Part shown: in pieces, positions 1 to 64,000 of the stretch | Position numbering within the stretch: the stretch's first letter is position 1 | Layout: each line of letters opens with the position of its first letter | Assembly (NCBI GenBank): GCA_963714695.1 | Contig: CAVQPQ010000008.1 | Location: forward strand, 180,656 to 244,655 | Length of the DNA stretch: 64,000 bases | Reading direction: 5' to 3' | From: an uncultured Verrucomicrobiae bacterium | GTDB lineage: Bacteria > Verrucomicrobiota > Verrucomicrobiia > Limisphaerales > UBA11358 | The notes under the pieces: model-generated | What the model was told of the DNA's origin: nothing | The model's database searches: none | Seen by the model: the letters and a program-made list of their open reading frames with translations, nothing else | Made by a program: the position numbers and the translations under genes

Positions 1-144
1 CTTGGCCGGGACGACGGCGACGGAAGCGGCCGCAGCGGCCCGCAGTTTCGGCGCGGGCGGCACGATGGACGCCGGAACTGTTTGCTTTGGTGGCGCGGAG
101 CAAGAGGCGAGCATGAGCAAAAATATAACGCATGAAGTTTTCAT
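1..144 (-). CDS. lipoprotein, N-terminal fragment (gene runs off the left edge)
   Basis: Minus-strand ATG at 142-144 reads MKTSCVIFLLMLASCSAPPKQTVPAS. This is a short hydrophobic signal peptide ending in an L-A-S-C lipobox. ATGA start/stop overlap with ORF 141..1061. Absent from the ORF track because it has no stop inside the window. Confidence 0.5.
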   Translation of the reverse strand, partial: MKTSCVIFLLMLASCSAPPKQTVPASIVPPAPKLRAAAAASVAVVPAK

Positions 145-1061
145 GGATTTTTGAACAGGAAAAAGATGGGGTTCGGCGAGCCGTTGAGCGGTGGGCCTTC
201 GTAATAGAAATAGAACACGAATTGGATCGTGCCGCCGCCGTGGTAAAATGAACAATATTGGCCGAAGTTGTTGGTCTCGGCGTCGGCTTGGGTAGAACAA
301 TATTCACCTGTATCCTCACCGGTCGAATGACCGGAAGAGATAAAGGGCCAGTAATAGCTTCCGCCATTGTAAACCAATTCAAGCGCCGTGGGTGTACTCG
401 ATCCTCCCAGCCCCGGGTCCCACGCGCCGACGGAGCAGTCGCCGTAGGCGGGCGCGCCGCCGGATGCGGGGACGTAAATTCCGAACGGGAACCACGCTCC
501 GCGGACGTAGCAGACGGTGTAATTGCCCGCGGGGATGGCGGTCCCAAAATTGAATATTTTGGCGACTCCATCTGTTGTTACAATGTCGCCGAGTTGGAGC
601 GATTTGACGAACACGGCTCCGGCGGGCGGGGTGAAAAGGGTGGTGGTAACCAAAGGGGTGGTGTTGAAGCTGCCGTCAACAAACTGCAAAGGGTCTATGC
701 CCCAAGACAACAATATGTTGCCGGTTGCGCCGCCGCGGCCATCCACGCGGATGTAATACTGCGTGGGGTATCCAATGAAGCAGCCGACGGTTGCGCCGTT
801 TTCAGCGCCGCCGCCGTTGCCGGCGCTTTGGTTGTAAATATATTTGCACTCGACGAGGTTGTTCAGCGCCGTGCCGGTAAAAACCTGGATGCAGCTTTTG
901 AAGTCGGTTTGGTCGAGGCCGCCGATGGGCGCAAAGCGGGTCGAGAAATAAAAATAACAGCTTTGCGGCCAAGCGGCGCCATCGTGCCGACCGAATTTGA
1001 ACCAGACAGAGTTTTGGGGCGCGACGTTAACGGCCGGCGCGGGAGTCTGTGGGCCGGGCAC
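141..1061 (-). CDS. hypothetical protein (Gly/Tyr/Phe-rich, probably beta-rich exported protein)
   Basis: 306-codon ORF translationally coupled (ATGA) to the downstream lipoprotein gene. No family recognised. Opposite-strand ORF 258..1109 looks like a shadow ORF. Confidence 0.55.
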   Translation of the reverse strand: MPGPQTPAPAVNVAPQNSVWFKFGRHDGAAWPQSCYFYFSTRFAPIGGLDQTDFKSCIQVFTGTALNNLVECKYIYNQSAGNGGGAENGATVGCFIGYPTQYYIRVDGRGGATGNILLSWGIDPLQFVDGSFNTTPLVTTTLFTPPAGAVFVKSLQLGDIVTTDGVAKIFNFGTAIPAGNYTVCYVRGAWFPFGIYVPASGGAPAYGDCSVGAWDPGLGGSSTPTALELVYNGGSYYWPFISSGHSTGEDTGEYCSTQADAETNNFGQYCSFYHGGGTIQFVFYFYYEGPPLNGSPNPIFFLFKNP

Positions 1062-1140
1062 AGCGGACCATTCGGGCGGTTGCCGGCTTCGGCGGTCGCT
1101 CCGACGTAAAGGGGTCAGTCCAAATAATTTGCAATTTTAG

Positions 1141-1242
1141 TTTTTCCCATCGCCACCACGAACCGCCGCATCCTGCGCCAAACGCATTTCTGGCTCAACT
1201 GAAATTCCGCTCTCGAACCATCAATTCTCCGCCGGGTGCAGG
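1141..1242 (+). repeat. R1 intergenic repeat, copy A (full length)
   Basis: TTTTTCCCATCGCC..CATCCTGCGCCAAACGCATTTCTGGCTCAACTGAAATTCCGCTCTCGAA..AATTCTCCGCCGGGTGCAGG. Aligns over ~100 nt with copy E and over the core with copies B, C and D. Confidence 0.85.
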
Positions 1243-1304
1243 CCGCCACACCAGCTTGCGGACGAATGCGTGAGTGGCTATTGTCATCGCAGCACATATA
1301 TCCA

Positions 1305-2462
1305 ATGAAACAATCCATTTTTCACACCCTCTCGTTCATGGCCGTGTTGTCTGTTGCACTGACCACAACCGCGGCCCGTGGCCAGTCAAAGGCCGCCGCG
1401 CCTTCGGGCTTTGAACTGAAGCGGGGCGTCAATCTCAGCCACTGGCTTTCCCAAACCTCCGGCTGGCCGCCCAAGGACTCGTTCATCACCGAGAAGGATA
1501 TTGAGTTCATTGCCAGCGTCGGTTACGACCACGTGCGCATTCCCATTGATGAAGTCGAAATGTGGACCGCTGACGGGAAACCCTCCGGGGAATCATTCGC
1601 CTGTCTCACCCGCTGCCTCGATTGGTGCGCGAAGCACAATCTCCGGGCCATCGTGGATCTCCATGTTTTGAAAGCCCACCATTTCAACGCGGAGAACGAG
1701 GGGCTCAAAAACACGTTGTGGACGGACCCCGCCACGCAGGACAATTTCATCAGGCTGTGGATTGAACTTTCCGGCCGTCTGAAAAAATACCCGGTAAACA
1801 TGGTCGCCTACGAATTGATGAACGAACCCGTGGCCCCGGACCCGGAAGATTGGAACCGGCTGATCGCGAAAGGGGTGAAAGCGATCCGCCAGCTCGAACC
1901 CGGGCGGGTTCTCGTCATTGGATCGAACCGCTGGCAGACGCCCGAGAATTTTCCATTCCTGAAAATTCCCCCGAATGATCCCAATATCATTTTGAGCCTG
2001 CATACCTACGCCCCGCTGTTTTTTACGCACCATCTGGCCGGCTGGACGTCGTTCAAAGACTTCAAAGGCCCGGTGCATTATCCCGGCCGGGTCATTGCCG
2101 GGGCGGATTTTCCGAAATCCATGTACAACACGACCAACGCAGACCTTAAATTCCAGTTGGATGAAGCCAGGCAGGTGTTCAACAAACAGAAGCTCGCCAA
2201 GCAACTGAAGCCGGCGATTCGGAAGGCCAGGGAACTCAAGCTGCCGCTTTACTGCGGCGAGTTCGGCTGTCTGCCTCACGTCGAGCGGGCTGACCGGCTG
2301 AGGTATTACGACAACCTCGTCTCGGTGTTTGAAGAGAACCACATCGGGTGGTGCAATTGGGAGTACAAGGGCGACTTTGGAATTTTCACCTTCGATTTCG
2401 ACAAGCAGGTTTCGCTGGCTCCCGACACCGAACTAATCAACGTGCTGATGCGGAAACGATAG
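1305..2462 (+). CDS. glycoside hydrolase family 5 (endoglucanase/cellulase-like), secreted
   Basis: ORF 1236..2462. The likely start is the ATG giving MKQSIFHTLSFMAVLSVALTTTAARG (signal peptide). GH5 signatures YELMNEP (acid/base Glu) and CGEFG (nucleophile Glu). Confidence 0.85.
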   Translation: MKQSIFHTLSFMAVLSVALTTTAARGQSKAAAPSGFELKRGVNLSHWLSQTSGWPPKDSFITEKDIEFIASVGYDHVRIPIDEVEMWTADGKPSGESFACLTRCLDWCAKHNLRAIVDLHVLKAHHFNAENEGLKNTLWTDPATQDNFIRLWIELSGRLKKYPVNMVAYELMNEPVAPDPEDWNRLIAKGVKAIRQLEPGRVLVIGSNRWQTPENFPFLKIPPNDPNIILSLHTYAPLFFTHHLAGWTSFKDFKGPVHYPGRVIAGADFPKSMYNTTNADLKFQLDEARQVFNKQKLAKQLKPAIRKARELKLPLYCGEFGCLPHVERADRLRYYDNLVSVFEENHIGWCNWEYKGDFGIFTFDFDKQVSLAPDTELINVLMRKR

Positions 2463-2528
2463 CGCGCCCAACACAAATATGGCTCAACTGACATTCAGCT
2501 CTCGAATGTGAATTTTCCGCCGGGTGTC
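2463..2528 (+). repeat. R1 intergenic repeat, copy B (right two-thirds only)
   Basis: GCGCCCAACACAAATATGGCTCAACTGACATTCAGCTCTCGAATGTGAATTTTCCGCCGGGTG. Starts directly after the GH5 stop codon. Confidence 0.8.
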
Positions 2529-2546
2529 ATATCCGCCCGCCCCCAA

Positions 2547-2963
2547 TCAAGGAGTTATCAGTTCAACCGCCGGAAAATATTTTTTGAAGCGTTGCTGGTC
2601 GCGGGTGGCAATCTTCCAGCCCATGATTTCCGCCTGCGCGCCGATGAAGAAATCCGGCAGCGGCATTTTGGGCGGCGCACTGCCGCCGGAGTCCCGCCGC
2701 GCAGTGACATAGCGGCGATAAGCCCTGCCGCAAACCGCAGCCGCGGCCGCCGGCACGTCATGCACGGTGATGCCCCAGCGTTTGATCTCCGGCTCAACCT
2801 CATCCGGATTGCGCGCCCCGGCGCACAATTCCGCCAGCGTTACCACGCTGACCCCGCCGCCTTCCCCCGCCACAGTGTCCTCAATCTGTTTCTTCGCCCA
2901 CCGGTGATTGACCTGGTCCTTGTCCAAGGCATCCACAATCACATTGGTGTCCAAAAGAATCAT
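2547..2963 (-). CDS. vapC: PIN-domain ribonuclease toxin (VapC family)
   Basis: MILLDTNVIVDALD N-terminus typical of PIN toxins. 138 aa. ATGA overlap with the upstream antitoxin ORF. Confidence 0.85.
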   Translation of the reverse strand: MILLDTNVIVDALDKDQVNHRWAKKQIEDTVAGEGGGVSVVTLAELCAGARNPDEVEPEIKRWGITVHDVPAAAAAVCGRAYRRYVTARRDSGGSAPPKMPLPDFFIGAQAEIMGWKIATRDQQRFKKYFPAVELITP

Positions 2964-3190
2964 GGCTCGCGCGTCAACTCGCGCAATTCGTCCCAGGTCA
3001 GGTCAAATTTCATCCGGCTTGCCTTGATTGCGGCCATAACCTGCGCCCGGTTTTTTTTCTTCGGCGGAGCGGGCTTGTTCAGGCGCACCAGCAGGAAGTG
3101 CCCATTGCCTTCATTTTCACAGGCAAACACGTCACCGGGCCGGGCGCCCGGCATGACCACCCGTCTTTTGCTGTCAGCGGTTACTGTCAT
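2960..3190 (-). CDS. vapB: AbrB/SpoVT(MazE)-type antitoxin (VapB-like)
   Basis: ORF 2960..3208. MTVTADSKRRVVMPGARPGDVF resembles looped-hinge-helix antitoxins. Start moved to the ATG at 3190 because a TTGCAT-N17-GATTAT promoter would place the upstream ATG inside the spacer. Confidence 0.75.
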   Translation of the reverse strand: MTVTADSKRRVVMPGARPGDVFACENEGNGHFLLVRLNKPAPPKKKNRAQVMAAIKASRMKFDLTWDELRELTREP

Positions 3191-3196
3191 GGTGGG

Positions 3197-3225
3197 ATAA
3201 TCCCACATTTTGGGCCGGGATGCAA
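3197..3225 (-). promoter_or_regulatory. putative sigma70-type promoter of VapBC cassette 1 (near-leaderless)
   Basis: On the minus strand: TTGCAT (3220-3225), 17-nt spacer, GATTAT (3197-3202), then 6 nt to the ATG at 3190. Confidence 0.45.
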
Positions 3226-3370
3226 GCGCATTTTCGATTCATTTCTCCGCCGGTGCCGGGACGGAAGGCGATATTGGATGCCACCAGATGATGGCATTCC
3301 GTTTTGCGTTTGGTTCTACCAAATGTAAAGTACGGTGGCATCAGCAAAAAGGATCCGCTGTGATTTGGCG

Positions 3371-3450
3371 TTTTTGGTTCTTCCCCGCCACGAACAGCCG
3401 CATCCTGCGCCCAACGCATTTATGGCTCAACTGAAATTCAGCTCTCGAAA
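3371..3450 (+). repeat. R1 intergenic repeat, copy C
   Basis: ..CCCCGCCACGAACAGCCGCATCCTGCGCCCAACGCATTTATGGCTCAACTGAAATTCAGCTCTCGAAAA. Confidence 0.85.
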
Positions 3451-3465
3451 ACCCGATTGGCCGCG

Positions 3466-3572
3466 ATAGAACGCAAAGAACACATAGAAAGCAGGATTCA
3501 TCGGTTGGTTGTCTGCCAACGGCTTTTGCCGGTCCGGTTCTTCTCTTTACGATCTCTGCGTTCTTTTGCGGC
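3466..3572. repeat. decamer-repeat hairpin element (solo)
   Basis: Left arm ATAGAACGCAAAGAACACATAGAAAGCAG. Right arm GTTCTTCTCTTTACGATCTCTGCGTTCTTTTGCGGC is its imperfect reverse complement. A small central stem GTTGG-N7-CCAAC is also present. Confidence 0.6.
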
Positions 3573-3647
3573 TAACGAGAAATTTCCCGCCGGTTCAAGC
3601 CGCTTCCGGCACCAGGTCAATCCGCCATGCCGGCGCGGCAGGCAATT

Positions 3648-4031
3648 TCACAGCAGACGAACATTCATCACGTTCCGAACGCGTTGAAAGTCCTTGTCCT
3701 GCGTGGCGATGGCCAGTTTGTTTTCCCGCGCCACCGAGAATTGATAGGCATCATCGAAGTCGAGGCCGTGCCGGGTGTTTACCCCGGCAAGCTGGAGATA
3801 ACCGGCGGCGCTCAGGGAAAGAATGGTGAACTGCGGCAGCGTGTCCGCCGCGAACCGATCGAATAATTTCACCCGCTTCTGGCGAAACAGCAGCACGCCG
3901 ATGGAATGGAGCGTGAAGTCGGAAATCCATGCCGCGCCCTTCTCGCCCTGTAAAAACGTTTCGCACTTTTTGCGCCCGGCCTGGCTGAGCAGGATTTCCA
4001 GGAAGATGTTGGTGTCCACCAGATAGTTCAT
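3648..4031 (-). CDS. vapC: PIN-domain toxin (VapC family)
   Basis: MNYLVDTNIFLEILL N-terminus. 127 aa. ATGA overlap with the upstream small ORF. Confidence 0.8.
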   Translation of the reverse strand: MNYLVDTNIFLEILLSQAGRKKCETFLQGEKGAAWISDFTLHSIGVLLFRQKRVKLFDRFAADTLPQFTILSLSAAGYLQLAGVNTRHGLDFDDAYQFSVARENKLAIATQDKDFQRVRNVMNVRLL

Positions 4032-4246
4032 CGCAGTTCGTTGAGATGGTGCTGCAACTCAACGGCGGTGAACCGGCGTTTCAAATCCGCCAAACCGCCC
4101 GCCCAATCGAATTTGAAGCGGCGCTTCGCGGAGCGCGCGGGCTTCGTCGGGGTCGTCTTCGACAAAAACTCGATGAATATCTCCACCTGCTTTTGCGCCA
4201 CGACGGGCAAAGTTTCATATTTGGCGATCAAGGTGTCTTTGCTCAT
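4028..4246 (-). CDS. putative antitoxin partner of the PIN toxin
   Basis: ORF 4028..4291. The likely start gives MSKDTLIAKYETLPVVAQKQVEIFIEFL. GGAG lies 5 nt upstream of that ATG. Small acidic/basic protein coupled to the PIN gene. Confidence 0.6.
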   Translation of the reverse strand: MSKDTLIAKYETLPVVAQKQVEIFIEFLSKTTPTKPARSAKRRFKFDWAGGLADLKRRFTAVELQHHLNELR

Positions 4247-4312
4247 GCGTCTCCAAGTTACCTGCGAAGAGCCATTGGCGCAATCCGGCAATCGCCACGG
4301 CTCAATTTTCAG

Positions 4313-4400
4313 TTTTTTCCATCGCCGCCACGAACAGCCGCATCCTGCGCCGAATGCATTTATGGCTCAACTGAAATTCAGCTCTCGAATGTGAATTGCG
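4313..4400 (+). repeat. R1 intergenic repeat, copy D
   Basis: TTTTTTCCATCGCCGCCACGAACAGCCGCATCCTGCGCCGAATGCATTTATGGCTCAACTGAAATTCAGCTCTCGAATGTGAATTGCG. Confidence 0.85.
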
Positions 4401-4483
4401 CGCCGCTCACCAGCACCCAGCTTCCGCCCGGGGAATCCAGTCATCACACTAAGTAAACCCTTTTCAACCCAAATATGTCCTTG

Positions 4484-4560
4484 AACAGGAGCAAACAGAG
4501 GTAACGGAGAGCAGGCTCGGTCCGCAATCCTTTCCCCTCTGTTTCCTCCGCGTCCTCCTG
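4484..4560. repeat. decamer-repeat hairpin element (solo)
   Basis: Left arm AACAGGAGCAAACAGAGGTAACGGAGAGCAGG and right arm CCTTTCCCCTCTGTTTCCTCCGCGTCCTCCTG. Units of type nAACnGAGGn face their complements. Confidence 0.55.
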
Positions 4561-4608
4561 TAAGATGCCTTCGGAATTCTGGTTGAACGACAACCGGGAG
4601 CAACGCCT

Positions 4609-7314
4609 GTGCGTGAGGAAATGCCGTCGAAGCTGTCTATAAATAAAATGTCTTCAACCATTTCCGGGCGGAACATCGCGGCGCGGGCGGCAACGGACAA
4701 CGCCGCCGTGCTCGTGCTTCGCCTGGCAGAAGCCGGCGACAACCACCGGTCGCTGGTGGGCGGCAAGGCATTCAATTTGGGCAAACTGATCGCGGCGGGC
4801 CTGCCGGTGCCGCGCGGCTTTTGTGTCACCACGACGGCGTTTGATCTCTTCCTGGCTTCGTGTCCGAGGCGGACTGAATTATCCCATCTGCTGGCGCAAT
4901 GTTCCGGCGCTGAGATTGGGCGGATCGCGGAATTGAGCCGGGAAATCCGCTCCTGCCTGGCAGAGGTTCAGGTGCCGGAGGCGGTGAAGGATGCGGTGCT
5001 GTCCGCGTGGCGGGAACCGGGTGGAGAGCGAAGCTTTGCCGTGCGTTCCAGCGCGACCGTCGAGGACGCCGCCGGGATGTCTTTTGCCGGTCAGTTTGAA
5101 TCCATTCTGAATGTGCGCGGGGCGGACGCGTTACTGGACGCCATCAAGACGTGCTGGCTGTCGCTTTTCTCCGACCGGGCGCTGGTTTACCTGGCGAAAC
5201 AGCGGATGCCGACGGAGCGGGTCAGGATGGCGGTGGTGGTGCAGGAAATGGTGGACGCCAGCCACGCCGGGGTGGTGTTCACCGCCGATCCGCTGACGGG
5301 AGCAACGGACCGGTTTGTCGTGGAATACGTGAGCGGCCTGGGCGAAGGGCTGGTGCAGGGGACGGTTCAGCCCAAGCGGGCAGTGGTTGAAAAACAAACC
5401 GGACGCGTGCTGGCTTCGCCTGAAAACGAACTGCTTTCGTCCGCAACTCTCGAAAACCTGTGCGATCTCGCCCGCCAGACCGAGCATCTTTTTGGTTCGC
5501 CGCAGGATATCGAGTGGGCGCAGCGGGATGGCGAACTGTTCCTGTTGCAGTCCCGCCCGATCACAACCAAAGCAACCAAAGCTCCAGCCAGGACGTGGGA
5601 GGACCGGCAGGTCTGGACCAATGTCAACACCGGCGAAGTGATGCCGGACGTGATGACGTCGATTACGTGGTCCATAATGCAATCCTTGTTTGGTGTGGTC
5701 GGTTCCATCTTTCGCCTGGTGGGCGCTGATATTACGCGCGCTCCGCTAGCGGGGCTCGTTGCCGGCAGACTCTATTTCAATGCCAACACGAGTTTGGCTG
5801 CGGTCAGACCATTTTCCTTCCTGCACAAGGGACTCCCAGATTTTGCCCGGGCGGCGGGAGGCGATCTGGTGGATGCCTACCGCCAGGCCCCGCTGACCCT
5901 TTCGCCGGAAGATCTCCCGAACCTGGGTTTCCGCTGGCCGAAATACTTCCTCTCATTGCCCCGCATCCTCTACGATGTCATCACCCATTCGTCCCGCCGC
6001 CGTGGTTATGCCAACTTGGCCCATTTTAAGAAGCAAACGGATGAACTCGACCGTCTGGACCTCGGGGCCATTTCCACACCGGAACTGACCCGGCTGTGCG
6101 TCCAATACATTCGGGAAGTTTTCAAAGACGCGGATGTGCTTTACTTGGCGACGCAGGGAGCGGTGCTGCCGGTGTTTTTGAAGGTCTGCCGCGATTGGCT
6201 GGGCGAACCCGGCTTGGCGCTCCGATTGTTCGCCGCGTTGGGCGGCATGCCGGTCGCGGAAGCCGGCCTGGCTCTCTGGCGACTGGCGGCGCTGGCTCAC
6301 GCCGACGGTGACACGGAGGCCGCGGTGTCTTCTGAAAACAGTTGGCCGGAGGTCCGCGCCAGGCTTTGCCGCACCGAACATGGCCGGAGATTCCTGGCCG
6401 CCTGGGATGCCTTCATGACCGAGCACGGACACCATTGCCGCGGCGAATTCGAGCTGTCCAACGCGCGCTGGTGCGAGACCCCTGATTACATCCTGGGGCT
6501 GGTGCGTGGCTATCTTCGCTCGCTGGGCCAGTCCGATCCGTTGGAAAACCAACGGCGGCTGGCGGAAGAGCGGGAACGCTTGACCGTCCAATGCCGCGCG
6601 CGGCTGAAGCATCCAATCAAACGCTGGATCTTCTCGCACTCGCTGCGCCGCGCGCAGGAACTGACCGTCTATCGCGAAAAGTTGAAGAGCCAGCTTGTCC
6701 GGCAGTTCGCCTTCACGCGCCGCGTTCTCCTGGTCCTCGGCCAGCGGCTCCACGAGCAGGGCAGTTTGTCCTGCCGCGACGACATTTTCTTCCTGGAAAT
6801 TTCCGAGCTGGAACTGGTCGCGACGGGCGGCGCTTCGTTCGATTGGCGCGGGCGCATCGAATCGCGCCGGCGGGAATACGAAAAAAACCTGAAGCTCAAC
6901 CCGCCGCGGGTCGTGAACGGAAGATTCGATCCCAATGTGCCCGACTGGCCGGTGGCAAACACGGACGCGAAACTTTTGGAAGGCATTCCGGTTTCTCCCG
7001 GCATCGCCACCGGGCCCGCCCGCGTGATTTTGCGCGCGGATGAACATGAGCAGGTTCTGCCCGGCGAAATTCTCATCGCTCCGTTCACCGATCCGGCATG
7101 GTCGCCGTATTTCATCACCGCCGCCGGCGTGGTCATGGAACAAGGCGGGATTCTTTCGCACGGCAGCATCGTCGCGCGCGAATACGGTCTGCCGGCGGTG
7201 ACCAACGTGGCCTTGGCCACGCGGGTCATTCGCACGGGCGACCTGGTGCAGGTGGATGGAAACCGCGGCCGCGTGAGCGTCCTCAAGCGTCTGGCCGAAG
7301 ACCACACTGCTTAG
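4609..7314 (+). CDS. PEP-utilizing enzyme, PEP synthase / rifampin-phosphotransferase-like architecture
   Basis: N-terminal ATP-grasp PPDK_N-type motif LVGGKAFNLGKL. C-terminal phosphohistidine swivel domain FTDPAWSPYF...GGILSHGSIVAREYGLPAV. ~900 aa. The true start may be an internal ATG (4621 or 4648). Confidence 0.8.
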   Translation: MREEMPSKLSINKMSSTISGRNIAARAATDNAAVLVLRLAEAGDNHRSLVGGKAFNLGKLIAAGLPVPRGFCVTTTAFDLFLASCPRRTELSHLLAQCSGAEIGRIAELSREIRSCLAEVQVPEAVKDAVLSAWREPGGERSFAVRSSATVEDAAGMSFAGQFESILNVRGADALLDAIKTCWLSLFSDRALVYLAKQRMPTERVRMAVVVQEMVDASHAGVVFTADPLTGATDRFVVEYVSGLGEGLVQGTVQPKRAVVEKQTGRVLASPENELLSSATLENLCDLARQTEHLFGSPQDIEWAQRDGELFLLQSRPITTKATKAPARTWEDRQVWTNVNTGEVMPDVMTSITWSIMQSLFGVVGSIFRLVGADITRAPLAGLVAGRLYFNANTSLAAVRPFSFLHKGLPDFARAAGGDLVDAYRQAPLTLSPEDLPNLGFRWPKYFLSLPRILYDVITHSSRRRGYANLAHFKKQTDELDRLDLGAISTPELTRLCVQYIREVFKDADVLYLATQGAVLPVFLKVCRDWLGEPGLALRLFAALGGMPVAEAGLALWRLAALAHADGDTEAAVSSENSWPEVRARLCRTEHGRRFLAAWDAFMTEHGHHCRGEFELSNARWCETPDYILGLVRGYLRSLGQSDPLENQRRLAEERERLTVQCRARLKHPIKRWIFSHSLRRAQELTVYREKLKSQLVRQFAFTRRVLLVLGQRLHEQGSLSCRDDIFFLEISELELVATGGASFDWRGRIESRRREYEKNLKLNPPRVVNGRFDPNVPDWPVANTDAKLLEGIPVSPGIATGPARVILRADEHEQVLPGEILIAPFTDPAWSPYFITAAGVVMEQGGILSHGSIVAREYGLPAVTNVALATRVIRTGDLVQVDGNRGRVSVLKRLAEDHTA

Positions 7315-9872
7315 TCGGCTTGAATGTTCACGGCCTGCGACAAACGCAGATCACGGGAAGAGGCGCCGATGAACACATCGAACGTTCCCGGCGCGAGGGT
7401 CCATTGATTTTTCTTGGGATCGAAAAATTCAAAGGCGCGTTCGCCAAGCGGGATGGCGACGATTCTGGTTTCGCCGGGAGCGAGTTGAACTTTGGCGAAG
7501 CCTTTGAGTTCCCGCACCGGGCGCGGCACTGGGGAATGCCGCGGCCCGACGTAGAGCTGGGCGATTTCCGCGCCTGCGACCGGGCCGGTGTTCGTTACGT
7601 CGAATTCCACCTCGCACGCCGCCGGGCCGGTTTTCTTGATGCGCAGATTGTCATACTTGAACGTGGTGTAGGAAAGACCGTGGCCAAAGGGAAACAGCGG
7701 TTTGATTTTGTTCCGGTCGTAATAACGGTAGCCGACAAAGACGCCTTCGGAATATTTCACCTTGAGGCCGGGATCCTTGTAACCGGCGAATTCCGGCGCC
7801 TCGCTGCGCTTCTGAATATAGGAAAATGGCAGCTTGCCGGACGGATTAATTTCGCCGGTGAGAATCTGCGCCAGTGCCGTCCCGCCTTCCTGTCCGGGAT
7901 AAAGCGCGGCCACAACCGCTTTCGCCTTCGACAGCCAGGGTTTCATCAGCACCGGCACGCCGCCCCAGACAACGACGACGGTGTTGGAATTCACCTGGAG
8001 GACGGCCCGGACCAGTTCGTCCTGTCCTCCGGGCATCTTGAAATCCGCCACGTCGTTGCCTTCTCCTTCCGTATCCGAAGTGTTCCCCACGCAGAGCACC
8101 ACCGCATCCGCGCCCCGCGCTGTCGCCACGGCCTCGGCGATGGTGGGGTCGGGCGTGTGATCCCGGGGATCGCGCCAGCCGAGGCGCATGCCGGCGTCGC
8201 CGCCGCCTTGGTAATACTCGATGCGAAGGTCATAGGCTTTGCCGGCTTCGAGATTTAATGCGCCGGATTTCGGCGACATGCCGTGTTCCCCCCAGTTGTC
8301 CACGACCTTTTTGCCATTTAAATAAAGCCGCGAACCATCGTCGCTGGTGATGGAGAGAAAATATTTCTGTGTCCACGGCGGCACGAGTTTGCCCGTCCAG
8401 CGGATGGAATAATCAGTCGGCTTGAGTCGCGGATCGGGGCTGATGCTGTTCGTCCATTCAAAATCAATTTCGGGATCCACGCGCGTAAAGAGAGGTTTGC
8501 CCTTCAAGTCAGGATTGCCAAAATACTCGCCGAGCAAACCATGATTCGTGCCGTCGGGAGCCAGGAGAAATTCCGAAGCCAGCGTTATGGCTTTCACGGG
8601 ATCCACGTTCACGCCCCCGGCAAACTCAATTTTCACGCGATCGCCGAGGAGATTTTTCATCCCAGCCACCGGACTGACTTTTTCCCACGGCTGGATGGTC
8701 GAACTGCCGCCGCCGCCGGTGCTAGCGATATTGGCCGCCGGCCCGATGAACGCGACGGTTTTCAACTTGTTCCTGGACAGCGGGAGCAGGCCGTCGTTTT
8801 TCAGGAGTACGATGCTTTTTTGAGCCATCTCCAGCGCGAGATCGCGATGGGCAGCGCTGCAAACCACGCTCTCGTCAGGCTTCGGTGAAGGATTCTCAAA
8901 CAAGCCGGTCTCGAACCGCACACGGAGCAGGCGGCGGATTTTGTCGTCAATGGTCTGCTCCGTCACCTGGCCGGATTGGACAGCCTCAAGAAGCTTGTCA
9001 CCGAACCAGATGGGGTGCGGCATTTCAAGATCGAGGCCGTTGTTCGCCGCTGCCACGGCGCTGTGAACCGACACCCAGTCGGACATGACGATGCCTTGGA
9101 AGCCCCAGTCGCCCTTCAAAATGTCGGTGAGCAAATGCCTGTTTTCGCTGCAATGCTGGCCGTTGACGATGTTGTAGGCGGACATGACGGCATGGACTTT
9201 GCCTTCGGTCACGGCTGCCTCGAAAGCGGGCAGATGGATTTCGCGCAACGCCCGCCCGTCCACCACCGAATCGGCGCGGGTCCGCTCCCATTCCTGGTCG
9301 TTGCAGGCGAAATGCTTGACGGTGGCGATGACGTTCTGGCTCTGGACCCCCTGGATGTAGCTCACCGCCATGCGCCCGGAGAGAAACGGGTCTTCCCCGA
9401 AGCTCTCAAAGTTTCGTCCGTTGAGCGGAAAGCGATGAATGCCCACGCACGGACCGAGAATACAGTTTTTGCCCTTGGCCTTGACTTCCTCGGCGAGCGC
9501 AACGCCGTAACGTTGAATCAAATTGGTGTCCCACGAAGCCGCCATGTTGACAGAAGCGGGCCACGCGGTGGCCGCGCCGGTACGCACACCCACCGGCCCG
9601 TCGGTCATGCGGATGGGCGGGATGCCGAGGCGTTCAATGCCGCTGGCGTTAAAACCCGTTTCGTCGCCGCCGAGCATCGTGATCTTTTCCGCCAGCGTCA
9701 GCCGCGGCAGGAGATCGTCAATGCGGGTTTCAACCGGCAGCGAAGGATTCATATATTTTGCGCCGGAAAGATCTTCAGCGACAACCACCCGCAGCGTCAG
9801 GGCGGCATTGAACAGGACCCATCCGGTGACGATGCGCCGGAGCCGGAAATTGCGGGAGTGAATTTTGATCAT
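7311..9872 (-). CDS. glycoside hydrolase family 3 beta-glucosidase with PA14 insert, secreted
   Basis: KHFACNDQE and GIVMSDW (nucleophile Asp) GH3 motifs. PA14-like segment GLLGEYFGNPDLKGKPLF...YDLRIEYYQGGG. N-terminal signal-like segment. Its stop codon overlaps the stop of the convergent PEP-enzyme gene. Confidence 0.9.
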   Translation of the reverse strand: MIKIHSRNFRLRRIVTGWVLFNAALTLRVVVAEDLSGAKYMNPSLPVETRIDDLLPRLTLAEKITMLGGDETGFNASGIERLGIPPIRMTDGPVGVRTGAATAWPASVNMAASWDTNLIQRYGVALAEEVKAKGKNCILGPCVGIHRFPLNGRNFESFGEDPFLSGRMAVSYIQGVQSQNVIATVKHFACNDQEWERTRADSVVDGRALREIHLPAFEAAVTEGKVHAVMSAYNIVNGQHCSENRHLLTDILKGDWGFQGIVMSDWVSVHSAVAAANNGLDLEMPHPIWFGDKLLEAVQSGQVTEQTIDDKIRRLLRVRFETGLFENPSPKPDESVVCSAAHRDLALEMAQKSIVLLKNDGLLPLSRNKLKTVAFIGPAANIASTGGGGSSTIQPWEKVSPVAGMKNLLGDRVKIEFAGGVNVDPVKAITLASEFLLAPDGTNHGLLGEYFGNPDLKGKPLFTRVDPEIDFEWTNSISPDPRLKPTDYSIRWTGKLVPPWTQKYFLSITSDDGSRLYLNGKKVVDNWGEHGMSPKSGALNLEAGKAYDLRIEYYQGGGDAGMRLGWRDPRDHTPDPTIAEAVATARGADAVVLCVGNTSDTEGEGNDVADFKMPGGQDELVRAVLQVNSNTVVVVWGGVPVLMKPWLSKAKAVVAALYPGQEGGTALAQILTGEINPSGKLPFSYIQKRSEAPEFAGYKDPGLKVKYSEGVFVGYRYYDRNKIKPLFPFGHGLSYTTFKYDNLRIKKTGPAACEVEFDVTNTGPVAGAEIAQLYVGPRHSPVPRPVRELKGFAKVQLAPGETRIVAIPLGERAFEFFDPKKNQWTLAPGTFDVFIGASSRDLRLSQAVNIQAD

Positions 9873-9929
9873 CTGGTTTTAGTATTGATGGTTCGAATAG
9901 GCGTCGGTCCCAACAATATGGATTTTTGC

Positions 9930-10029
9930 TTTTCCCATCGCCATCGCTAACAACCCCATCCTGCGCCAACCGCATTCATGGCTCAACTGAAATTCAGCTC
10001 TCGAAAGTCAATTCTCCGCCGAGTGCAGG
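9930..10029 (+). repeat. R1 intergenic repeat, copy E (full length)
   Basis: CTTTTCCCATCGCCATCGCTAACAACCCCATCCTGCGCCAACCGCATTCATGGCTCAACTGAAATTCAGCTCTCGAAAGTCAATTCTCCGCCGAGTGCAGG. Confidence 0.85.
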
Positions 10030-10108
10030 TTGCCGGTGCCGGCGCGGAAGATGATGTTCGTCTGGTCCAGATTGCCGGGACCGGAGGCCGACGCTCCGTT
10101 GGAATTTA

Positions 10109-10780
10109 TTACACCAACGCACGGAACGTCCGCCGCACGCACGAATCTTTCAAAGCTTTCCCGGGGTCAAAATGTCCGCCCAGCCACGGCAAACAAAAAA
10201 TCCGCTTCGCGTCCAGAAATTCTGCCAGCAGGCTGGCATTTGTCGGAGTGGAAGCGTCCGTCTTTGACGGCGACATCAACACGACGCGCGCCCGGCACGA
10301 TGCGCTTCGCGGCAAGGCGGCGAGGTTCAGTAAAATCTGATTCAACGCGCCAAGCCGGTTGGGGCAGACAACCATCGGTGTTGCCCGCAAGGTCACGATG
10401 AGTTCGCGCGAGTTAAATTTCTCGCCCAGCGGACTGAGCAGACCACCCGCCCCCTCAACCAGTACCACGTCAAAACGCTCTTGCATCGCGCGGATGTGCG
10501 CGAGTACGCGGGCAAGTGCGACCGGCTTGCGTTCGCAGCGGGCGGCGAGCAACGGCGCGATCGGCGCGCGAAAATGCCACGGATTGACTTCGTCGAGCGT
10601 GAGTGAACCAGCTGCCGCGGCGTGAAGCGCACGGGCGTCGGCGCGGTCGCCGGAGCAAACCGGTTTGAGTGCCACGGCATTGATGCCGCGTTCCCGCAAG
10701 CAGCGCGTCAGCAGCGCCGTCAGCACGGTTTTGCCAACGCCGGTGTCCGTGCCGGTGATGAAGAAGGTCGTTCGTTTCAT
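10109..10780 (-). CDS. bioD: dethiobiotin synthase
   Basis: MKRTTFFITGTDTGVGKTVLTALL P-loop typical of BioD. Start trimmed from the ORF-track 10828 to the ATG preceding this motif. Confidence 0.85.
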   Translation of the reverse strand: MKRTTFFITGTDTGVGKTVLTALLTRCLRERGINAVALKPVCSGDRADARALHAAAAGSLTLDEVNPWHFRAPIAPLLAARCERKPVALARVLAHIRAMQERFDVVLVEGAGGLLSPLGEKFNSRELIVTLRATPMVVCPNRLGALNQILLNLAALPRSASCRARVVLMSPSKTDASTPTNASLLAEFLDAKRIFCLPWLGGHFDPGKALKDSCVRRTFRALV

Positions 10781-10886
10781 TCCGGCAACATCAAAGCGGA
10801 AACCCCGCAGACAAGCCATCAAAACCATTGACGGGCACAGCGCGGTTCATTTATGTTAAAGGGCTCGCTGACCAGCGGGAATTATT

Positions 10887-12209
10887 GTGAATATCACCGT
10901 CGAAACTCTGGCCCCGTGCAAAAAATTGCTGCGGGTGGAACTGGACGCGAAGGCCGTGGATGAAACCTTCGACGCCGTCACCAAGGATTTTCAGAAACAG
11001 GCTTCGCTGCCCGGCTTTCGTCCCGGCAAGGCGCCCCGCCCCCTGGTGCTCAAAAAATACGAGGTGGACATCAAGGACGAGGTCAAACGCAAGCTCATCG
11101 GCGATTCGTACCGCAAGGCGCTGGACGAGAAAAAGATTGCCGTCATTGGCTACCCGGACATCGAGGAAATCCAGTTTGGCCGCGGCCAGGCGCTGCAATT
11201 TGCCGCCACCATCGAGACCGCGCCGGAATTTCAATTGCCGGAATACAAAGGCCTGCCGGCCAAACGCGAGGCGAAATCGGTCACCGCGGCGGACGTGGAT
11301 CGCGCCATCGAATTGCTCGCCCGGCAGCACACAAAGTTTGAGACGGTTGCGCGCGAGTTGCGCCGGGGCGACGTGGCGGTGGTGAATTACACCGGCACGT
11401 GCGACGGCAAACCGATCACCGACACCGCGCCGACGGCGAAAGGCTTGACGGAGCAGAAAAATTTCTGGGTGGACGCCGCGCCGGACTCGTTTGTCCCCGG
11501 TTTTGCCGATCAGATCATCGGCGCGAAAGCGGGCGACCGGCGCACGGTGAACGTGGTGTTTCCCGCCGATTTCGTGACGAAACAGCTCGCCGGCAAGAAG
11601 GGCGTGTTTGAAGTCGAAGTCGTCGAGGTGAAGGAAAAGAGTTTGCCGCCGATTGACGACGCGTTCGCCAAAAAATATGACGCGGAAAACCTGGCGAAGC
11701 TCCGCGAGGGCGTGCAACGGGATCTGGAGAATGAATTGAAATATTCGCAGGCCAAGGTGGTTCGCGGCCAGATCATCCGTGCGCTCCTCACCGCCACGAA
11801 TTTTGATTTGCCGGAAACTGCCGTCGCGCACGAAACCCGCACCGTGGTTTACAACATCGTCCGCGAAAACACGCAGCGCGGCGTGGCGCGCGATTTGATT
11901 GAAAAGCAGAAGGACGAAATTTATTCCGCCGCGGCGCAGAGCGCAAAAGAGCGCGTGAAATTGTCATTCCTGATCCAGCGCATCGCCGAGAAAGAGGGCA
12001 TCCAGGTGTCGCAGGACGAGGTTTTGAAGCGTGTGCAGTCGCTGGCGGCGGCGTATCAGATTCCGCTGGAGAAATTTCTCAAGGACCTGCAGAAGCGCAA
12101 CGGCGTGGCGGAGCTTTACGAACAGATTGCCCATGAAAAAGTGCTCGCGTTCCTCGAACAAAACGCCAAAATCGAGGAAATTCCCGCGGTTGCCGCAAAA
12201 GCCGGTTGA
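10887..12209 (+). CDS. tig: trigger factor
   Basis: Ribosome-binding signature PGFRPGKAP near the N-terminus. Central FKBP-like region. 440 aa. GTG start. Confidence 0.93.
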   Translation: MNITVETLAPCKKLLRVELDAKAVDETFDAVTKDFQKQASLPGFRPGKAPRPLVLKKYEVDIKDEVKRKLIGDSYRKALDEKKIAVIGYPDIEEIQFGRGQALQFAATIETAPEFQLPEYKGLPAKREAKSVTAADVDRAIELLARQHTKFETVARELRRGDVAVVNYTGTCDGKPITDTAPTAKGLTEQKNFWVDAAPDSFVPGFADQIIGAKAGDRRTVNVVFPADFVTKQLAGKKGVFEVEVVEVKEKSLPPIDDAFAKKYDAENLAKLREGVQRDLENELKYSQAKVVRGQIIRALLTATNFDLPETAVAHETRTVVYNIVRENTQRGVARDLIEKQKDEIYSAAAQSAKERVKLSFLIQRIAEKEGIQVSQDEVLKRVQSLAAAYQIPLEKFLKDLQKRNGVAELYEQIAHEKVLAFLEQNAKIEEIPAVAAKAG

Positions 12210-12353
12210 ACGACAGTCGGGTGGCAACTTCGGCCGCGGCGCCGGGTTTATGGGACGGGCGCGAGTGCGAATTAACCGAATGGTTACCTTCGTGAACGCC
12301 GGAGCGTCTTAAGTTTGATGAAGTTCGGCAAAGGCCGCAAAAGTTGCAGCACC

Positions 12354-13940
12354 ATGAAAAGTTACAGCGTTCTTTTGGCTTTCATTCTCACGGCAACATC
12401 AGTCGTTGCCCAAACGGAGACGAATACGGCGGTCAGGCCGGCAGACAACAATGCCCCGGCCACCCCCGCCGCCGCCACCCAAACGGACATGAACACGATG
12501 GCGGCCACCACCCCGGCGCGCGCAATGTCGCTGGAAGATTGCATTCAGCAAGCCTTGCAGCACAACCTCGACGTGCAAATCGAGCGCTACGCCCCGCAAA
12601 TCTCGCTCTACAATTTGCGCTCTGACTACGGCGGCTACGATCCGACCTTCAATATTTCCGGCCAGCACCAATATAATGACACCGGGCCGGATTTCCAAAA
12701 CGCCGTGCATATTGCCGGAACGTCCTATGAGGAAAACAGTTTCAATTCCGGTTTAAACGGCTCGATGCCGTGGGGCATGACTTATAATTTCAGCGGCAAT
12801 GTTTCGCACACTTACGACTACAACCTCAACTCGCCAATATTTACCAACAGTGACAATTCCGGCGGTCAGATCGGGGTCAGTCTAACGCAGCCGTTGCTGA
12901 AAAACCTCTGGGTTGACCAGACCCGGCTGAACATCCGGGTTGGCAAAAATCGGTTGCAATATTCTGAACAAGGCCTCCGCCTGCAAGTCATCACGTCCGT
13001 TACCGCCGTCGAAAACGCCTATTATGAACTCATTTACGCACAGGAAAACGTGCAGGTGCAGCAGGAGGCGCTCATCCTCGCCCAGACCCAACTGGATCAG
13101 GACCGGCAACGCGTGCAAATCGGCACGCTGGCACAGTTGGACGTGCAGCAGGACGAGGCACAGGTGGCCACGAGCAAGGCGAATTTGATCGCCGCGCAAT
13201 ACACGCTGGCCACGGACCAAAACACCCTGAAGAACCTGCTCACCGACGATTATTCGCACTGGCATGACACGGACATCCAGCCCACCGCAACGATCACCAA
13301 TGCCCCGCTCCAGTTATTCGACTTGCAGGACAGTTGGAGCAAGGGCATGGCTGAACGCCCCGATCTGTTGCAAGCCAAGCTGAACGTGGAACAGCAAGGC
13401 ATTCAATTGAAGTTTTATTACAACCAGCTTTTCCCGGAGTTGGATTTGATCGGCACCTACGGTTTCAATGGCACGGGAGAGCAATTCCGCGACACGTTCA
13501 ACCAGTTTGGCGAAGGCAGCCGGCCATTTTACAGCTATGGCGCGCAACTCTCCGTTCCCCTCAGCAACGTCGGCCCGCGCAATCAATACAAGGCCGGCAA
13601 AGTGACGATGCAACAACTGCTCCTGCAGCTCAAACAGTTCGAGCAAAACGTCATGGTGGAGATTGACAATGCGGTGAAACAAGCCCAGTCCGCCCATGAA
13701 AGCGTGGGCGCCACCCGGCAGGCGCGCATCTACGCCGAGGCCGCCCTCGATGCCGAACAGAAAAAATACGCTGTCGGCAAAAGCACCACCTTCACCGTGC
13801 TGCAACTCCAGAACACCCTCACTGCCGACCGCGGGCAGGAAATCCGCGCGCTCGCCAACTATTACGAAGCCCTCGTCAACCTCTCGCAGCAGGAAGGCAG
13901 CACGCTGGAACGCAATCACATCAACATCGAAGTGAAGTAA
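12354..13940 (+). CDS. TolC-family outer membrane efflux protein
   Basis: Signal peptide MKSYSVLLAFILTATSVVAQ, then two OEP-type coiled repeats (LEDCIQQALQHNLDVQ..., ...ALVNLSQQEGS). An alternative upstream start lies at 12315. Confidence 0.85.
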   Translation: MKSYSVLLAFILTATSVVAQTETNTAVRPADNNAPATPAAATQTDMNTMAATTPARAMSLEDCIQQALQHNLDVQIERYAPQISLYNLRSDYGGYDPTFNISGQHQYNDTGPDFQNAVHIAGTSYEENSFNSGLNGSMPWGMTYNFSGNVSHTYDYNLNSPIFTNSDNSGGQIGVSLTQPLLKNLWVDQTRLNIRVGKNRLQYSEQGLRLQVITSVTAVENAYYELIYAQENVQVQQEALILAQTQLDQDRQRVQIGTLAQLDVQQDEAQVATSKANLIAAQYTLATDQNTLKNLLTDDYSHWHDTDIQPTATITNAPLQLFDLQDSWSKGMAERPDLLQAKLNVEQQGIQLKFYYNQLFPELDLIGTYGFNGTGEQFRDTFNQFGEGSRPFYSYGAQLSVPLSNVGPRNQYKAGKVTMQQLLLQLKQFEQNVMVEIDNAVKQAQSAHESVGATRQARIYAEAALDAEQKKYAVGKSTTFTVLQLQNTLTADRGQEIRALANYYEALVNLSQQEGSTLERNHINIEVK

Positions 13941-14033
13941 GCCGCGGCAGTCGGTTGACCGTCGTAAATCAGCCGGGGATCCTTCTGAATCGGCCGATGG
14001 CGCACGCGTGAATTGCGCGCCCTCTCAAAAAAT

Positions 14034-14753
14034 TCACCAAAAATGCCAGGCTCCGCGCCAAACGACCCACAAACCGAGCAGAAAATTCGTGATTGCGTGC
14101 GCGGTCATCGCATCGCCAAGCCGGTTCTTGCGAATCACCAGCCATTGATAGGCCGCGCCGCATAAAATGCCGGCCAGCCACTCGTTGTGCGAAAAGCCGA
14201 AAACGGCGGCGGTGGCCAGAAACGGCGTCCAGGAAAAATGGTTGAGCGGGATGGCCTGGAAATCCGGTTTGGCGATGTAGCGATACAAAAACGAACGGTA
14301 AAAAACCTCCTCCAGCGGCGGCACGATGAACGTCGAACCGGCGATTCGCACCACAATAATCAACCACGCGAGCGCCGAACCATCACCAAATTGTGCATTG
14401 GGGTTCCAGGTTTTTAATGGAGCGCCCAAAGGATGGGTCAAGCCGAACTTTGCCCAAAGCGAGTTTTGCGTCGTCCATTCCCCGGTGATACCCACCCAGG
14501 CGACAAATACCGCCGCCCCCACCACGATTGCCTCCCAGCTGATCGCCCAGCGCATTTCGGAAACGAACGGGCGCATTTCCCAAATCAGCCACGCGCCAGC
14601 AAGTGTTTTGGCCAGATAAAACCAGTAGGCCGAGGCCGCGCCGAATATTCCCTGGCAAAACGTCAGCGCGAGGAAAATGACGAACGGCGCGACCCGGACG
14701 AACAACGGTGACGCGGCGAATGGTTTGCGCAAATACATCGGGTTAGAAACCAA
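14034..14753 (-). CDS. CPBP-family intramembrane metalloprotease (CAAX protease-like)
   Basis: Polytopic protein with EEVFYRSFLY, FGFSHNEW and HAITNF motifs (EExxxR / FxxxH / HxxxN). Confidence 0.8.
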   Translation of the reverse strand: MVSNPMYLRKPFAASPLFVRVAPFVIFLALTFCQGIFGAASAYWFYLAKTLAGAWLIWEMRPFVSEMRWAISWEAIVVGAAVFVAWVGITGEWTTQNSLWAKFGLTHPLGAPLKTWNPNAQFGDGSALAWLIIVVRIAGSTFIVPPLEEVFYRSFLYRYIAKPDFQAIPLNHFSWTPFLATAAVFGFSHNEWLAGILCGAAYQWLVIRKNRLGDAMTAHAITNFLLGLWVVWRGAWHFW

Positions 14754-15005
14754 GGAATGGTTTTTGCCGGAAACCAGCCACAGCCTCCAGCGCGATGATG
14801 TTCTTCAAGCTTTCTTTCACGTGAAAATCGCCCACAGCCGGTCGGATTGTAAACGATGCCTTGCAATTTGCAATGGCGGCCCGCCAGAGGTGGTGGTAAA
14901 GTTTGGACGCTGAACACTGGCGGCTCTTAGGCAAACTATGCCACCACCCTGCCGGATGTTTGTTTGCTTCGTTTCTTCGACGCGTTCCGGTGCATCGTGG
15001 CAGGC

Positions 15006-15821
15006 TTAAACCTTAATGTTGCCTTCGAGTTCGCGGATGGCGCGGCCCACCAGCCGGAAGTTGATGCGTTTGCTGTGTTCCACAAAACCGGCGAGCAACG
15101 CCTTGTCACAAATGGAGTTGACCAGCCGGGGAATGCCGTGGCTGTAACCAAAAATCCTCCAGAACGCCGGCCCGGTAAAATGGGGCACGCCGTTGGCGCC
15201 GGCCAGTTCGAGCCGGTACTTGATGTATTGGACCACCTCGGCCCGGCTCAACGGCGCGAGATGATAACGCACCGAGATGCGCTGGCGCAACTGGCGGAGG
15301 CGCGGGCTGTCGAGCCGGGCGCGCAATTCCGGCTGCCCCATCAAAATGATTTGCAGCAGTTTGCGGTTGTCCAGTTCGAGATTTGACAAAAGCCGCACCT
15401 GTTCGAGCAATTCGTCGGTGAGATTTTGCGCCTCGTCAATGATCAGCACCACGTCCTTGCATTGCTCAACCTGATCGAGCAGAAAATTGTTGATGGCCGC
15501 GAGCGTGCCGTGCCGGTCCAGGTCTTTGACGTTCAGACGGAACTCCGTGCCAATGGCCTTCATCAATTCATCCGCGTTCAGCACCGGGTTGAGGATGACT
15601 GCGGTGGTAAAATTAATGTCGAGCTGCCGAAGCATCGCGCGGCAGATCGTCGTTTTGCCCGCACCGACCTCGCCGGTGAGCTGCACAAAGCCCTTGCGCT
15701 CCCGGATGCCGTAAAGCAGATGATTGTACGCCTCGCGATGCTTCCGGCTTTGAAACAGGAAGCGCGGGTTCGGCGTGAGGTCGAACGGCGACTGCTTTAA
15801 CTTGTAGAAGTCAAGATACAC
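15006..15821 (-). CDS. ExeA/GspA-like AAA ATPase
   Basis: FYKLKQSPFDLTPNPRFLF N-terminus. Walker A GEVGAGKTT. Walker B VVLIIDEAQNL. 271 aa. Confidence 0.85.
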   Translation of the reverse strand: MYLDFYKLKQSPFDLTPNPRFLFQSRKHREAYNHLLYGIRERKGFVQLTGEVGAGKTTICRAMLRQLDINFTTAVILNPVLNADELMKAIGTEFRLNVKDLDRHGTLAAINNFLLDQVEQCKDVVLIIDEAQNLTDELLEQVRLLSNLELDNRKLLQIILMGQPELRARLDSPRLRQLRQRISVRYHLAPLSRAEVVQYIKYRLELAGANGVPHFTGPAFWRIFGYSHGIPRLVNSICDKALLAGFVEHSKRINFRLVGRAIRELEGNIKV

Positions 15822-15954
15822 ACCAATTTATAAGCAAGAATCATGCAAACGGCAAAGTAAAGGTTTTCCCTCAATATTTTCCGCCTTGCGTCAAATATTT
15901 GGACGGTTAGTGGTTGATAATAAACACTATACACAATATGGAGGTTCTGCTCTG

Positions 15955-16911
15955 TTAGATTGTTGCTGATAGCATTTCCTCAATTGTCCAAGCGTGATCG
16001 GTCAATTTCGCTGCCATTGCCGGGGTCTGGCCGTGTGCCGAATGGACACGGCAGAAATTGAAGTGGGCAACGAACAGGGCAACGGCCAGTTTGTGGTTTT
16101 CCAGCTTCTTTGAGTGACCGAGGGTGCAACGGGTGAATCGGCGGGTGAAAGTCCTCACGGAAAGGTTTGTGCGCTCGGCGTGTGCGGTTGTCGCCATTGT
16201 TATGTCGGGATTGCCGATGCGACGGCGGCGGCGGAAGCCAATCACCTGACGCGGCAGGAATTCGCCCGGCTTGCCAAAGTATTTCGTTTCGGTGCAATAA
16301 TCCACTTCCTTGCCAAACACGGATGCGACCGTGCCACCGACACCGGAATAGCCCTTGTAGCCGTCCGTTACCAGTTGCATCCGGTTTGCCATGCGGGTTT
16401 TCAAGTCCCCAAAAAATTGATCTGCGTTATCGCGTGTGCGCTTGCCGACAAGCCAATTGATTATCAGCTTTGAATCGCGGGCAACGGAAAGAAAAGTGAA
16501 CTGGCCGCCGCGTTCGGTTTCTTTCGGCAATGCGTTTTCCTGACGACACCCGACAAAAGTATAAACCTCGTCCGCTTGAACCACGCTGGCGTTCACGTTG
16601 CGGACTTTGGCGTCCAGAAACGCAGCGGCCTTTTGTCCGGCAGTTTCGAGGATGTTCAAAACCGTTTCCTGATTCAAACCTGTCAGGCGGGAAACGGCGC
16701 GGATGCCCATTGATTCACAGAGCAAGTTTACCACTTGGCAGGCTTGTTTGAAGTCCACACGCAAGCCATCCAGCGGTTGCGATTCGCTCATTGTTTTACC
16801 GCATTTCAAACAGCGGTAACGCTGGACAATGCGGTTATGATTTTGGAAACGACCAAACTTCTTGGTTTCACCGGAGCAACAATAACAGTTCACTTGACCT
16901 TTTCCGGCCAA
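15955..16911 (-). mobile_element. IS1-family transposase gene (single fused ORF); element ends not resolved
   Basis: N-terminal zinc finger CYCCSGE...CLKCGKT and an HTH-like region. DDE region with QADEVYTFV, LVTDGYKGY and HAERTNLSVRTFTRRFTRCTLGHSKKLENH, which closely resembles the IS1 InsB C-terminus. I could not define terminal inverted repeats by eye. Confidence 0.8.
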
Positions 16912-17038
16912 GTCCTAAAGTGGTTATGTATCTTTGATCGGATACCACTGAAGGCTTCGGCCTTTGGTTGCGCCCTGTCGGTGTTAGAAGCACTGGCAGG
17001 GCTTTGTTTTGTATTCAGTTCACATGGGTATTATATGC

Positions 17039-17052
17039 TTGCTTGCAAGCAA
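17039..17052. promoter_or_regulatory. perfect 14-bp palindrome TTGCTTGCAAGCAA (candidate operator)
   Basis: Embedded in ATGCTTGCTTGCAAGCAATGCAAGCAT. Further GCTTGC/GCAAGC half-sites occur at ~17055, ~17070 and ~17107, flanking the promoter of the P63C-like gene. Confidence 0.5.
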
Positions 17053-17077
17053 TGCAAGCATTATTTTTAGCAAGCAC

Positions 17078-17105
17078 TTGACTTTCTTTCTGGTCGTGAT
17101 AATCT
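17078..17105 (+). promoter_or_regulatory. putative sigma70-type promoter
   Basis: TTGACT (17078-17083), 16-nt spacer, TAATCT (17100-17105). The ATG at 17115 follows within ~10 nt. Confidence 0.5.
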
Positions 17106-17114
17106 GTGCTTGCT

Positions 17115-18179
17115 ATGAACGAAGAACATGAATTCAAACTTGAAAATGACTCCGTGCAATCTCTGGGGGGTAAAGCGCGGGCGGAAAAGCTTTCCAAACG
17201 GGACAGGGTTGAAATTGCACGAGCGGGGGCAGAGGCAAGGTGGGCAAAGCATCCAGATCGGCCACGATTGCCAAAAGCCACCCATGCCGCGCCATTGAGG
17301 ATTGGAGAGGCTACAATTGATTGCGCTGTCTTGGAGGATGGAACACGGGTTATCAGCCAAAGCAGCTTCTTGCGGGCGATAGGACGCTCTACAAGGCCAG
17401 CGGCGGGGCAAGGAAGCACTACATTGAACCGCGCCGTCGAAGAGAGCGTTGGCATCGAAGAAATGCCTCCTTTTCTGCCTTCAAAGAATCTTAAACCGTT
17501 TATCAGCAATGACTTAATGTTGTCGAAGAATCCAATTGCATATAAACCCCTGGCGGGGGGGCGAATTGCCTTTGGCTACAAGGCTGAAATTCTCCCAATG
17601 GTCTGTTACGCCTATATTGATGCGAGCAAGGCGGGAGTAATCCTAAAAACGCAAGCCCATGTTGTGCGGGCGGCGGAAACAATTATTCGCGGTTTGGCAA
17701 CCGTTGGTATCATCGCCCTGATTGACGAAGCCACTGGTTATCAAAAGGTGCGTGATCGTCTGGCTTTGCAAAAAATCCTCGATGCTTATCTGCGAAAGGA
17801 ATTGGCAGCCTGGGCAAAAAGATTCCCAAATGAGTTTTACGAAGAAATGTTTCGATTGCGAAATTGGCAGTGGAACGGAATGTCAGTCAAACGCCCCGGA
17901 TTTGTCGGGAAACTGACAAATGATCTGGTTTATGAGCGGCTTGCGCCGGCACTGTTGGATGAACTTGAACGTAAAAACCCGGTGTTGGAAACAGGACACA
18001 GAAAATCACGTCATCATCAATGGTTGTCTGATGACATTGGAATTCCTGCATTGGCACAACACATTCACGCCGCCATTGCGCTGATGCGGGCGTCTGACAC
18101 CTGGTCAACCTTTTACGGGATGATTAACCGCGCCCTGCCGAAGAAACGAGGCCAGTTGCCGCTTTTGATTGAAGCCTAA
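17115..18179 (+). CDS. phage-type P63C-domain-like protein
   Basis: ORF 17106..18179. N-terminal GGKARAEKLSKRDRVEIARAGAEARWAK. Then PLRIGEATIDCAVLEDGTRVISQ and LIDEATGYQKVR...FPNEFYEEMFRLRNW...KRPGFVGKLTNDLVYERL. From memory this matches phage P63C-domain proteins. AT-richer than the flanking chromosome. Confidence 0.6.
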   Translation: MNEEHEFKLENDSVQSLGGKARAEKLSKRDRVEIARAGAEARWAKHPDRPRLPKATHAAPLRIGEATIDCAVLEDGTRVISQSSFLRAIGRSTRPAAGQGSTTLNRAVEESVGIEEMPPFLPSKNLKPFISNDLMLSKNPIAYKPLAGGRIAFGYKAEILPMVCYAYIDASKAGVILKTQAHVVRAAETIIRGLATVGIIALIDEATGYQKVRDRLALQKILDAYLRKELAAWAKRFPNEFYEEMFRLRNWQWNGMSVKRPGFVGKLTNDLVYERLAPALLDELERKNPVLETGHRKSRHHQWLSDDIGIPALAQHIHAAIALMRASDTWSTFYGMINRALPKKRGQLPLLIEA

Positions 18180-18200
18180 AGATTTTAGCATACAATCTCT

Positions 18201-19130
18201 TTATGGGCGAGCTGCCACATGGCCATTATTTTTATTCAGTAAAAGCACTGTGTGACTAATGATTTCCACTTTGGTGTAAGGACAACCATTATTAGTAACT
18301 TCAACGAAAAGTTCATTTACAAATGGTGTGTTTTCAAATACGTGGTTTTTAAATTTAATTGGGTCAATGTCTTTAATTCCATGTTTCGCCATACAGCTAT
18401 CCAATGCATTTTTCATTACACGTTTGTGATCAAAGCGTGTTTTCAAATAAGCGCGGGTACGGCGATGGCATATATTTTCAGCCACCCCATAGGTTTCCAG
18501 CCACCAATTATAGTACTTTTGAACGGTTTCCGTTGCTTGTTGGCTGATGAAATCCGCCTCGTTTTTAAAACATTCTGCCTCGTGTTCAAACGTAGCAATT
18601 GAAGCCTCAATTTGATATGTCGGGCAAAGCAGTTCATCTTCTTGATCGGGAGATGGTAATTGAATGGGACAAGAGACATCCCCTGTGGTTATGTCGAAAT
18701 TTTTTGCATATTGGTCTGCATATAATAACTCGTGTGCAATTGCTTCCGTTCGTGGCGCAATTGATTTCAACCATTCCGTTTTATTTTGATGGGGTGCCAA
18801 TGGTCGAAACCGGTCTCGATTAACACAAATATAGAACGCAAGTACCGGGTATTCACGAAAGCTGCCGTCCTTTTGCGAAACTTTTTTATTTTCCCCTTTT
18901 CTCCACCTATTAAAAAAGATCGTCGTCTTGGAACTGTGATTTGGAAAATAATCTTGGAAACTATATTCCAAAATTATCGGCTGAAAGTAAAACCCCCGCC
19001 CCCACGAACAATGCAGTTGCGTCATTATCATGCGATAACAACTTTTCCCTTCAAATTCCCGTTTTAGATCCTCCCCCAAAGGATTAGGGCAACATTGAAG
19101 CAATACTAAATGTGGGTCAAATTCCCTCAT
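18201..19130 (-). CDS. hypothetical protein (orphan, AT-rich islet)
   Basis: 309-codon ORF with clearly AT-rich codon usage. Cys/His/Trp-rich. No recognisable family. Confidence 0.55.
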   Translation of the reverse strand: MREFDPHLVLLQCCPNPLGEDLKREFEGKSCYRMIMTQLHCSWGRGFYFQPIILEYSFQDYFPNHSSKTTIFFNRWRKGENKKVSQKDGSFREYPVLAFYICVNRDRFRPLAPHQNKTEWLKSIAPRTEAIAHELLYADQYAKNFDITTGDVSCPIQLPSPDQEDELLCPTYQIEASIATFEHEAECFKNEADFISQQATETVQKYYNWWLETYGVAENICHRRTRAYLKTRFDHKRVMKNALDSCMAKHGIKDIDPIKFKNHVFENTPFVNELFVEVTNNGCPYTKVEIISHTVLLLNKNNGHVAARP

Positions 19131-19166
19131 AAAGGTGTTAATGAATTATCCTAACCTGAATGTAAC

Positions 19167-19195
19167 AAAAAGGCTTCCTTTTGGGAAGCCTTTTT
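19167..19195. terminator. bidirectional rho-independent terminator-like hairpin
   Basis: AAAAAGGCTTCC-TTTTG-GGAAGCCTTTTT. An 8-bp GC-containing stem is flanked by an A-run and a T-run. It lies downstream of the small ORF 19226..19435. Confidence 0.6.
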
Positions 19196-19225
19196 GTAAC
19201 AAAATTTATTTATTTTTATGGCCTG

Positions 19226-19435
19226 CTAAAAATCTCTTGTTTTAGAGTGTGCAGGCTTTGATATTTCAGATTGATAATCTGGTTCAATGGCGGCAATTGG
19301 CCCGTCAATGACCTTCTTTAAATCAGCCTGGGATATTGGCTGATTGTCAGCGCAGTGCATGGCAAATATCCCGTATTTGTTATCAGGAACGGGATGCGTG
19401 CAATTCTGTATGGGGTTTTTTGTCATATAGGCCAC
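19226..19435 (-). CDS. hypothetical small protein
   Basis: 69-codon ORF in the AT-rich islet, followed by the terminator hairpin. No family recognised. Confidence 0.35.
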   Translation of the reverse strand: MAYMTKNPIQNCTHPVPDNKYGIFAMHCADNQPISQADLKKVIDGPIAAIEPDYQSEISKPAHSKTRDF

Positions 19436-20174
19436 CTCCTCACCGAGTGTGCCTTCTTTGGTTTAGGTTTTTGTTTATTTTTCTATGGTTTTTCGACAAA
19501 TTATTCAGCAATTAACATGACTCCACGCACTTTCGGGCGTTGCAAATATAGCACACTTCCGAATTTAACGCAAATCGGGTACTGCGATTACAACATGCTT
19601 GACTCAAAAAGTCAACAAATTTTATTAACATTTTATTCACAAAATCACCTAATTTGAAGCATATTAAATACCACCAAAAAAGTATTTTAAAGTCAAATTT
19701 TAAAAATGGCCCAAAAGTGTCATATAATAAGGCATTTTAGTCATATTCAATACGTCTCAAATTTCTAAAACTTTCATTTCCTCGGCATTGGTTCGATTCG
19801 CCAATTGAACAAAATGTTCAAAAATACGCATCCAAAATGCATAAATCTGCAACTCTTGCTTCCGCCTCAGTCATCCAGATCAACGATCTCCCGATCAAAT
19901 GTCGGGACATTTCTGTCCCAAAATCGCTTCTGTTCCCCCGACCAACGGTGTGGCGGTGTAGAAAAATCCAGCACGCCCCGCCTCCATGACGGCAACGTAA
20001 ACCACCTTGCTAATTATGCAAATTAGAAATTTATATCGCTCTTTTTCCCCGCGTCAATCCAGAGGAAAACGATGCATTTTTTTTGGTTAAGTTCCTCTAC
20101 TGACCCCGGCAACAAAGCAACCGAGCAGCGCCAATATGGAGGGGATGGTATCCGCGCCCCCACGACCCATATGG

Positions 20175-21299
20175 TCAATTGAGAATCACTCTGGCAGCCC
20201 GGGCCAAGGCTTCCGCTTCCGCCGCTGTGCCAATCGTGATTCGCAGATAATTTCTCACCTCCGGTTGATTGAACCAGCGTACCAGGATTTTGCGGGCGCG
20301 CAGCTTTTGCAGCCATTCTTCCGCCGAAAATCGCGGCGGCTGGACAAGAATGAAATTCGTCTGGCTGGGTAAAACCCGGAAACCGAGTTTCGTCAACTCG
20401 CGACTTAATTCATCTCGCGTGGCGATGATCCTTTTGAAATTCGCCCGGTAATACGGCAGGTCGTCCAGCGCGGCTTCGGCGGCAATCTGGCCGAGGCCGT
20501 TCACGTTGTAACTGTCCCGAATCTTGTGCAGCGCGCCGATGAGTTCCGAGGGACCGACGAAATAGCCGACGCGCTGGAAGCACAGCGAATACGCCTTCGA
20601 GAAAGTTCGCGCCGCGAGCACGCGCGGATATTTCAGCGCCAGAGCCATCGCGTTCTCCTCCGCGAAATCCACATACGCTTCATCGAGCACGACGACGCCC
20701 TTGTGAGCGCGGCAGAGTTCGTCCAGTTCTTTGGTCGAGTAGCCGCGACCGCTCGGCGCATTCGGCGTGGTGACGAATGTCAAGGCCGCGCGAAAATCCC
20801 AAACCTTGCCGAGTTTCAATTCGCGCAGGGCCGGCAGGCTGAAATCCGGGTTGAGCGGCAGGGCGTTTTTCACCGCGCCATGGATGTCCGCCAGCACCGG
20901 ATACAGCGAGTAGCTCGGCGTGAAGTATTGGACCAACGACCTTGGACTTTGGACTTTGGACTTTAGACCCGGCTCGGCGAAGCCGCGCACCGCCAGCGCC
21001 AGCAATTCATCCGAGCCGTTGCCCGCGATGACATTCTCCGGCTGGCAGCCATGCAACTTCGCCAGTTTTTCCCGCAACCGCTCCGCCGTCGGGTTCGGAT
21101 ACAGCCGCAACCGCCCGTCCACCGCCGCCTTGACCGCCGCCAGCACCTTCGGTGACGGCGGATACGGATTCTCGTTGGTGTTGAGTTTGATCAACCCTTT
21201 GATCTTCGGCTGCTCGCCATAGACGTAAGGGTGCAACTCCCGCACGAGCGGACGGATTAGCGATTGCGGATTGCGGATTGCGGATTGCGAATTAGGCAT
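20175..21299 (-). CDS. hisC: histidinol-phosphate aminotransferase
   Basis: Class-II aminotransferase. LNTNENPYPPSP and the PLP-lysine context RTFSKAYSL. The N-terminus (MPNSQSAIRNPQSAIRNPQS) is encoded by tandem heptamers, so the true start is uncertain. Confidence 0.9.
   Translation of the reverse strand: MPNSQSAIRNPQSLIRPLVRELHPYVYGEQPKIKGLIKLNTNENPYPPSPKVLAAVKAAVDGRLRLYPNPTAERLREKLAKLHGCQPENVIAGNGSDELLALAVRGFAEPGLKSKVQSPRSLVQYFTPSYSLYPVLADIHGAVKNALPLNPDFSLPALRELKLGKVWDFRAALTFVTTPNAPSGRGYSTKELDELCRAHKGVVVLDEAYVDFAEENAMALALKYPRVLAARTFSKAYSLCFQRVGYFVGPSELIGALHKIRDSYNVNGLGQIAAEAALDDLPYYRANFKRIIATRDELSRELTKLGFRVLPSQTNFILVQPPRFSAEEWLQKLRARKILVRWFNQPEVRNYLRITIGTAAEAEALARAARVILN
20929..20970. 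repeat. six degenerate heptads (TGGACTT type) inside hisC
   Basis: TGGACCA ACGACCT TGGACTT TGGACTT TGGACTT TAGACCC. Encodes LKSKVQSPRS on the hisC strand. Confidence 0.8.
21255..21296. repeat. tandem heptamer GATTGCG x4-6 at the hisC 5-prime end
   Basis: GATTAGC GATTGCG GATTGCG GATTGCG GATTGCG AATTAGG. Confidence 0.9.
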
Positions 21300-21308
21300 G
21301 GGTTCAAT

Positions 21309-21743
21309 TCAAATTACACACAGGTTTTCCATCTTGGCAAGGCATACGGCGGAAATGGGAATTCCATTGTCAAATGTCGCAAGCCTTCCGCCGTGCTTGC
21401 CCGCCAGCGCCAGCAGATAAAGATCGGTTAGTTGCCGCGAACTGTGAATGCGCTCCGCCATGAAAATTTTCTCGTCGCGTAACGAAACATCGTCCGGCCA
21501 GAATTCGTGATTGGTTTGCCCGGCAAATGTTTGCAACCTTGAAATCAAATCGCCCGGGGTGAAACGCGTGTGCTGGCTGTATCCCGGATTCGACATGATG
21601 CGAATGACGCCATTTTCCACGATCGGGCAGCTTGCCCATCCTGATTTTGCATTTCGCGCCCACCAATCGTGCGCCCGCTCATGGAACGCTTGGTCGGGAT
21701 CAAGCAACGCGATGACAACGTTTGCATCCAGCAAGGCGCGCAT
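21309..21743 (-). CDS. vapC: PIN-domain toxin (VapC family)
   Basis: MRALLDANVVIALLDPDQAFHERAHDWW. 144 aa. 3 nt downstream of the antitoxin ORF. Confidence 0.85.
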   Translation of the reverse strand: MRALLDANVVIALLDPDQAFHERAHDWWARNAKSGWASCPIVENGVIRIMSNPGYSQHTRFTPGDLISRLQTFAGQTNHEFWPDDVSLRDEKIFMAERIHSSRQLTDLYLLALAGKHGGRLATFDNGIPISAVCLAKMENLCVI

Positions 21744-21746
21744 GGA

Positions 21747-21986
21747 TTACACGCCCTCCTCGTCCTGTATTTTTTGCACGTGCTCCAAGGTTACCAGTTC
21801 CCCCCGGGAAGGCAGCACTGGAACGCCGCCGCGCAGGCCCGAACGATTTTTCCGCCCCGCCACCGGCATGACCAACCCGCGCCGCGCCAGGTCGGAAATC
21901 ACCTTTCCCGCCGTGCCCCCCTCGCGTTGCGCCAGTTCCTTTGCCGCCTGCAACACGTCATCCTCAATGTCCAAAGTCGTTCTCAT
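21747..21986 (-). CDS. vapB: VapB-type antitoxin
   Basis: MRTTLDIEDDVLQAAKELAQREGGTAGKVISDLARRGL, a typical small antitoxin paired with this PIN subfamily. Confidence 0.8.
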   Translation of the reverse strand: MRTTLDIEDDVLQAAKELAQREGGTAGKVISDLARRGLVMPVAGRKNRSGLRGGVPVLPSRGELVTLEHVQKIQDEEGV

Positions 21987-21993
21987 GTATCTG

Positions 21994-22022
21994 ATGTTAC
22001 TGCATCACCGCATCAATGTCAA
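21994..22022 (-). promoter_or_regulatory. putative sigma70-type promoter of VapBC cassette 3 (leaderless)
   Basis: Minus strand: TTGACA (22017-22022), 17-nt spacer, TAACAT (21994-21999), then 7 nt to the ATG at 21986. Confidence 0.5.
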
Positions 22023-22027
22023 AAGGT

Positions 22028-22120
22028 TTTTGATCTTCGGCTGCTCGCCCGGCACATGGCGTGCAGATCGCACACCAGCGGGCGGATCAAATTTTTCAAA
22101 CCGCTTTTATTCAACCACAT
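22028..22120 (-). pseudogene. degenerate second copy of the hisC 5-prime end
   Basis: Minus strand reads ATG TGG TTG AAT AAA AGC GGT TTG AAA AAT TTG ATC CGC CCG CTG GTG ... GAG CAG CCG AAG ATC AAA. About 45 of 63 nt match hisC codons LIRPLVRELHPYVYGEQPKIK (21198-21260), with a 1-nt gap that breaks the frame. Confidence 0.7.
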
Positions 22121-22152
22121 CGGAATCAATGCCGTGCCAGTCGCCTTGATTT

Positions 22153-23001
22153 TTATTTCACGGGTGGCTCAGGCGTCTCAGTTGCTACCGGTTGAGGTGG
22201 GGAATTGGTGGACGCATCAGGTTTCACTGCCGTCACGGTATCGGTTCCGGCAAGTTCATCAGGCAGAATGGTGATGGCAATGCGGCGGTTCCTGGCTCTT
22301 CCCTCGGCGGTCGCATTGTCGGCAAGAGGGCGATACTCGCCATAACCGATGGCCCCGACGCGGCGCGGATTCACGCCCGCCTTTTCGGTGAGGAAATGCA
22401 CGGCGGCCAGGGCGCGGGCGGTGGAAAGTTCCCAGTTGCTGGCGAACCGATTACGGGCTTCGGGCCGGATAGGCACGTTGTCCGTATGACCGATGACGTG
22501 AATCTTCAGTTGGGGATGTTCGGCGAGAAGTGCTGCAATCTTACGCATCACGGATTCCCCGGCTGGTTTCAAGATCGCCTCGCCGGAATCAAACATGACA
22601 CGGTCGAGGATGTTCACGGTGAGCTTGCCCTGCAGATTGGAGATGGTGACATCCTTGGATTCGAGGTCGGCGCGCATTTCATTTTCGAGGCCTTTTGCCA
22701 TCTGGGCGGCGGTGTCCTTTTCCTGTTCCAGATCGGCAACCTTGGATTGCAGGGCCGCAATCTGGTCTTTGTCCTTCTGGTTTTCGTCCCGGGCGCTGGC
22801 GAGGCTGGCGTTGGCATCATCCAGTTTGGTCCGGAGCGATTCCAGTCCGCGTTGTTTGCCCACGGCCGAGGCCCAGAGCAGCAATGACACAACCAACAGA
22901 ACGGCAAGGATGCCGGCGGCAATCCAGCCCCACCGGGAGGCGTCCGGGCCGCGTTTGGCCCTGGTCACATATTCAGTAAATGGTTGTTTGCCTTCGCTCA
23001 T
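22153..23001 (-). CDS. OmpA/MotB-domain membrane protein with coiled-coil linker
   Basis: ORF 22153..23277 trimmed to MSEGKQPF...WGWIAAGILAVLLVVSLLLW (TM). C-terminal OmpA-like HVIGHTDNVPI...SNWELSTARALA...GYGEYRPLADNATAEGRARNRRIAI. Confidence 0.8.
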   Translation of the reverse strand: MSEGKQPFTEYVTRAKRGPDASRWGWIAAGILAVLLVVSLLLWASAVGKQRGLESLRTKLDDANASLASARDENQKDKDQIAALQSKVADLEQEKDTAAQMAKGLENEMRADLESKDVTISNLQGKLTVNILDRVMFDSGEAILKPAGESVMRKIAALLAEHPQLKIHVIGHTDNVPIRPEARNRFASNWELSTARALAAVHFLTEKAGVNPRRVGAIGYGEYRPLADNATAEGRARNRRIAITILPDELAGTDTVTAVKPDASTNSPPQPVATETPEPPVK

Positions 23002-23170
23002 GTTGTGTCGGGTGGATTTAATCAGACCGCCCCGGACCGTCCAAGCGAAGAATCTTCCCTTCGGATTCCAGCCTTTCAACTCGCACCCAACAGCCAGATC
23101 AAGAAGTGGCAGCCGACGCAAGCGTCCGGCATGAGCGCGCCCGCGCCCGACACGTTTGCCAGGATAGATA

Positions 23171-23452
23171 CTACCCCTTGCCTCGCCGCACTTGTTCCTT
23201 TTTCTCCTCCAATTCGGCCTGAAGTCTTTTTCGTTCGTTGACCAGTTGTTGCTGGAGCGTCCCGGCTTTTTCGGCATCTACCGCCGCCGCGGCTTTTGTG
23301 ATTTCGTCCCGCAACGCGATTTCGCGTTCGGCGATTTTCGCGGCGTATTTGGAATCCATCTCCGCGAGCTGTTTTTTCTGCGCGCCGGTGAGTTTGGCGG
23401 CGGGAGCTGCCTTGTTAAGCCTTTCCATGGCGAGTTCGTAGGCGGTCTTCAT
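23171..23452 (-). CDS. hypothetical small coiled-coil protein
   Basis: 93-codon ORF, Lys/Glu/Ala-rich. Preceded by GATTGCG heptamers in its leader. Confidence 0.45.
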   Translation of the reverse strand: MKTAYELAMERLNKAAPAAKLTGAQKKQLAEMDSKYAAKIAEREIALRDEITKAAAAVDAEKAGTLQQQLVNERKRLQAELEEKKEQVRRGKG

Positions 23453-23454
23453 TC

Positions 23455-23482
23455 GATTTCAGATTGCGGATTGCGGACTGGT
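23455..23482. repeat. tandem heptamer GATTGCG (2 perfect + 2 degenerate units)
   Basis: GATTTCA GATTGCG GATTGCG GACTGGT, immediately upstream of the ORF start at 23452. Confidence 0.8.
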
Positions 23483-23807
23483 CGCGTCGTTGCGTCGCGC
23501 CCGCAAGGTCATGCGATCCGATCCGCACACTAACGCAGGTTGGCCTTCCAACACAAGCGGCGCGTGCCGGCAAAATAATTTTACCTGCTGCGCCAAACAT
23601 ATAAACTTGACTTATTGAATTTGTTAGCGAATAAAAATCAATCCTAGCTTGCGTCACAACATGTTTGAATCCAATCACATATATCACTGATTAGAGTTTG
23701 ACACATTCGCTATTCGTAGCTTACCTTGATAAGGCAATGGCGTCGCGCTGATTTGTCTTCAGCCGCCGGTCCACTTTGCACCGCATAAATTATTAACTTT
23801 AAAGTCC

Positions 23808-25640
23808 ATGAGCGACACTATCGCAACGGCATCATTGTCGGGCGGAACCCCGAAAGTTTCGAGAATCAACGAAGCTGTGATTCGCATCGCCGGCAATTCG
23901 CAAGACGGCATCCAGGTCATCGGGGGCTTTCTGGCCCGGCTCGCCGGCCGCAGCGAGCAGGAAGTCATGACGTTCATGACGATTCCAGCCACGATTTCCG
24001 GCGGGCCGTCCATCTTCCAGGTGCGCATCGGCTCGGGCGAAGTCCTGAGCTCCGGCGATGAAGCCGACATGCTGCTCGCGTTTTATCAGCACTCGTACGA
24101 GGACCACATTGGTTCGCTCAAAAAGGGCGGCATTGTGCTTTTTGATTCCGACCACGTTGAACCGAAGGCCGAATGGCAGCAGGACTATCATCACGTCGGC
24201 GTTCCGATTGCCTCGCTGACGGTCGAGGCCATTGGCGGCACGGCCAAGGACAAGGGCAAAAACATCTACGCGCTCGGCCTCTTGGCGCGGGTGTTCGACC
24301 TCAATGTGCCGAAACTGGAACTACTGGTCATCGAACGTTTCACCGGCAAGGACGAAAGCGTGGTCAGAAACGCGCTGGCGGCGTTCCGCGCGGGGCATTC
24401 CTACAACGCCGGCAACCTGTTCGAGACATTTCAATTTTCGGAAAGCCGCAAGCGCGACGGCCGTCAGGTCGTGATGAACGGCAACGAGGCGCTGGGCTAC
24501 GGTCTCATCGCCGCGGGCGTGCGCTTTGGCGCCGCCTATCCCATCACGCCATGGACGGATGTCATGGAACTGCTCCGGCGCGAACTGCCCAAATACGGCG
24601 GTACTTTCATCCAGTGCGAGGACGAAATTGCGTCCATCTCGATGGCCGTAGGCGCGAGCTATGCGGGCCGGGTTGCGGTGACGGGTTCGAGCGGACCGGG
24701 CATTTCCCTGAAGAGCGAAGCGCTGGGCTGGGCGGTCATGGCCGAAGTGCCGCTGGTGATTGTGGACGTCCAGCGCGGCGGCCCTTCGACCGGTTTGCCG
24801 ACCAGCGTTGAGCAATCCGATCTGAACATCGCCCGCTTTGGCAGCCACGGCGACTCGCCCCGCGTTGTGCTGGCACCGGCCAATGTCGGGGATTGTTTTT
24901 ACACCGCCATCGAGGCCGTCAACATCGCGCGCAAATACAACGTCCCGGTTTTCGTTTTGAGCGATCAGGCCATTGCCACGCGCATCGAGGCGTTTTTGGA
25001 GCCGGACCTCGAAAAAATCTGCCAGGACATTTCGCCCGACCTGACGCCGGTTGCCGATTGCAAACCGTATGATTTGTCCACTTCGGACGGGGTGGTTCCG
25101 CGGGTGGTGCCCGGCACGCGCATTGCCAGCGGCAAATATCCCGTTGCGACCGGCCTCGAGCACGATGAAGCCGGCCATCCGTCCGCCGCGCCCAAGGTGC
25201 ATCAGGCCATGGTTGCCAAGCGGCGCAAGAAATTGATGGCCCTTCAGGCGACCTTGCCCGTGCCGAAGGTTTACGGTCCGCCGGAGGGCAACGTGTTGCT
25301 CGTCGGCTGGGGTTCGACGCAAGGCCCGATTCGCGAAGCCGTGGACCGCGCCCGCGCCGCCGGCGACAGTGTCTCGTCGTTGCACATCAAACATCTCAGT
25401 CCGCTGCCGAATGGTTTGGAAAACATTTTCTCCGGCTTCCACCATGTCTTCGTCGTGGAGATGAACGATGAAGGGTTTTACGGGTACGGCCAACTGGCCG
25501 GTATGTTGCGCGCCCGTTATTGCGATCCCCGGATTCGCGGCATCAACAAGACCGACGGCCTGACGTGGAAGGTGAGGGAAATTCTCGCGGCGGTGAAACT
25601 CAAGTTGTCCTCGAACGGCCACGCCGCCAAAACCGTCTAA
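23808..25640 (+). CDS. korA: 2-oxoacid:ferredoxin (acceptor) oxidoreductase, alpha subunit
   Basis: 610 aa. Fused gamma/alpha-type domains (IRIAGNSQDGIQ..., NGNEALGYGLIAAGVRFGAAYPITP). Followed by the beta subunit 20 nt downstream. Confidence 0.88.
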   Translation: MSDTIATASLSGGTPKVSRINEAVIRIAGNSQDGIQVIGGFLARLAGRSEQEVMTFMTIPATISGGPSIFQVRIGSGEVLSSGDEADMLLAFYQHSYEDHIGSLKKGGIVLFDSDHVEPKAEWQQDYHHVGVPIASLTVEAIGGTAKDKGKNIYALGLLARVFDLNVPKLELLVIERFTGKDESVVRNALAAFRAGHSYNAGNLFETFQFSESRKRDGRQVVMNGNEALGYGLIAAGVRFGAAYPITPWTDVMELLRRELPKYGGTFIQCEDEIASISMAVGASYAGRVAVTGSSGPGISLKSEALGWAVMAEVPLVIVDVQRGGPSTGLPTSVEQSDLNIARFGSHGDSPRVVLAPANVGDCFYTAIEAVNIARKYNVPVFVLSDQAIATRIEAFLEPDLEKICQDISPDLTPVADCKPYDLSTSDGVVPRVVPGTRIASGKYPVATGLEHDEAGHPSAAPKVHQAMVAKRRKKLMALQATLPVPKVYGPPEGNVLLVGWGSTQGPIREAVDRARAAGDSVSSLHIKHLSPLPNGLENIFSGFHHVFVVEMNDEGFYGYGQLAGMLRARYCDPRIRGINKTDGLTWKVREILAAVKLKLSSNGHAAKTV

Positions 25641-25660
25641 TTTACAAAGCATAAAGTTTT

Positions 25661-26611
25661 ATGAGCGAAACGATTACTGAAATTCGCACCCGCGTCCCGC
25701 AAAGCGAGATTCCCGTCGCGGTGCCGCCCCCCGGGGCCGAACGCAAGGGTCTGACCAAAAAGGAAATCGCCGCCGATCACCCGACGTGGTGTCCCGGCTG
25801 TGGTGATTTCTCGGTGCTCGCTCTATATTTCAAGCTCATTGAGAAACGGAAACTGGGGCATGAGGACTTTGTCAGCGTCGCGGGCATCGGCTGTTCGAGC
25901 CGGTTCCCGTATTTTGTGCAGGCGCACGGGGTGCATTTCATCCACGGGCGCGCGCTGTCGTTTGGCAGCGGCATCTCGCTTTCCCGTCCGGATTTGCACG
26001 TGTTTGTGTTCGGCGGCGACGGCGACGCCTTTTCCATCGGCGGCAACCATTTCACCCACACCGCGCGCAAAAACGTAAAGTTGACCTATGTGGTCATGGA
26101 CAACTGGGTTTATGGCCTGACGAAAAAGCAGACCTCGCCAACCTCGCCGCTGGGGTTCAAGAGCAAGACCGACCAGTGGGGCGCGGTGGATTATCCGATC
26201 AATCCGATCAAGCAGGCGATTTCCGCCGGCGCCACGTTCGTCGCCCGCACCACGTCCACAAATCCGAATCACGTCCTGGCGATGATGGAGGCCGCGATGG
26301 ACCACGACGGTTTCAGCTTCATCGAATGTCTGAGCGAGTGCGTGGAATTTTACGAAGGCGCGTTCGACGCCGCGAACCCGCGCAAAGGCGGCATGTTCAT
26401 GGAAATTCCGAAGGACCACGACACCGCCGACGAAGTGAACGCCTACCGGCTGGCGGGCGCGGATTTCCCCGGTTACTTCGGCATTTTCTACAACGTCAAC
26501 AAGCCGACCAAAAACGCGAAGGAAGCCGACATCAACAAGGCCGCGATCGAAAAGGTCAAAGGGTTGAAAGACTGGCAGATTCTCCAGAAGAATTTCGACC
26601 GGTTGAAGTGA
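25661..26611 (+). CDS. korB: 2-oxoacid:ferredoxin oxidoreductase, beta subunit (TPP-binding)
   Basis: WCPGCGDFSVL and the GGDGD TPP-binding motif. 316 aa. Confidence 0.88.
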   Translation: MSETITEIRTRVPQSEIPVAVPPPGAERKGLTKKEIAADHPTWCPGCGDFSVLALYFKLIEKRKLGHEDFVSVAGIGCSSRFPYFVQAHGVHFIHGRALSFGSGISLSRPDLHVFVFGGDGDAFSIGGNHFTHTARKNVKLTYVVMDNWVYGLTKKQTSPTSPLGFKSKTDQWGAVDYPINPIKQAISAGATFVARTTSTNPNHVLAMMEAAMDHDGFSFIECLSECVEFYEGAFDAANPRKGGMFMEIPKDHDTADEVNAYRLAGADFPGYFGIFYNVNKPTKNAKEADINKAAIEKVKGLKDWQILQKNFDRLK

Positions 26612-26892
26612 GGGTTCCCCCTGCGATTTGCCGCTTTTGCATTACGAGTCTGTCGGTCGTGTGCGAGACGATCGTTGCTGAAAACGGCTCCAGGTTTGGT
26701 CGCTGTCAAAATTATCATTCGGCAAAACGTCGAAGTTGATTTGTGCCGGACCGGGAAACACAAACTTGGAATGTTTGCAAATTCATGTTTTGAAACATGA
26801 TATCTGGACGGGGTTCTTTTGTGTCGCTACGGTGATGGCGCACCCACCGGGATCAAATCAGGACACTTTCCAATTGGCTGGCGTCTTTTGAA

Positions 26893-28806
26893 TTACTGGT
26901 CCGTGTGGGATGGTGACGGTTTTGCCACGGAGGTTGCCGATGGGGGTGCATGATAGGGTTTGCTGGCGCGGTAGAATTCGAGCAATTGCCGGTTTTTCGC
27001 GGCCACGTTCGTCATCCCGGCATGGTTGGCCAGTTGTTCCGCCTTTTCCGCTGTGGCCACCGCTTCCGGAAACCGTCCGGCTTCGGCATAAGCGGCGGCC
27101 AGCGTCCCGATGATCAAGGGGTTGCGTTGAAGGGTCAGTTCATCCGCGCGTTCGGCCAGACGGACTGCCTCGACCCCGTTGCGCAGTGCATCATCAGAGC
27201 TGGTGGCCAGAATCCATGCCAGATTGTTCAGGGTCGCGGACATTTGGGGGTTCAAGGCCAAAGCATGCCGATATTGGACGACGGCTTCGCCAGTTCGGCC
27301 TGTTTGGTCGAGCATGACGCCCAGGTTAAAGTATGGATCAGCAACCTTCGGATCTATCTGGATTGCCCTGTAAATATGTCCCATCGCTTCCCCGATCCGC
27401 CCGCGGTCGTTTAAATAAATGCCAGCGCCCAGATTATTATGGGCCATCCAGCAACCCGGGTTTCTGGCCAGTGTCGTCTGCCAGAGGGTTTCCATGTCGG
27501 AGTACATCCCGCATTGCCGCCAAGTCAGGAGAGCCAAAACCGGCAGCACGATGACCGCGAAACCATAAATCGCCGCTGGCCGGCGCAGCCATTCGGCCGC
27601 CCGTGTTACCAGCGCCGCCACCAGCGCCATCAGCCCCAGGCTGGACAGGTAAACCCAATGGTCCCACACAAACGAATAACGCATGCCATACGCGTTCAAA
27701 AACCCCAACAACGGAAACAAAGTTCCCACAAAAAAGAACAGTGCCGTTGCCGGGCCACGCCCAATGCGCCCCCGAGCCAGCCAGAGTGTCCACAGTGTGC
27801 CGACCGCCGACACCGGAAACAACCATTGCCACCACACCCCCGGGTTGGGTTGCCAGCGTGGATAAACGAAGCACAGATTCACCGGCCAGAACAGTTTGCC
27901 GAGGTAAAACCAGAAGGCATGACCGGCAATCAAACAGCGTTGGGGGAAGGTCTGGGCAAACTCTGGTCCCTGGGCTCCCACATGGTTCTTTTCCAGCCAG
28001 GCGGTCACGGCACAAAGGCCGATGGCCAGAGCAAAGAAAGGCAGGGTCGGCAATATGTCTGCCCGCCACCCAAGGCGGCCGTGCTGCCACCAGCCCAGCA
28101 GCAGGATGGCCGCCGGCAGCGAAAAGGCCGTCGTCTTGGCCAAAAGCGCGCCTAGAAACAGGAAGAAAGCCAGACCATAAAAAAATAGTGACGGGGGGCA
28201 TGTTCCGCATGACGGGTCAGGGACGGAGGCGCTTTTTTTTGTTCCGGTCATTTGTTTCCCGCAGTTGGTCTTCCACGGCGCATACCGTCCATAGGCCAGC
28301 AACGCGCCGAGATAGAGGGACAGGGACAGGACATTTTTGCGTTCGGTGATCCAGGCGACGGATTCGACCATGACCGGATGGAGGGCGAAGAAGGCCGCCG
28401 CCAGCCAAGCCCCCGGCAATTGCAGCCGAAGCAACAACCGCCAGAACAATAACGCGGCCAGGGCGTGTAGCAGGACGTTCTCCACGTGGTAAGGCGGCGT
28501 CCAGAACTTCCAGAACTGGTAATCCAACCAGAACGTCGTGCCCGAGAGCGGGTAGTACTGTTGCAGCGCAGTCGGGTCACACCAGATTGAGCCTAAACCG
28601 GATGCGTTCCGGAACAGTCCTGATAGTTTTGTCGTCCACGAGTTATCGTCCCAGATGAAACCGCCGCGCAGGGCAGGGAGATAGGCCAGGAAGATCGCCA
28701 GAACAATCAGGACGCTGGGAATGGCCCGGCGCGCCCGTTGATTTAATGGCAAAAAGTTCTGACGTGACACTCCGGTGATATAAACGGAAAGACATCGCTG
28801 AGACAA
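26893..28806 (-). CDS. polytopic membrane protein with C-terminal TPR repeats (GT-C / TMTC-like putative glycosyltransferase)
   Basis: N-terminal ~450 aa are multi-TM with LRGGFIWDDN. The C-terminal part has several TPR units (NNLG...AI..DP....YNLG...). Confidence 0.65.
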   Translation of the reverse strand: MSQRCLSVYITGVSRQNFLPLNQRARRAIPSVLIVLAIFLAYLPALRGGFIWDDNSWTTKLSGLFRNASGLGSIWCDPTALQQYYPLSGTTFWLDYQFWKFWTPPYHVENVLLHALAALLFWRLLLRLQLPGAWLAAAFFALHPVMVESVAWITERKNVLSLSLYLGALLAYGRYAPWKTNCGKQMTGTKKSASVPDPSCGTCPPSLFFYGLAFFLFLGALLAKTTAFSLPAAILLLGWWQHGRLGWRADILPTLPFFALAIGLCAVTAWLEKNHVGAQGPEFAQTFPQRCLIAGHAFWFYLGKLFWPVNLCFVYPRWQPNPGVWWQWLFPVSAVGTLWTLWLARGRIGRGPATALFFFVGTLFPLLGFLNAYGMRYSFVWDHWVYLSSLGLMALVAALVTRAAEWLRRPAAIYGFAVIVLPVLALLTWRQCGMYSDMETLWQTTLARNPGCWMAHNNLGAGIYLNDRGRIGEAMGHIYRAIQIDPKVADPYFNLGVMLDQTGRTGEAVVQYRHALALNPQMSATLNNLAWILATSSDDALRNGVEAVRLAERADELTLQRNPLIIGTLAAAYAEAGRFPEAVATAEKAEQLANHAGMTNVAAKNRQLLEFYRASKPYHAPPSATSVAKPSPSHTDQ

Positions 28807-28931
28807 GTATCGTAATCAAAAAGCAATCGGCCCATTGCCGTCCGGCTTCGTAATCGGGCCGAGTGTAACCGCCGGCAACCAACGAATCACACACGACCAA
28901 CGGCAGAAACAATGAACAATTTACTGGCGCG

Positions 28932-28959
28932 CAATTCGCAAATCGTAAATCGTAATTTC
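28932..28959. repeat. tandem heptamer AAATCGT-type repeat in a 5-prime leader
   Basis: AATTCGC AAATCGT AAATCGT AATTTCC, directly upstream of the zinc-ribbon gene start. Confidence 0.7.
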
Positions 28960-28961
28960 CG

Positions 28962-29453
28962 ATGCCGATTTACGAATTTGCCTGTCCGAAGTGCCGCCGG
29001 ATTTTCAGCTTCCTGTCGAAGCGCGTGAATCCCACCCGCATGCCCGTCTGCCCCAAGTGCGGCAACCAGAAAATGTCCAAACAGATCAGCCGCTTCGCCC
29101 TGAGCAAAGGGTTGAAGGAACCGTCCGCTTCAACCGGCGCCGGCGCGCCGGATGGCCCGCCCATGCCGGATCTCGACGATCCGCGCGTTGAGCGCGCCAT
29201 GATGGAAATGGAGCGCGACATGGAACATCTGGACGAAAACAATCCGCGCCACATGGCGCACATGATGAAGAAGATGAAAGACCTCATGCCGCCCGGCTCG
29301 ATGCCCAAGGAATTCGACACGGCCATCAAACGGCTCGAAGCCGGCGAAGACCCGGAAAAAATCGAGGCCGATATGGGCGATTTCATGGGCAGCGGAGAAG
29401 GCGGCGCGGGCGGCGGTGGTTATTCCCGCGATTCCGGGTTGTACGATTATTGA
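28962..29453 (+). CDS. FmdB-family zinc-ribbon protein
   Basis: MPIYEFACPKCRRIF...CPKCGN (CxxC...CxxC) with an acidic/Gly-rich tail. Confidence 0.8.
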   Translation: MPIYEFACPKCRRIFSFLSKRVNPTRMPVCPKCGNQKMSKQISRFALSKGLKEPSASTGAGAPDGPPMPDLDDPRVERAMMEMERDMEHLDENNPRHMAHMMKKMKDLMPPGSMPKEFDTAIKRLEAGEDPEKIEADMGDFMGSGEGGAGGGGYSRDSGLYDY

Positions 29454-29480
29454 AGTCTTCATTTTCCCCTGCGCTTTTGC

Positions 29481-30320
29481 ATGCAAAAACAAAAGAACAT
29501 TTTTCAACAAATCATCCGCGTCCTGTTGACCGGGCTGGTGGCAGTCGTCTGGGCCTGGTATCACAGCGAGGCGCCGGCGTCCCTGTCAGGCGACGATGGG
29601 ACGATCTCCGTATCGCCAGGCACGCCGGTTGACTTCTGTCAGGTGGTGAACACGTGGCCGCACGATCGCGGAGCGTTTACGGAAGGATTGATTTATCTCG
29701 ACGGCGTTTTGCTGGAGAGCACCGGACTCAATGGCCGGTCCAGCCTGCGCCGGGTGGAATTGAAAACCGGCCGGGTGTTGCAACAAGTCGCCGTCCCTTC
29801 CGAATATTTCGCCGAGGGTCTCACCGCGCTGCACGGCAAATTGTACCAGCTCACGTGGAAGAATCACAAAGGGTTCGTCTATGACCTCGACACGTTTCGG
29901 CTGGAAAAGGTCTTTTCCTACGACGGCGAAGGTTGGGGACTCACCACGGACGGCCAATCCTTGATTCTCAGCGACGGGACCGATCAGATTCGATTTCTTG
30001 ATCCGGCCACGTCTCAAGTGCAGCGTTCAATCCACGTTTCGGACCACGGACGGCCCATCAAACGGCTGAATGAGCTGGAATACGTCCGGGGGGAAATCCT
30101 CGCGAACATCTGGCAGACGGATTTCATCGCGCGCATTGACCCGGCCTCGGGACGGGTTCTTGGCCTGATTGACCTGCGCGGACTGCTCCCGCCGGGAGAT
30201 CGCGACGGAACCGCGGACGTGCTCAACGGGATCGCTTACGATGCCGCAGGTGATCGTTTGTTCGTCACCGGCAAACTGTGGCCAAAACTTTTCGAAGTGC
30301 GGCGGAAAGCAAAACCCTGA
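29481..30320 (+). CDS. glutaminyl-peptide cyclotransferase (beta-propeller type)
   Basis: YPHD-like WPHDRGAFTEGLIYLDGVLLESTGLNGRSSLRRVELKTG and LNELEYVRGEILANIW, typical of plant/bacterial-type glutamine cyclotransferases. Confidence 0.8.
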   Translation: MQKQKNIFQQIIRVLLTGLVAVVWAWYHSEAPASLSGDDGTISVSPGTPVDFCQVVNTWPHDRGAFTEGLIYLDGVLLESTGLNGRSSLRRVELKTGRVLQQVAVPSEYFAEGLTALHGKLYQLTWKNHKGFVYDLDTFRLEKVFSYDGEGWGLTTDGQSLILSDGTDQIRFLDPATSQVQRSIHVSDHGRPIKRLNELEYVRGEILANIWQTDFIARIDPASGRVLGLIDLRGLLPPGDRDGTADVLNGIAYDAAGDRLFVTGKLWPKLFEVRRKAKP

Positions 30321-30361
30321 TGCGGTTGTAACAATTCACTGCACATCACCCATTACGAGTC

Positions 30362-30826
30362 ATGGCCCACATTCACAAAAAAATTGATTTCACCGTTGCC
30401 ATTTTTGTCGTTCACAACGGAAAAATTCTACTGATTCACCACCGCCAGCTCGACCAATGGCTGCCGCTCGGCGGACACGTCGAATTGGACGAAGACCCGG
30501 AGCAGGCCGCGTTGCGCGAAGCGAAGGAAGAAAGCGGGCTGGAGGTTGAGTTGCTCGGCGAACGTCCGCCCACGACCGGGCCGGGCACCCGCGCGCTCAT
30601 CGCGCCGCGTTTCCTCGACATCCACCGCATCAACAACACTCACCAGCACATCGGCATGTTGTATTGGGCGCGGCCAAAGGGCGGCAAGCTGATGCTGGCG
30701 ACAGGCGAACATCATGACATCCGCTGGTGTTCCGCCACGGAATTGGACAAGCTACAGCCGCCGATGTTGGACGCGGTGAAATGGTATTGCCGCGCCGCCA
30801 TCAGGGAAATTTCAAGTCAGACATGA
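30362..30826 (+). CDS. NUDIX hydrolase
   Basis: Nudix box GGHVELDEDPEQAALREAKEESGLEV. Confidence 0.85.
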   Translation: MAHIHKKIDFTVAIFVVHNGKILLIHHRQLDQWLPLGGHVELDEDPEQAALREAKEESGLEVELLGERPPTTGPGTRALIAPRFLDIHRINNTHQHIGMLYWARPKGGKLMLATGEHHDIRWCSATELDKLQPPMLDAVKWYCRAAIREISSQT

Positions 30827-32007
30827 GCACCCGGGAAAGCCGCCAGTTTAAGACCGTTTGTTTTGCCATTGAAGGCATGACTTCCTTCTCCGTGTCCCTT
30901 TTTTCCTACTACATTTATTTTCTCATGCGGGACCGGTTTGGTTTCAATGGTCGGGACAATCTCGCATTTGCCGCGCTGAACGGCATCATTTATACCATCG
31001 CCGCCTGGCAGGGCGGGCGGTTCGGACAACGGCGCGGTTATTTCAATGCGCTCAAATCCGGCTTCGGCGTGATGATTCTAGCGCTGGCCGGCGGCTGGTG
31101 GTTCGACTCCGCTTTTGCCTTGGTGCTGGCCACCGGCGCGTTCAACGTCGGGATGTGCTTCATCTGGCCGACCATCGAGGCGCTCGTGAGCCAAGGCGAG
31201 GACGCCGTCGGCCTGCCGCGCATGGTGGGCACTTACAACGTGGTTTGGGCCGCCACGAATGTGCTGGCGTTGTTCGGCGGCGGCACGCTGGTGGAAAAAT
31301 TTGGATACAAAACCATTTTTTTCGTGCCCGTCGCCGTTTTTATCGTCCTGCTGGCCCTGGTTTTCCGGCTGCAAAAACACGCGCACGCCGCCCGCGCCGA
31401 CGGCCACGAACCCGCGCCGGCGCCGGCGCCTGACCCGCACCGCCCGTCGCCCGCGAAAACCAAGGCGTTTCTGCGCATGGCGTGGCTGGCGAACCCGTTT
31501 GCCTATCTCGCCATCAACACCTTCATTCCCCTGCTGCCCACCCTGGCAGCGCATTTCCAGCTCTCGCCCATGTTCGCGGGATTTGCGTGTTCGTTGTGGG
31601 GTTTTGTGCGGCTCGGCACGTTCATCGTGCTGTGGGCCTGGACGGACTGGCATTACCGTTTTCGCTGGCTCGTGACGGCGTTTGCGATGCTCATCATTTC
31701 CTTCGCGACGATTCTCATCGTTCCCCATCTCGCCGTGCTGTTGCTGGCGCAAATCTTCTTCGGCGCGGCCATCGGCCTTATTTATTACTCGTCGCTGTTT
31801 TACTCGATGGATGCGAGCGAGGCCAAGGGCGAACATGGCGGCATCCACGAAGCCGCCATTGGCGTGGGCAACTGCATCGGCCCGGCGGTGGGCGCGGCGT
31901 CGCTGCAATGGATGCCGCAATACGCCAACAGCGGCACCATCGCCGTCAGCGCCCTGCTGCTGCTCGGCCTCGGCGCGCTGGTGACGATCTGGAAAACCGC
32001 CCGATGA
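30823..32007 (+). CDS. MFS transporter
   Basis: ORF 30727..32007 trimmed to the ATG at 30823 (ATGA overlap with the NUDIX stop). ~12 predicted TM segments with a central Ala/Pro-rich loop. Confidence 0.7.
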   Translation: MSTRESRQFKTVCFAIEGMTSFSVSLFSYYIYFLMRDRFGFNGRDNLAFAALNGIIYTIAAWQGGRFGQRRGYFNALKSGFGVMILALAGGWWFDSAFALVLATGAFNVGMCFIWPTIEALVSQGEDAVGLPRMVGTYNVVWAATNVLALFGGGTLVEKFGYKTIFFVPVAVFIVLLALVFRLQKHAHAARADGHEPAPAPAPDPHRPSPAKTKAFLRMAWLANPFAYLAINTFIPLLPTLAAHFQLSPMFAGFACSLWGFVRLGTFIVLWAWTDWHYRFRWLVTAFAMLIISFATILIVPHLAVLLLAQIFFGAAIGLIYYSSLFYSMDASEAKGEHGGIHEAAIGVGNCIGPAVGAASLQWMPQYANSGTIAVSALLLLGLGALVTIWKTAR

Positions 32008-32181
32008 AATTGCGATTTGCCAAGGCCCCCGGATTTTACTACGGTTTTCCCCGTGCCAGTTCAACCGAACACAACGACCACATTTTAGCGTTCATTCCCG
32101 AAAATGGAATGGACGCCAACGCCTCTGACAGACTGTCCGGGGCGTTTTTTGTTTGGTGAACACAACCGCAGATAAACAAAG

Positions 32182-32613
32182 ATGAACGCAGATGATTTTC
32201 CAGACTTGCACGCCGGAAAGGGTGACGCCTACCCGTGCAAAGAGGAGACTCGGGCAATTATTGGCTGCGCGTTTGAGGTGCTGAACGAGCTGGGGCACGG
32301 ACTCAATGAAAAGCTTTATGAAAATTCGCTGGTGGTCGAATTCAAGCGGCGGGGCATGGCCTTTGACCAGCAATGCCGATTCGATGTGCTCTATAAAGGC
32401 GAGCCTGTTGGCGAGTTTATTCCGGACTTGATCGCTTGTGGCAAAGTCGTCGTGGACGCCAAGACCATTGAGTGCATCACCGACCATGAACGCGGGCAGA
32501 TGTTGAATTACCTTCGCATTACTGGACTGCCGGTCGGATTGATTCTGAATTTCAAGCACGCCCGTCTGGAATGGGAAAGAATTGCATTAACAACCGCAGA
32601 TAAACGCAGATGA
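32182..32613 (+). CDS. GxxExxY protein (PD-(D/E)XK nuclease superfamily paralog family)
   Basis: IIGCAFEVLNELGHGLNEKLYENSLVVEF contains the family G-x-x-E-x-x-Y motif. DLIACGKVVVDAKT and GLILNF follow. Start and stop codons both lie in CGCAGATGAA decamer repeats. Confidence 0.8.
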   Translation: MNADDFPDLHAGKGDAYPCKEETRAIIGCAFEVLNELGHGLNEKLYENSLVVEFKRRGMAFDQQCRFDVLYKGEPVGEFIPDLIACGKVVVDAKTIECITDHERGQMLNYLRITGLPVGLILNFKHARLEWERIALTTADKRR

Positions 32614-32738
32614 ACGCAGATAAAAATCAAATATCATGGCAGACAATGCGCAAAAAGCCGGGAGTCCTTCGGTGCCTTCCTCAAAGCGGCGGCTCCGCCG
32701 CCGAAAGAATCTGCGTTCATCTGCGTCCATCTGCGGTT
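32592..32738. repeat. 30-bp inverted repeat built from CGCAGAT(A/G)AA decamers
   Basis: AACCGCAGATAAACGCAGATGAACGCAGAT (32592-32621) versus ATCTGCGTTCATCTGCGTCCATCTGCGGTT (32709-32738). 27/30 complementary. Confidence 0.85.
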
Positions 32739-32755
32739 AAACTCTTTTGAAATTT

Positions 32756-34811
32756 ATGGAAAACGAACGTAAAACTCTGGATGACCGCCAGAAAATGACC
32801 GAGCTGGAGCGCCTCCGGCACTCCGCCGCCCACGTCATGGCCACCGCCATCGTCCGGCTCTGGCCCGACGCCCAGTTCGCCTCCGGCCCGGCGGTCGAAA
32901 ACGGCTTTTACTACGACGTTCGAACTGTCGCACCGCATCTCGCCGGAAGATTTCCCGAAGATCGAGGAGGAGATGAAAAAGGAAATCAAGGCGAACCACA
33001 CTTTCGAGAAAATCACCGTCACACGCGAGCAGGCGCTGGAAGATTCACAAAAAGGCCGGCTCGGCGCGCTCGGCGAGCGTCCGGGCAACCCGAGCAAATT
33101 CAAAATCGGCAACCTGGAGGACATTCCCGCAGGCGAGCCGATCACGTATTACAAGAGCGGCGATTTCATTGACCTATGCGCCGGGCCGCACGTGATGCGC
33201 ACCGGCAACATCGGCGCGTTCCGGCTCACCACCGTGGCCAGCGCCTATTACAAGGGCGACGAGAAAAACCCGCAGCTCCAGCGCATCTACGGCACCGCGT
33301 TCAAGAACAAGACGCAGCTTGAAGAGTATTTCAAGATGATCGAAGAGGCCAAGCGCCGCGACCATCGCAAGATCGGCGCGGAGATGGGGTTGTTCGCGCT
33401 GGACGCCGAATACGTCGGGCCGGGCATGCCGCTGTGGCTGCCGAAGGGCACGGCAATTGTCGAGGAACTGGAGAAGCTGGCCAAGGAAACCGAATTCCAG
33501 GCCGGTTACGTGCGCGTCCGCACACCGCATCTGGCCAGGGAGAAAATGTATAAAACTTCCGGCCACCTGCCGTATTACGCAGAGTCAATGTTTCCGCCAA
33601 TGAAAATTCATGAAGGCGGTCATGCCGCATCTGGTTGGGTTAAGAACCCGGAGATGATGGAAGAAATGTTAGCCCAGGATGCGCCCATCTATAGGCAGAT
33701 TTTGGAACGAATCGCTGGCCAATCGCTTGAAAAGGCTAGTGCTGAGCTTAGGGCTACTGCCAAACAGCAGGGCGTTCTTGAAAGGCTTGATAAGCAGGCG
33801 TATTGGTGTTTTCTCGCTTACGCTATGCCCGAGATTGCAAATCCCAGCGAGCGCTACTACCTCAAAGCCATGAACTGCCCGCATCATCACCGCATTTTTG
33901 CGGCGGAGCCGCGCAGTTACCGCGATTTGCCGTTGCGCCTCGCCGAGTACGGCACCTGCTATCGCTACGAGCAATCGGGCGAATTGTTCGGTCTCATGCG
34001 CGTCCGCTCGCTCAACATGAACGACGCGCACATCTATTGCACGCCGGAGCAGTTCGCCGCCGAGTTCAACGCGGTGAACGAGATGTATCTGAAATATTTC
34101 AAGATTTTTGGCATCGAAAAATACGTGATGCGCTTCAGCACCTCGGCGCCGGAAGGCATGGGCAAGAAATACGTCAACGAACCGGAACTCTGGAAGCAAA
34201 CCGAGGACATGGTCCGCAAGGTGTTGATTGATTCCAAGATCAACTACGTGGAAGTGGCGAACGAGGCGGCGTTCTACGGCCCGAAGATTGACGTGCAGGT
34301 CTGGAGCGTCATCGGCCGCGAATTCACGCTGGCGACCAACCAGGTGGACTTTGCCGTGCCCAAACGTTTCGGCCTGGTCTATCGCGACAAGGACAACACG
34401 GACAAGACGCCGTTGTGCATCCATCGCGCGCCGCTGGGCACGCACGAGCGGTTCATCGGCTTTCTCATCGAGCATTACGCCGGCAACTTCCCGCTCTGGC
34501 TCGCGCCCGAGCAGGTGCGCGTGCTGACCATCGGCGAGGAGGAACCGCTGGTGAACTACGCCAAGGCCATCGTGCAGGAACTCCGCGCCAGCTTCGTCCG
34601 CGTGGAAGCCGATTTTTCATCGAACAAGATCAACGGCAAAATCCAGGACGCCGAGAAGGCGAAAGTCCACACGATGCTCGTCATCGGCGGCCGCGACCTG
34701 GACGCCGGCAACGTGAGCGTGCGTCTGCACGGCAAAGGCAACGTCGGGGCCAAGCCGAAGAACGAAGTGATCGCGGACATTTTGCTGGCCATCAAGGAGC
34801 GCAAAGCATAA
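32756..34811 (+). CDS. thrS: threonine--tRNA ligase (no TGS domain), frame interrupted by a 1-nt insertion near 32918
   Basis: ORF 32747..33172 carries HSAAHVMA...ENGFYYD. ORF 32973..34811, in the next frame, continues [23 protein letters not shown] upstream of its first ATG. It then has DLCAGPH, MNCPHH, class-II motifs and the anticodon-binding domain. Confidence 0.9.
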
Positions 34812-34851
34812 ATGGATTGTCACCGCACGAAATCGGAAAACGCGGCGGCCA

Positions 34852-36522
34852 ATGTTCAAATGTTCGGAACCATCATCGGAAAGTGTCCCGGCTGCCGGGA
34901 CCACCCGGGCCATTTTTTTTCTGCTCCTGATTCTGACCGTGGTCACCGCGATCCGGATCCGCCTCTTGAACATGCCTTTGGAGCGTGACGAAGGGGAGTA
35001 CGCTTACGCGGGGCAATTGTTGCTCCAAGATGTCTCTCCATATAAAGCGGCTTACAACGTCACGTTGAAATTGCCCGGCACGTGTGTGGCGTATGCGCTC
35101 ATCATGGCGGTGTTCGGCCAGACGACCGCCGCCCTTCATGCGGCGGTGATTTTGGCCAATCTGGCCACGGCGGTGCTGGTCTTTGTCATGGCGCGGCGCA
35201 TCTACGGGGATGCCGCCGGGGTGGTCGCCGCCGGCACGTATGCCCTGCTCTCCATCGTGCCGGAAACCTTTGGGCTGGCCGCTCACGCCACACACTTTGT
35301 CATGTTGCCGGCGCTCGCGGGCGTCGTCCTGCTCCAAAACCTGGATGATCGCACTTCGGCCGCGCGGATTTTTTCCGCCGGACTGCTCTTCGGGCTGGCG
35401 GTCCTGATGAAACAAACAGGCGCGGCGTTCGGACTTTTTGCGGCCGGTTGGATTTTGTGGTGCGAATTTTCGTCCGATCAAAAGCATTGGCGGCGGCTGG
35501 CCGCACGCCTGGCTTGGCTGGCCTTGGGCGGGTTGCTCCCTATCGTCCTGACGTGTTTCATAATTGTCCGCGCCGGTGATTTTCATCAATTTTGGCTGTG
35601 GACATTTGAATACGCCCATGAACATGCCTCCGTCATCCCGTTTGCCCGGGGGATCACAACCCTGGTCAGTGTGGCCATCCCGCTGTTAAAAGCCGCTCCG
35701 GGATTGTGGGGCCTGGCGGTATTGGGCCTTGTTCTGCTCCCTGGCGAACCGTCCCTGCGACACTGGCGGGCTTTCGTTGCAGGCTTAACGGTTTTTTCGT
35801 GTGTTGCGGTCTGGCCCGGATGGCGCGGGCATTACTTTATTCAATTGCTTCCCGCAGCGGGCTTGCTGGCGGCGGGAACATTCCGCGCGGTTGTCGGCTT
35901 CCTGTCCCGATCCAATTTTTCGTTGCCATCAACGGCACTGCCCGCCCTGGTTTTTGGAGTGGCCGCCGCCAGTTTGCTGATTCAATCGAGCAACATTTAC
36001 TTTCTACTTGCTCCCGCGCAGGCGTGCCGCGTGATTTATGGCTCAAATCCATTTCCCGAGTCAGTGGAAATTGGCCGGTATTTGGCGTCCCACAGTGGTC
36101 CCGGGGCGCGGATTGCGGTGCTGGGATCCGAACCACAGATATACTTTTACAGCCATCGTCGTTCGGCCACCGGATATATTTGCACCTATCCCCTGATGGA
36201 GCCGCAGCCCCACGCCGTTGAAATGCAACAGGAGATGATCCGGGAAATTGAGAAGAACAACCCAGATTATGTGGTGTTTGTTCATGTCGCATTTTCCTGG
36301 TTGCAGTATTCAGATTCCAATCCGTTGATCTTTGACTGGTTTGGAAGGTATCAACGGGAGAATCTTCAAATGGCTGGCTTGGTGGAAATTCCATCCGACG
36401 GCCCGACGCGGTACCGCTGGTTTGACCAGCCGGAAACCAACGCGCAAACGTCGGCAAAATCATGGCTGGCGGTTTTCAAGCGCCGGGTTGACAGTGGGCA
36501 GATCCCCGTAAAAGCCAAATAA
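34852..36522 (+). CDS. GT-C-fold membrane glycosyltransferase-like protein (ArnT/PMT-like)
   Basis: ERDEGEYAYAGQLLL after the first TM, ~11 TM segments, soluble C-terminal domain. Confidence 0.6.
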   Translation: MFKCSEPSSESVPAAGTTRAIFFLLLILTVVTAIRIRLLNMPLERDEGEYAYAGQLLLQDVSPYKAAYNVTLKLPGTCVAYALIMAVFGQTTAALHAAVILANLATAVLVFVMARRIYGDAAGVVAAGTYALLSIVPETFGLAAHATHFVMLPALAGVVLLQNLDDRTSAARIFSAGLLFGLAVLMKQTGAAFGLFAAGWILWCEFSSDQKHWRRLAARLAWLALGGLLPIVLTCFIIVRAGDFHQFWLWTFEYAHEHASVIPFARGITTLVSVAIPLLKAAPGLWGLAVLGLVLLPGEPSLRHWRAFVAGLTVFSCVAVWPGWRGHYFIQLLPAAGLLAAGTFRAVVGFLSRSNFSLPSTALPALVFGVAAASLLIQSSNIYFLLAPAQACRVIYGSNPFPESVEIGRYLASHSGPGARIAVLGSEPQIYFYSHRRSATGYICTYPLMEPQPHAVEMQQEMIREIEKNNPDYVVFVHVAFSWLQYSDSNPLIFDWFGRYQRENLQMAGLVEIPSDGPTRYRWFDQPETNAQTSAKSWLAVFKRRVDSGQIPVKAK

Positions 36523-36555
36523 TCCTTATCCGCCGAGTAACGACACATCGGAGAC

Positions 36556-36735
36556 TTAGGTCTGGTCCTGCTTTTCACCGGCTTGAGTGCGTTTCCGTTT
36601 GTCCACGGCCTGGCGCAGGAGGTATTCGATCTGGCCGTTGATGCTGCGCAATTCATCGCCCGCCCATTTCTCCAGTTCCTTCCGCAGGTCGGGCGGGATG
36701 CGCAGCAAAAACGGTTTGCGTTCGTCGTTCGGCAT
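36556..36735 (-). CDS. Arc/MetJ-type ribbon-helix-helix DNA-binding protein (59 aa, below the ORF-track cutoff)
   Basis: Hand translation: [59 protein letters not shown]. The ATG directly abuts the TAG stop of the SPFH gene. Confidence 0.65.
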
Positions 36736-37740
36736 CTATTGGTACAGCGTGCCGGTGTTGACGACGGGTGTGACCTCGGACTCGCCGCAAAGGACGACCA
36801 GCAGATTGCTCACCATGGAGGCCTTGCGTTCTTCGTCGAGCTTGACGATCCCTTTTTCCGACAACTCGCGCAACGCCATGTCCACCATGCTGACCGCGCC
36901 ATGCACGATTTTCGTGCGCGCGGCGATGACTGCCTCGGCCTGTTGCCGGCGGAGCATCGCCTGGGCGATTTCAGGCGCGTAGGCCAGATGCGTCAACCGG
37001 GTTTCCTCCACCACCACGCCCGCCTTGTCCAGCCGCTCCTGCAATTCCTTTTTCAAGGCCGCCGCAACCTCGTCGGCGCTCTCGCGCAACGTCAGCTCGT
37101 GCTCCTCGCCGCGGTCATAGGCGTAAAGGTTGGCAGTGTGGCGGATGGCTGACTCGCTTTGGATGTGAATATAACTTTCGTAATCGTCCACATCGAACGC
37201 CGCCTTGGCGGTGTCTTCGACACGCCAGACCACCACGGCCGCAATCTCAACGGGATTGCCGCGCTTGTCATTGACCTTGAGCCGTTCGCTGTTGAAGTTG
37301 CGCGCGCGCAGAGAGATTTTGGCGCTCAGTCCGCGTTGCGACAGAGTCGCGATATTTGTACTCACCTTGGCCCTCTCGGGGGCAGAGGAACCCGTGGGCA
37401 GCGAGCAGCCGCGAATCCGCGAATAAAGAGGATTTGCCCACCAAAAACCGCTCTGGCGTACGGTGCCTTTGTAGGCGCCGAAAAGGATCAACACGCGCGC
37501 TTCATTTGGCTGCAGGGTGAAATGGCCTTTGAGAAGAATGATCGCCAGGACCGCGATCAGAATCGGTGCCAGCAGGAGAATGCCTGGATCTTCGTGGGAT
37601 TTCTCTGCGTGTGCGACCAGCCAGACAAACCACGCTATCGCGCCGATCAGCAGCGCGAGGTTGAAGATCAACATTATCCAGCCGTTGACCGCGTTGGTTT
37701 GATTTTCATTACTCGCCGACTTCACAGGGTTTGTATTCAT
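36736..37740 (-). CDS. SPFH/Band-7 domain membrane protein
   Basis: Two N-terminal TM segments, then an SPFH core ([25 protein letters not shown]...[24 protein letters not shown]). Confidence 0.8.
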
Positions 37741-37985
37741 AATCAGGTCTTTCTTGTGTGTTATCGGAATGATATCATTGTGCTATCCAAAGTCAAGTTC
37801 TTTTTTGGAGTGGATAAAGGGGGAGGCGGGTTGTGCATAACTTGTGAATAGAGGCGAACAACTTGTGCTTGCCGCCGCCAAGAGGAAGGACAATTTTATT
37901 AGTTAGCATTACTGTAATTTAGAGCAGTAACAGGTTTTACTGCTGGTGGCCGTGTTTTGACAGACGGCCTGTCTCAAGAAAGAAT

Positions 37986-38540
37986 TTGAGTATGAGCAGG
38001 ACAATGTTGGTGCAAGAAACACTTTCACTGGAAGGCGCCAATGCCTGCCATTTTGTGGTGTTGTACGAGGATGCCGTCGCTCACGACGTGGCGACGGAGG
38101 TTTGCGGACGGCTGTTGGCGCACTTTGAGTCGGACCTGGCGTTTGCCTTCAGTTTTTGGAAATTCAAAGACTTGGACAATCCGGTAACGGCTCATTGGGC
38201 GGCGGAAGCCGTGGCCCTTGCGGACGTCATATTGCTTTCCCTGCCGGGGCGTGAACTGAGCCCGGAAGCCATGCACTGGCTGGACTTGTGCGTGCAAGTG
38301 CGAACGAAGACGGAAGGGGCTTTGGCCGTAATGGTCACGGAACACCACGACAAGGATCTGGTGGTCGAGGCGCTTTTGTCCCGGTTGCAATTTGCCGCGC
38401 ATCGGTTGCAAATGGACTTCTTGCCGCTCCTGTCGCCGTCCGCAGGCGCGAGATTCAGAACATTGGCGGATTCGCCACCGGCATGGTTGAATGAAGCCTG
38501 GGAGGCCCTCGGCAGCAGCCGTTTGAGATTGAACGAATAA
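37986..38540 (+). CDS. hypothetical protein
   Basis: 184-codon ORF with host-like codon usage. No family recognised. Confidence 0.45.
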
Positions 38541-38658
38541 GTTTGTGCAGCATCCCCCACCGGTTCAAAGCGGGGACGGCCTCGTTTTCCCGGGATTTAT
38601 CACCAGCTCACATCAGTCAGGCTTGAGATTTTCCCCGCTTTCGCATATTCGTCGCTCC

Positions 38659-38964
38659 ATGCTTGTGGTCCACGTTCATGTTCACGTCAAACCGGAACAC
38701 GTTGAGTCCTTCAAACAGGCGACGCTTGCCAACGCGCGCGCGAGCCGGCAGGAGCCGGGCGTGGCGCGCTTCGACGTCGTCCAGCAACAGGATGACCCGT
38801 CACACTTCGTCCTCGTGGAGGTGTATCGCGACGCCAACGCCGCGGTGGCGCACAAAGAGACGAAACATTACCCGGTCTGGCGGGACGCGGTCGCGCCGAT
38901 GATGGCCGAACCGCGTTTCAGCGTGAAATTCAGCAACCTTTTTCCAGATGACAAAAATTGGTAG
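38659..38964 (+). CDS. antibiotic-biosynthesis-monooxygenase (ABM) family protein
   Basis: ORF 38545..38964 trimmed to [40 protein letters not shown]...FVLVEVYRD, a typical ~100-aa ferredoxin-like ABM fold signature. Confidence 0.75.
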
Positions 38965-39020
38965 CTGTGCTTGTAAAAGCGCGAAGAACCGCATTCTCAC
39001 GAACGCGGCCACATGCGAGC

Positions 39021-40175
39021 ATGAAATTTGAATTTGCCACCGCCGCGCGCATCGTCTTCGGCGCGGGCTCGGTCAATAACGCCGACGCCATCGCCAAAGG
39101 ATTTGGCCGCCGCGCACTCGTTGTCACCGGGCGCGATGCCCGTCGCGCAGAACGGATTTTGGCCGGATTAAAGTCCGGTGGCGTCGGTTCAACAACGTTT
39201 TCTGTCGCCGGCGAACCGGAATTGGAAACGGTGGAACGGGGAACAAAGCTGGCCCAGGCGGAGCATTGCGATCTGGTGATTGGTTTTGGCGGCGGCAGTG
39301 TACTGGACGCGGCCAAGGCCATTGCCGCGATGCTGACGAACGGAGGTGGGTTGCTTGATTACATTGAAATCATCGGACGCGGCCGGCCGCTGGCCAAATT
39401 GTCCGCGCCGTTCATTGCGATTCCGACGACGGCGGGCACCGGCGCGGAGGTCACGCGCAACGCGGTGCTGGCCTCGCCGGAACACAAATTGAAAGTCAGC
39501 CTGCGCAGCCCATTGATGCTTGCCCGGGTGGCGGTAATTGATCCCGAATTGACTTATGATTTACCCCCGGCGCTCACCGCCAGCACCGGCCTTGATGCGC
39601 TCACGCAACTGATTGAACCGTTCGTTTGCAATCGCGCGAATCCGATGACCGACGGGCTGTGCGTCGAAGGTCTTCGCCGCGCGGCGCGGTCGTTGCGCGT
39701 GGCGTTCAGCAAGGGACAGGACAAGGACGCGCGGGAAGACATGGCGTTGGCCAGCCTGTTTGGCGGACTGGCATTGTCCAACGCCGGGCTGGGCGCGGTG
39801 CATGGTTTCGCCGGACCGATGGGCGGCAGTTTTCCCACGCCGCACGGCGCGATTTGCGCGGCATTGCTGCCCCACGTGATGGCGATGAATCTCCGCGCGC
39901 TGCGCCAACGCTATCCGAATGGCACGGCGTTGTCCCGTTACGACGAGGTGGCGTGGTGGCTCACCGGTGACATGAAGGCCAAGGCCGACGACGGCGTAAA
40001 ATGGGTCCGCGCGCTGGCCGCCGATTTGAAAGTTCCGCGCCTCGGCGGTTTTGGCATTCAGCGCGAACACTTCCCCGACCTCGTGGCGAAAGCCGCGAAC
40101 GCGAGCAGCATGAAGGCAAATCCCATTGTGCTCACGCCGGAGGAATTGACTGAGACGCTGGAACAGGCGTTGTGA
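39021..40175 (+). CDS. iron-containing alcohol dehydrogenase
   Basis: GFGGGSVLDAAKAIA and IAIPTTAGTGAEVT motifs. ~385 aa after trimming to MKFEFATAARIVFGAGS. Confidence 0.85.
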   Translation: MKFEFATAARIVFGAGSVNNADAIAKGFGRRALVVTGRDARRAERILAGLKSGGVGSTTFSVAGEPELETVERGTKLAQAEHCDLVIGFGGGSVLDAAKAIAAMLTNGGGLLDYIEIIGRGRPLAKLSAPFIAIPTTAGTGAEVTRNAVLASPEHKLKVSLRSPLMLARVAVIDPELTYDLPPALTASTGLDALTQLIEPFVCNRANPMTDGLCVEGLRRAARSLRVAFSKGQDKDAREDMALASLFGGLALSNAGLGAVHGFAGPMGGSFPTPHGAICAALLPHVMAMNLRALRQRYPNGTALSRYDEVAWWLTGDMKAKADDGVKWVRALAADLKVPRLGGFGIQREHFPDLVAKAANASSMKANPIVLTPEELTETLEQAL

Positions 40176-40267
40176 ATGGGCTGGCAATGGGGTTGGGCCG
40201 CTGGAAATATCTTTGAGGCGCGGGCTTGTGCTTTGCCGGGCGCGCTTTAATTTGGCCGCGTGACATT

Positions 40268-41797
40268 ATGGATAATGGTGTGACCGCCACAACCTCCGGG
40301 CCGCCCGCCGCGATTTCTGCATCGCAGGAACGTGCCTTGGTTCTGCTGCTGGGCTGCGCCGCCGCGGTTCACGTTTTCCTTTTTTCCGCCGCGTTCCCGT
40401 TCTTCAACAATGTGGACGAGCAAATCCACTTCGACCTGGCGGTAAAATACTCGCAAGGCCACGTCCCCCGCGCACTGGAACGGGTTTCGGCGGAGGCAAC
40501 GCCTTATGCTGTCATTTATGGAACACACGAATATCTCTGGGCCTCGAATAATTTCCCCATCGAACAGTTCCCGCCGCCGTGGACCCGGCCGATGGAGAAA
40601 ATCGCGCCCAAGTTGCTGTCCTGGCAGGCCTCCTGGAACAATGTGACCAATCACGAGGCCTCGCAGCCGCCGCTTTATTATACGCTTGCAGGTTTGTGGT
40701 GGCAGGGGGGGAAGGCGTGTGGATTTCACGACGGTTCTTTGCTCTATTGGGTCCGGTTTCTGAACATCGTTTTCGTTGTTGCGCTCGTGTGGCTGGGCTT
40801 TGTGGCGGCACGGATGATCTTTCCGGAAAATTTGTTTTTGAAAATCGGCGTCCCGGCGCTGCTGGCTTTCTTTCCGCAAACGGCGTTTTATTCGATTCAA
40901 AATGACGTGCTTTCGCCGCTGTGTTTTGGCGCGGCGTTCCTTTGCCTGGTGAAATTCCTGCGCGCGGACGCGCCGGGCGTGCGGTGGGGGATGGCGACGG
41001 GCCTGGCGCTGGCGGCCACGTATCTGACCAAAGTCAGCAACCTGCCTTTGCTGGCCGTGTCCGCCGCAGTCGTGCTGTTCAAAATCTTGTGTCTGGCGAA
41101 AGCGGGAAAATTGCGCGCTGCATTCCCGGCACTGGCGGCGCTGGTGTTGTGCGCGGCCCTGCCCATCAGCGGCTGGCTGGTGTGGACAAAATATCATTTT
41201 GGCGATTTCACCGGCACGGCGGCAAAAATTCAGTTTCTGGGCTGGACGCACAAATCGTTCGGCGAATGGTGGCAGCATCCGATCTTCACGCCGCACGGAT
41301 TGTGGACTTTTGTATCGGGACTCATGGCGACGTTCTGGCAGGGGGAATTTTTGTGGCATCGCCAGCCGCTGGCCTCGCCGGTCGTGGATGCGATTTACGC
41401 CATTTCATCCGTCGGTTTCGTCGGGGTGGCGATAGTGGCCCTGCTTTCACGCCCCAACGCCGCCACCGGACCACAGCGGCAGGCGCTGTGGTTCGGGTTT
41501 TTGTGTCTGTTGGCGGCAGTGGCATTTCTGGGGTTCCTGTCCATCATTTACGATTTCCAGGACTGCTATTATCCGTCGCGCGCCCATCCGTATTTCACCT
41601 CCGGCCGGTTGATGCTCGGCGCGTTGATTCCTTTTTTGCTGCTCTTCCTTTATGGAATGGACTGCGCGTTGGGCTGGATAAAAAATAATTGGGCAAAACC
41701 GCTGGCACTGGCAGGCCTCATCCTGTTCATGCTGATTTCGGAAATCACAATTGACTGGCGGATTTTCCCGAACGCCTACAACTGGTTTCACATGTGA
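40268..41797 (+). CDS. polytopic membrane protein (GT-C-like, function unknown)
   Basis: ~12 TM segments. Periplasmic-loop features similar to ArnT/PMT-like proteins. Start trimmed to MDNGVTATT. Confidence 0.5.
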   Translation: MDNGVTATTSGPPAAISASQERALVLLLGCAAAVHVFLFSAAFPFFNNVDEQIHFDLAVKYSQGHVPRALERVSAEATPYAVIYGTHEYLWASNNFPIEQFPPPWTRPMEKIAPKLLSWQASWNNVTNHEASQPPLYYTLAGLWWQGGKACGFHDGSLLYWVRFLNIVFVVALVWLGFVAARMIFPENLFLKIGVPALLAFFPQTAFYSIQNDVLSPLCFGAAFLCLVKFLRADAPGVRWGMATGLALAATYLTKVSNLPLLAVSAAVVLFKILCLAKAGKLRAAFPALAALVLCAALPISGWLVWTKYHFGDFTGTAAKIQFLGWTHKSFGEWWQHPIFTPHGLWTFVSGLMATFWQGEFLWHRQPLASPVVDAIYAISSVGFVGVAIVALLSRPNAATGPQRQALWFGFLCLLAAVAFLGFLSIIYDFQDCYYPSRAHPYFTSGRLMLGALIPFLLLFLYGMDCALGWIKNNWAKPLALAGLILFMLISEITIDWRIFPNAYNWFHM

Positions 41798-41926
41798 GAC
41801 AACGGTGCAGGCCCGTCGGAAAATAGGAGCCGGCGTAGGGAGGCTCTGAATAAACAACATTTCCCGAAAAGATTTGAGCCTCGTCACCTCGGCTCCTACC
41901 AGAAAGAAAAATATTTGAACGGATTG

Positions 41927-42649
41927 CTAACGCATCGCCGCATAGACGCGATGCACGTCGTCGTGATCGTCGAGGGCGTTCAGGAAATCCGCGACGTCCT
42001 TGCGCGCGGTCTCGCTGAGTTCGGGAAAATTCTTGGCGAGATAGCGCATCTCGGCCGAGATGACGTTCCAGCCAGCGGCCTTGAGCGCCTTGGAAACGTG
42101 GTCAAGGTCCTTGATTTCCGTCAGAAAACGCGCGCCCTTCTGGCCGGCGGGAACTTCCTCGGCTTCCAGCGGCTCGATTTCCTGCGCGCCCGCTTCAATG
42201 GCATCGCCTTCGGCATCGCGATTCGGATCGGGATGCGTGGCTTCGACGACTCCGAGGTGATTGAAGAAAAACGCGACGCTGCCCGGCTGGCCGAGTGAGC
42301 CGGTCTTGAAGATGTTGCGGATTTCCGGCGCGGTGCGGTTGCGGCTGTCGGTGAGGCACTCGATGATGACCGGCACCTTGTGCGGCGCGAAACCTTCGTA
42401 GGTGACCAGTTCGTAATTGACCTTTTCCGTGTCAAGTCCGGCGCCCTTCCGGATGGCGCGCTCGATGGTGTCCCGATAGACGGACGCTTTCTTGGCTTTT
42501 TCGACGGCGGCGAAGAGGCGCGGATTGAGGTCGGGGTCCGGTCCGCCGAGTTTGGCCGCGACCATGATTTCGCGGACCAGCTTGGCGGTCATCTGGCCTT
42601 TTTTCTGCGCGTTGATTTCGCGCCCGGATTGTTTCCACTGTGCGCCCAT
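41927..42649 (-). CDS. YebC/PmpR-family transcriptional regulator
   Basis: MGAQWKQSGREINAQKKGQMTAKLVREIMVAAKLGGPDPDLNPRL, the canonical YebC N-terminus. Confidence 0.88.
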   Translation of the reverse strand: MGAQWKQSGREINAQKKGQMTAKLVREIMVAAKLGGPDPDLNPRLFAAVEKAKKASVYRDTIERAIRKGAGLDTEKVNYELVTYEGFAPHKVPVIIECLTDSRNRTAPEIRNIFKTGSLGQPGSVAFFFNHLGVVEATHPDPNRDAEGDAIEAGAQEIEPLEAEEVPAGQKGARFLTEIKDLDHVSKALKAAGWNVISAEMRYLAKNFPELSETARKDVADFLNALDDHDDVHRVYAAMR

Positions 42650-42750
42650 CGGCTGGCCAGTGTGGAAAAGCCGGCGCGCCGGTGCAATGTAAATTGCGTG
42701 CAAAGCCGCCGGTTTTCTGGTTAACTGCCGGAACTCTGAACCGATGCCTT

Positions 42751-44433
42751 ATGGACGACACGAATTCACTCATCGAACAGCGCAAGGCCAAGCTCGCCGC
42801 GTTGCGCGCAAAGGGCTTTGACCCGTTCAAAAACAAGTTCAGGCCCGGCGAAACCTGCCAGCAGGCGCGTGAACATTATACCGAAGGTCGCGAAGTCGCG
42901 CTCGCCGGCCGCATCACCGCGCACCGCGACATGGGCAAATCCATGTTCCTCGACATCCGCGACCAGAGCGGCCGGATGCAGATTTACGCCCAGAAAAACG
43001 TCCTTGGTGACGAGCAGTTTGCCATTTTCCAGCATCTGGATCTCGCGGATTTCATCGGCGTGCGCGGTACGCAGTTCACCACCAAGACCAACGAAAAGTC
43101 TGTCAAGATCACCGGCTTCACCATCCTGGCCAAGGCGCTGCGCCCGCCGCCGGAAAAGTGGCACGGTCTCGCCGACACGGAAATCCGCTACCGCCAGCGC
43201 TATCTCGATTTGATGGCGAACCCGGACGTGAAGGAACTGTTCTTGATGCGCAGCGAAATCATCCGTGAAATCCGGAATTTCCTGCACGCGCACGGCTATG
43301 TGGAGGTCGAGACACCGATGATGCAGGCGATTCCCGGCGGCGCGGCGGCGCAACCGTTCGTCACCAAGCACAACGCGCTGGGCTGCAATTTTTATCTCCG
43401 CATCGCACTGGAGCTTTATCTCAAGCGCCTGCTGGTCGGCGGCGTGGACAAAGTGTTCGAGCTTGGCCGCAACTTCCGCAACGAGGGCCTCTCGCGCAAA
43501 CACAATCCCGAATTCACCATGCTCGAAGCGTATGAGGCCTACGGTGATTACGAGAGCATGATGGAACTCGTCGAAGAAATGATTTGCCACGTTGCACAAA
43601 AGGTCTTAGGAAAAACCAAAATCTACCGTCCGCGTACGGAATATTTTAAACACCAACTTAATTTTATTCACGGTGTCGCTTCTGCAAATCTTCCAACTGA
43701 TCAAACTGGAGAATTCTTGGCGGCTATCAAGGAGTGCCTTGAGCTTCAGGGTTCTCAAGAGACTGAACTAATTGCAGCGAAAGCAAATGAAGTTGCTCAG
43801 AAACTTGCTGCCGAGTTCCAAGCGGGAAGCGACCATTCTAAAATAGCGACAGATATTTTGAAATGGATCACTCCGTATCTTGAGAGGCAAGAAATTAACC
43901 TCGAACGTCCTTGGAAACGCGCTAAATATAAAGATTTAGTCCGCGAAAAAGCCGGCGTGGATTGGTTTGAAGTTTTTCCCGCCGAACGCCGCCAGCGCGC
44001 CCACGATCTCGGCGCGGAAATTGGCAAGGAATACGAGGACTTTGAAGTCACCGGCGCGGTGTTCGAGAAATTGATCGAGCCGACGCTGATTCAGCCGACG
44101 TTCGTTACGCATCTGCCGAAGGAACTCGTGCCGCTGGCCAAGGTCTCGCCCGACGATCCGACGACAGTGGAGGTCTTCGAGTGCTGCATCAACGGCCAGG
44201 AAATCGCGCCGGCCTACACCGAGCAGAACGACCCGATTGAACAGCGTGAACGGCTGGAGCACCAGGCCGGCGGTGAGCAGCAGAAGCTGGACGAGGATTT
44301 TCTCGTCGCGCTGGAGCACGGCATGCCGCCCGCCGGCGGCATGGGCATGGGCATTGACCGCCTGTGCATGATGCTGCTTGGCCAGGAAAGCATCCGCGAC
44401 GTGATTTTGTTTCCGCAGTTGAAGCCGAAATAG
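42751..44433 (+). CDS. lysS: lysine--tRNA ligase (class IIb) with an ~89-codon AT-rich insert
   Basis: OB-fold N-domain. Motif 1 around VEVETPMM, motif 2 FRNEGLSRKHNPEFTMLE, motif 3 GMGIDRLCMML. Start trimmed to the ATG at 42751 (MDDTNSLIEQRKAKL). Confidence 0.92.
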   Translation: MDDTNSLIEQRKAKLAALRAKGFDPFKNKFRPGETCQQAREHYTEGREVALAGRITAHRDMGKSMFLDIRDQSGRMQIYAQKNVLGDEQFAIFQHLDLADFIGVRGTQFTTKTNEKSVKITGFTILAKALRPPPEKWHGLADTEIRYRQRYLDLMANPDVKELFLMRSEIIREIRNFLHAHGYVEVETPMMQAIPGGAAAQPFVTKHNALGCNFYLRIALELYLKRLLVGGVDKVFELGRNFRNEGLSRKHNPEFTMLEAYEAYGDYESMMELVEEMICHVAQKVLGKTKIYRPRTEYFKHQLNFIHGVASANLPTDQTGEFLAAIKECLELQGSQETELIAAKANEVAQKLAAEFQAGSDHSKIATDILKWITPYLERQEINLERPWKRAKYKDLVREKAGVDWFEVFPAERRQRAHDLGAEIGKEYEDFEVTGAVFEKLIEPTLIQPTFVTHLPKELVPLAKVSPDDPTTVEVFECCINGQEIAPAYTEQNDPIEQRERLEHQAGGEQQKLDEDFLVALEHGMPPAGGMGMGIDRLCMMLLGQESIRDVILFPQLKPK

Positions 44434-44499
44434 AAATCAAACATTCAATCTGAAACACACCATGAGCTTCTATGTGACTTTGACAGAAATGAATTTCCT

Positions 44500-44733
44500 G
44501 TGGAATGGCATGGAAGTAAATCCGGCCTGCGAAAGGAATGGCCGTATCCTAGCGATGGCTACTTCCGTGACTCGTCGAAAAAATTGGTTGCCGACCATGG
44601 GCCAGTTGTTCGCGTGACAGATTGCGGCTCAATGTCGGCTGTAAGATGGCGCTTTACCTATAAAGACGGGCACGAGGTAGTGGTTGGAAATCCAGGATGG
44701 CCAGTGCAGACAATGATATTTTTGTGTACTTAG
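44500..44733 (+). CDS. hypothetical small protein (possibly frameshifted with the ATG at 44462)
   Basis: 77-codon ORF in an AT-richer spacer. An upstream ATG ORF in the adjacent frame could join it if one C were added. Confidence 0.25.
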   Translation: MEWHGSKSGLRKEWPYPSDGYFRDSSKKLVADHGPVVRVTDCGSMSAVRWRFTYKDGHEVVVGNPGWPVQTMIFLCT

Positions 44734-44987
44734 GCCAGAAACGGGAGGGTTGGTCGTAACGTTGAGAAACCTGACTTGCGCCCGGGCAATGCCGGCTTCT
44801 CTTCACCAGCGCTGCGGGCCTCGTGTTCACGGCAAACAAAAAAGCAGAACTATTCCAACCGCGTTCCGCCTGCGCCCATAGCTAATCAGAGTCAAGCGAA
44901 AAAGGGCGAAAACGGACCGTCGCGGGCGCAACCAGAGGGTGTATTGCGCCAATCGTTTGGGCAGGGGGTGGAGCGCAGACGCCCGCG

Positions 44988-45692
44988 CTACTTTAGCGAC
45001 TCCAAAATTTTCTCCGCCGCCGCGAGCGGATTTTCCGCCGCGTAAATCGGCCGGCCAATCACCAGCCAGTCCGCTCCGGCGGCCACAGCTTCGCGCGGCG
45101 TGAGCGTGCGCTTCTGGTCGTCGGCCTTTTCCGCGCCCGTGCGGATACCGGGCGTCACCAGTTGAATCTCTTCCGGGAGAATCTCCCGCAGGTCGGCAAT
45201 TTCCAGCGGCGAGCAAACCAAGCCGCGCAAGCCCGCCTTCACCGCGAGATTCGCCAGCCGCTCCACCTGGTGGCCGACATTGGCTTCACAACCGATCTCA
45301 GCCAGTGCATTGCTGTTCATGCTCGTCAGCACGGTCACACCAAGCACGAGTGGCGCGGGCCGGCCGAGCGATTTCGCCGTGTCCTGCGCGGATTTCTCCG
45401 CCGCGCGCATCATCTCGCCGCCGCCGCTGGTATGGAGGGTGAGCATTTGCACGTCGAGTCGCACCGCGGCGGCGACGGCCCTGGCGACGGTGTTCGGGAT
45501 GTCGTGAAATTTCAGATCCAGAAACACCGCCGCGCCGGTGTCGCGAACACGGCGCACGATGTCCGGTCCGGCGGCGACAAAAAGTTCCTTGCCGATCTTG
45601 AAGGCGCCGACGGCGGGCGCGATTTGCGCGGCGAGCTTGAGCGCGGTCTCGGCGTTCGGCACATCCAGCGCAGCGATGATGGGGTTACGCAT
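44988..45692 (-). CDS. pyrF: orotidine 5-prime-phosphate decarboxylase
   Basis: MRNPIIAALDV...FKIGKELF...FLDLKFHDIPNTV signature. Confidence 0.9.
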   Translation of the reverse strand: MRNPIIAALDVPNAETALKLAAQIAPAVGAFKIGKELFVAAGPDIVRRVRDTGAAVFLDLKFHDIPNTVARAVAAAVRLDVQMLTLHTSGGGEMMRAAEKSAQDTAKSLGRPAPLVLGVTVLTSMNSNALAEIGCEANVGHQVERLANLAVKAGLRGLVCSPLEIADLREILPEEIQLVTPGIRTGAEKADDQKRTLTPREAVAAGADWLVIGRPIYAAENPLAAAEKILESLK

Positions 45693-45705
45693 GAACTTAT
45701 TTAGC

Positions 45706-45772
45706 CACAGATGAAACACGGATGAAACACAGATTTTCGGAACTTGAAACTGAAAACTGAAAGCTTGAAACT
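45706..45772. repeat. tandem 11-mers (CACAGATGAAA type) followed by tandem heptamers (TGAAACT type)
   Basis: CACAGATGAAA CACGGATGAAA CACAGATTTT, then TGAAACT GAAAACT GAAAGCT TGAAACT. Together they fill almost the whole pyrF-hisD divergent spacer. Confidence 0.85.
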
Positions 45773-45778
45773 GTTGTC

Positions 45779-47071
45779 ATGAAAGTCATCCGCCATACCG
45801 ATGCGAACTTTGCCGCCAAACTGCACGAGCTGTCCGCACCGTCCAGCCTGTTCGATCCCGTCATCGAACAACGCACCCGCGCCATCCTCGATGCCGTTCA
45901 AGCCCGCGGCGACGCCGCGCTGCTGGAATTCACCGAAAAATTCGACGGCGCAAAACTCGCCGCCGGCCGGCTGGCCATCACGCAGGCGGAATTGTTCAAC
46001 GCCTCGCTGGCCGCCGACGAATCGCTCCGCGCCGCCGTGGCCGAAGCGGAGAAAAACATCGTTGCGTTCGCCAAAAAGTCGCTGCTCAAAAACTGGCAGA
46101 TGAAAAATTCGCATGGCGCGATCGTCGGCGAGAAATTTGATCCGTTCCGGCGCGTGGGAGTTTACATCCCCGGCGGCCAGGCGCCGCTGGTTTCGACGGC
46201 GCTGATGACGGCCGCGCTGGCGAAGGCGGCCGGCTGCCCGGAAATCGTCGCTTGCACTCCCTGCGGTCGGGACGGCTCCATCAATCCGGCGCTGTTGTTC
46301 GCAACGCGGGCGGCCGGGGCCACGGAAATTTACCGCGTCGGCGGCGCGCAGGCCATCGCGGCCATGGCTTACGGCACCAAGACGATCCGCCGCGTGCAAA
46401 AAATCTTTGGTCCGGGCAACGCCTATGTCAGCACGGCCAAACGACTGCTTTTTGGCCACGTTACCATTGATTTGCTGGCCGGTCCGAGCGAGCTGCTCGT
46501 GCTTGCGGACGAAACGGCGAACCCGAAATTCGCCGCCGCTGATTTGCTGGCGCAGGCCGAACACGGCTCCGGCCACGAGCGCGTCTGGCTCGTGACGACT
46601 TCGGGAAAAATCATCAAGGCCGTCCAAGGTGAAATTGCGAAACAACTGCCCAGGCAAGCGCGCCGTGAGCTCATCCGGCGCGTGTTGGATGAAAACACCT
46701 GGCTGATTCAAGTGGCGACGCTGGCCGACGCAGTGGTGCTGGCAAACCGGCTCGCGCCGGAGCATTGCGAAGTGATGACGCGTAATCCGCGCAAGCTCTC
46801 GGAAAAGATTCTGACCGCCGGAGCCATTTTCCTCGGTCCGTGGTCGCCAACGGTGCTGGGCGATTACGTGGCCGGGCCGAGCCACACGCTGCCAACCGGC
46901 GGCGCGGGCGCGTCGTTTGCCGGCCTGACCGTGGACCAGTTCCAGCGCCGCACCAGCGTCGTCGAATACACCCGCGCCTCGCTCAAGAGAGCGCTGCCCG
47001 CCGTGAAAAAATTCGCGGAACTCGAAGGCTTGGGTGCGCATGGAAAAAGCGCGGAGATACGACCCTCGTAA
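45779..47071 (+). CDS. hisD: histidinol dehydrogenase
   Basis: 430 aa. Conserved GPGNAYV, AGPSE, LAQAEHG and HTLPTGG motifs. Confidence 0.92.
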   Translation: MKVIRHTDANFAAKLHELSAPSSLFDPVIEQRTRAILDAVQARGDAALLEFTEKFDGAKLAAGRLAITQAELFNASLAADESLRAAVAEAEKNIVAFAKKSLLKNWQMKNSHGAIVGEKFDPFRRVGVYIPGGQAPLVSTALMTAALAKAAGCPEIVACTPCGRDGSINPALLFATRAAGATEIYRVGGAQAIAAMAYGTKTIRRVQKIFGPGNAYVSTAKRLLFGHVTIDLLAGPSELLVLADETANPKFAAADLLAQAEHGSGHERVWLVTTSGKIIKAVQGEIAKQLPRQARRELIRRVLDENTWLIQVATLADAVVLANRLAPEHCEVMTRNPRKLSEKILTAGAIFLGPWSPTVLGDYVAGPSHTLPTGGAGASFAGLTVDQFQRRTSVVEYTRASLKRALPAVKKFAELEGLGAHGKSAEIRPS

Positions 47072-47487
47072 ATCGTCAGCACGATGGCAGCGCGTTGTTT
47101 GGCCGGCAGCTTCATTAAGGCGGCCTGCACCTCCCCGCCAGGCCCATCGGCGCCGGGTTCGGATTGAGAAACGGTGTTTGATTCGGCCCATTGGGTGTGG
47201 ATTTGATCGCGGCGCATCTCCCGCTGCCGCCAGTTCAAGCAGGTGTTGACCGCAATCCGATAAAGCCACGAGGAGAACTTTGCCGTGCCCTGGTAGGAAT
47301 CCAGTTGCCGGTAAGCGCGGATGAAAGTTTCCTGGGCCAGATCTTCGGCATCGGCCAGCGAACCCGTCATCCGGAATGTCAGCGAATGGATCATGCGTTG
47401 ATGGGCGCGTATCAGTAATTCAAAAGCCGCAGGATTGCCATCCCGGCTTTGCAACACCCAGTTTTTTTCCTCATCCGTGTCGCTCAT
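47060..47487 (-). pseudogene. ECF sigma factor lacking the region 4.2 helix-turn-helix (truncated)
   Basis: Regions 2 (DLAQETFIRAYRQLDSY...FSSWLYRIAVNTCLNW) and 4.1 (LPAKQRAAIVLTIYEG) are present. The ORF then runs antisense into the hisD 3-prime end (46864-47071), with no sigma-like sequence in any frame. Confidence 0.6.
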
Positions 47488-47778
47488 GCGGCATCATTTT
47501 ACCCAATAGGACAATCGGGGACGACAAGTCCTTTGATTTTTTTAGTTTTCGCAAAAGCCGCCAGGTCATGTCCGGCCAAGGGGATTCCGGCTTGATTCAC
47601 GCCTGCCGCCACAGGCCGGACTTTGAAATACTCAAAACGAGCAGTAAAGGATGGTTTCGTCGTTTGGCCGTTGTGCGAAACAGGTGTGGCCAAGTCCTGC
47701 CGGACGAAACTCGCGGACGACAATTCCGGCAGCATCGAAGAACGGTGCGTCCGCACCAGATCGCCGGACGTTTAAAAA

Positions 47779-49239
47779 TCAAGGCGACTGCGGCACGGCG
47801 TTGATTTCGATGTGGTTGGTGTCGGCAATCACCGCCGTTCCCGCGATGCGCGAATTCGACCACGGCATTTGATTCTGATTCGTGAGCGCTGATTGCATCT
47901 GGTTGCCGCCACCGCCACCACCTCCCAAACCGCCACTGCCACTTGATGACTGCTGCAAATTTGTCATCGCGTTGGCCATCGCCACCAAATTTCCGGCGAA
48001 CACCACGTTTTGCTGGAGGGTTCGGTTAGTTCCAGTCACCCGGAAGAAATAATTTTGAGCCGTTTGCAATTCCTCCCGGCTGGCGATTGTTTTTGCCCGT
48101 TCAACTTGCGCCGGCACGGCGGCTGGCGGAGCGGTCGTTGCCGCCGGCGCTGGCTCGTTTTGCGCAACCGCGCTTTCCGGCAGCAACGAACCGTCATAGA
48201 CCGAGCCGTCCGCATCCACGACGCGGACCGCGCTGCCATTTTGTTGCACCTGAAAATTCACCAACACGGGAACGGCTTGGGCCGGCGTGATGGTATTCTT
48301 AAAGGCATTTTGCAAACCCATGGCGAAATTGTGCGAAGCGGCGGATGCGAATTGAATCCCACTCGTTTGCGCCGTGGCCAACCGGTCCATTGTCGCCGTG
48401 GGAGCAGCAGGAGCGGCGGGGGCATTCGCCGCCAGTTCACCAGCGCCTGGTGCGGCAATTGCCAAATCGCCAAGTTTCAATTCCTTCCGATTGTTTTCGG
48501 CCTTTGGCTGCCCTGAAATTGGAGGCGAGGCGGCGGCGATTCCGCTCGCGGCGGAGATTTCCTTCGGGGTCTCTGCAAGTTGCCGGCGGGCGGAATCTTT
48601 TGCGAAGGCAAGCTCCTGCACTTCGCGGTTCGTCAGTTCGGAAAAGCGGGCGCCATTAATGACTTCAACGCGACCGTCAGCGAACAGAACCGTGCGCCCC
48701 TTTTTGTCCGTGGGCGAATACGCCAGCATGGAATTGCTCGGCAAATTACCCAGATACTTTCCACCGCCAACGTAAACGAATCGCCGCCCGTTTTGCGGAT
48801 CGATAAAAATCGTGCTGGCCAGATCGAGTTGCAATTCGTTCGTCAGTTCGTCGAGGGAAGCTGGCAGGCGCTCCTGGTTGTCTTCAGCAAACATCCGTAA
48901 AGCGGTGCCGATTTCGATGAGATGTGATTTGGTCATGGCCGTGGTCTTTTGCGCCTTGTTTTTTGCCGCGCCCAAACCCGGCAACAACAGCGTTGCGACG
49001 AAGAAAACCATCAGCGCAAAACCCAGCAGCACCGCCCACTGCTGGCGGAACAATTCCCAAAGCGACAGGGAGGCGTCTTCGTCATCCGGCTTGGGCGCGT
49101 TGCGGGCGATTTCGCCCTGCAACAGGCGCCGCGTCGCCGGATGCAGCTCCAGCGGATCGCCGGCCTGGGCACGGCGTTTTTTCGCGTAAGCCCGCAGCCG
49201 TTTTTCGATGTTGCGTTCCGGTTCCATTCTTTCAGTCAT
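47779..49239 (-). CDS. anti-sigma-like single-pass membrane protein with a pseudopilin-like ectodomain
   Basis: ORF 47779..49419 trimmed to the ATG at 49239 (ATGA overlap with the sigma-factor stop). Cytoplasmic N-terminus with LELHPATRRLLQGEIAR, one TM, then LLLPGLGAAKNKAQ...VLFADGRVE. Confidence 0.65.
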   Translation of the reverse strand: MTERMEPERNIEKRLRAYAKKRRAQAGDPLELHPATRRLLQGEIARNAPKPDDEDASLSLWELFRQQWAVLLGFALMVFFVATLLLPGLGAAKNKAQKTTAMTKSHLIEIGTALRMFAEDNQERLPASLDELTNELQLDLASTIFIDPQNGRRFVYVGGGKYLGNLPSNSMLAYSPTDKKGRTVLFADGRVEVINGARFSELTNREVQELAFAKDSARRQLAETPKEISAASGIAAASPPISGQPKAENNRKELKLGDLAIAAPGAGELAANAPAAPAAPTATMDRLATAQTSGIQFASAASHNFAMGLQNAFKNTITPAQAVPVLVNFQVQQNGSAVRVVDADGSVYDGSLLPESAVAQNEPAPAATTAPPAAVPAQVERAKTIASREELQTAQNYFFRVTGTNRTLQQNVVFAGNLVAMANAMTNLQQSSSGSGGLGGGGGGGNQMQSALTNQNQMPWSNSRIAGTAVIADTNHIEINAVPQSP

Positions 49240-49856
49240 CCATTGGACGGGAAAACGTCCGGTTTTTCCCGCAGAAAAATTTTGCGGGCAATTTCCTCCA
49301 GCCGGTCCAGGCATTTGCTCAGGCGCGAACTGACGGTCTTGGGATTCAGCTTCAACGTCGCGCTTAATTCCTCGTAGCTCAAGTCGCCAAAATAGCGCAG
49401 CTCGACGATTTCGCGGCACGGCTCTCCGAGCTGGTCGAGCGATGCGCGCACCACCGCCATCTGCTCGGCGTTCATCAAATGTTCATCCGGCGCGGGCAAA
49501 GGGTCCGGCGGATCGGGCGTCAGTCCGGTTTCCGGGTTTTCCGCCTGAAGCGAAATCGTTGTTTGTCCGCCGCCGCGTTTGGCCGCGATTCGTTTCTCGC
49601 GGTAATCGCGCGCCTTGTTCGCGGCGATGCGGAAAAGCCACGTCTGGAACCGGCTTTCGCCCTGAAAGGCATCGAGGTTTTTGATGACGGACAGAAAAAC
49701 TTCCTGGCAAATCTCCTCGCTGTCTTCGCGGGAAAAATCCGGCGCGAGCTGGAAAACAAACCGCCCCGCCGCCGCGTAATGCAGATCGAAGAGTTCGTCC
49801 CACGCTTCGGCTTCGCCGCGACGGCAACGCGCCAGCAATTCGGCTTCGGGGGCCAT
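49236..49856 (-). CDS. ECF-type RNA polymerase sigma factor
   Basis: Region 2 (EICQEVFLSVIKNLDAFQGESRFQTWLFRIAANKARDY) and region 4 (EIVELRYFGDLSYEELSATLKLNPKTVSSRLSKCLDRL). Confidence 0.88.
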   Translation of the reverse strand: MAPEAELLARCRRGEAEAWDELFDLHYAAAGRFVFQLAPDFSREDSEEICQEVFLSVIKNLDAFQGESRFQTWLFRIAANKARDYREKRIAAKRGGGQTTISLQAENPETGLTPDPPDPLPAPDEHLMNAEQMAVVRASLDQLGEPCREIVELRYFGDLSYEELSATLKLNPKTVSSRLSKCLDRLEEIARKIFLREKPDVFPSNG

Positions 49857-49906
49857 GCGTTTGGACTCTATTTGAAACCGCGCTCTTTGAACAGATTTTC
49901 CGCGCG

Positions 49907-49974
49907 TTGGAGTTCAAGCTTCAGCTTGTTCAAACGGCCTTGTTTATCGGAACAAGCTGAAGCTTGAACTCCAA
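49907..49974. promoter_or_regulatory. perfect 25-bp inverted repeat with an 18-nt loop in the divergent control region
   Basis: TTGGAGTTCAAGCTTCAGCTTGTTC (49907-49931) and GAACAAGCTGAAGCTTGAACTCCAA (49950-49974). The arms are themselves built of TTCAAGC/TTCAGCT heptad-like units. Confidence 0.85.
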
Positions 49975-50022
49975 CCCGGAAATGTACGGGAGCATTTTGC
50001 GCGGCCTTCCGTCTGACTGGGC

Positions 50023-53000
50023 ATGAAAAGAACCGCAATCGTATTATTGGCCATCTCGCTATTCAATTCAGCCGCGCCGGGCAAGCCGGTTTCCCCGCCG
50101 GCCAATGACCTCGCCATCCGCGCAATCCATTACAACGGCAAACTCGCGGACGACGAGGCACGGTTCACGCTGGATATCGCCGCCGAAGCCACCGGCGCGG
50201 GCGAAAGTTCGGCAAAATTATTGGAGGGCGACGTTGCCATCCTGCCCGGAAACCTGCCCGACCAGTTGAAGATTATCCGCGAAAGCAACCGCTACCTGCT
50301 CGTCGCGTCGCATCCGGGACAGTTCAAATTCAAACTGGAGGTCGTCGCCAAAATCCAGCACGCCGAACCGTGGAACCAGATTTCATTCACAGGCCCGGCG
50401 GCGACGATTGCCTCCGTCACCGCGCAGGCAGCCGGCGCGGACACGGAAGTCCAGTTGCTCAATGGCACGTTGCTCGACGCCATCAAAACCAACGGCATCT
50501 CTCGCTTGATGGGATTTCTCGGCGCGGACCAGACGGTTGCGTTGCGCTGGCAAAGCCGGGTTACCAAGATTGCGCACAAATCCCTGCTCACGGCGGATTC
50601 CGCCATCGCCGCGCAAATCACGCCGACCGTCATTAAATACACCAGCAAGTTTCATTACGAAATCGTCCAGGGCAACGCCGCACAGCTCACGCTCGCGCTG
50701 CCCGCGTCGCAATCGCTCACGCGGCTGGAAGGCGAACAGATTCGCGACTGGCACACGACGGTGGAAAGCGACCGCCAGACGCTGACCATTGAATTCATCA
50801 AGCCGGTGGAAAATGCCTGCGACCTCACGCTGTATTCCGAACAGACCGTGGATGGCGCTGCGGAAAAAATTTCGCTGAACCCGCCGCAGCCGTTGAACGT
50901 CGAGCGCGAATCCGGTTCGCTCACCATCTCCGCCGAGGACACGCTGGTTGAAACTGCCGCGCTGGCCGGGCTGCGACAGGTCAATGCGACGGGCAATGCG
51001 CTGGCGTCGTATCAATTCAACGCCCGGCTGTTCACGCTCGCGCTCAAACTCAAACCCATCGAACCGGTCATCGGCGTCACCGACCGCGTCAGCACGCGGC
51101 TCGAAGAAACGCGGCTGGTGATTTCGCACCGCCTCGCGCTGAACATTGAGAAGGCTGGCATTTACACGCTGGAACTGGCGCCCCAACCCGGATTCGCCAT
51201 CGCGGACGTGCGCGGCGAGGGCGTGGACGACTGGAATTTCAGCAACGGAAAAATTCTCGTGGATTTTTCCGCGCGCCTGCTCGGTTCGCGGCGGCTGGAC
51301 GTGCAGTTGGAACAAGCCCTCAAGAATTTTCCCGAACAAATCAGCATTGGGCCGTTGCGCGTGTCCGGCGCGGTTAGGGAAACGGCGCAAATCGGCGCGG
51401 CCTCCGCGCCCGGCATCCGCCTGCACACCGCGGCACTCTCCGGCCTGCGCGAAATTCCAGTGCGAACGCTTCAGAGTGGGACGGGCTTCCAGCCTGTCTC
51501 CTACTCAAATCAAAATGAAACAGGCTGGAAGCCTGTTCCACTCTCCGACGAAATTCTCGCCTACACCACCGAGCAGCCGGATTGGAAACTGTTCGTCGCC
51601 AGCGAACGCCTCGCCGCGCGTGTCGTGGCCGATGTATTCAACCTCGTGACCATCGGCGACGGCCTGGTCGGTGGCAGCGCGACGATCCGTTACGGTCTCG
51701 TCAATCAGGGCGTGCAGGAATTCAAGGTCCGGGTTCCGGCGAATTACAAAAACGTCGAATTCACCGGCCCGAACATCCGGCGCAAAGAATTGAGTCGAGG
51801 GTCGAAGGTCGAGAGTCGAGAGCCGGGCAACGCCCTCGACACTCGACACTCGACACTCGACACGAATTACGACGTTTGGACCATTGGTCTCCAGAGACAA
51901 GGTCTGGGGCGGCTATACGCTCGTTGTCACCTACGATTTTCAATTTGATGCCAAGGGCGCAACGCTGCCCATCGGCGGTGTTCATGCGGTTGACGTGGAG
52001 CGCGAGACCGGCTCGGTCGCCATCACGACCGCCGCGAGCTTGCAGCTCAGTGCAAAATCCGCGAGCGACACGCTGCGGCGCGTGGACGAGTCCGAGTTGT
52101 CCGCCACCGACCGCTCGCTCATCGCGCGCGCCGTCGTGCTGGCGTATCAATACACCGGCGACCAGTACGATTTGTCCGTGGACGTGAAACGATACGCGGA
52201 GGAACGCGTGCTCGAAGCCGTCGCCGACCGCACGCAAATCACGTCCGTCCTTACCGAAGGCGGCGAAATGCTCACGCAGGCGTCGTTCATGGTGAAGAAC
52301 AACGAGAAACAATTTCAACGCTTCCAACTGCCGACCGATGCGAAACTCTGGGGCTGCTACGTCAACGGCCAGCCCGCCAAGCCGGAACGCGACGGTGACT
52401 GGGTGCTGGTCTCGCTCCCGCGCGACGTGAACCGCAACCAGACATTTGCCGTGGACATCATGTATGCCCAGACGAACGGCGCGCTCGCGTCCACGTGGTC
52501 GAAAACGCTCGACCTCAAAGCCCCCCGCACCGACGTGCCCAACACTTATGCGGAATGGCAAATCTTCGTGCCGCCCACGCTGCGGCTTTCCGATTTTGGC
52601 GGCAGCATGAAGGTGACGCAGGGCACTACTTACGAATTGTTCGACGCCTGGGAAAAATTCCTCACCTTCTACGGGCAGGTTTTGCATGAAGCCGGCGGGG
52701 CGATTCTGGTCATCGGCTTTCTGGCGTTTCTCGTCATCGCCCTGGTGGTATCGGCGGCGCGGCGCGGCTGGAGCGGCGTTCTCACTCTGCTCGCGGTCAT
52801 GGCCATTCTCTTCGTGCTGGGCGCGATGCTGCTGCCGGCGCTCGCCAGCGCCAAACGCAAGGCGCAACGCACCAGTTCGGTCAACAATCTCAAGCAGATC
52901 GGCGTTGCGGTGCGGCTTTTTGCCGGCGACAACGGCGACCGACTGCCGCTTTCGTTTGAAGAAATGAAAAACGAACTGGGCACGGACAAAATCACCTACG

Positions 53001-56000
53001 ACACCGAAACCGGACTGCGTTACACCTATCTCGGTGGTGGAATGCCGATGGACAGCCTCAAGCCGGAATCCGTGCTCGCCTACAGCCCGATTGTCAACGG
53101 CCACTGCGAAGTGCTCTTCGCCGACGGCAGCGTGGAGCAGATGACCGACGGAAAATTCGCAGAACTTTCCCAGCGCGGCCTGGTGCAATTGGCCACGCCA
53201 CAGGAAATCGCTGTGCAGCAGCAGCGGGCGGCCATTGCGAGCAGCCAGTTTGCCAATCAACCAAACGCCGCGCCGGCAGCTCCACTGACGGGTGAATTTG
53301 CCATCAACGGCACGGCAGGTACGCACGGTCTTGGTGAATCTGGCAGTGGTGGTGGCAGCGTCGCTGTCGCCGGAATTCCTGCCGCGCCGTCCGTTGTCCC
53401 GGCGCCCACCGCCGCCGGCATCCGTTCCATCCGCATCGAACTGCCGCAGACCGGCCAGCCGTTCATGTTCACCAAAGTGCTCAATGTCCGTGACGAGCCG
53501 CTTTCGATTCGGGCGCGCATCATGCCGCTGCACACTTTTCAAACCATTCAAATGGCGTGGCAGAGCGTGGCATTTGTGCTCGGGCTCATCATCTGGTGGT
53601 GGCAATGGCGGCGCGCCCAGCGCAACACTTTCATTCTCACTGCCGCGCTGGCGTTAATCCTCGGCTCGGTGTGCAGCCTGCTCATTCAGTGGCGCGCGCT
53701 GCATGACGCGCTCATTGTCAGCTTCCCGTCCGTGACTGTCGCCGTCATCGCCTGGCTCGTTTGGAAATATTGGCCGCGTGGAAGCAAGCCGGCGACCGAA
53801 TCGCCTACGCCAGCGATGGGAATCCCGCCGGTCATGGCCTCAATCGCCCTGCTGTTCGCGTTGAGTTTGTCCACAGCGACCGCCGCAAATACCGAAATCG
53901 GCAATCGGCAATCAGCAATCGGCAATGTCTCGATTGTTTCCGCCAGCTATTCCGGCCCGGTGAATGACCATGTGGCTTCAATTGATGCGACGCTGCAATT
54001 TTCCGCCGTCAGCCCCGGCCAGATTGTCCCGCTGTTCGGCGATGATGTGGTCGTTCAGCACTTCACGGCCAAAACCGGGCGCGCCGAGCTCGTCCGCGAC
54101 GGCGGTAACATCGCCGTGCGGTTCGACAGTCGCGGCAACGTGACGCTGCAAATCAAAATGCTGGTCAAAATCACCGGCGACGTGACGAAACGCCGGCTCG
54201 CGTTTGCGATACCGCCGGCGTTGTCGAGCCAGGTGGCGCTCGCACTTGACGAATCCGAGGCGGACGTGGATTTTTCGGCGGCGATTTCGTTCCGGCGGAT
54301 TTTGGACCAGGACAAGACGCGCGTGGAAGCCGTGATGGGTTCGGCCGATCATGTCGAATTGCTCTGGACGCCGCGGGTGAAACGCGCCGCTGAAGTGGCG
54401 GCCACGGTGTTTTGCCAGAACGCGGCGCTCGTCACGTTCGGCGGCGGCGTGGTGAACGTGCGCGCGACGATGGATTATCAAATCACGCAGGGCGAGCTGC
54501 GCCAGGCGCGGGTGCGGTTGCCCGCTGGACAAAAATTGCTGCGCGTCGAAGGAAAGGAAATCCGTACCTGGGAGGTAATGCCTGGGAGCGCCGCTGTCTC
54601 AGCGGCGAGTTCTTCGGGAAAAACATCGCAACCCGCCGGGGGGACGCCGGCGCTCCCAGGAGAGCAGATTCTCGTCGTGGATTTGCTGAAAGGAATTCCG
54701 CTCAACTGGCGGCTGACGATTGAAACGGAAAAAGTTTTGGATGTGCTGCCGGCGGACATGGTGGTCGAAACGCCGCATGCGCTCGACGTGAAACGCGAAA
54801 ATGGCCTGGTCGCCCTGCGCGGAGCGGAGGAACTGGCCTTGTCGGTTGGGTCCGCGTCCGGCCTGGAGCGCGTGGACGCGGAGGAATACGGGCGCACGGT
54901 CGCGGACCAGACCGGCAATCTCTCCAGCGTGTTCCGGTTTTCCAATCCCGAATTTACGCTGCGTATCCGCGCCGGGTCCATCCAGCCGGAAATCGAAGCC
55001 GTCGTGCGGAACAATTTCCGCGTGAGCGCCGAGCAGGTGTCGCTTTCGGCAATGGTTGATTACACGATCAAACGCGCGGGCGTGTTTACGCTGAAGGTTG
55101 CGCTGCCCGGCGGTTATCACGTCGAGCGCGTAAGCGGAAATAACATTTTGCAGCAGGCTGAACACAGCGATGGGAATGCGCGCCTTCTCGAAGTGACGCT
55201 GAAAGAGCGCACGAGCGGCGCCTACACTTTGACCATTGAACTGACGCGCGATTTCAAGGAATTGCCGAAGTCGCTCGACATTGCCGGCGTGCATCCGCTC
55301 GACACGGCGAAGCTCACGGGCTTTGTCGCCGTTTCCGCCGAGCCGGGGGTAGCGGTGAAAACCGAATCTTTCGACGGCCTCACGGAAATACCGGCGGTGT
55401 CGCTGCCGGATTACGCAACGGTGGCCGGAACGGGCAGCGTGCTGGCTTACAAATTCATTTCCTCCGCGCCGAAGTCCGCACCGGAATGGAAATTGAGCGT
55501 GGCGACTGAAAATGTCGCCGCCTGGGTGCGCGCGGAAATTGTCAACACGTTCACACTTACCGAAACGCTGGTGAGCGGGCGCGCGCTGGTGCGTTACGAC
55601 ATCGCCAACGCGCCGGTGAAGGAGTTGCGCGTGCGCGTCCCGGCGGAATTCAAGAATGTCGAGATCACCGGCGCGAACATCCGCAGCCGCAACCAGTCGG
55701 GCGATGTCTGGCGCATGGAATTACAGAACCCGACGCGCGGATTTTACACCCTGACCATAACGTGGGACGAGCCGCGCGCGGAAAAAACCCGCGCGCTGGA
55801 ACTCACGGGAATTTCCGCCGATGGCGTGGAGCGCGAAACCGGCCTGCTGGCGATCTCGGCCAAGGCGCCGTTGCAGGTGAGCGAATCAGGCGCGGTGGAT
55901 TTGCAGCGCGTGGACGCGGGTGATTTTCCCGATTGGGGGGAAAGCCCGGACAACGCGATGGCGCTCGCGTATCGCTACGTGCGGCCGGGATACCAGCTCA

Positions 56001-57088
56001 CGCTTGACGTGCGGCGGTTTGACGAGGCGGAAGTGTTGCAGGCGCTGGTGGACAGCGCACGATTCACCAGCGTGGTGGCCGACGACGGCCAGATGATGAC
56101 CGAGATGTCGCTCTCCGTGCGCAACAACGGCCGGCAGTTTCTCGAAATCGCCCTGCCCGCCGGCGCGCGCGTCTGGTCGGCTTTCGTCGCGGACCAGCCG
56201 GTGCGGCCCAGCATACGCGACGGCAAATTGCTGTTACCCATCGAATCGTCCGGCGCGGACGACGGCGCGATATCGGTGGAATTGACCTACGTCGGCACGA
56301 ATTCGTTTCCGCGCGACCGGGGAAGCCTCGGCTTCGCTTCGCCGAAATTTGACGTGCCGTTGAAGAACGCGCGCTGGGACGTTTATCTGCCGCCGGATTA
56401 CGACTATCAAAATTTTTCCGGCACGATGACACGCGAAACCGCGTCCGCGCCGGAAACCTGGTCGTCGAGTTTTTCGAGTCTCGATTATTCGCTCATGGAG
56501 CAGGCCAAGAAGGCGTCGGCCAAGGTCGAGGTTGACCGGGACGTGAGCGAGGCGCGGCGGCAGCTCGCCGGCGGCAACATGCGCGAGGCCAGCGCCACCT
56601 TCAACCGCGCCAAGACCCGACTTTACGCCGACAAAAAGGAGGACGGCGACGTGCAACAGCTCGAAAAGGATTTGCAGACCGCGCAGGCGAGCAATCTCAT
56701 CAACGCGCAAAATGATTTCGTTACCCGGAACGCGGGCGAAATCGCAGCGGATGGAAAATTTCCCGCCTCGCAAGTCCAGCCGTCCGGCGGGCCAAATGAC
56801 AACGCCGCCGCCGGACAGCAATGGATGAAATTGCAGCAGGCGCAGGAAATTGTAACCGCCAAGGTGCAGCCGCTGCGCGTGAATTTGCCGGTGCGCGGCC
56901 TGCATTTTGCCTTCACCCAGGTCCTGCAAACCGAAAGCGGCCGGCCGATGACAATCCAGCTCTTCACCGCCAGCACCAAGGCCGTGAGCTGGCCGATGCG
57001 CGGTCTGACTGCGATCGGCGCATTTTTGATGCTGTGGGCATTGGTCGCCATTTTATCCCGCCTGACGTTGCGCGCCAATCGGGCATGA
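50023..57088 (+). CDS. giant internally duplicated envelope protein (ORFs 50023..51948 + 51884..57088, joined across a 1-nt frameshift near 51901)
   Basis: Signal peptide MKRTAIVLLAISLFNSAAPG. Module A (~900 aa) and module B (~960 aa) align along their length, e.g. VRVPANYKNVEFTGPNIR / VRVPAEFKNVEITGANIR and VDVERETGSVAITTAASLQLS / DGVERETGLLAISAKAPLQVS. TM segments and a pseudopilin-like linker lie between the modules. No family name recognised. Confidence 0.65.
51484..51533. repeat. perfect 14-bp inverted repeat inside module A coding sequence
   Basis: GGCTTCCAGCCTGT (51484-51497) and ACAGGCTGGAAGCC (51520-51533). Encodes GFQPVSYSNQNETGWKPV, which is absent from the aligned position in module B. 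Confidence 0.85.
51792..51863. repeat. hairpin of tandem heptamers inside coding sequence
   Basis: (GTCGAGN)x4 arm 51792-51822, 12-nt loop, (CTCGACA)x4 arm 51835-51863. Encodes SRGSKVESREPGNALDTRHSTLDT, absent from module B. Confidence 0.85.
53896..53926. repeat. tandem heptamer AATCGGC x4 inside coding sequence
   Basis: AATCGGC AATCGGC AATCAGC AATCGGC. Encodes EIGNRQSAIGN directly after the internal signal-peptide-like segment. Confidence 0.85.
54581..54660. repeat. perfect 13-bp inverted repeat (nested hairpin) inside module B coding sequence
   Basis: CCTGGGAGCGCCG (54581-54593) and CGGCGCTCCCAGG (54648-54660), with inner hairpin GCCGCTGTCTCAGCGGC. Encodes PGSAAVSAASSSGKTSQPAGGTPALPG, absent from module A. 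Confidence 0.85.
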
Positions 57089-57200
57089 ACGCTGGTTTGA
57101 TTTTATTCGCGGCGGAGCGGGCAGCTTGTTACGTTGCGCGGGCATGAAAAGACGCGGAAACTTTTTTATGTCCGCGTTGTTTTAAATTCCAAAACCAGCC

Positions 57201-58142
57201 ATGATACCGACTCCTCTTGAAGCCGCGCGGGAAACCTGCCGGAAAATCGCGGACAACATCGCCAAAATCATGCACGGCCAGGCCGGCCCGACGCGCGAGC
57301 TGCTCGCCAGCGGCGGCCATGTGTTGCTGGATGATTATCCCGGCACGGGCAAGACGACGCTGGCCAAGGCGCTCGCCCGCTCGATTGAGGCGCAGTTCAA
57401 GCGCATCCAGTTCACGCCCGATTTGCTGCCGTCGGACATCCTCGGCGTGTCGGTGTTCAGCCAGCGTGACCAGCAGTTCCATTTTCACGAAGGCCCGGTG
57501 TTCACCAACATTTTGCTCGCCGACGAAATCAACCGCGCCTCGCCGCGCACGCAATCGGCGCTGCTCGAAGCGATGGGCGAGGCGCAGGTGAGCGTCGAGG
57601 GCGAACGGCGGAATCTTTCGGAATTGTTTTTTGTCATCGCCACGCAAAACCCCGTCGAGTTTCGCGGCACGTATCCGCTGCCCGAGGCGCAGATGGACCG
57701 GTTTGCCATGCAATTCACACTCGGCTACGTCCAGCCCGAGGAGGAAGTGGCCATCCTCACGGCGCAGCAACACAACCATCCGCTCGACGAATTGAAGCCC
57801 GTCGCCACGCTCGCGGACGTGATCGCGCTCAAGCATGCGGTGGAAGATGTGCGCATCAGCGATGAATTGAAACGGTACGCCGTTGACCTGGCGGCGGCGA
57901 CACGCACGGCGGGCGGCGTCCAACTGGGCGCCAGTCCGCGCGCATCCATCGCACTGATGAAAACCGCGCAGGCGCTGGCCTTGTTTGACGGCGCGGATTT
58001 TGTCACGCCGGAACAGATTCAGTCGCTCGCCGTGCCGGTCATCGCCCACCGGCTGGTGCTGGAGCCGCAGGCGCGTTTTTCGGGCGTGACGGCGCGCGGC
58101 GTGGTCGAGGAAGCCGTCAAAAAATTGCGCGTGCCGGCGTGA
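57201..58142 (+). CDS. MoxR-family AAA+ ATPase
   Basis: Walker A DDYPGTGKTTLAKALA, Walker B ILLADEINRASP, and the characteristic C-terminal lid (RASIALMKTAQALALFDGADFVTPEQI). Confidence 0.9.
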   Translation: MIPTPLEAARETCRKIADNIAKIMHGQAGPTRELLASGGHVLLDDYPGTGKTTLAKALARSIEAQFKRIQFTPDLLPSDILGVSVFSQRDQQFHFHEGPVFTNILLADEINRASPRTQSALLEAMGEAQVSVEGERRNLSELFFVIATQNPVEFRGTYPLPEAQMDRFAMQFTLGYVQPEEEVAILTAQQHNHPLDELKPVATLADVIALKHAVEDVRISDELKRYAVDLAAATRTAGGVQLGASPRASIALMKTAQALALFDGADFVTPEQIQSLAVPVIAHRLVLEPQARFSGVTARGVVEEAVKKLRVPA

Positions 58143-58159
58143 CAGAAAAGGCGGAAAGC

Positions 58160-58447
58160 AGAATGAAGAACGAAGAAACAAAATTCTGCAAAGCGTCGAA
58201 GGCAAGATCTGTTTTGATTCCTCGACTTGTTCAACGGAATAAGTGTTTACGCCCGCCCTCACCTTTTATCCTCTCCCCCAGGAGAGGAAATCGCTTTCGC
58301 TGGTTTCTGGTTTTGCGGATGTGCGTCCGGCCAATCCCGTCGTGTAAATTTTCAAAGAAGCGGCGAACGATTCTCCCTCTCCCGGGGGTGAGGGCCGGGG
58401 GGAGGACGGATGTCATCCTTCCATCCCTGTTTTTTCAATCTTCATTC
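58160..58447. repeat. nested palindromic intergenic element between the MoxR and DUF58 genes
   Basis: Outer arms GAATGAAGAACGAAGAAACA (58161-58180) and TGTTTTTTCAATCTTCATTC (58428-58447), 17/20 complementary. Inner arms CCCGCCCTCACC (58252-58263) and GGTGAGGGCCGG (58387-58398). Local 8-bp hairpin TCCTCTCC-CCCA-GGAGAGGA (58269-58288). Confidence 0.75.
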
Positions 58448-58452
58448 ACCTC

Positions 58453-59796
58453 GTGACCCTGATCTACCAGCTGATTTACTGGATTTACCGCGTCACGAGC
58501 GGCCTGTGGTACTGGTCGCGCCGGCGGTTCACGCTGGCGGGCCTGTGCGTGGCCGGGAGCTTCATCGTCGCCGGCGCGGTGGGCGTGGACGTTGAGAATA
58601 CCGTCACCTATCAATCGTTCTCGCTGTTGCTGGCGTTTCTGCTGCTGGCCCTGGCAGGCAGCCTTTTCTTCCGCGCCACCTTTTCCGCAACGCGCATATT
58701 GCCGCGCATCGGCACGGCCGGACAGCCGCTGCACTATCGCGTGCAGGTGAAAAATCTGACGGCGAAAAACCAGACGGGCCTGACCCTGCTGGAAGAACTC
58801 GCCGACCCGCGTCCGGCGTTTCAGGAATGGCTGGCATTTCAACTGGCTGAAAGCAAACGCGTTCGCCCCTTCCGCGTGACGCAACGACGGCGGGAGAGTC
58901 CGTTCCGCCGGGTGAAGGTGAAGGAGGCGGAGGTTCCGCCGCTGCCGGCCCACGGCAGGGCCGAAGCGCGCGTGGAAATGCTTCCGCTGCGCCGGGGAAT
59001 CCTGCGGTTCACCGGCATGACGCTGGCGCGGCCCGATCCGCTGGGATTGTTCCGCTCGTTCAGCCGGGTGGCCGCGCCGCAGACGGTTTTGATTTTGCCG
59101 AAGCGTTATCCTCTTCCGCCCATCGCGCTGCCGGGGGCGATGCGTTATCAGGAAGGCGGCGTGGCGCTCGCGGCGAACGTCGGACGCAGCGAGGAGTTCG
59201 TCGCGCTGCGCGATTATCGTCACGGGGATCCGTTGCGGCACATCCACTGGCGGAGCTGGGCGAAGACCGGCAAACCGATCGTGAAGGAATTCGAGGACGA
59301 ATTTTTTGTGCGGCACGCGCTAGTACTGGACACGTTCGACGACGAACCGAACAGCGAGGTTTTAGAGGAAGCCGTGTCCATCGCGGCGTCGTTCGCCTGC
59401 ACGGTGCTGACGCAGGAATCGCTGCTGGACCTGCTGTTCGTCGGCAACCGGTCCTACTGCTTCACCGCCGGCCGCGGACTGGCGGAGGCGGACCAGATGC
59501 TGGAAATTCTGGCTTCGGTGCGGAACTGCGCCGACAAGACATTTGAGACGCTCGAACATCTCGTGCTCAATCACATTGCCGTCGTGAGCGGCTGCATTTG
59601 CGTGCTGCAACGCTGGGACGGGGCGCGACAGGAGTTTGTGAAAAAATTGCGCGTTCTCGACATTCCGCTGCTCGTGCTGGTCGTGGTGCGTCCGGAGGAA
59701 AAGAAACCGGACGCCGGGCAATTGCGCGACGAGCCGGGAACTTTCCACGTCCTCGAAATCGGCCGTATCGAGGAAGAACTGTCGAAACTCAAGTGA
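58453..59796 (+). CDS. DUF58-family protein (vWA-like fold, MoxR partner)
   Basis: Two N-terminal TM segments. The DUF58 signature ALRDYRHGDPLRHIHWRSWAKTGKPIVKEFEDE. Confidence 0.85.
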   Translation: MTLIYQLIYWIYRVTSGLWYWSRRRFTLAGLCVAGSFIVAGAVGVDVENTVTYQSFSLLLAFLLLALAGSLFFRATFSATRILPRIGTAGQPLHYRVQVKNLTAKNQTGLTLLEELADPRPAFQEWLAFQLAESKRVRPFRVTQRRRESPFRRVKVKEAEVPPLPAHGRAEARVEMLPLRRGILRFTGMTLARPDPLGLFRSFSRVAAPQTVLILPKRYPLPPIALPGAMRYQEGGVALAANVGRSEEFVALRDYRHGDPLRHIHWRSWAKTGKPIVKEFEDEFFVRHALVLDTFDDEPNSEVLEEAVSIAASFACTVLTQESLLDLLFVGNRSYCFTAGRGLAEADQMLEILASVRNCADKTFETLEHLVLNHIAVVSGCICVLQRWDGARQEFVKKLRVLDIPLLVLVVVRPEEKKPDAGQLRDEPGTFHVLEIGRIEEELSKLK

Positions 59797-59812
59797 AGAC
59801 GGAACCCCATTT

Positions 59813-61933
59813 ATGAAACCGCCGCCCTTTCTACTTTTGGCCGCGCTGCTTTTCTGGGGCTGGCAATCGGGGCTGCTGCTTTACGGCGCCATCATGGGCC
59901 TGGTGCTGGAAAGCTCGCGGTTCATCAAGGCGCGCTGGGATTTGACCGGGGAGGATTTTCGCCGCCTCTGGAATTTTAGCACGCTGCTGGCGCTGACGCT
60001 GGTGGTCTATGTTTTCACCACGAACGAGGAGGGCGGCGGATTGAACAGCCTGCTTCATGTTTCAGCCGTCGTGGCCGCGCGCAACGCCGGCGTTTCCGCC
60101 ACCACGTTTTTGCGCTGGCTGCCGATGACGATGTTCCTGTTTGTCGCGGCGCAGAGGTTTAGCGAACGCGGATCCGTTCCGTTGTCGGCGATTTCATTGT
60201 TAATGCGCCTGCGCCGGAAAGGGGGCTCCGAAGCGGAACGAAATGTGGACGTCTCGTATGCGTATTTCATCGTGTGTTTGTTTTCCGCTGGCATCCACAC
60301 CAATGCCGGGACCCACTCTTATTTTTGGGGACAAGCGGTTCTGATCGCATGGGCGTTGTGGCCGCTGCGTTCGCGGCGCTTCGGCCTCATCGTCTGGGTT
60401 GGCGCGCTGGCGGCGGCGATCGGGCTGGGCTTTTCCGGCCAGCACGGCATCGGCGAGTTGCAGCGGGCGCTCGAAGGTTACAACGCGCAGTGGATGATGA
60501 ATTTGATGCGGCAGCGGACAGACGCCTCCCAAGCCATGACGGCCATCGGCCGGATCGGAAAATTAAAATTGTCCGCGCGGATCGTCATCCGGCTCGAACC
60601 CAAAGGCGGCAGCACGCCGCCGGTTTACCTGCGCGAGGCCAGTTACCGCGGTTACCATCCGCAGAGACGAACGTGGCAGATGGGCGGCTCGCAGAACAAT
60701 TTCGCCAACCTGGTGCACGATGCGGGCGATGGCTCTTCCTGGACGCTGCTGCCCGGCAAAACCAACACATCGGTCGTCAATATCGCGTCTTACCTTGAAG
60801 GCCGCTCGCAGGATACGGGCGACCCGGAAGGACTGCTTCCACTGCCAACCGGCAGCAGCCGTCTGGAAAATCTTCCGGTGTTCCCGCTGAAAATGAACAA
60901 AACCGGCGCGGTCCTGGCCGATGGTCTGGGTCTGGTGATTTTCGATGCGCACTACGGACCCGGCGCGACGTTTGATTCGCCGCCGGATGCCGGCACGAAC
61001 CATCTGGATTTGACCGTGCCAGCCGACGAAGTTCCGGCGCTGGACCAAATCATTTCTGAAATGAAAATATCCGGCGCGACTGAAGAACGGAAGCGTGTCG
61101 CCGTCCAGCAATTTTTCGCGGCCAATTTCATTTACAGCACCTGGCTGGGACCGGACAAGGTGGCGCGCACCAACGAGACGGCGCTGTCACGTTTTCTTTT
61201 GCACAGCCGCAGCGGCCATTGCGAATACTTTGCCACGGCGACGGTATTGCTGCTCCGCGAACTCGGAATTCCCGCGCGTTACGCCGTGGGTTATGCCGTT
61301 CACGAACCCGCCGGTCACGGCTACGTCGTGCGCGAACATGACGCCCATGCGTGGTGTCTCGTTTGGAATGAGGCGAAGCAAATGTGGGAGGACTTCGACA
61401 CCACGCCGGCATCCTGGGTCGCGAAGGACACCAAAAGCGCATCGGCCTTGCAGTGGTTTTCGGATTTCTGGTCGTGGGTCAGATTTCAAATCGCGAAATT
61501 CCGCTGGGGACAGGCCAATTTGCGTCAATATATCCTCTGGGCGCTGATCCCCGTGCTGGCGTTGCTGCTGTATCAAATCATCTTCCGGCACGGACGCAGA
61601 CGCCGGCCACAAGCCAAAACCGGAAAATCCGCCAGCGCGATTTTCTGGCCGGGGCTGGACTCCGAATTCTACCTGCTTGAACGCAAACTGGCCGCGCGCG
61701 GCGTGCCGCGCCAGCCCAGCGAACCGCTTTCCGGCTGGCTGGCGCGCGCGCTGGCCAACCCGGGCCTGGCCGATTTGCGGCAGCCGTTGCAGGAATTGTT
61801 GCGGCTGCATTACTGCCATCGTTTTGACCCGCGCGGCTTAAGCGGCGAGGAGCGGGAGACGCTGACCCGGGAAGCAAAAATCTGTCTGGACATGCTGTCA
61901 CGGGTGGAGCAACACTCCGCAAGCCCGGCTTGA
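59813..61933 (+). CDS. transglutaminase-domain membrane protein (TgpA-like)
   Basis: N-terminal polytopic domain. Transglutaminase core RSGHCEYFATATVLLLRELGIPARYAVGY...HAWCLVW...WEDFDTTP (Cys-His-Asp). Then a TM segment and a C-terminal DUF4129-like tail. Confidence 0.85.
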   Translation: MKPPPFLLLAALLFWGWQSGLLLYGAIMGLVLESSRFIKARWDLTGEDFRRLWNFSTLLALTLVVYVFTTNEEGGGLNSLLHVSAVVAARNAGVSATTFLRWLPMTMFLFVAAQRFSERGSVPLSAISLLMRLRRKGGSEAERNVDVSYAYFIVCLFSAGIHTNAGTHSYFWGQAVLIAWALWPLRSRRFGLIVWVGALAAAIGLGFSGQHGIGELQRALEGYNAQWMMNLMRQRTDASQAMTAIGRIGKLKLSARIVIRLEPKGGSTPPVYLREASYRGYHPQRRTWQMGGSQNNFANLVHDAGDGSSWTLLPGKTNTSVVNIASYLEGRSQDTGDPEGLLPLPTGSSRLENLPVFPLKMNKTGAVLADGLGLVIFDAHYGPGATFDSPPDAGTNHLDLTVPADEVPALDQIISEMKISGATEERKRVAVQQFFAANFIYSTWLGPDKVARTNETALSRFLLHSRSGHCEYFATATVLLLRELGIPARYAVGYAVHEPAGHGYVVREHDAHAWCLVWNEAKQMWEDFDTTPASWVAKDTKSASALQWFSDFWSWVRFQIAKFRWGQANLRQYILWALIPVLALLLYQIIFRHGRRRRPQAKTGKSASAIFWPGLDSEFYLLERKLAARGVPRQPSEPLSGWLARALANPGLADLRQPLQELLRLHYCHRFDPRGLSGEERETLTREAKICLDMLSRVEQHSASPA

Positions 61934-62044
61934 GATGGGAATTTTGAATATGTTGTCTGCTGTGAAAGGGTTGCTGTTGCGCATTGATGAAGGTCACACA
62001 ATGTTAGCTTGTCTTCAGGACGGATATCAGTGTCAAATCAACTC

Positions 62045-64000
62045 GTGAAACACTCCAGTCGAAGCGCCTTTGCTTGCGCTCTCTTCGCGATTTTCCTGGG
62101 CGGGACGACACTCCCGGCTCCGGCGTCCGACGACGCCTTCACGTGGCCGGTGATTACTTCCCAAACTCGTCCGTGGGCGTATTGGTGGTGGATGGGCAGC
62201 GCGGTGGACAAGACCAACATCACCAAGGAACTCACGCGCTATCACAACGCGGGACTGGGCGGTGTTCACATCATCCCAATTTACGGCGCGAAACTTTTTG
62301 AAACGAATTACATCTCCTATCTTTCGCCGGAATGGATGGCGATGATGAGCTGGTCGGTCGCCGAGGCGAACCGGCTCGGCATGGGGGTGGACATGACCAC
62401 GGGCACCGGCTGGTGCTTCGGCGGGCGGGAGGTTTCCGATCGCGATGCCAACGCCAGCGTCGTCGTGAAAACGTACGATCTTGGCGTTGGTGAAAAACTG
62501 GAGGAAAAATTCACCCGCGAATCTATCCAAGCACTCGTCGCCTTCGGACCGGAGGGGAAATCCATTGACCTGACCGGTTCCATTTCCACCAATGGCGTGG
62601 TGTCTTTTTCGCCGTCCAACGGCACCTGGCGCGTCTATGCCATCTCGCAAAAGCCGTCGGGCCAGAAGGTCAAACGCGCCGCGCCGGGCGGTGAAGGCTG
62701 GATGCTCAACCCGTTTTTTCTGCCGGCGATGAGCAATTATCTCTGCGGCTTCTCCGCCGCGTTCGACCATTACGACGGCCCCAAGCCGCGCGCCCAATAT
62801 CAAGATTCCTACGAATACAAATCCGACTGGTCGCCGGATTTTTTTGCGCAGTTTGAAAAACGGCGCGGCTACAAATTGCAGGCCGAACTGCCCGCGCTCT
62901 TCGGCACGAATCTGGACGACCACGCCGCCCGCGTGAAATCCGATTATCGTGAAACCGTTTCCGACATCATGGTGGAGGAGACCGAACCGCTCTGGGTTAG
63001 GTGGTCGCATGAGCACGGTTTCATCACCCGTTACGAGGCGCACGGTTCGCCCGGCAACCTCCTGGACCTCTACGCCGTCGCCGACGTTCCCGAGACGGAA
63101 TTCTTCGCCGCAAAACGCAATCCGCTGGTTTCCAAATTCGCGTCATCCGCCACGCATGTGAAGGGCGGCAACCTCGTTGCCTCCGAAACCGGCACCTGGC
63201 TCGCGGAACATTTCACCGAGACTCTGGCAGAAATGAAATGGACGGTGGATGACATGTTTCTCTCCGGCGTGAACCATGTTTTTTATCACGGCACCTGCTA
63301 TTCACCCGACGAAGCGGGCTGGCCGGGCTGGCTGTTTTACGCCTCCACGCAGATGAACCCGCGCAACTCCATCTGGCGCGACGCACCCGCGCTCAACGAC
63401 TACGTCACGCGCTGCCAGTCTGTTTTGCAGTCGGGCAAATCGGACAACGACGTGCTGTTGTACTGGCCAATTTACGATTTTTGGAACGACCCGGCGGGAC
63501 GCCTTGCCCAGCTCCAGGTCGAGACGCAACAAACCTGGTTTGAAAACCAGCCCATCGGGAAAACCGCGCATGAGTTGTGGGACCACGGCTACGCCTTCGA
63601 CTACGTGTCCGACCGGCAACTGCTAACAGCCAAGGTTGTGGATGGAAAAATTCAAATGCCCGGCGGGAATTACAAAGTGATCGTTGTGCCGGAATGCAAA
63701 TTAATGCCGCTGGAGACTTTCAAACAGTTGCTCGTGTTGGTTGAAAGCGGTGCAAAAGTGGTTATGAAAAATCCGCCTCAGGACGTTACAGGCTGGAGTG
63801 ATTTGGAAAAGCATCGTGAAGAATTCAAAGAACTCTCGGCAAACGCAAACCAACGTTGGCAATTTTCAGATCATTTTGCCTTAATATCAACTCTTGGCAA
63901 AGGCGAGATAATCGGCGGTCCCGGAGGAGGTCTATGGGATGCAGGTGTCGAGCCGGAAGAAATGACACGTTATGGGCTTTCTTTTGTGCGCCGGTCATTC
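62045..64000 (+). CDS. secreted glycoside-hydrolase-like protein, 3-prime end beyond the window (family uncertain, GH106-like from memory)
   Basis: Not in the ORF track because it has no stop. Hand translation from the GTG at 62045 is open to the window end (652 codons). Signal peptide VKHSSRSAFACALFAIFLGG. RPWAYWWWMGSAVDKTNITKELTRYHNAGLGGVHI is typical of a large family annotated as glycosyl hydrolases. Antisense ORF 62033..63043 is a shadow. Confidence 0.55.
   Translation, partial: MKHSSRSAFACALFAIFLGGTTLPAPASDDAFTWPVITSQTRPWAYWWWMGSAVDKTNITKELTRYHNAGLGGVHIIPIYGAKLFETNYISYLSPEWMAMMSWSVAEANRLGMGVDMTTGTGWCFGGREVSDRDANASVVVKTYDLGVGEKLEEKFTRESIQALVAFGPEGKSIDLTGSISTNGVVSFSPSNGTWRVYAISQKPSGQKVKRAAPGGEGWMLNPFFLPAMSNYLCGFSAAFDHYDGPKPRAQYQDSYEYKSDWSPDFFAQFEKRRGYKLQAELPALFGTNLDDHAARVKSDYRETVSDIMVEETEPLWVRWSHEHGFITRYEAHGSPGNLLDLYAVADVPETEFFAAKRNPLVSKFASSATHVKGGNLVASETGTWLAEHFTETLAEMKWTVDDMFLSGVNHVFYHGTCYSPDEAGWPGWLFYASTQMNPRNSIWRDAPALNDYVTRCQSVLQSGKSDNDVLLYWPIYDFWNDPAGRLAQLQVETQQTWFENQPIGKTAHELWDHGYAFDYVSDRQLLTAKVVDGKIQMPGGNYKVIVVPECKLMPLETFKQLLVLVESGAKVVMKNPPQDVTGWSDLEKHREEFKELSANANQRWQFSDHFALISTLGKGEIIGGPGGGLWDAGVEPEEMTRYGLSFVRRSF

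Follow-up and report, generated by a model that had tools for sequence, protein, structure and literature searches.

Arrangement of REP copies and cargo genes

What is the short repeat, here called REP, that recurs between toxin–antitoxin (TA), glycoside-hydrolase and metabolic genes at this locus, and how did these genes come to lie between its copies? The window, that is, the whole 64,000-nt stretch that was analysed, comes from an uncultured Verrucomicrobiae bacterium (GCA_963714695.1 CAVQPQ010000008.1:180656-244655). A preliminary description had reported five same-orientation copies of about 100 bp (A to E) in its first 10 kb, sharing a core and delimiting cassette-like units. All five copies were recovered where that description had placed them and on the + strand, and the core is real: the 26-nt sequence GGCTCAACTGAAATTCAGCTCTCGAA occurs five times at ≤1 mismatch, compared with 0 occurrences in 100 shuffles. 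The bracketed genes were confirmed with Pfam as GH5, PIN (VapC) plus antitoxin, DUF2281 plus PIN, a PPDK_N/PEP-utilizer enzyme and GH3 (Table 1).

Table 1. REP copies, cargo genes and right flank of the array
Feature	Position	Strand	Remarks
REP copy A	1108..1246	+	TIR-like left end 1108-1135, conserved core to 1217, antisense ETF-QO stub (last 8 codons, GGLHPAEN*)
GH5 cellulase-family gene, cassette 1	1305..2462	+	Pfam; syntenic with REP-GH5 in PLAY01000106, 83% nt identity
REP copy B	2464..2526	+	right part only; begins 1 nt past the GH5 stop codon
vapC (PIN) + vapB cassette	2547..3208	-	Pfam
REP remnant (sixth REP-derived fragment)	3225..3275	+	core end + antisense ETF-QO stub (NIAFRPGTGG)
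REP copy C	3367..3465 (3367..3617 with tail)	+	left-truncated; core ends 3449, then class-iii tail
PIN toxin + DUF2281 antitoxin cassette	3648..4291	-	Pfam
REP copy D	4300..4428	+	lacks exactly the TIR-like 25 nt; class-i tail TGTGAATTGCGCGCCGCTCACCAGCACCC
PPDK_N/PEP-utilizer enzyme	4609-7314	+	Pfam; in two-gene unit 4609..9872
GH3-PA14 beta-glucosidase-type gene	7311-9872	-	Pfam; in two-gene unit 4609..9872
REP copy E	9893..10079	+	degenerate TIR end; core ends 10005, then 23-codon antisense ETF-QO stub (PGNLDQTNIIFRAGTGNLHSAEN*)
Array right flank (core genes)	10109..12209	- / +	Pfam; dethiobiotin-synthase-type gene (AAA_26), - strand; trigger factor, + strand

The REP remnant had been overlooked in the preliminary description. 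Copy A is placed between a minus-strand ORF (141-1061) and GH5, the tail of copy C holds a decamer-repeat hairpin, and the TIR end and stub end of copy E lie 20 nt from the GH3 start codon and 30 nt from the bioD stop, respectively. Each full copy in the window immediately precedes a minus-strand gene (ORF 141-1061, vapBA, DUF2281-PIN or GH3), a placement that had also gone unremarked.

A genome-wide count with nhmmer, one of the checks that the description had called for, gave seven copies in the whole 5.16-Mb genome, five of them clustered in the window and the others at C6:647169 and C5:497377. REP was found in 15 of 163 species (genomes) of the genus at 1 to 7 copies, in nine named Limisphaerales/Verrucomicrobiae MAGs, and in 78 copies spread over 54 metagenome contigs from peat or bog. 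In the ~15 species the copies are nearly always in direct orientation inside one region. All MAG arrays are same-oriented, as are 15 of the 17 multi-copy metagenome contigs, and the copies stand at unit boundaries.

REP is a mosaic module

Read on the minus strand, REP passes from a 3'-end stub of an ETF-QO/FixC-like gene through a conserved core of ~60 nt into ~25 nt that match the terminal inverted repeat (TIR) of a Y1-transposase element. In tblastn, ETF-QO C-terminus stubs were detected in copies A and E, in the C5 and C6 copies and at 3246-3275. That the right tail runs antisense to a gene end had been missed in the preliminary description. An intact ETF-QO gene directly adjoins REP in two relatives (G021 and PMOA01000125), and the site behind this gene is likely the ancestral place of REP, judging from the sequences compared; the full ETF-QO gene of the study genome (G000) is 184 kb away and has no REP. 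At the other end, 24 of the leftmost 25 nt of copy A agree with the TIR of a Y1_Tnp element (C3:478782-479808), and the left boundary (AAGGYGTCAG) remains sharp next to 10 or more flanks of unrelated sequence. The core shows 91% identity between genomes, compared with 76–87% at four-fold degenerate sites, and it is its sequence, rather than a structure, that is conserved. We conclude that REP is a non-coding, lineage-specific mosaic module of about 130–190 nt.

Cassette content differs between related genomes

The segments between REP copies differ from genome to genome, 35 of them falling into 15 cargo clusters. The cargo comprises vapBC, DUF2281-PIN, GH5, GH3, GH30, PPDK-like, AAA/DUF4143 ATPase, N6-methylase (contig L058) and lectin genes, and several of the cassettes contain more than one gene or genes that face opposite ways. 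In the relative PLAY, GH5 and PPDK are separated by one partial REP, as against REP B, C and D plus two TA units in the window; both TA units are missing from the orthologous spacer, the remainder of which is substituted, not cleanly filled. Units also recur in other company. The vapBC unit (2542-3449) reappears beside other neighbours at 81–91% identity, once in G161 (L028) and once in the metagenome contig L051; the DUF2281-PIN unit with REP D (3618-4428) is 96% identical to contig L093; REP C with its tail (3369-3625) is 91% identical to CAWDPX 9932-10187; and the 5.5-kb PPDK-like plus GH3 unit is common to PLAY, CAWDPX and L059 at about 89–90% identity. The gene order [133-aa gene][AAA ATPase] of contig L071 is reversed in L085, but since metagenome contigs can be misjoined at repeats, this permutation is the weakest link. 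Finally, vapBC is bracketed by two degenerate ~25-nt copies of the REP right end, which is single in PLAY; the right-hand one is the remnant, and REP B and the remnant together look like one REP split by a vapBC insertion. The cassette-like behaviour proposed in the preliminary description is therefore supported, with same-oriented copies at the boundaries of units that vary between related genomes.

A candidate promoter on the minus strand of REP

REP could primarily be a reused ('mobile') promoter or 5'-leader with an operator palindrome, reading on the minus strand into the gene beyond the TIR-like end, in which case the arrays and cassette differences would be a by-product of neighbours acquiring the same control region. 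The placement of the full window copies fits this reading, as does the spacing: of the left-hand minus-strand genes, 20 of 39 start 10–60 nt past the REP end, too close for each to have a separate promoter in between. Among them are members of unrelated families (GH3, GH30, AAA/DUF4143, PIN TA, NHL repeat and lectin), and the GH3, GH30 and NHL-repeat genes start only 12–20 nt away. A weak promoter candidate, TTGAGC-N17-CA(G/T)(G/T)AT (e.g. TTGAGC-N17-CAGGAT), is present on the minus strand of the core, preceded by a 5-1-5 palindrome (CTGAA-T-TTCAG) centred near -41. The invariant columns of alignment A1 coincide with the proposed -35 hexamer and with positions 2, 5 and 6 of the proposed -10 hexamer, at a fixed spacing of 17 nt, and the conservation of the core beyond four-fold degenerate sites is in favour of this reading as well. 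Homologous promoters in front of unrelated genes are, moreover, a described phenomenon (PMC3575422).

Against this, a consensus promoter scan found no sigma-70 site in REP, and the proposed -10 hexamer is absent from copy B and several partial copies. Among 64 left neighbours, 39 are on the minus strand and 25 on the plus strand, only a mild bias, and vapBA has a putative near-consensus promoter beside its own start, as read from the sequence in a separate note. A promoter alone also leaves unexplained the ETF-QO stubs and the recurrence of whole units in other company. We consider it unlikely that promoter activity is the primary role of REP, although its minus strand may additionally hold a putative promoter or leader.

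A transposon-like end and the case for a recombinase

The sharp left boundary, identical against at least 10 different flanks, would be better explained by a precise cutting enzyme than by homologous recombination, and REP could be where a site-specific or single-strand recombinase acts in trans from a gene located elsewhere in the genome, one candidate being a Y1 (IS200/RAYT-like) transposase that recognises the TIR-like end. The match of that end to a TIR flanking a Y1_Tnp gene points the same way, as do copy D, from which exactly the TIR-like module is missing, a 1757-nt block, 100% identical between C1 and C6, whose end coincides exactly with the left end of REP, the bias in cargo orientation and the direct orientation of the copies. 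On the other hand, just 3 of the 163 genomes of the genus contain the TIR family; these three are REP-positive, but 12 of the 15 REP-positive genomes are without it. Each REP has a single TIR-like end, with no subterminal hairpins and no fold. No integrase (tblastn of integrase seeds) or Y1 gene was found in 343 kb of REP loci or in the window, which agrees with the earlier statement that the window holds no integrase, and PF00589 scans of G000 and eight relatives placed no tyrosine recombinase within tens of kb of any array. A trans-acting recombinase is accordingly rather improbable. There is a slim chance that the arrays are a genuine enzyme-driven Verrucomicrobiota cassette system, functionally parallel to integrons but with a different site and a recombinase elsewhere (possibly a host Xer-type enzyme, or Y1/HUH at the TIR-like end), that also supplies a promoter; if so, it would take up cassettes with TA, restriction-modification and glycoside-hydrolase genes, stack them and change their order.

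The suggestion of a MITE stood only in so far as the left end corresponds to a transposon terminal repeat. No second, inverted end is present in the window, no target-site duplication is visible at 14 REP junctions, and the genome has only seven copies, five of them clustered, none of which fits an IS-derived element or MITE.

REP does not behave as an integron site or a structured RNA

The preliminary description had likened the repeats to sedentary-integron or CALIN arrays and had allowed for a small-RNA gene family. Same-oriented copies that separate small cassettes, TA pairs among them, speak for an attC array without integrase (CALIN) or a structured RNA gene, as does the possibility of drawing two 4-bp stems, and GCTCAAC in the core fits RYYYAAC. 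Yet this was the only half of the site detected: a regex search covering both strands up to 200 nt from each of the five copies detected no RYYYAAC...GTTRRRY pair 40–140 nt apart, in agreement with the earlier failure to see an R''/R' pair. The small stem TGCG-N5-CGCA does exist, and is G-U compatible in copy D as had been reported, but the hint of a folded RNA or ssDNA form was not sustained, since 17 copies from 10 genomes contained 0 compensatory changes and 7 cells left unpaired, a result not above that of shuffles. Folded as DNA on both strands, four REP copies gave z-scores of -0.63 to +1.63, not better than shuffled sequences; RNAalifold on 19 copies yielded -3.8 and -9.1 kcal/mol and neither a long helix nor a consensus hairpin. 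REP has no Rfam match, even at E≤1, and no terminator on either strand. Because there is no stable or covarying fold, Rfam match, attC core pair or nearby integrase, REP is neither an integron nor a CALIN site, and a small structured RNA is not supported; on structure-based membership both readings are refuted, and we regard them as scarcely credible.

A proposed portable homology arm

With neither an integrase nor an integron-type site in the arrays, the probable agent is the cell's own recombination. From the comparison of assemblies, on which the whole case is built, we propose that in some peat-soil Verrucomicrobia REP lies at the seams of a hypervariable zone of the chromosome, where TA, sugar-degrading and defence genes behave as cassettes that come, go and change places, probably by that route. 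REP would serve as a portable homology arm, cassettes moving together with one REP by homologous recombination or by insertion with target duplication, a reading to which we assign a probability of roughly 0.5. 'Recombination site', another of the labels offered earlier, remains the best one, although the recombination is most likely homologous rather than site-specific.

Host recombination between REP copies would insert, delete and reorder units, possibly after DNA uptake or via excised circles of cargo plus one REP. The crossover substrate would be the perfect core identity tracts among copies C, D and E (34 nt for C-D, 29 nt for C-E and 28 nt for D-E), and new cargo such as vapBC would enter by insertion that duplicates the REP right end. 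The direct orientation of the copies would follow automatically from such growth by REP-mediated gain of units. The core may, more tentatively, be preserved because it doubles as a candidate promoter or leader on the minus strand.

Several observations count against the homology-arm reading. Copies A and B share only 12–22 nt of perfect identity with the other copies, less than the usual minimum for RecA-dependent exchange, and the GH5-PPDK spacer is substituted where clean filling would fit better. The vapBC duplication, at ~25 nt and degenerate, falls short of the >30-bp flanking direct repeats, single-copy at the empty site of a relative, that define insertion with long target duplication in Furuta et al. 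(PMC2853133).

Comparison with known systems

Insertion with long target duplication has been described for restriction-modification gene complexes (Nobusato et al. 2000, cited in Furuta et al. 2010, PMC2853133). As characterized there, such inserts are units free of mobility genes between direct repeats of tens to hundreds of bp; the repeats are resident sequence, often a gene 3' end, with an empty site in a related genome, and the cargo is 'selfish', to which the TA pairs and the N6-methylase on contig L058 correspond in REP arrays. No transposase or integrase was found in or beside the REP inserts, as in that definition. REP differs in that it is not remade for each target, one conserved mosaic being reused up to five times in a row and in ~15 species, in that its cargo includes ordinary metabolic genes, and in the shortness of the vapBC duplication.

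Putative mobile promoters are highly similar intergenic sequences before non-homologous genes (Nijveen, Matus-Garcia and van Passel 2012, PMC3575422). REP likewise lies directly upstream of non-homologous genes within one genome and in relatives, but it also delimits cassettes and contains stubs of gene ends and a transposon end, and its promoter activity is only predicted. With REP/REPIN-RAYT and IS200/IS605-derived elements it shares left 25 nt that match inverted repeats flanking a Y1-transposase gene of its own genome; it differs in its single end, the lack of a palindromic doublet, its low copy number and the presence of the Y1-element TIR family in just three of 15 REP-bearing genomes.

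Like the arrays of chromosomal integrons and CALINs (attC arrays, e.g. Vibrio VCRs), REP arrays have same-orientation repeats of ~100–130 nt between small cassettes, TA cassettes included, a repeat that is similar within a lineage and cassette content that varies between relatives. Unlike them, REP has no attC hairpin, R''/R' cores or IntI in or near any array, is conserved in sequence rather than structure, and delimits cassettes that are partly multi-gene or opposed.

In Neisserial minimal mobile elements, cassettes are exchanged by transformation and homologous recombination in conserved flanks. Both systems place alternative whole-gene cassettes at one chromosomal site with no mobility genes and, as proposed for REP, with host recombination. 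Whereas the homology arms of the Neisserial elements are the flanking core genes, REP arrays have a dedicated short repeat that would travel with each cassette, and this would make stacking and reordering possible.

Copies of REP and their setting

A repeat search confirmed the same-strand repeat of the preliminary description: four complete copies and a fifth, partial one of a ~130-nt non-coding sequence, here called REP, all lie on the + strand of the window, and a 26-nt core occurs five times at no more than one mismatch, compared with no occurrence in 100 shuffles. According to a profile search, the whole genome holds only seven copies, five in the window and one on each of two other contigs (C5 and C6). 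The genes between the copies are, by Pfam, those described earlier: GH5, PIN with an antitoxin, DUF2281 with PIN, a PPDK_N/PEP-utilizer enzyme and GH3-PA14. A dethiobiotin-synthase-type gene and trigger factor form the right edge of the array. With a GC content of 56–62% in the cassettes and 57% in the genome, base composition carries no foreign signal. To the left of REP A, a 306-aa ORF had no Pfam match, and blastn of this region against nine related MAG loci gave no match.

Features of the REP array and of related sites (C1 to C8, contigs of the host genome)
Feature	Location	Strand	Description
Window	C8:180656-244655		genome of 5.16 Mb, 9 contigs, 57% GC
306-aa ORF	window 141-1061	-	rich in Gly, Thr and aromatic residues
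REP A	window 1108-1246	+	antisense ETF-QO stub, 8 codons
REP B	window 2464-2526	+	right part only
vapBC unit	window 2542-3449		cargo plus REP core
REP fragment	window 3225-3275
ETF-QO stub	window 3246-3275		antisense, 10 codons
Terminator-like hairpin	window 3276-3299	+	GGATGCCACC...GGCATTC, then T run; between ETF-QO stub and REP C, upstream of vapB
REP C	window 3367-3465	+
Decamer-repeat hairpin	window 3450-3617		after REP C
DUF2281-PIN unit	window 3618-4428
REP D	window 4300-4428	+
Decamer-repeat hairpin	window 4480-4560		after REP D
REP E	window 9893-10079	+	antisense ETF-QO stub, 23 codons
REP, out of window	C6:647169		antisense ETF-QO stub, 11 codons
REP, out of window	C5:497377		antisense ETF-QO stub, 11 codons
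310-bp unit	C6:647139-647448; C5:497200-497509		98.4% identical
NHL-repeat gene, 5' part	C1:42992-44748; C6:645380-647136		1757 nt, 100% identical
Y1 element	C3:478782-479808		1.03 kb, encodes 311-aa Y1_Tnp
~530-bp derivatives	C3:308198, 313223, 327980, 339209, 343686		direct orientation, 4.5-15 kb apart
AT-rich unrelated DNA, not REP	C8:376060-376500		after intact ETF-QO-like gene

REP was found in 15 of the 163 species genomes of the genus, at one to at least five copies each, and is restricted to a subclade. An exact-pattern scan returned nine named MAGs, all assigned to Limisphaerales, Verrucomicrobiae or Verrucomicrobiota and all from peat, bog or soil, and metagenomes contributed 78 copies on 54 contigs; plasmid and phage collections gave no match. 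Of 17 contigs with several copies, 15 have them in direct orientation, and the spacing is typically 0.7–1.7 kb.

Gene content differs at REP seams

The window and two MAG contigs of relatives, PLAY01000106 and CAWDPX010000004, share a backbone of a GH94 region, a PPDK-like gene and GH3 at 83–90% nucleotide identity, and differ at REP seams. The PLAY contig reads REP-GH5-REP(partial)-PPDK and has no toxin–antitoxin (TA) units, in CAWDPX the REPs enclose genes for a TPR membrane protein and an acyltransferase, and the window has vapBC with REP C and DUF2281-PIN with REP D between GH5 and PPDK. Complete units also occur at other loci. The vapBC unit is found at 81% identity in a relative's genome (G161) beside GH94 and at 91% on metagenome contig L051 behind a REP with a class-iii tail (see below), while a 96% identical copy of the DUF2281-PIN unit lies on metagenome contig L093. 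These differences and recurrences support the cassette idea put forward earlier. Across REP-bearing loci, 35 inter-REP segments fell into 15 clusters, with cargo including GH30, an AAA_14/DUF4143 ATPase, an N6_Mtase/Eco57I-type methylase and a PA-IL-like lectin. Gene order also varies, a 133-aa gene preceding the ATPase gene on L071 and following it on L085, both short-read metagenome contigs that could be misjoined at the repeat. Two G161 contigs (L028 and L029) considered as within-population polymorphism were collinear at 97.5% and were set aside, their seeming difference having come from the choice of ORFs.

On either side of vapBC lies a degenerate ~25-nt copy of the REP right end, a sequence present once in the PLAY spacer; REP B and the downstream REP fragment therefore look like one REP that would have been split by insertion of vapBC.

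Right tails of REP and the end of an ETF-QO gene

In a relative (G021, CAWJHF010000006), the right end of a + strand REP meets the stop codon of a minus-strand ETF-QO/FixC-like gene, whose protein has PF21162 plus 4Fe-4S domains and the C-terminus ...NIAFRAGTGGLHSAEN*. REP likewise lies at the end of an ETF-QO-like gene in PMOA01000125. The intact ETF-QO gene of the host genome is 184 kb off, and its stop codon is the exact point at which similarity to REP ends; the sequence that ancestrally lay downstream of this gene has been replaced or has moved elsewhere. Three classes of right tail were distinguished: class (i), TGTGAATTGAGCGCCGCTCATCAGCACCC, about 55% like class (ii); class (ii), the ETF-QO stub; and class (iii), which runs into a decamer-repeat hairpin. 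The hairpins of the window have units like GAACGCAAAG facing CTTTGCGTTC, and the one after REP C moves as one unit with the class-iii tail, being 91% identical in CAWDPX and also present on L051 and in JBKQOA.

A proposed role of REP as a portable homology arm

The simplest account fitting these data would be that REP is a portable homology arm. It would have originated as the spacer downstream of ETF-QO; each unit inserted beside this module would have duplicated it, and REP would since then have served as a substrate of homologous recombination by which [cargo+REP] units are inserted, deleted and reordered. Growth by duplication at insertion would make direct orientation automatic. Perfect identity among copies C, D and E extends over 28–34 nt, sufficient to sustain RecA-type exchange; the stretches shared by copies A and B are shorter.

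The left end bears on whether these arrays are instead a genuinely new enzyme-driven cassette system. The left edge is sharp, at AAGGYGTCAGTCC, against at least 10 unrelated flanks, and the left 25 nt of copy A equal, at 24 of 25 positions, the terminal inverted repeat (TIR; 25–29 nt, TAAAGGGGTCAGTCCAAATAATTTAYAAT) of the Y1-transposase element on C3, whose TIRs also bound its ~530-bp deletion derivatives. An enzyme cutting there would better explain both this TIR-like boundary and copy D, which is without exactly the TIR-like left module. However, the TIR family occurs in 3 of the 163 genus genomes, and these are only 3 of the 15 that bear REP, and no Y1 gene lies near the arrays. We consider such a system unlikely.

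Several further observations concern these ends. The ~530-bp derivatives form another same-orientation array, and the outer TIR end often adjoins CAT, the start codon of an opposite-strand gene. The 310-bp unit around the out-of-window REPs consists of REP and 165 nt for which four other genomes have single sites at 92–94% identity; on C6, another GGGGTCAGTCC-type end follows immediately. The C1/C6 identity in the NHL-repeat gene, due to recent duplication or else to an artefact of assembly, stops exactly at the left end of the C6 REP, 13 nt upstream of the start codon. It was rejected as the empty site of a simple insertion, since the far side beyond the REP edge does not continue. A 16–21-nt likeness of REP to a GH94 gene end, possibly real, was too short to use.

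No support for REP as an integron site, a structured RNA or a coding repeat

Rfam gave nothing for REP at the gathering threshold, nor when the cut-off was relaxed to E ≤ 1. As DNA, single copies of either strand did not fold more stably than shuffled sequence (z −0.63 to +1.63), and the consensus fold of a 19-copy alignment reached only −3.8 (+) and −9.1 (−) kcal/mol. The TGCG-N5-CGCA stem, earlier taken to hint at a folded RNA or ssDNA form, has no compensatory changes across 17 copies, nor has a CTGAA/TTCAG stem. No RYYYAAC...GTTRRRY pair was found near any copy. Tyrosine-recombinase matches number 37 in the genome, the nearest on the array's contig at 10, 325 and 397 kb compared with 181–191 kb for the array; none is on or near the array in eight relatives, and tblastn with integrase and Y1-transposase seeds gave no match in the window or in 343 kb of REP-bearing loci. 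By these tests, REP lacks the defining features of integrons, CALINs and structured RNAs, and we reject the suggested integron/CALIN array (no fold, attC core pair or integrase nearby) as well as the small-RNA family (no Rfam match, meaningful fold or compensatory change). A coding repeat was also dismissed: ATGGCTCAACTG starts short ORFs, but the ATG is absent from G021, PMOA_3995 and PLAY_3934, the C5 and C6 copies reach a stop after 3 codons, and conservation is without codon pattern.

A putative promoter in the conserved core

The middle 60 nt of REP are its best conserved part, at 87–91% identity between genomes, compared with 71% for the TIR part and 76–87% for four-fold degenerate sites of neighbouring genes; this constraint suggests that the core itself may be functional. 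On the minus strand, the invariant columns of the core fit TTGAGC-N17-CA(G/T)(G/T)AT, and a palindrome, CTGAA-T-TTCAG, lies immediately upstream of this motif. Among 39 minus-strand genes that neighbour REP on the left, 20 begin 10–60 nt past its end, the distance being 20 nt for GH3, 12 nt for GH30 and 13 nt for the NHL-repeat gene; to judge from this spacing they would have no room for a promoter of their own. The core as a putative promoter before such close-set genes would fit 'promoter reuse' (PMC3575422). A consensus promoter scan of REP was negative, which counts against this reading, and sigma-54 and sigma-32 style promoters, sought by eye, did not fit in spacing or hexamers.

Comparison with known cassette systems

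The cassette layout recurs in about 15 species of uncultured peat Verrucomicrobia, with TA, methylase and ATPase genes and polysaccharide-degrading enzymes as cargo, as found in these genomes and metagenomes. With a trans-acting enzyme at work, the arrays would represent a novel cassette system; if REP is simply a travelling homology arm, it shows ordinary recombination building integron-like plasticity zones, and may also explain variation of the glycan-degrading repertoire in these soil bacteria. Integrons are the textbook route to stacking and shuffling gene cassettes and rely on folded attC sites together with a dedicated integrase, whereas REP arrays have a comparable layout without either. 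As a homology arm, REP would bring TA and metabolic cassettes, in addition to restriction-modification genes, under 'insertion with long target duplication'. That name was given to the pattern for restriction-modification genes (PMC2853133); REP arrays would show it with one reused module and broader cargo, as a novel way of inserting and exchanging cassettes without an integrase.

What the first reader, a model, noticed from the sequence alone, without database searches (positions are those of the whole stretch)
21198..22120. VapBC cassette sits between hisC and a degenerate second copy of the hisC 5-prime end
The segment 22028-22090 matches the hisC segment 21198-21260 on the coding strand at about 45 of 63 nt (hand count). 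Upstream copy: TTG ATC CGC CCG CTG GTG TGC GAT CTG CAC ... GAG CAG CCG AAG ATC AAA. hisC: CTA ATC CGT CCG CTC GTG CGG GAG TTG CAC ... GAG CAG CCG AAG ATC AAA. The upstream copy has its own ATG (22120; MWLNKSGLKNLIRPLV...) 33 nt after the OmpA-like gene, and it is broken by a 1-nt gap. Between the two copies lie the complete promoter-antitoxin-toxin cassette and a block of GATTGCG heptamers that now supplies the hisC start (MPNSQSAIRNPQSAIRNPQS-LIRPLV...). Many differences between the copies are at third-codon positions. Two readings are possible. Either the cassette integrated into the 5-prime end of hisC with a long target duplication, or a foreign TA-hisC segment replaced the native gene and left its 5-prime stub. 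Either way it is a footprint of cassette mobility next to an essential gene.
Basis: seen in the sequence. Interest (0 to 1): 0.7.

Follow-up and report, generated by a model that had tools for sequence, protein, structure and literature searches.

The report
Toxin-antitoxin cassette flanked by hisC stub
A small toxin-antitoxin gene pair sits directly in front of the histidine gene hisC, with a broken second copy of the gene's first ~60 bases left upstream of it. The same "stub-cassette-gene" layout recurs in many related soil bacteria and in front of another essential gene, sometimes as stacks of several cassettes, which points to a way of cassette spread that I did not find described.

Summary
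Window 22028-22090 and 21198-21260 (minus strand) share 47 of 64 aligned columns, including an identical 21-nt core. The local score is 49, against 15±2 for shuffles and 27 for the next best place in the window.

The stub is a frameshifted relic of a hisC 5' end. It lies immediately upstream of the vapB promoter of an intact vapBC pair, which is fused into an operon with hisC.

In 160 related Verrucomicrobia (Limisphaerales-like) loci the empty site is hisD-hisC, 24-27 nt apart, not OmpA-hisC. In the window a rearrangement has moved hisD 25 kb away.

The same vapBC family sits at the hisC start in about 30 loci, most of them with stubs. Other TA families occupy the same site; one of these loci has a stub.

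A sister clade of the cassette sits in front of uppS with uppS 5' stubs, in arrays of up to four stubs and cassettes. Two further targets also show 77-86 nt flanking repeats.

Three details are wrong: the OmpA-like gene is not the native neighbour, the heptamers do not supply the start codon, and the N-terminus was overcounted.

The mechanism that makes the repeats is not settled.

The parts
20175..21299 (-). hisC (histidinol-phosphate aminotransferase), 374 aa. It starts 9 nt after the vapC stop.
   Evidence: TIGR01141 scores 297.6 bits, above the cut-off of 276.55, and PF00155 matches. Orthologues of 70-81% aa identity occur in 80 genome loci.
21198..21260 (-). Functional copy of the repeated hisC 5' segment (LIRPLVRELHPYVYGEQPKIK).
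   Evidence: Alignment with 22028-22090.
21253..21293 (-). AATCCGC heptamer tract inside codons 3-13 of hisC. It is an in-frame +21 nt expansion (SAIRNPQ) compared with relatives.
   Evidence: TRF finds period 7 and 5.9 copies. Relatives L019, L060, L043 and L030 have MPNP(Q/K)-LIRPLV without the expansion, whereas L004, L013, L036, L131 and L102 have it.
21309..21743 (-). vapC, a PIN-domain toxin of 144 aa.
   Evidence: TIGR00028 scores 95.4 bits (cut-off 73.6) and PF01850 matches. D6, E43 and D107 are invariant in 8 homologues. D125 is conserved in 7 of the 8 (H in L043).
21747..21986 (-). vapB antitoxin, 79 aa (MRTTLDIEDDVL...). Its stop lies 3 nt before the vapC ATG.
   Evidence: There are only sub-threshold Pfam hits: PF09957 VapB_antitoxin (E = 0.0035) and RHH_4. 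The gene is conserved at 62-99% aa upstream of vapC in the related loci.
21992..22022 (-). vapB promoter (TTGACA-17-TAACAT) with TGATGC / (G/A)CATCA repeats, the presumed VapBC operator.
   Evidence: The consensus scan gives 10 of 12 matches. The sequence TTGAC-TGATGC-GTGATGC-TAGCATCAGATGC-ATG is conserved in nearly all of the related loci.
22028..22120 (-). hisC 5' stub, a pseudogene fragment. It has its own start and leader (MWLNKSGLKN), followed by LIRPLVCDLHA, a -1 frameshift and GEQPKIK. It ends about 6 nt before the -35 hexamer of vapB.
   Evidence: It is 90-92% identical to the functional hisC starts of L100, L088, L048, L091 and L033, and 93% identical over 45 nt to the stub of L136.
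22153..23001 (-). OmpA/MotB-like gene. It is not the native neighbour of hisC; it marks a rearrangement breakpoint.
   Evidence: PF00691 matches. No homologue lies near hisC in any of the 160 loci.
45779..47071 (+). hisD, the ancestral upstream partner of hisC, now 25 kb away on the other strand.
   Evidence: tblastn gives 85% identity to L041 hisD. Its left neighbour, a pyrF-like gene, is syntenic in 57 loci, but its right neighbour is not.

Best explanation
SHOWN. The 63-nt upstream copy is a decaying relic of a hisC 5' end. It was displaced when a roughly 0.75-kb promoter-vapB-vapC unit came to lie at the hisD|hisC junction. This vapBC family is regularly bracketed by direct repeats of its target. 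In the two best-sampled cases the target is the 5' end of the gene it reads into (hisC or uppS). Cassettes of several TA families stack at these two sites, with a stub in front of most or all cassettes where stubs are seen. In the window the cassette now forms one transcription unit with hisC, which has lost its hisD partner through a rearrangement.

INFERRED MECHANISM (my best guess, about 45% of the weight within this explanation). A founding insertion creates a long direct repeat of 30-160 nt of the target start. Both the upstream gene end and the target gene stay intact. After that, the unit 'cassette + short copy of the target start' behaves like an integron cassette without an integrase. 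RecA-type recombination between stub and gene start can excise it. The stub and the gene also serve as two homology arms, which let the unit enter an empty site, or replace a resident cassette, in relatives whatever lies further upstream. Loss by repeat recombination is counter-selected by the toxin (post-segregational killing). This would explain why TA pairs in particular survive between direct repeats and pile up. The window's mismatch of alleles, a stub of the HAYVPG type next to a gene of the HPYVYG type, would be a by-product of such exchange.
For: - Repeat real and unique in the window.
- Empty site: hisD and hisC are 24-27 nt apart in 26 of the 80 genome loci (18-60 nt in 9 more). The other loci carry inserts of 0.1-3.7 kb.
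- The same vapBC (83-95% aa) sits directly before hisC in L004, L019, L030, L036, L043, L048 and L060, and in about 20 metagenome loci. Stubs are present in most of them.
- All cassette-linked hisC genes share the leader M(P/S)N(P/S)Q. Stubs carry other leaders, which resemble those of cassette-free hisC genes.
- The cassette is patchy on the tree of downstream genes.
- Third-codon-position identity of vapC between L004 and L036 is 96.5%, against 76.6% for hisC. For vapB between L019 and L060 it is 80.5%, against 61.7% for hisC.
- Homology ends sharply at the vapB -35 hexamer.
- Other TA families sit at the same site: Gp49/HigB-like with XRE, MazF-like, and DUF433 with DUF5615. L041 has a hisC stub in front of its HigBA-like pair.
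- A monophyletic sister clade of the cassette lies before uppS. Each locus has an uppS stub of 32-161 nt ending at the vapB promoter.
- Arrays: there are 5 uppS starts in L138, 4 in L116 and 3 in L150, with TA pairs, or single antitoxin-like genes left from them, in the intervals I annotated.
- Two more targets have flanking repeats of 86 and 77 nt (L089, L114).
- Cassettes that left the hisC site still carry remnants of the hisC leader and of the left flank.
- Erosion intermediates exist: vapC is deleted in L005, and only a vapB 3' remnant remains in L021, the closest relative.
- Operon: a 9-nt vapC-hisC gap with no terminator-like site between them. Metatranscriptome contigs with 0 mismatches cross the vapC-hisC junction in three runs.
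Against: - No excised circle or empty-site allele of the same strain was seen. The two skip joints in run X6 have 2 or 20 unmatched letters at the joint. I read them as hisC genes of relatives, not excision products.
- The founding step is unexplained. A purely homology-driven process cannot create a stub at a new target, yet at least four targets have flanking repeats.
- Stub 3' ends cluster at GAGCAGCCGAAG in hisC (three cassette lineages plus the HigBA-like cassette). In uppS they cluster at the similar GAGCGCCGAAG. This looks more like a preferred cleavage or crossover site than free homologous exchange.
- Several vapBC-hisC loci have no detectable stub: L030, L036, L043 and L060.
- Higher synonymous similarity of the cassette could partly reflect constraint rather than transfer.
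- The RNA contigs could come from DNA carry-over.
- All loci are MAG or metagenome contigs, so repeats of this size could be mis-assembled. The same arrangement in many independent assemblies argues against this.
Confidence: 0.6

Rival explanations
1. Site-specific insertion by a recombinase or nuclease acting in trans. Each cassette circle would carry the target's first codons up to a short core (about GCCGAAG). Recombination at that core would leave the native start as a stub (attL) and the cassette's own start in front of the gene (attR). This resembles integron cassettes or SXT at prfC, but with an enzyme encoded elsewhere.
For: - Stub ends recur at GAGCAGCCGAAG in hisC for three vapBC lineages and for the HigBA-like cassette of L041. 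They recur at GAGCGCCGA(AG) in uppS for cassettes of different families.
- In the uppS arrays the next copy often starts exactly at the ATG, right after the preceding toxin's stop codon.
- Each hisC cassette type has its own leader.
- The array architecture itself.
Against: - No recombinase gene was seen in or next to the cassettes, or among the ORF families recurrent in the hisD-hisC gap. This was not an exhaustive scan.
- Other stubs are longer and of variable length: +50 to +160 nt in uppS, and to about codon 48 in the hisC class-2 stubs.
- L089 and L114 have flanking repeats without the motif, in the opposite orientation.
- My rough estimate of the chance of the motif coincidence is only about 1e-3, and it was made after seeing the data.
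Confidence: 0.2
2. The cassettes are the last surviving pieces of larger integrative elements that targeted the hisC or uppS start and brought a replacement 5' end, as SXT/R391 does at prfC. Everything except the addictive TA pair was later deleted. Repeated integrations would build the arrays.
For: - The hisD-hisC gap holds up to 3.7 kb of unrelated accessory genes in many loci.
- TA loss and erosion series are visible.
- Cassette-specific leaders.
Against: - In four different targets the repeat abuts the vapB promoter within 0-20 nt, and the target resumes 18-140 nt after the vapC stop. Independent deletions would have to trim to the same limits each time.
- No integrase remnants were noticed.
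- The arrays consist of tightly packed TA pairs only.
Confidence: 0.12
3. One ancient insertion per target, strictly vertical descent, many independent losses, and stub-gene similarity maintained by gene conversion. There would be no ongoing mobility.
For: - The ranking of cassette similarity broadly follows the ranking of flank similarity.
- All hisC-linked cassettes share one leader, which is compatible with a single founder.
- Within a genome the stub usually resembles its own gene: L004, L019 and L048.
Against: - The cassette is far more similar than its flanks in some pairs, for example vapC at 96.5% against hisC at 76.6% at third positions.
- hisC-linked cassettes fall into two separate clades of the vapBC tree, with other-context cassettes nested inside one of them.
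- This reading requires more than 10 losses on the tree.
- The window stub is a different allele from its own gene.
Confidence: 0.08

Closest known systems
Chromosomal type II TA 'islets' between two core genes, without MGE genes (Hayes & Van Melderen 2011, as cited in PMC13617665; Belot et al., Mol Biol Evol 2026, PMC13617665)
   Same: - A small TA operon sits alone between conserved housekeeping genes.
- Distribution is patchy, TA systems cluster in spots, and erosion is toxin-first.
- Spread by homologous recombination at flanking core genes has been proposed.
   Different: Here the cassette is bracketed by a long direct repeat of the downstream gene's start and is fused into that gene's transcription unit. 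Cassettes form stub-delimited arrays at the same gene start. That paper reports only a 24-bp palindrome duplicated around one TA. My searches found no description of gene-start stubs.
Integrative elements that insert into a gene end and supply a replacement end: SXT/R391 in the 5' end of prfC; e14 and phage 21 in icd (my own knowledge, not checked here)
   Same: Insertion inside a coding sequence is tolerated because the insert provides a new in-frame end, here a start codon and leader. The displaced native end persists as a stub. The inserted DNA can provide the promoter for the target gene.
   Different: No integrase or larger element is present. The unit is only promoter-antitoxin-toxin. 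Repeat lengths vary from 32 to 161 nt. The same cassette family is found at several targets.
Integron cassette arrays, including TA cassettes in sedentary chromosomal integrons (my own knowledge)
   Same: There are ordered arrays of promoter-proximal small cassettes separated by a recurring recombination-site-like repeat. TA cassettes are prominent and are thought to stabilise the array.
   Different: No intI, attI or attC was seen. The recurring element is a copy of the target gene's own first 30-160 nt. Each cassette carries its own promoter. The array ends in an essential gene.
Homology-facilitated illegitimate recombination during natural transformation (de Vries & Wackernagel 2002; Prudhomme et al. 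2002; my own knowledge)
   Same: One homologous anchor (hisC) plus an illegitimate join would leave the recipient's 5' stub next to imported DNA. This matches the window's allele mismatch.
   Different: It does not by itself predict recurrent stub ends, arrays, or repeats around cassettes in antisense orientation.

Membership tests
VapBC type II toxin-antitoxin system | Toxin is a PIN-domain protein with the conserved acidic residues | tested here: met
   TIGR00028 scores 95.4 bits (cut-off 73.6) and PF01850 gives E = 1.2e-8. D6, E43 and D107 are invariant among 8 homologues. D125 is conserved in 7 of the 8 (H in L043).
VapBC type II toxin-antitoxin system | A small antitoxin gene lies immediately upstream in the same operon, with a DNA-binding N-terminus | tested here: inconclusive
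   A 79-aa ORF ends 3 nt before the vapC ATG and always accompanies vapC. Only sub-threshold hits to PF09957 VapB_antitoxin (E = 0.0035) and RHH_4 were found.
VapBC type II toxin-antitoxin system | Toxicity neutralised by the antitoxin; autoregulated promoter | not testable with these tools
   A conserved promoter with TGATGC/GCATCA repeats is consistent with an operator.
hisC (histidinol-phosphate aminotransferase, TIGR01141) | Full-length match above the curated equivalog cut-off | tested here: met
   297.6 bits against a cut-off of 276.55, over residues 16-368. The stub covers only residues equivalent to about 14-34 and is frameshifted.
Integron | intI integrase gene with an adjacent attI, and cassettes ending in attC | tested here: not met
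   No integrase-like ORF was seen among the ORFs recurrent in the hisD-hisC gaps, or listed in the L116 and L138 arrays. The repeats are copies of the target gene's start, not attC. No HMM scan for IntI was run on all ORFs.
IS element / transposon insertion | Transposase, terminal inverted repeats and a short target-site duplication of fixed length | tested here: not met
   The unit holds only vapB and vapC. The flanking repeats are 32-161 nt and variable. I did not run a dedicated search for terminal inverted repeats.
Integrative element with a tyrosine or serine recombinase (SXT/prfC-like) | Recombinase gene within the element, and attL/attR sharing an identical core at a fixed position | tested here: inconclusive
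   No recombinase lies between stub and gene. Stub ends do recur at GAGC(A)GCCGAAG in two targets, but longer stubs also exist.

The most novel reading that the evidence does not exclude
Limisphaerales-type Verrucomicrobia may harbour an integron-like cassette system without a linked integrase. Small TA operons would carry a short copy of an essential gene's start (hisC, uppS) as their recombination site. They would insert at that start, take over its transcription and stack into stub-delimited arrays. They would then be exchanged between lineages, either by host homologous recombination or by an unidentified trans-acting enzyme that cuts at GAGC(A)GCCGAAG.
Probability: 0.3. Interest if true: 0.85.

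Novelty: new variant of a known kind. Interest (0 to 1): 0.65.

Why it matters
How chromosomal TA modules move without any mobile-element genes is an open question, as the 2026 Photorhabdus study read here states.

These loci offer a concrete and testable answer. The cassette is bracketed by a repeat of its target's first codons. That repeat preserves the essential gene, gives two homology arms for excision and spread, and allows stacking.

The loci also show a TA promoter capturing the expression of a biosynthetic gene (hisC) or a cell-wall gene (uppS). This would tie loss of the selfish element to loss of an essential function.

The many natural intermediates make the system suitable for reconstruction experiments. 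They include empty sites, single cassettes, arrays of up to four stubs, toxin-deleted remnants, and cassettes that moved on carrying hisC scraps.

Tried and rejected
- **Chance similarity:** rejected.
no relative has OmpA near hisC. The native partner is hisD.
- **Heptamer block as the donor of the start codon, or as a phase-variable switch:** the ATG and the MPN(P/S)Q leader are conserved without the block. In every hisC start I read, the tract leaves the reading frame intact. Heptamer arrays are common genome-wide.
- **Excision products or empty-site alleles of the same strain in public runs:** the skip joints in X6 have unmatched letters at the joint and short matched sides. I read them as hisC genes of relatives with HAYVPG-type starts, not excisions.
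- **Cassette-linked hisC always of the HPYVYG type:** false, since L048 and L021 are of the HAYVPG type.
- **Stub class as a clean phylogenetic marker:** class-1 ends occur in both vapBC clades.
- **Literature:** three full-text searches found no description of gene-start stubs around TA cassettes. Pandey & Gerdes 2005 could not be fetched.
- **Not attempted:**
  - structure prediction;
  - the large homology searches, because family assignment was already clear;
  - a systematic HMM scan of all gap ORFs for recombinases.
Full report
**1. The observation**

On the minus strand, 22028-22090 aligns with 21198-21260 at 47 identical columns of 64. The two copies share an uninterrupted identical core, GGCGAGCAGCCGAAGATCAAA. 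The local score is 49, against 15.1±2.0 (maximum 24) for 1000 shuffles. The next best match of the stub anywhere in the 64-kb window scores 27.

Compared with intact hisC genes, the stub lacks one T in CACGCC(T)ATGTGCC, so it is frameshifted. Its ATG at 22120 lies 32 nt after the stop of the OmpA/MotB-like gene.

**2. The genes**

- 20175-21299(-) is hisC (TIGR01141, 297.6 bits, above the cut-off).
- 21309-21743(-) is a VapC PIN toxin (TIGR00028, above the cut-off).
- 21747-21986(-) is a 79-aa antitoxin. It has only sub-threshold VapB/RHH hits.
- 22153-23001(-) is OmpA/MotB-like.
- A near-consensus promoter, TTGACA-17-TAACAT (22022-21994), precedes vapB. It carries TGATGC/(G/A)CATCA repeats.
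- vapC ends 9 nt before the hisC ATG, and no terminator-like site lies between them.

**3. What an empty site looks like**

A scan of one genome per species with HisC returned 80 loci. Most are labelled Verrucomicrobia or Limisphaerales MAGs, and identity is 70-81% aa.

- The ancestral order is pyrF-like (divergent), hisD, hisC, an AAA-ATPase gene (window 15006-15821), then the window 14034-14753 gene.
- In 26 loci hisD ends 24-27 nt before the LIRPLV codon of hisC. This is the empty site. Nine more loci have spacings of 18-60 nt.
- The remaining loci carry 0.1-3.7 kb of inserted DNA there.
- No relative has the OmpA-like gene near hisC.
- In the window, hisD is at 45779-47071 on the plus strand. 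It keeps its syntenic left neighbour but abuts a non-syntenic ECF-sigma-like gene on its right.
- One inversion of about 22121-47071 would restore hisD-stub-vapBC-hisC. This is an inference.
- A low-GC island of about 4.3 kb (15955-20100) is also inserted downstream of hisC in the window only.

**4. The same cassette and the same kind of stub in relatives**

- vapBC of 83-95% aa identity lies directly before hisC in L004, L019, L030, L036, L043, L048 and L060.
- L005 keeps vapB only. There, the vapC ATG is fused to the hisC leader.
- L021 keeps only the 3' part of vapB.
- Stubs of the hisC start lie upstream of vapB in L004, L019 and L048, and in most metagenome loci with the cassette.
- All cassette-linked hisC genes start M(P/S)N(P/S)Q..LIRPLV, 9-30 nt after the vapC stop.
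- Stubs have other leaders, such as MWLNKSGLKN in the window. These resemble cassette-free hisC starts (MNKTSLKN...).
- The AATCCGC tract is an in-frame 21-nt expansion. It is present in some of these genes and in L013, which has no cassette, and absent in others. Heptamer arrays are frequent in this genome: 8 in 64 kb.

**5. The window's two copies are different alleles**

L021 is the closest relative, at 90.7% nt identity over hisC as a whole and 91.4% in the next gene. The differences are densest in an 18-nt patch near the 5' end. It has RAYVPG where the window gene has HPYVYG.

The window stub is of the HAYVPG type. It is 90-92% identical to the functional hisC starts of L100, L088, L048, L091 and L033, and 93% identical over 45 nt to the stub of L136. 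It is only about 73% identical to its own gene.

A simple recent in-situ duplication therefore cannot be the whole story. Later gene conversion, or import of the cassette together with the adjacent hisC start, is required.

**6. Evidence for mobility**

- On a tree of the two downstream genes, cassette-bearing loci are scattered in two distant clades among cassette-free relatives.
- Third-codon identity of vapC between L004 and L036 is 96.5%, against 76.6% for hisC and 67-89% for the downstream genes. For vapB between L019 and L060 it is 80.5%, against 61.7% for hisC and 51-62% for the downstream genes.
- Sliding-window comparisons show homology starting abruptly at the vapB -35 hexamer and stepping down at the vapC end.

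**7. Generalisation**

(a) Other TA families occupy the same hisC site:
- Gp49/HigB-like plus XRE in L041 and L047, with the antitoxin only in L036;
- PemK/MazF-like in L028 and L057;
- DUF433 plus DUF5615 in L014 and L040.

L041 has a hisC stub (MKVSSFIRPPVRELHPCVYGEQPVM*) in front of its HigBA-like pair.

(b) A metagenome scan with a VapC alignment gave 80 more loci.
- About 20 are hisC-linked.
- Nine full-length cassettes, monophyletic apart from one nested other-context locus (L142), lie in front of uppS (PF01255). L120 groups with them but is cut before uppS.
- Each has a stub of the uppS start, 32-161 nt long and usually including the leader and ATG. The stub ends 5-16 nt before the vapB -35 hexamer.

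(c) Arrays.
- L138 has five copies of the uppS start: four stubs and the gene. L116 has four copies and L150 has three.
- The intervals I annotated hold a TA pair, or a single antitoxin-like gene left from one. These are DUF433/DUF5615, a second PIN pair, a small antitoxin-like ORF with a 104-aa putative ParE/RelE-like toxin (assigned by eye, no HMM run), HigBA-like and vapBC.

(d) Two further targets show flanking repeats around an antisense-oriented cassette.
- L089 has 86 nt of the start of a DUF5615 gene.
- L114 has 77 nt, comprising the leader and five codons of a gene whose product resembles indolepyruvate ferredoxin oxidoreductase (assigned by eye).

(e) A group of cassettes in yet other contexts is nested within the hisC-linked clade. 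These cassettes still carry a decayed hisC leader after the vapC stop and the same left-flank motif (TTTCCCTTGAAAAC). The unit therefore took hisC scraps with it when it moved.

**8. Expression**

Soil and peat metagenomes hold the locus. In three metatranscriptome runs, contigs with no mismatch cross the vapC-hisC junction:
- X16, 21260-21361;
- X21, 21260-21365;
- X22, 21271-21421.

One further contig crosses the vapB-vapC junction (X16, 21600-21822). None covers the stub.

A contig of a relative joins a vapB remnant to hisC, which is the L021-like arrangement.

This supports co-transcription. The caveats are that these are assembled contigs, coverage is sparse, and DNA carry-over is possible.

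**9. Mechanism**

Shown:
- Stubs are relics of the target gene's start.
- They are a general signature of this cassette family and, at these sites, of other TA families.
- Cassettes are exchanged between lineages.

Inferred:
- A long direct repeat lets an insertion into an operon junction or gene start survive.
- It provides two homology arms, for excision as a circle and for entry into empty sites or replacement of resident cassettes.
- Only addictive cargo resists loss by repeat recombination, which would explain the enrichment for TA pairs and their stacking.

Not explained:
- How the founding repeat is made.
- Why stub ends cluster at GAGCAGCCGAAG in hisC and at GAGCGCCGA(AG) in uppS. This coincidence keeps a site-specific, trans-acting enzyme in play (rival 1).
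- Whether the cassettes are decay products of larger integrative elements (rival 2). The tight cassette limits at four targets argue against it.
- Purely vertical descent (rival 3), which fits the data worst.

**10. Known comparators**

TA islets between core genes, and their proposed spread by homologous recombination, are described in PMC13617665. Replacement of a gene's 5' end by an integrating element is known for SXT at prfC, and TA cassettes are known to stabilise integron arrays (both from my own knowledge).

I found no description of TA cassettes delimited by stubs of an essential gene's start.

I therefore rate this as a new variant of a known kind. There is about a 0.3 chance that it is a distinct cassette system.

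**11. Limits**

- All relatives are MAG or metagenome contigs. Some loci are duplicates of one another, for example L019 and L082-84.
- The trees are neighbour-joining trees without support values.
- dS was approximated by third-position identity.
- The motif statistics are post hoc.
- No experiment was possible.

Noticed in passing
window 15955-20100: A low-GC island of about 4.3 kb (37-42% GC against about 57%) holds three ORFs without homologues in the 80 related loci. It is inserted between hisC and its conserved downstream neighbour, the AAA-ATPase gene at 15006-15821. It is specific to the window.
   Followed up: partly
window 22121-22152 and 47072-47080: These look like rearrangement breakpoints. 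hisD (45779-47071, +) has been separated from hisC by about 25 kb and sits on the opposite strand. One inversion would restore hisD-stub-vapBC-hisC. hisD now abuts the 3' end of an ECF-sigma-like gene.
   Followed up: partly
window 20938-20968: A second in-frame heptamer array (AAGTCCA x 4.4, encoding GLKSKVQSPRS) lies inside hisC, in a stretch where identity between orthologues collapses. L021 has a diverged version.
   Followed up: no
window 23462-23477, 28936-28955, 45706-45773, 51792-51863, 53896-53926, 32167-32735: Short tandem repeats of 7-11 nt are unusually frequent, often just upstream of gene starts. One example is AAACTGA x 3.9, ending 6 nt before the hisD ATG. The AATCCGC repeat words reach 300-1800x contig depth in soil metagenomes and metatranscriptomes, so they are common in the community.
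   Followed up: no
L005 5990-6030; L021 4900-5050: Erosion intermediates. In L005 vapC is deleted precisely, so that its ATG now starts hisC (ATGCGC|AATCCACAATCG). In L021 only the 3' half of vapB remains, and hisC carries a -1/+1 pair of frameshifts about 110 nt apart, which could be real or an assembly error.
   Followed up: partly
hisC 21205-21216 (window); uppS starts in L116, L138, L150: Stub ends of two unrelated target genes fall in or just after a shared motif: GAGCAGCCGAAG in hisC and GAGCGCCGAAG in uppS. Short GCCGA-containing repeats also flank the cassettes in L154 and L135. This may be a preferred crossover or cleavage site, or it may be chance.
   Followed up: partly
L100 2705-2851; L136 2969-3085: A second partial copy of the hisD 3' end lies downstream of the intact hisD. 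Duplications at this junction can therefore also include the end of the upstream gene.
   Followed up: no
L019 5175-5230: A GC-rich hairpin that looks like a REP-type repeat (GGAGTTCCGCG...CGGAACTCC) is inserted between the hisC stub and the vapB promoter.
   Followed up: no
window 22019-22129: The frameshifted stub still forms a 36-codon ORF. Its TGA stop lies inside the -35 hexamer (TTGACA) of the vapB promoter. This is probably a coincidence.
   Followed up: no

Follow-up and report, generated by a model that had tools for sequence, protein, structure and literature searches.

The threonyl-tRNA synthetase (ThrRS) gene, thrS, within the window, a 64,000-nucleotide stretch of DNA from an uncultured Verrucomicrobiae bacterium, carries one allele of an old, order-wide, cassette-like hypervariable insertion site, which in this genome is an 83-codon segment. 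We suggest that this segment is probably one allele of a hypervariable, exchangeable cassette that is located at the tip of a β-hairpin of ThrRS, is replaced wholesale and is passive with respect to the enzyme.

The translation of positions 33603–33851 on the forward strand corresponds exactly to the 83-residue peptide of the original prediction, and is flanked by ...SMFPPM on one side and a 12-residue stretch on the other, within the thrS frame 32919–34811 (Table 1). The proposal that this peptide represents an insertion relative to canonical ThrRS is borne out by the spacing between the MF and NCP motifs, which is 92 residues here, compared with a median of 14 in 55 diverse ThrRS cluster representatives, 38 of which fall within 13–17; the usual length in solved or diverse ThrRS is 13–14 residues. 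In addition, residues 1–232 of the query align with residues 108–325 of S. aureus ThrRS (1nyq) and residues 310–626 with residues 326–640, and since the solved chain runs directly from one aligned block into the other, 77 query residues are left unmatched. Of the 150 best representatives, nearly all likewise give a two-part alignment interrupted at about residues 232/310. A Pfam search of the segment returned no match. The thrS gene is not one uninterrupted frame in this assembly due to an extra base at 32918–32921, and because the near-identical P0004, a protein of 684 residues encoded in a different assembly, has no such interruption, the sequence comparison indicates that the frameshift is likely to be an assembly error.

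Table 1. Coordinates of thrS, its cassette and the predicted structural elements within the window.
Feature	Position	Strand	Basis or remark
First 54 codons of thrS (MENERK...GFYYD)	32756–32917	+	Frame differs from the remaining gene; homologous to the start of intact 684-residue P0004
Extra nucleotide (GAC-GTT-c-GAA) responsible for the thrS frameshift of the assembly	32918–32921	+	Absent from G016 and P0004, which read GFYY(D/N)VELSH
Main frame of thrS, 630 codons and stop (P0002), with tRNA_SAD, class II core and anticodon-binding domain	32919–34811	+	Pfam; PDB sequence matches; AF2
β-hairpin strand 1, residues 228–230 (M-K-I), directly after MFPP	33600–33608	+	DSSP on AF2 model
83-codon cassette	33603–33851	+	Alignments, spacing, GC3, codon test
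Cassette residues 233–309, without counterpart in canonical ThrRS	33615–33845	+	Alignments
Five predicted cassette helices, residues 236–241, 244–252, 255–265, 270–283 and 287–307 (pLDDT 62–76)	33624–33839	+	AF2
β-hairpin strand 2, residues 311–315 (RYYLK), leading into the active site	33849–33863	+	DSSP on AF2 model
Cys320 codon within MNCPHH, zinc-ligand Cys	33876–33878	+	Invariant in 78 relatives

Pfam identifies the tRNA_SAD, tRNA-synt_2b class II core and HGTP anticodon-binding domains in the gene product (E = 2.5e-15, 1.6e-40 and 8e-13, respectively). An AF2 model built with a diverse alignment of 106 sequences (pLDDT 91.8) superposes on E. coli ThrRS (8wih_B) over 396 of 399 residues with an rmsd of 1.3 Å and a Z score of 53, with approximately 80 cassette residues left over. 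In this model, the canonical ThrRS core around the cassette is intact, and the cassette, which sits on the tip of the β-hairpin ahead of the zinc-binding Cys, in the region separating class II motifs 1 and 2, is predicted to consist of five short helices, consistent with the helical character anticipated from the sequence. When AF2 was supplied with 78 close relatives only, the core was modelled poorly (pLDDT 67), yet helices were also observed in the cassette. Cys320, His371 and His502 are invariant in the 78 relatives and, on the basis of the alignment and general knowledge of ThrRS, we take them to be the equivalents of the E. coli zinc ligands Cys334, His385 and His511. With such an arrangement, the cassette helices may pack against one another away from the core, and the strands of the hairpin would re-join, leaving catalysis unaffected.

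The insert has a GC content of 0.50 and a GC3 of 0.49, compared with 0.59 and 0.82 for the remainder of thrS, and the median GC3 of the long ORFs of the genome is 0.70. An 83-codon window as low in GC3 is present in only 17 of the 945 high-GC3 ORFs of the genome. The preferred Leu and Arg codons (CTG, CTC, CGC and CGG) account for 1 of 11 in the insert versus 63 of 76 elsewhere in the gene (Fisher p = 2.7e-6), and GCT, absent from the remaining thrS, is used six times in the insert. The AT-richer DNA and distinct codon choices of the original prediction are therefore confirmed, whereas its internal direct repeat is attributable to chance: the longest exact repeat is 7 nt, a length equalled in 774 of 1000 shuffles, and a repeat search of the segment revealed no direct repeat family.

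Every relative examined, all being metagenome-assembled genomes of Limisphaerales/Pedosphaera-like Verrucomicrobiota, has an insert at this site, with a length of 13–127 residues and a median of 74. The 94 distinct alleles fall into 65 BLASTP families, of which 51 are singletons, and no conserved motif or fold common to the alleles was found; a weak consensus is seen at the first and last residues of the insert (xLxE ... xER). The insert is translated, and the 94 alleles examined are all in frame and free of stop codons. The insertion is lineage-specific, and most genomes outside the order Limisphaerales have the canonical break only. At the lower end of the range, near-canonical loops of 13 and 23 residues are present in G014 and G034, respectively, and a FastTree phylogeny of the flanks indicates that shrinkage to a near-canonical loop recurs among relatives. 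These two loops suggest that the cassette may be dispensable, a conclusion that stems from the tolerance of the site rather than from its geometry.

Despite the viability of near-canonical loops, the cassette is kept in nearly every genome, which could also reflect a variable surface under diversifying selection, driven by escape from a toxin, phage factor or inhibitor, or by a lineage-specific partner. The allele-like diversity, the purifying selection within alleles and the gathering of defence-type genes at the site in split forms of the gene (see below) would fit such an adaptive role. We consider it highly improbable, however, as it is speculation without a known candidate partner or antagonist, the cassette matches no known domain (Pfam, ESM Atlas), and the alleles, besides sharing no motif or fold, have repeatedly been lost to a near-canonical loop.

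Comparison of closely related genes argues that alleles are replaced as entire units. The thrS flanks of L053 and L051 share 93.8–95.5% DNA identity and the adjoining 3.65-kb block 91.5%, whereas their inserts of 207 and 267 nt have no similarity and sharp borders. Near-identical flanks with unrelated inserts are likewise observed for L058/L068, L012/L054 and L004/L005. Flanks that are 94–96% identical in DNA can thus surround unrelated inserts. We note that these genomes are metagenome-assembled, and for any single pair a chimeric assembly within the conserved gene is possible. L053/L051 and similar pairs contradict rapid divergence in place as the sole cause, namely, that one ancestral insertion has drifted until it became unalignable and that low GC3 is its mutational equilibrium, because the inserts are dissimilar and of different length in genes where fourfold sites and neighbouring DNA are only ~5–15% apart. 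Such drift, which we regard as very unlikely, would explain why a shared insert evolves faster than its flanks, with residue changes at 10/62 positions in the insert versus 3/500 in the flanks of L067/L073, why the query allele and that of P0005 are 52% identical, why the ends retain a weak consensus and why the insert GC3 is low in 87 of 88 genomes. However, the nucleotide divergence of shared alleles is at or below that of fourfold sites in the flanks for most pairs (an exception being L018/L100), that is, mostly at or below the neutral rate, and we therefore see no hypermutation of inserts where an allele is shared. In the closest pairs, the amino-acid changes within the insert amount to 1/61 (L092/L094) and 7/81 (L006/L109). 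Moreover, one widely shared allele family has a GC3 of 0.80, compared with 0.85 for its flanks, and low GC3 is thus not a property of the site.

We suggest that exchange of complete alleles most likely proceeds by homologous recombination, with crossovers in the near-invariant codons on either side of the cassette. The near-invariance of the flanks renders recombination breakpoints invisible. The composition of an allele follows the extent to which it is shared: singleton alleles have a GC3 of 0.48 versus 0.80 for their flanks, and recently replaced alleles all have a GC content of 0.40–0.46. Freshly acquired alleles would accordingly be AT-rich with unadapted codons, a class to which the query allele would belong, while long-resident alleles would come to resemble the flanks.

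Searches for a donor of the query allele cover several sources. Among 5.8 billion proteins, searched at near length, only ThrRS of this genome's kind and two further sequences at 52% identity were retrieved; no shorter protein carries the allele. In 400 genomes of the order, the matches are at chance level only (E about 0.003), and the ESM Atlas yielded no usable match. Within its own genome, the allele is single-copy at the level of both DNA and six-frame translation, and neither a silent cassette nor extra copies of the conserved flanks were found. Similarly, six-frame peptides of all inserts have no match outside thrS inserts in any of the fetched loci, a weak comparison as only five cargo regions were included. 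The two sequences at about 52% identity are metagenomic ThrRS, one of them P0005, whose flanks are, by eye, much more conserved than the shared allele, suggesting that the allele has been resident for some time. Given such residence, drift under relaxed selection toward an AT-rich equilibrium could account for the low GC3 as well as youth would. The description of the segment as a foreign or recently evolved module therefore holds in part: the AT-rich, unadapted codons are as seen in private or recently replaced alleles, but the site is old and order-wide, the allele itself is not brand new and no donor emerged from the protein, genome or ESM Atlas searches. From its composition and the other allele pairs, we infer that the allele arrived from outside.

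While the query thrS is continuous at the cassette site, the gene is split into two ORFs at this site in G016, G002, G019, G006, G005 and G029. In G016, whose thrS flanks share 94% and 88% identity with the query gene, the halves are divided at the same point and lie 4.7 kb apart. The split gene is seen in at least 109 protein clusters, with the conserved tail EMDEHRxxRxxLEARIAELEKQLxDYAKK ending 109 of the 120 N-half clusters listed, and helical heads are conserved across the split loci examined. Tail and head align in the same order along the uninterrupted insert of G027 (E = 5e-7 and 3e-3), and no second thrS was seen in the split genomes. The three split genes included in the FastTree phylogeny of the flanks occupy three separate places. 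By Pfam, the cargo of the gap includes N6_Mtase/Eco57I, Methylase_S, AccI endonuclease, MNT/HEPN and DUF433/DUF5615, as well as PRiA4_ORF3, LamG, SEC-C and a PAS kinase; Pfam gave nothing for several further ORFs, and no HNH or GIY-YIG gene was seen. An orphan second copy of the tail is present within the cargo of G016. Literature searches turned up no paper describing either the ThrRS insertion or a bacterial ThrRS encoded in two parts.

With respect to the exchangeable cassette, the split genes may represent its most extreme form, in which one arm of a helical hairpin has become a coiled-coil tail at the C-terminus of the N-half and the other a helical head at the N-terminus of the C-half. 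The tail and head would hold the two halves of ThrRS together, while the gap between them would collect restriction-modification and toxin-antitoxin genes. The same observations could be read as signs of a selfish, in-frame mobile cassette, whereby both the inserts and the tail-cargo-head units target the hairpin with codon precision and survive by maintaining an open frame or by means of zipper arms, the continuous inserts being fused scars left after loss of cargo. Codon-exact, sharp borders in near-identical genes would be expected of such an element, as would homologous tails and heads at three places in the thrS tree that differ in their cargo, the orphan tail of G016, the AT-richness of young alleles and of some cargo, and the collinearity of the G027 insert with tail and head. 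In addition, the gene for LysRS in the same window (lysS, 43624–43890) has a variable insert of the same kind, and the nrdA gene of phage Aeh1, split by mobE and equipped with assembly tails, provides a precedent (PMC3045599). We nevertheless consider a selfish element unlikely: Pfam reveals no consistent transposase, integrase or homing endonuclease in the cargo, there are neither terminal repeats nor a hairpin, the query allele is single-copy in its own genome, is dissimilar to known tails and heads and occurs on no short protein, and comparison in all frames matched none of the inserts to cargo or adjacent DNA. A broader version, to which we assign a small but appreciable likelihood, envisages the hairpin as a landing pad for mobile cassettes that sever the essential gene but supply their own zipper arms, by which the enzyme re-forms without splicing. 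The gap would then shelter restriction-modification and toxin-antitoxin genes, since careless deletion is impossible within an essential gene, the continuous inserts would be scars, and the same would apply to LysRS.

Few known proteins are as conserved as synthetase cores, and it is therefore unexpected that the ThrRS hairpin should bear a different, exchanged peptide in almost every species, that fresh alleles should have the composition of foreign DNA, that the gene should be cut at the same point in many metagenomic lineages with conserved coiled-coil ends, and that defence and addiction genes should settle in the cut. In practical terms, the hairpin may be a permissive site for engineered insertions or for a split ThrRS, and caution is warranted when thrS, a common phylogenetic marker, is used, as it probably contains a recombining block. 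The split also explains the automated calls of 'threonine--tRNA ligase' genes of about 320 amino acids in Verrucomicrobia. Were the hairpin indeed a landing pad, mobile DNA would have, in addition to introns and inteins, a third means of residing within essential cellular genes. The split genes further provide a natural system for testing whether interaction tails can compensate for the breakage of an essential cellular gene, tails that offset gene fragmentation having so far been described only for a phage ribonucleotide reductase (PMC3045599).

The segment is distinct from several known types of intervening element. An intein is excluded by the terminal residues, as the insert starts with K-I-H and ends with P-S-E followed by Arg, and by its size of 83 residues compared with ~130 or more for a Hint domain, together with the lack of a Pfam match and the all-helical model. 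A self-splicing intron or RNA element can be dismissed, with no Rfam match at E ≤ 0.1 in 32400–35000 and an open frame in 94 of 94 alleles. Nor is the segment an RPE- or MITE-like repeat, being single-copy (DNA and six-frame translation), without terminal inverted repeats and with an RNA fold of z = 0.21 relative to shuffles, or the target of a diversity-generating retroelement, as the genome has no template copy and the alleles vary in length.

Insertion domains are known from other synthetases, such as the INS of bacterial ProRS, which is located between motifs 2 and 3. As with the INS, the ThrRS cassette is an in-frame module in a surface loop of the class II core that leaves the core fold and catalytic residues intact. 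However, the cassette occupies the hairpin tip in the interval from motif 1 to motif 2, is swapped between near-identical genes and comprises 65 unrelated families without a conserved sequence, fold or assigned function. Exchange of variable segments is typical of the HsdS target-recognition domains, which recombine via conserved flanks and function in DNA recognition. The cassette resembles HsdS in having unrelated variable blocks bounded by conserved sequence usable as homology arms, but differs in having no known function. The Rickettsia palindromic elements, which are selfish in-frame repeats within protein genes, similarly illustrate that additional peptide is tolerated at a permissive surface site of an essential protein, whereas the cassette is single-copy, has no palindrome and has an RNA fold no better than that of shuffles.

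Split synthetases include the α/β LeuRS of Aquifex aeolicus, the AlaRS of Nanoarchaeum equitans and the crenarchaeal ThrRS-cat/ThrRS-ed, and in these, as in the relatives described here, the enzyme exists as two pieces that must associate. Those splits are lineage-fixed and some lie at domain borders (ThrRS-cat/ThrRS-ed), whereas thrS is cut within the catalytic core at the very position of the hypervariable cassette, and close relatives differ as to whether the cut is present. The split thrS genes can also be compared with the Aeh1 nrdA gene, which is interrupted by mobE, an endonuclease gene, and whose products require unique tails at their C- and N-terminal ends for activity (Crona et al. 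2011, PMC3045599). Like Aeh1 NrdA, the thrS of relatives is cut into two ORFs with foreign genes in between and with tail and head peptides specific to the split form. In contrast, the query gene is continuous, and the cargo in relatives comprises restriction-modification, toxin-antitoxin and other genes, among which Pfam identified no homing endonuclease. By analogy with Aeh1 NrdA, the tail of split ThrRS is assigned a putative role of the same kind.

The cassette, 83 codons at 33603-33851 of the forward strand, lies within thrS, the gene for threonyl-tRNA synthetase (ThrRS), which belongs by its domains, ligands and fold to the bacterial ThrRS family. It translates, after the residues SMFPPM, into exactly the 83 residues of the original prediction, and these are additional to the canonical enzyme. 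On alignment with the S. aureus ThrRS (1nyq), residues 1-232 and 310-626 of the main frame pair with residues 108-325 and 326-640, respectively, two blocks that adjoin in the solved chain, so that 77 query residues are left unpaired between them. The spacing from the MF to the NCP motif is 92 in the window thrS versus a median of 14 in 55 diverse ThrRS cluster representatives, and nearly all of the best 150 representatives from a search of 1.8 billion proteins align in two stretches that break at about residues 232/310. Pfam recognises three ThrRS domains in the gene and no match within the 83-residue segment. The composition and codon choice are also distinct, as predicted: GC3 is 0.49 in the segment versus 0.82 in the remainder of thrS (genome-wide, long ORFs show a median of 0.70), a value matched by an 83-codon window in only 17 of 945 high-GC3 ORFs, and preferred Leu and Arg codons make up 1/11 in the segment versus 63/76 outside (p = 2.7e-6). 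The proposed internal direct repeat carries no meaning, since no exact repeat is longer than 7 nt, a length equalled or exceeded in 77% of shuffles.

A single additional base near 32918-32921 (GAC GTT c GAA, 32915-32925) puts the first 54 codons of thrS out of frame with the remainder. This frameshift is probably an assembly error, since the near-identical protein P0004, from a different assembly and with three G-to-A-type residue differences, is an intact ThrRS of 684 aa. A search of the genome (5.16 Mb, 56.7% GC) returned a single thrS, and the cassette DNA is likewise single-copy. The ThrRS of this lineage, as seen in the first 54 codons of the window gene and in P0004, begins at a point corresponding to about residue 54 in the S. 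aureus enzyme, and Pfam detects no TGS (N1) domain in it. Immediately upstream of thrS is a PD-(D/E)XK gene (PDDEXK_3, GxxExxY-type; 32166-32738). Repeats of the CGCAGAT(A/G)AA type flank this gene, and an inverted copy precedes thrS; in the relative G016 another repeat-filled spacer takes its place.

Features of thrS (window positions), of the ThrRS model (main-frame residues) and of the gaps in split thrS genes of relatives
Feature	Position	Strand	Description
thrS, whole	32756-34811	+	two frames
thrS, first 54 codons	32756-32917	+	frame differs from remainder
thrS, remaining 630 codons	32919-34811	+	main frame
Cassette helices	residues 236-241, 244-252, 255-265, 270-283, 287-307		AlphaFold2
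Hairpin strands bracketing cassette	residues 228-230 and 311-315		AlphaFold2
Gap cargo, G016			PRiA4_ORF3, MNT/HEPN pair, LamG protein
Gap cargo, G002			fused methylase/HSDR_N gene and specificity subunit
Gap cargo, G019			methylase, AccI-type endonuclease, HTH gene
Gap cargo, G006			SEC-C protein, PRiA4_ORF3
Gap cargo, G005			PAS/GAF kinase, DUF433/DUF5615 pair

An AlphaFold2 model of the ThrRS, built on a diverse 106-row alignment, has a mean pLDDT of 91.8 and a pTM of 0.85. Residues 147-630 superpose on the catalytic and anticodon-binding domains of E. coli ThrRS over 396/399 positions at 1.3 A (Z 53), such that the enzyme is predicted to be fully canonical save for about 80 left-over residues. 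In agreement with the helical character originally proposed, these are modelled as five helices (pLDDT 62-76). The bracketing strands form both arms of a hairpin running to Cys320 of the MNCPHH motif, which we take to be the zinc-ligand cysteine. Thus, the modelled cassette is an excursion at the tip of this hairpin, between class II motifs 1 and 2.

Among 40 relatives and 80 further species representatives (all genomes compared are metagenome-assembled), the site is occupied in every thrS, by between 13 and 127 residues (median 74). The inserts, which are E-, L-, A-, K- and R-rich, are always in frame and stop-free. BLASTP groups the 94 distinct alleles into 65 families, of which 51 are singletons. 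The 500 flanking residues compared are typically 70-90% identical. Beyond the order Limisphaerales, the canonical break alone is seen in most genomes of the class and phylum. Insertions recur at this hairpin across ThrRS: a distant ThrRS (P0187, 720 aa, 39% identical) bears a helical insert of its own there, ~77 aa long, and 20-45 additional residues occupy the hairpin in a few other representatives. The window allele itself is rare, with matches among 5.8 billion proteins to P0004 and two metagenomic ThrRS at ~52% identity, none in shorter proteins, and only chance-level hits (E ~0.003) in 400 genomes of the order. In seven contigs (L051, L071, L079, L083, L085, L098 and L105) thrS is clearly verrucomicrobial and the label reads Bifidobacteriaceae, Klebsiella, Saccharimonadales, Binatia, Methylomirabilota or Limnocylindrales, which probably reflects mislabelling of the bins. 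The phenomenon is not confined to ThrRS, since lysS (42640-44433, +) carries an AT-rich insert of ~90 aa (43624-43890) between LysRS motifs 2 and 3, where 40 relatives have a ~10-aa loop or unrelated inserts of 47-130 aa.

At the thrS site, one allele replaces another as a whole block. In the loci L053 and L051, the thrS flanks share 93.8% and 95.5% DNA identity and a neighbouring 3.65-kb block shares 91.5%, but the inserts (207 versus 267 nt) have nothing in common: identity ends directly past the MFPPM codons and returns at the YYLK codons. The same pattern is repeated in L058/L068, L012/L054, L004/L005 and L009/L098. The 3.65-kb block (L053 3083-6736, L051 9274-12929) lies upstream of thrS in one of the two ~91% identical genomes but on the downstream side, in inverted orientation, in the second. 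The thrS neighbourhood is rearrangement-prone. Where an allele is shared, its nucleotide divergence does not exceed the fourfold-site divergence of the flanks in most pairs (L018/L100 being an exception), and the closest pairs differ by few amino acids (1/61 in L092/L094, 7/81 in L006/L109); hypermutation is therefore absent, and within an allele some purifying selection acts. Composition also separates the alleles. The sole widely shared family, with 10 members scattered over the tree, has a GC3 of 0.80 against 0.85 in its flanks, whereas 44 singletons average 0.48 against 0.80, and all alleles necessarily replaced recently have a GC of 0.40-0.46 in genes of 0.57-0.60. Low GC3 is thus no constant feature of the site; rather, it marks private or newly arrived alleles, the class to which the window allele belongs. 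Unrelated inserts between near-identical flanks, low divergence of shared alleles and these composition classes together contradict pure drift in place. For the proposed foreign or recently evolved origin, the composition is the strongest support, whereas the 52%-identical relative opposes a very recent arrival; enough time has passed for the window allele to diverge, and relaxed selection may therefore also contribute to its composition.

In some relatives the chain itself is broken at the cassette site. The thrS of G016, which is among the closest sampled by identity (flanks 94% and 88% identical) and groups with the window genome in a tree of flanks, consists of two ORFs with 4.7 kb between them. 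The N-half ends in MFPPM and a 33-residue tail before the stop, and the C-half starts from its own ATG with a head of ~45 residues leading into YYLKAMNC. The same build is found in G002, G019, G006, G005 and G029, and no second thrS was found in the split genomes. A search with the tail region returned 268 protein clusters, 109 of the 120 listed being N-halves of ~312-335 aa whose heptad-like tail is strongly conserved (consensus EMDEHRxxRxxLEARIAELEKQLxDYAKK), some of them on contigs reaching 4.6 Mb. In G027, the continuous insert is collinear at its two ends with the tail and the head (E = 5e-7 and 3e-3), as are the inserts of other relatives, and the split form is therefore homologous to one family of continuous cassettes. 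The natural reading of these sequences is that a helical hairpin was cut at its loop, with both arms now likely joining the halves. The three split genes used in the tree of flanks occupy three separate places, one of them inside a tight clade with two different continuous alleles.

Partial copies of the synthetase genes occur as well. Beside its full-length thrS, G027 (L037, G027:C208, 1444-4287) has a 323-aa ORF comprising only the part past the cassette site (class II core and anticodon domain), adjoining an AAA_15/AAA_21 ATPase and a DUF3226 gene that look like a defence pair. In several relatives, orphan 3' fragments lie downstream of intact thrS (up to seven in G003:C9:114594-128279; also G027:C208:1301-4263, G028:C58 and G039:C141) and are seen for lysS (G011:C252:10404-10769, G039:C269:8532-8879, G013:C29 and G005:C182), as expected if elements integrate into thrS or lysS, carrying a replacement end with them.

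The cassette is translated and modelled as helical within an intact core, and the site takes a near-canonical loop, up to 127 residues or a chain break. We suggest that the cassette is a passive, dispensable excursion whose blocks are swapped through homologous recombination. The codons just outside it are among the most invariant DNA of thrS across the whole order and would provide the sole long identity runs between diverged donors and recipients, focusing crossovers beside the cassette without trace. The main rival is a dedicated mobile mechanism, in which a homing-like cassette would leave continuous inserts as scars of lost cargo; however, the analysis turned up neither a mobility gene nor a terminal repeat nor an insert derived from cargo, and no transposase, integrase or homing endonuclease recurs across the five gap cargoes. 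An adaptive, diversifying role is a less likely possibility. Membership tests rejected the cassette as an intein, an intron, a repeat element or a DGR target.

We found no paper on this ThrRS cassette site or describing a bacterial ThrRS split in two. New here are the cassette-like allelic replacement within a synthetase, the link between the codon usage of an allele and how widely it is shared, and the coincidence of the site with a natural, widespread division of the catalytic core in which defence and addiction genes gather. The cassette nevertheless belongs to a known kind, the lineage-specific insertion in a synthetase. For the split thrS with its tail and head, the closest experimental precedent is nrdA of phage Aeh1, which is split by mobE and in which the insertion-created tails are essential for activity (PMC3045599).
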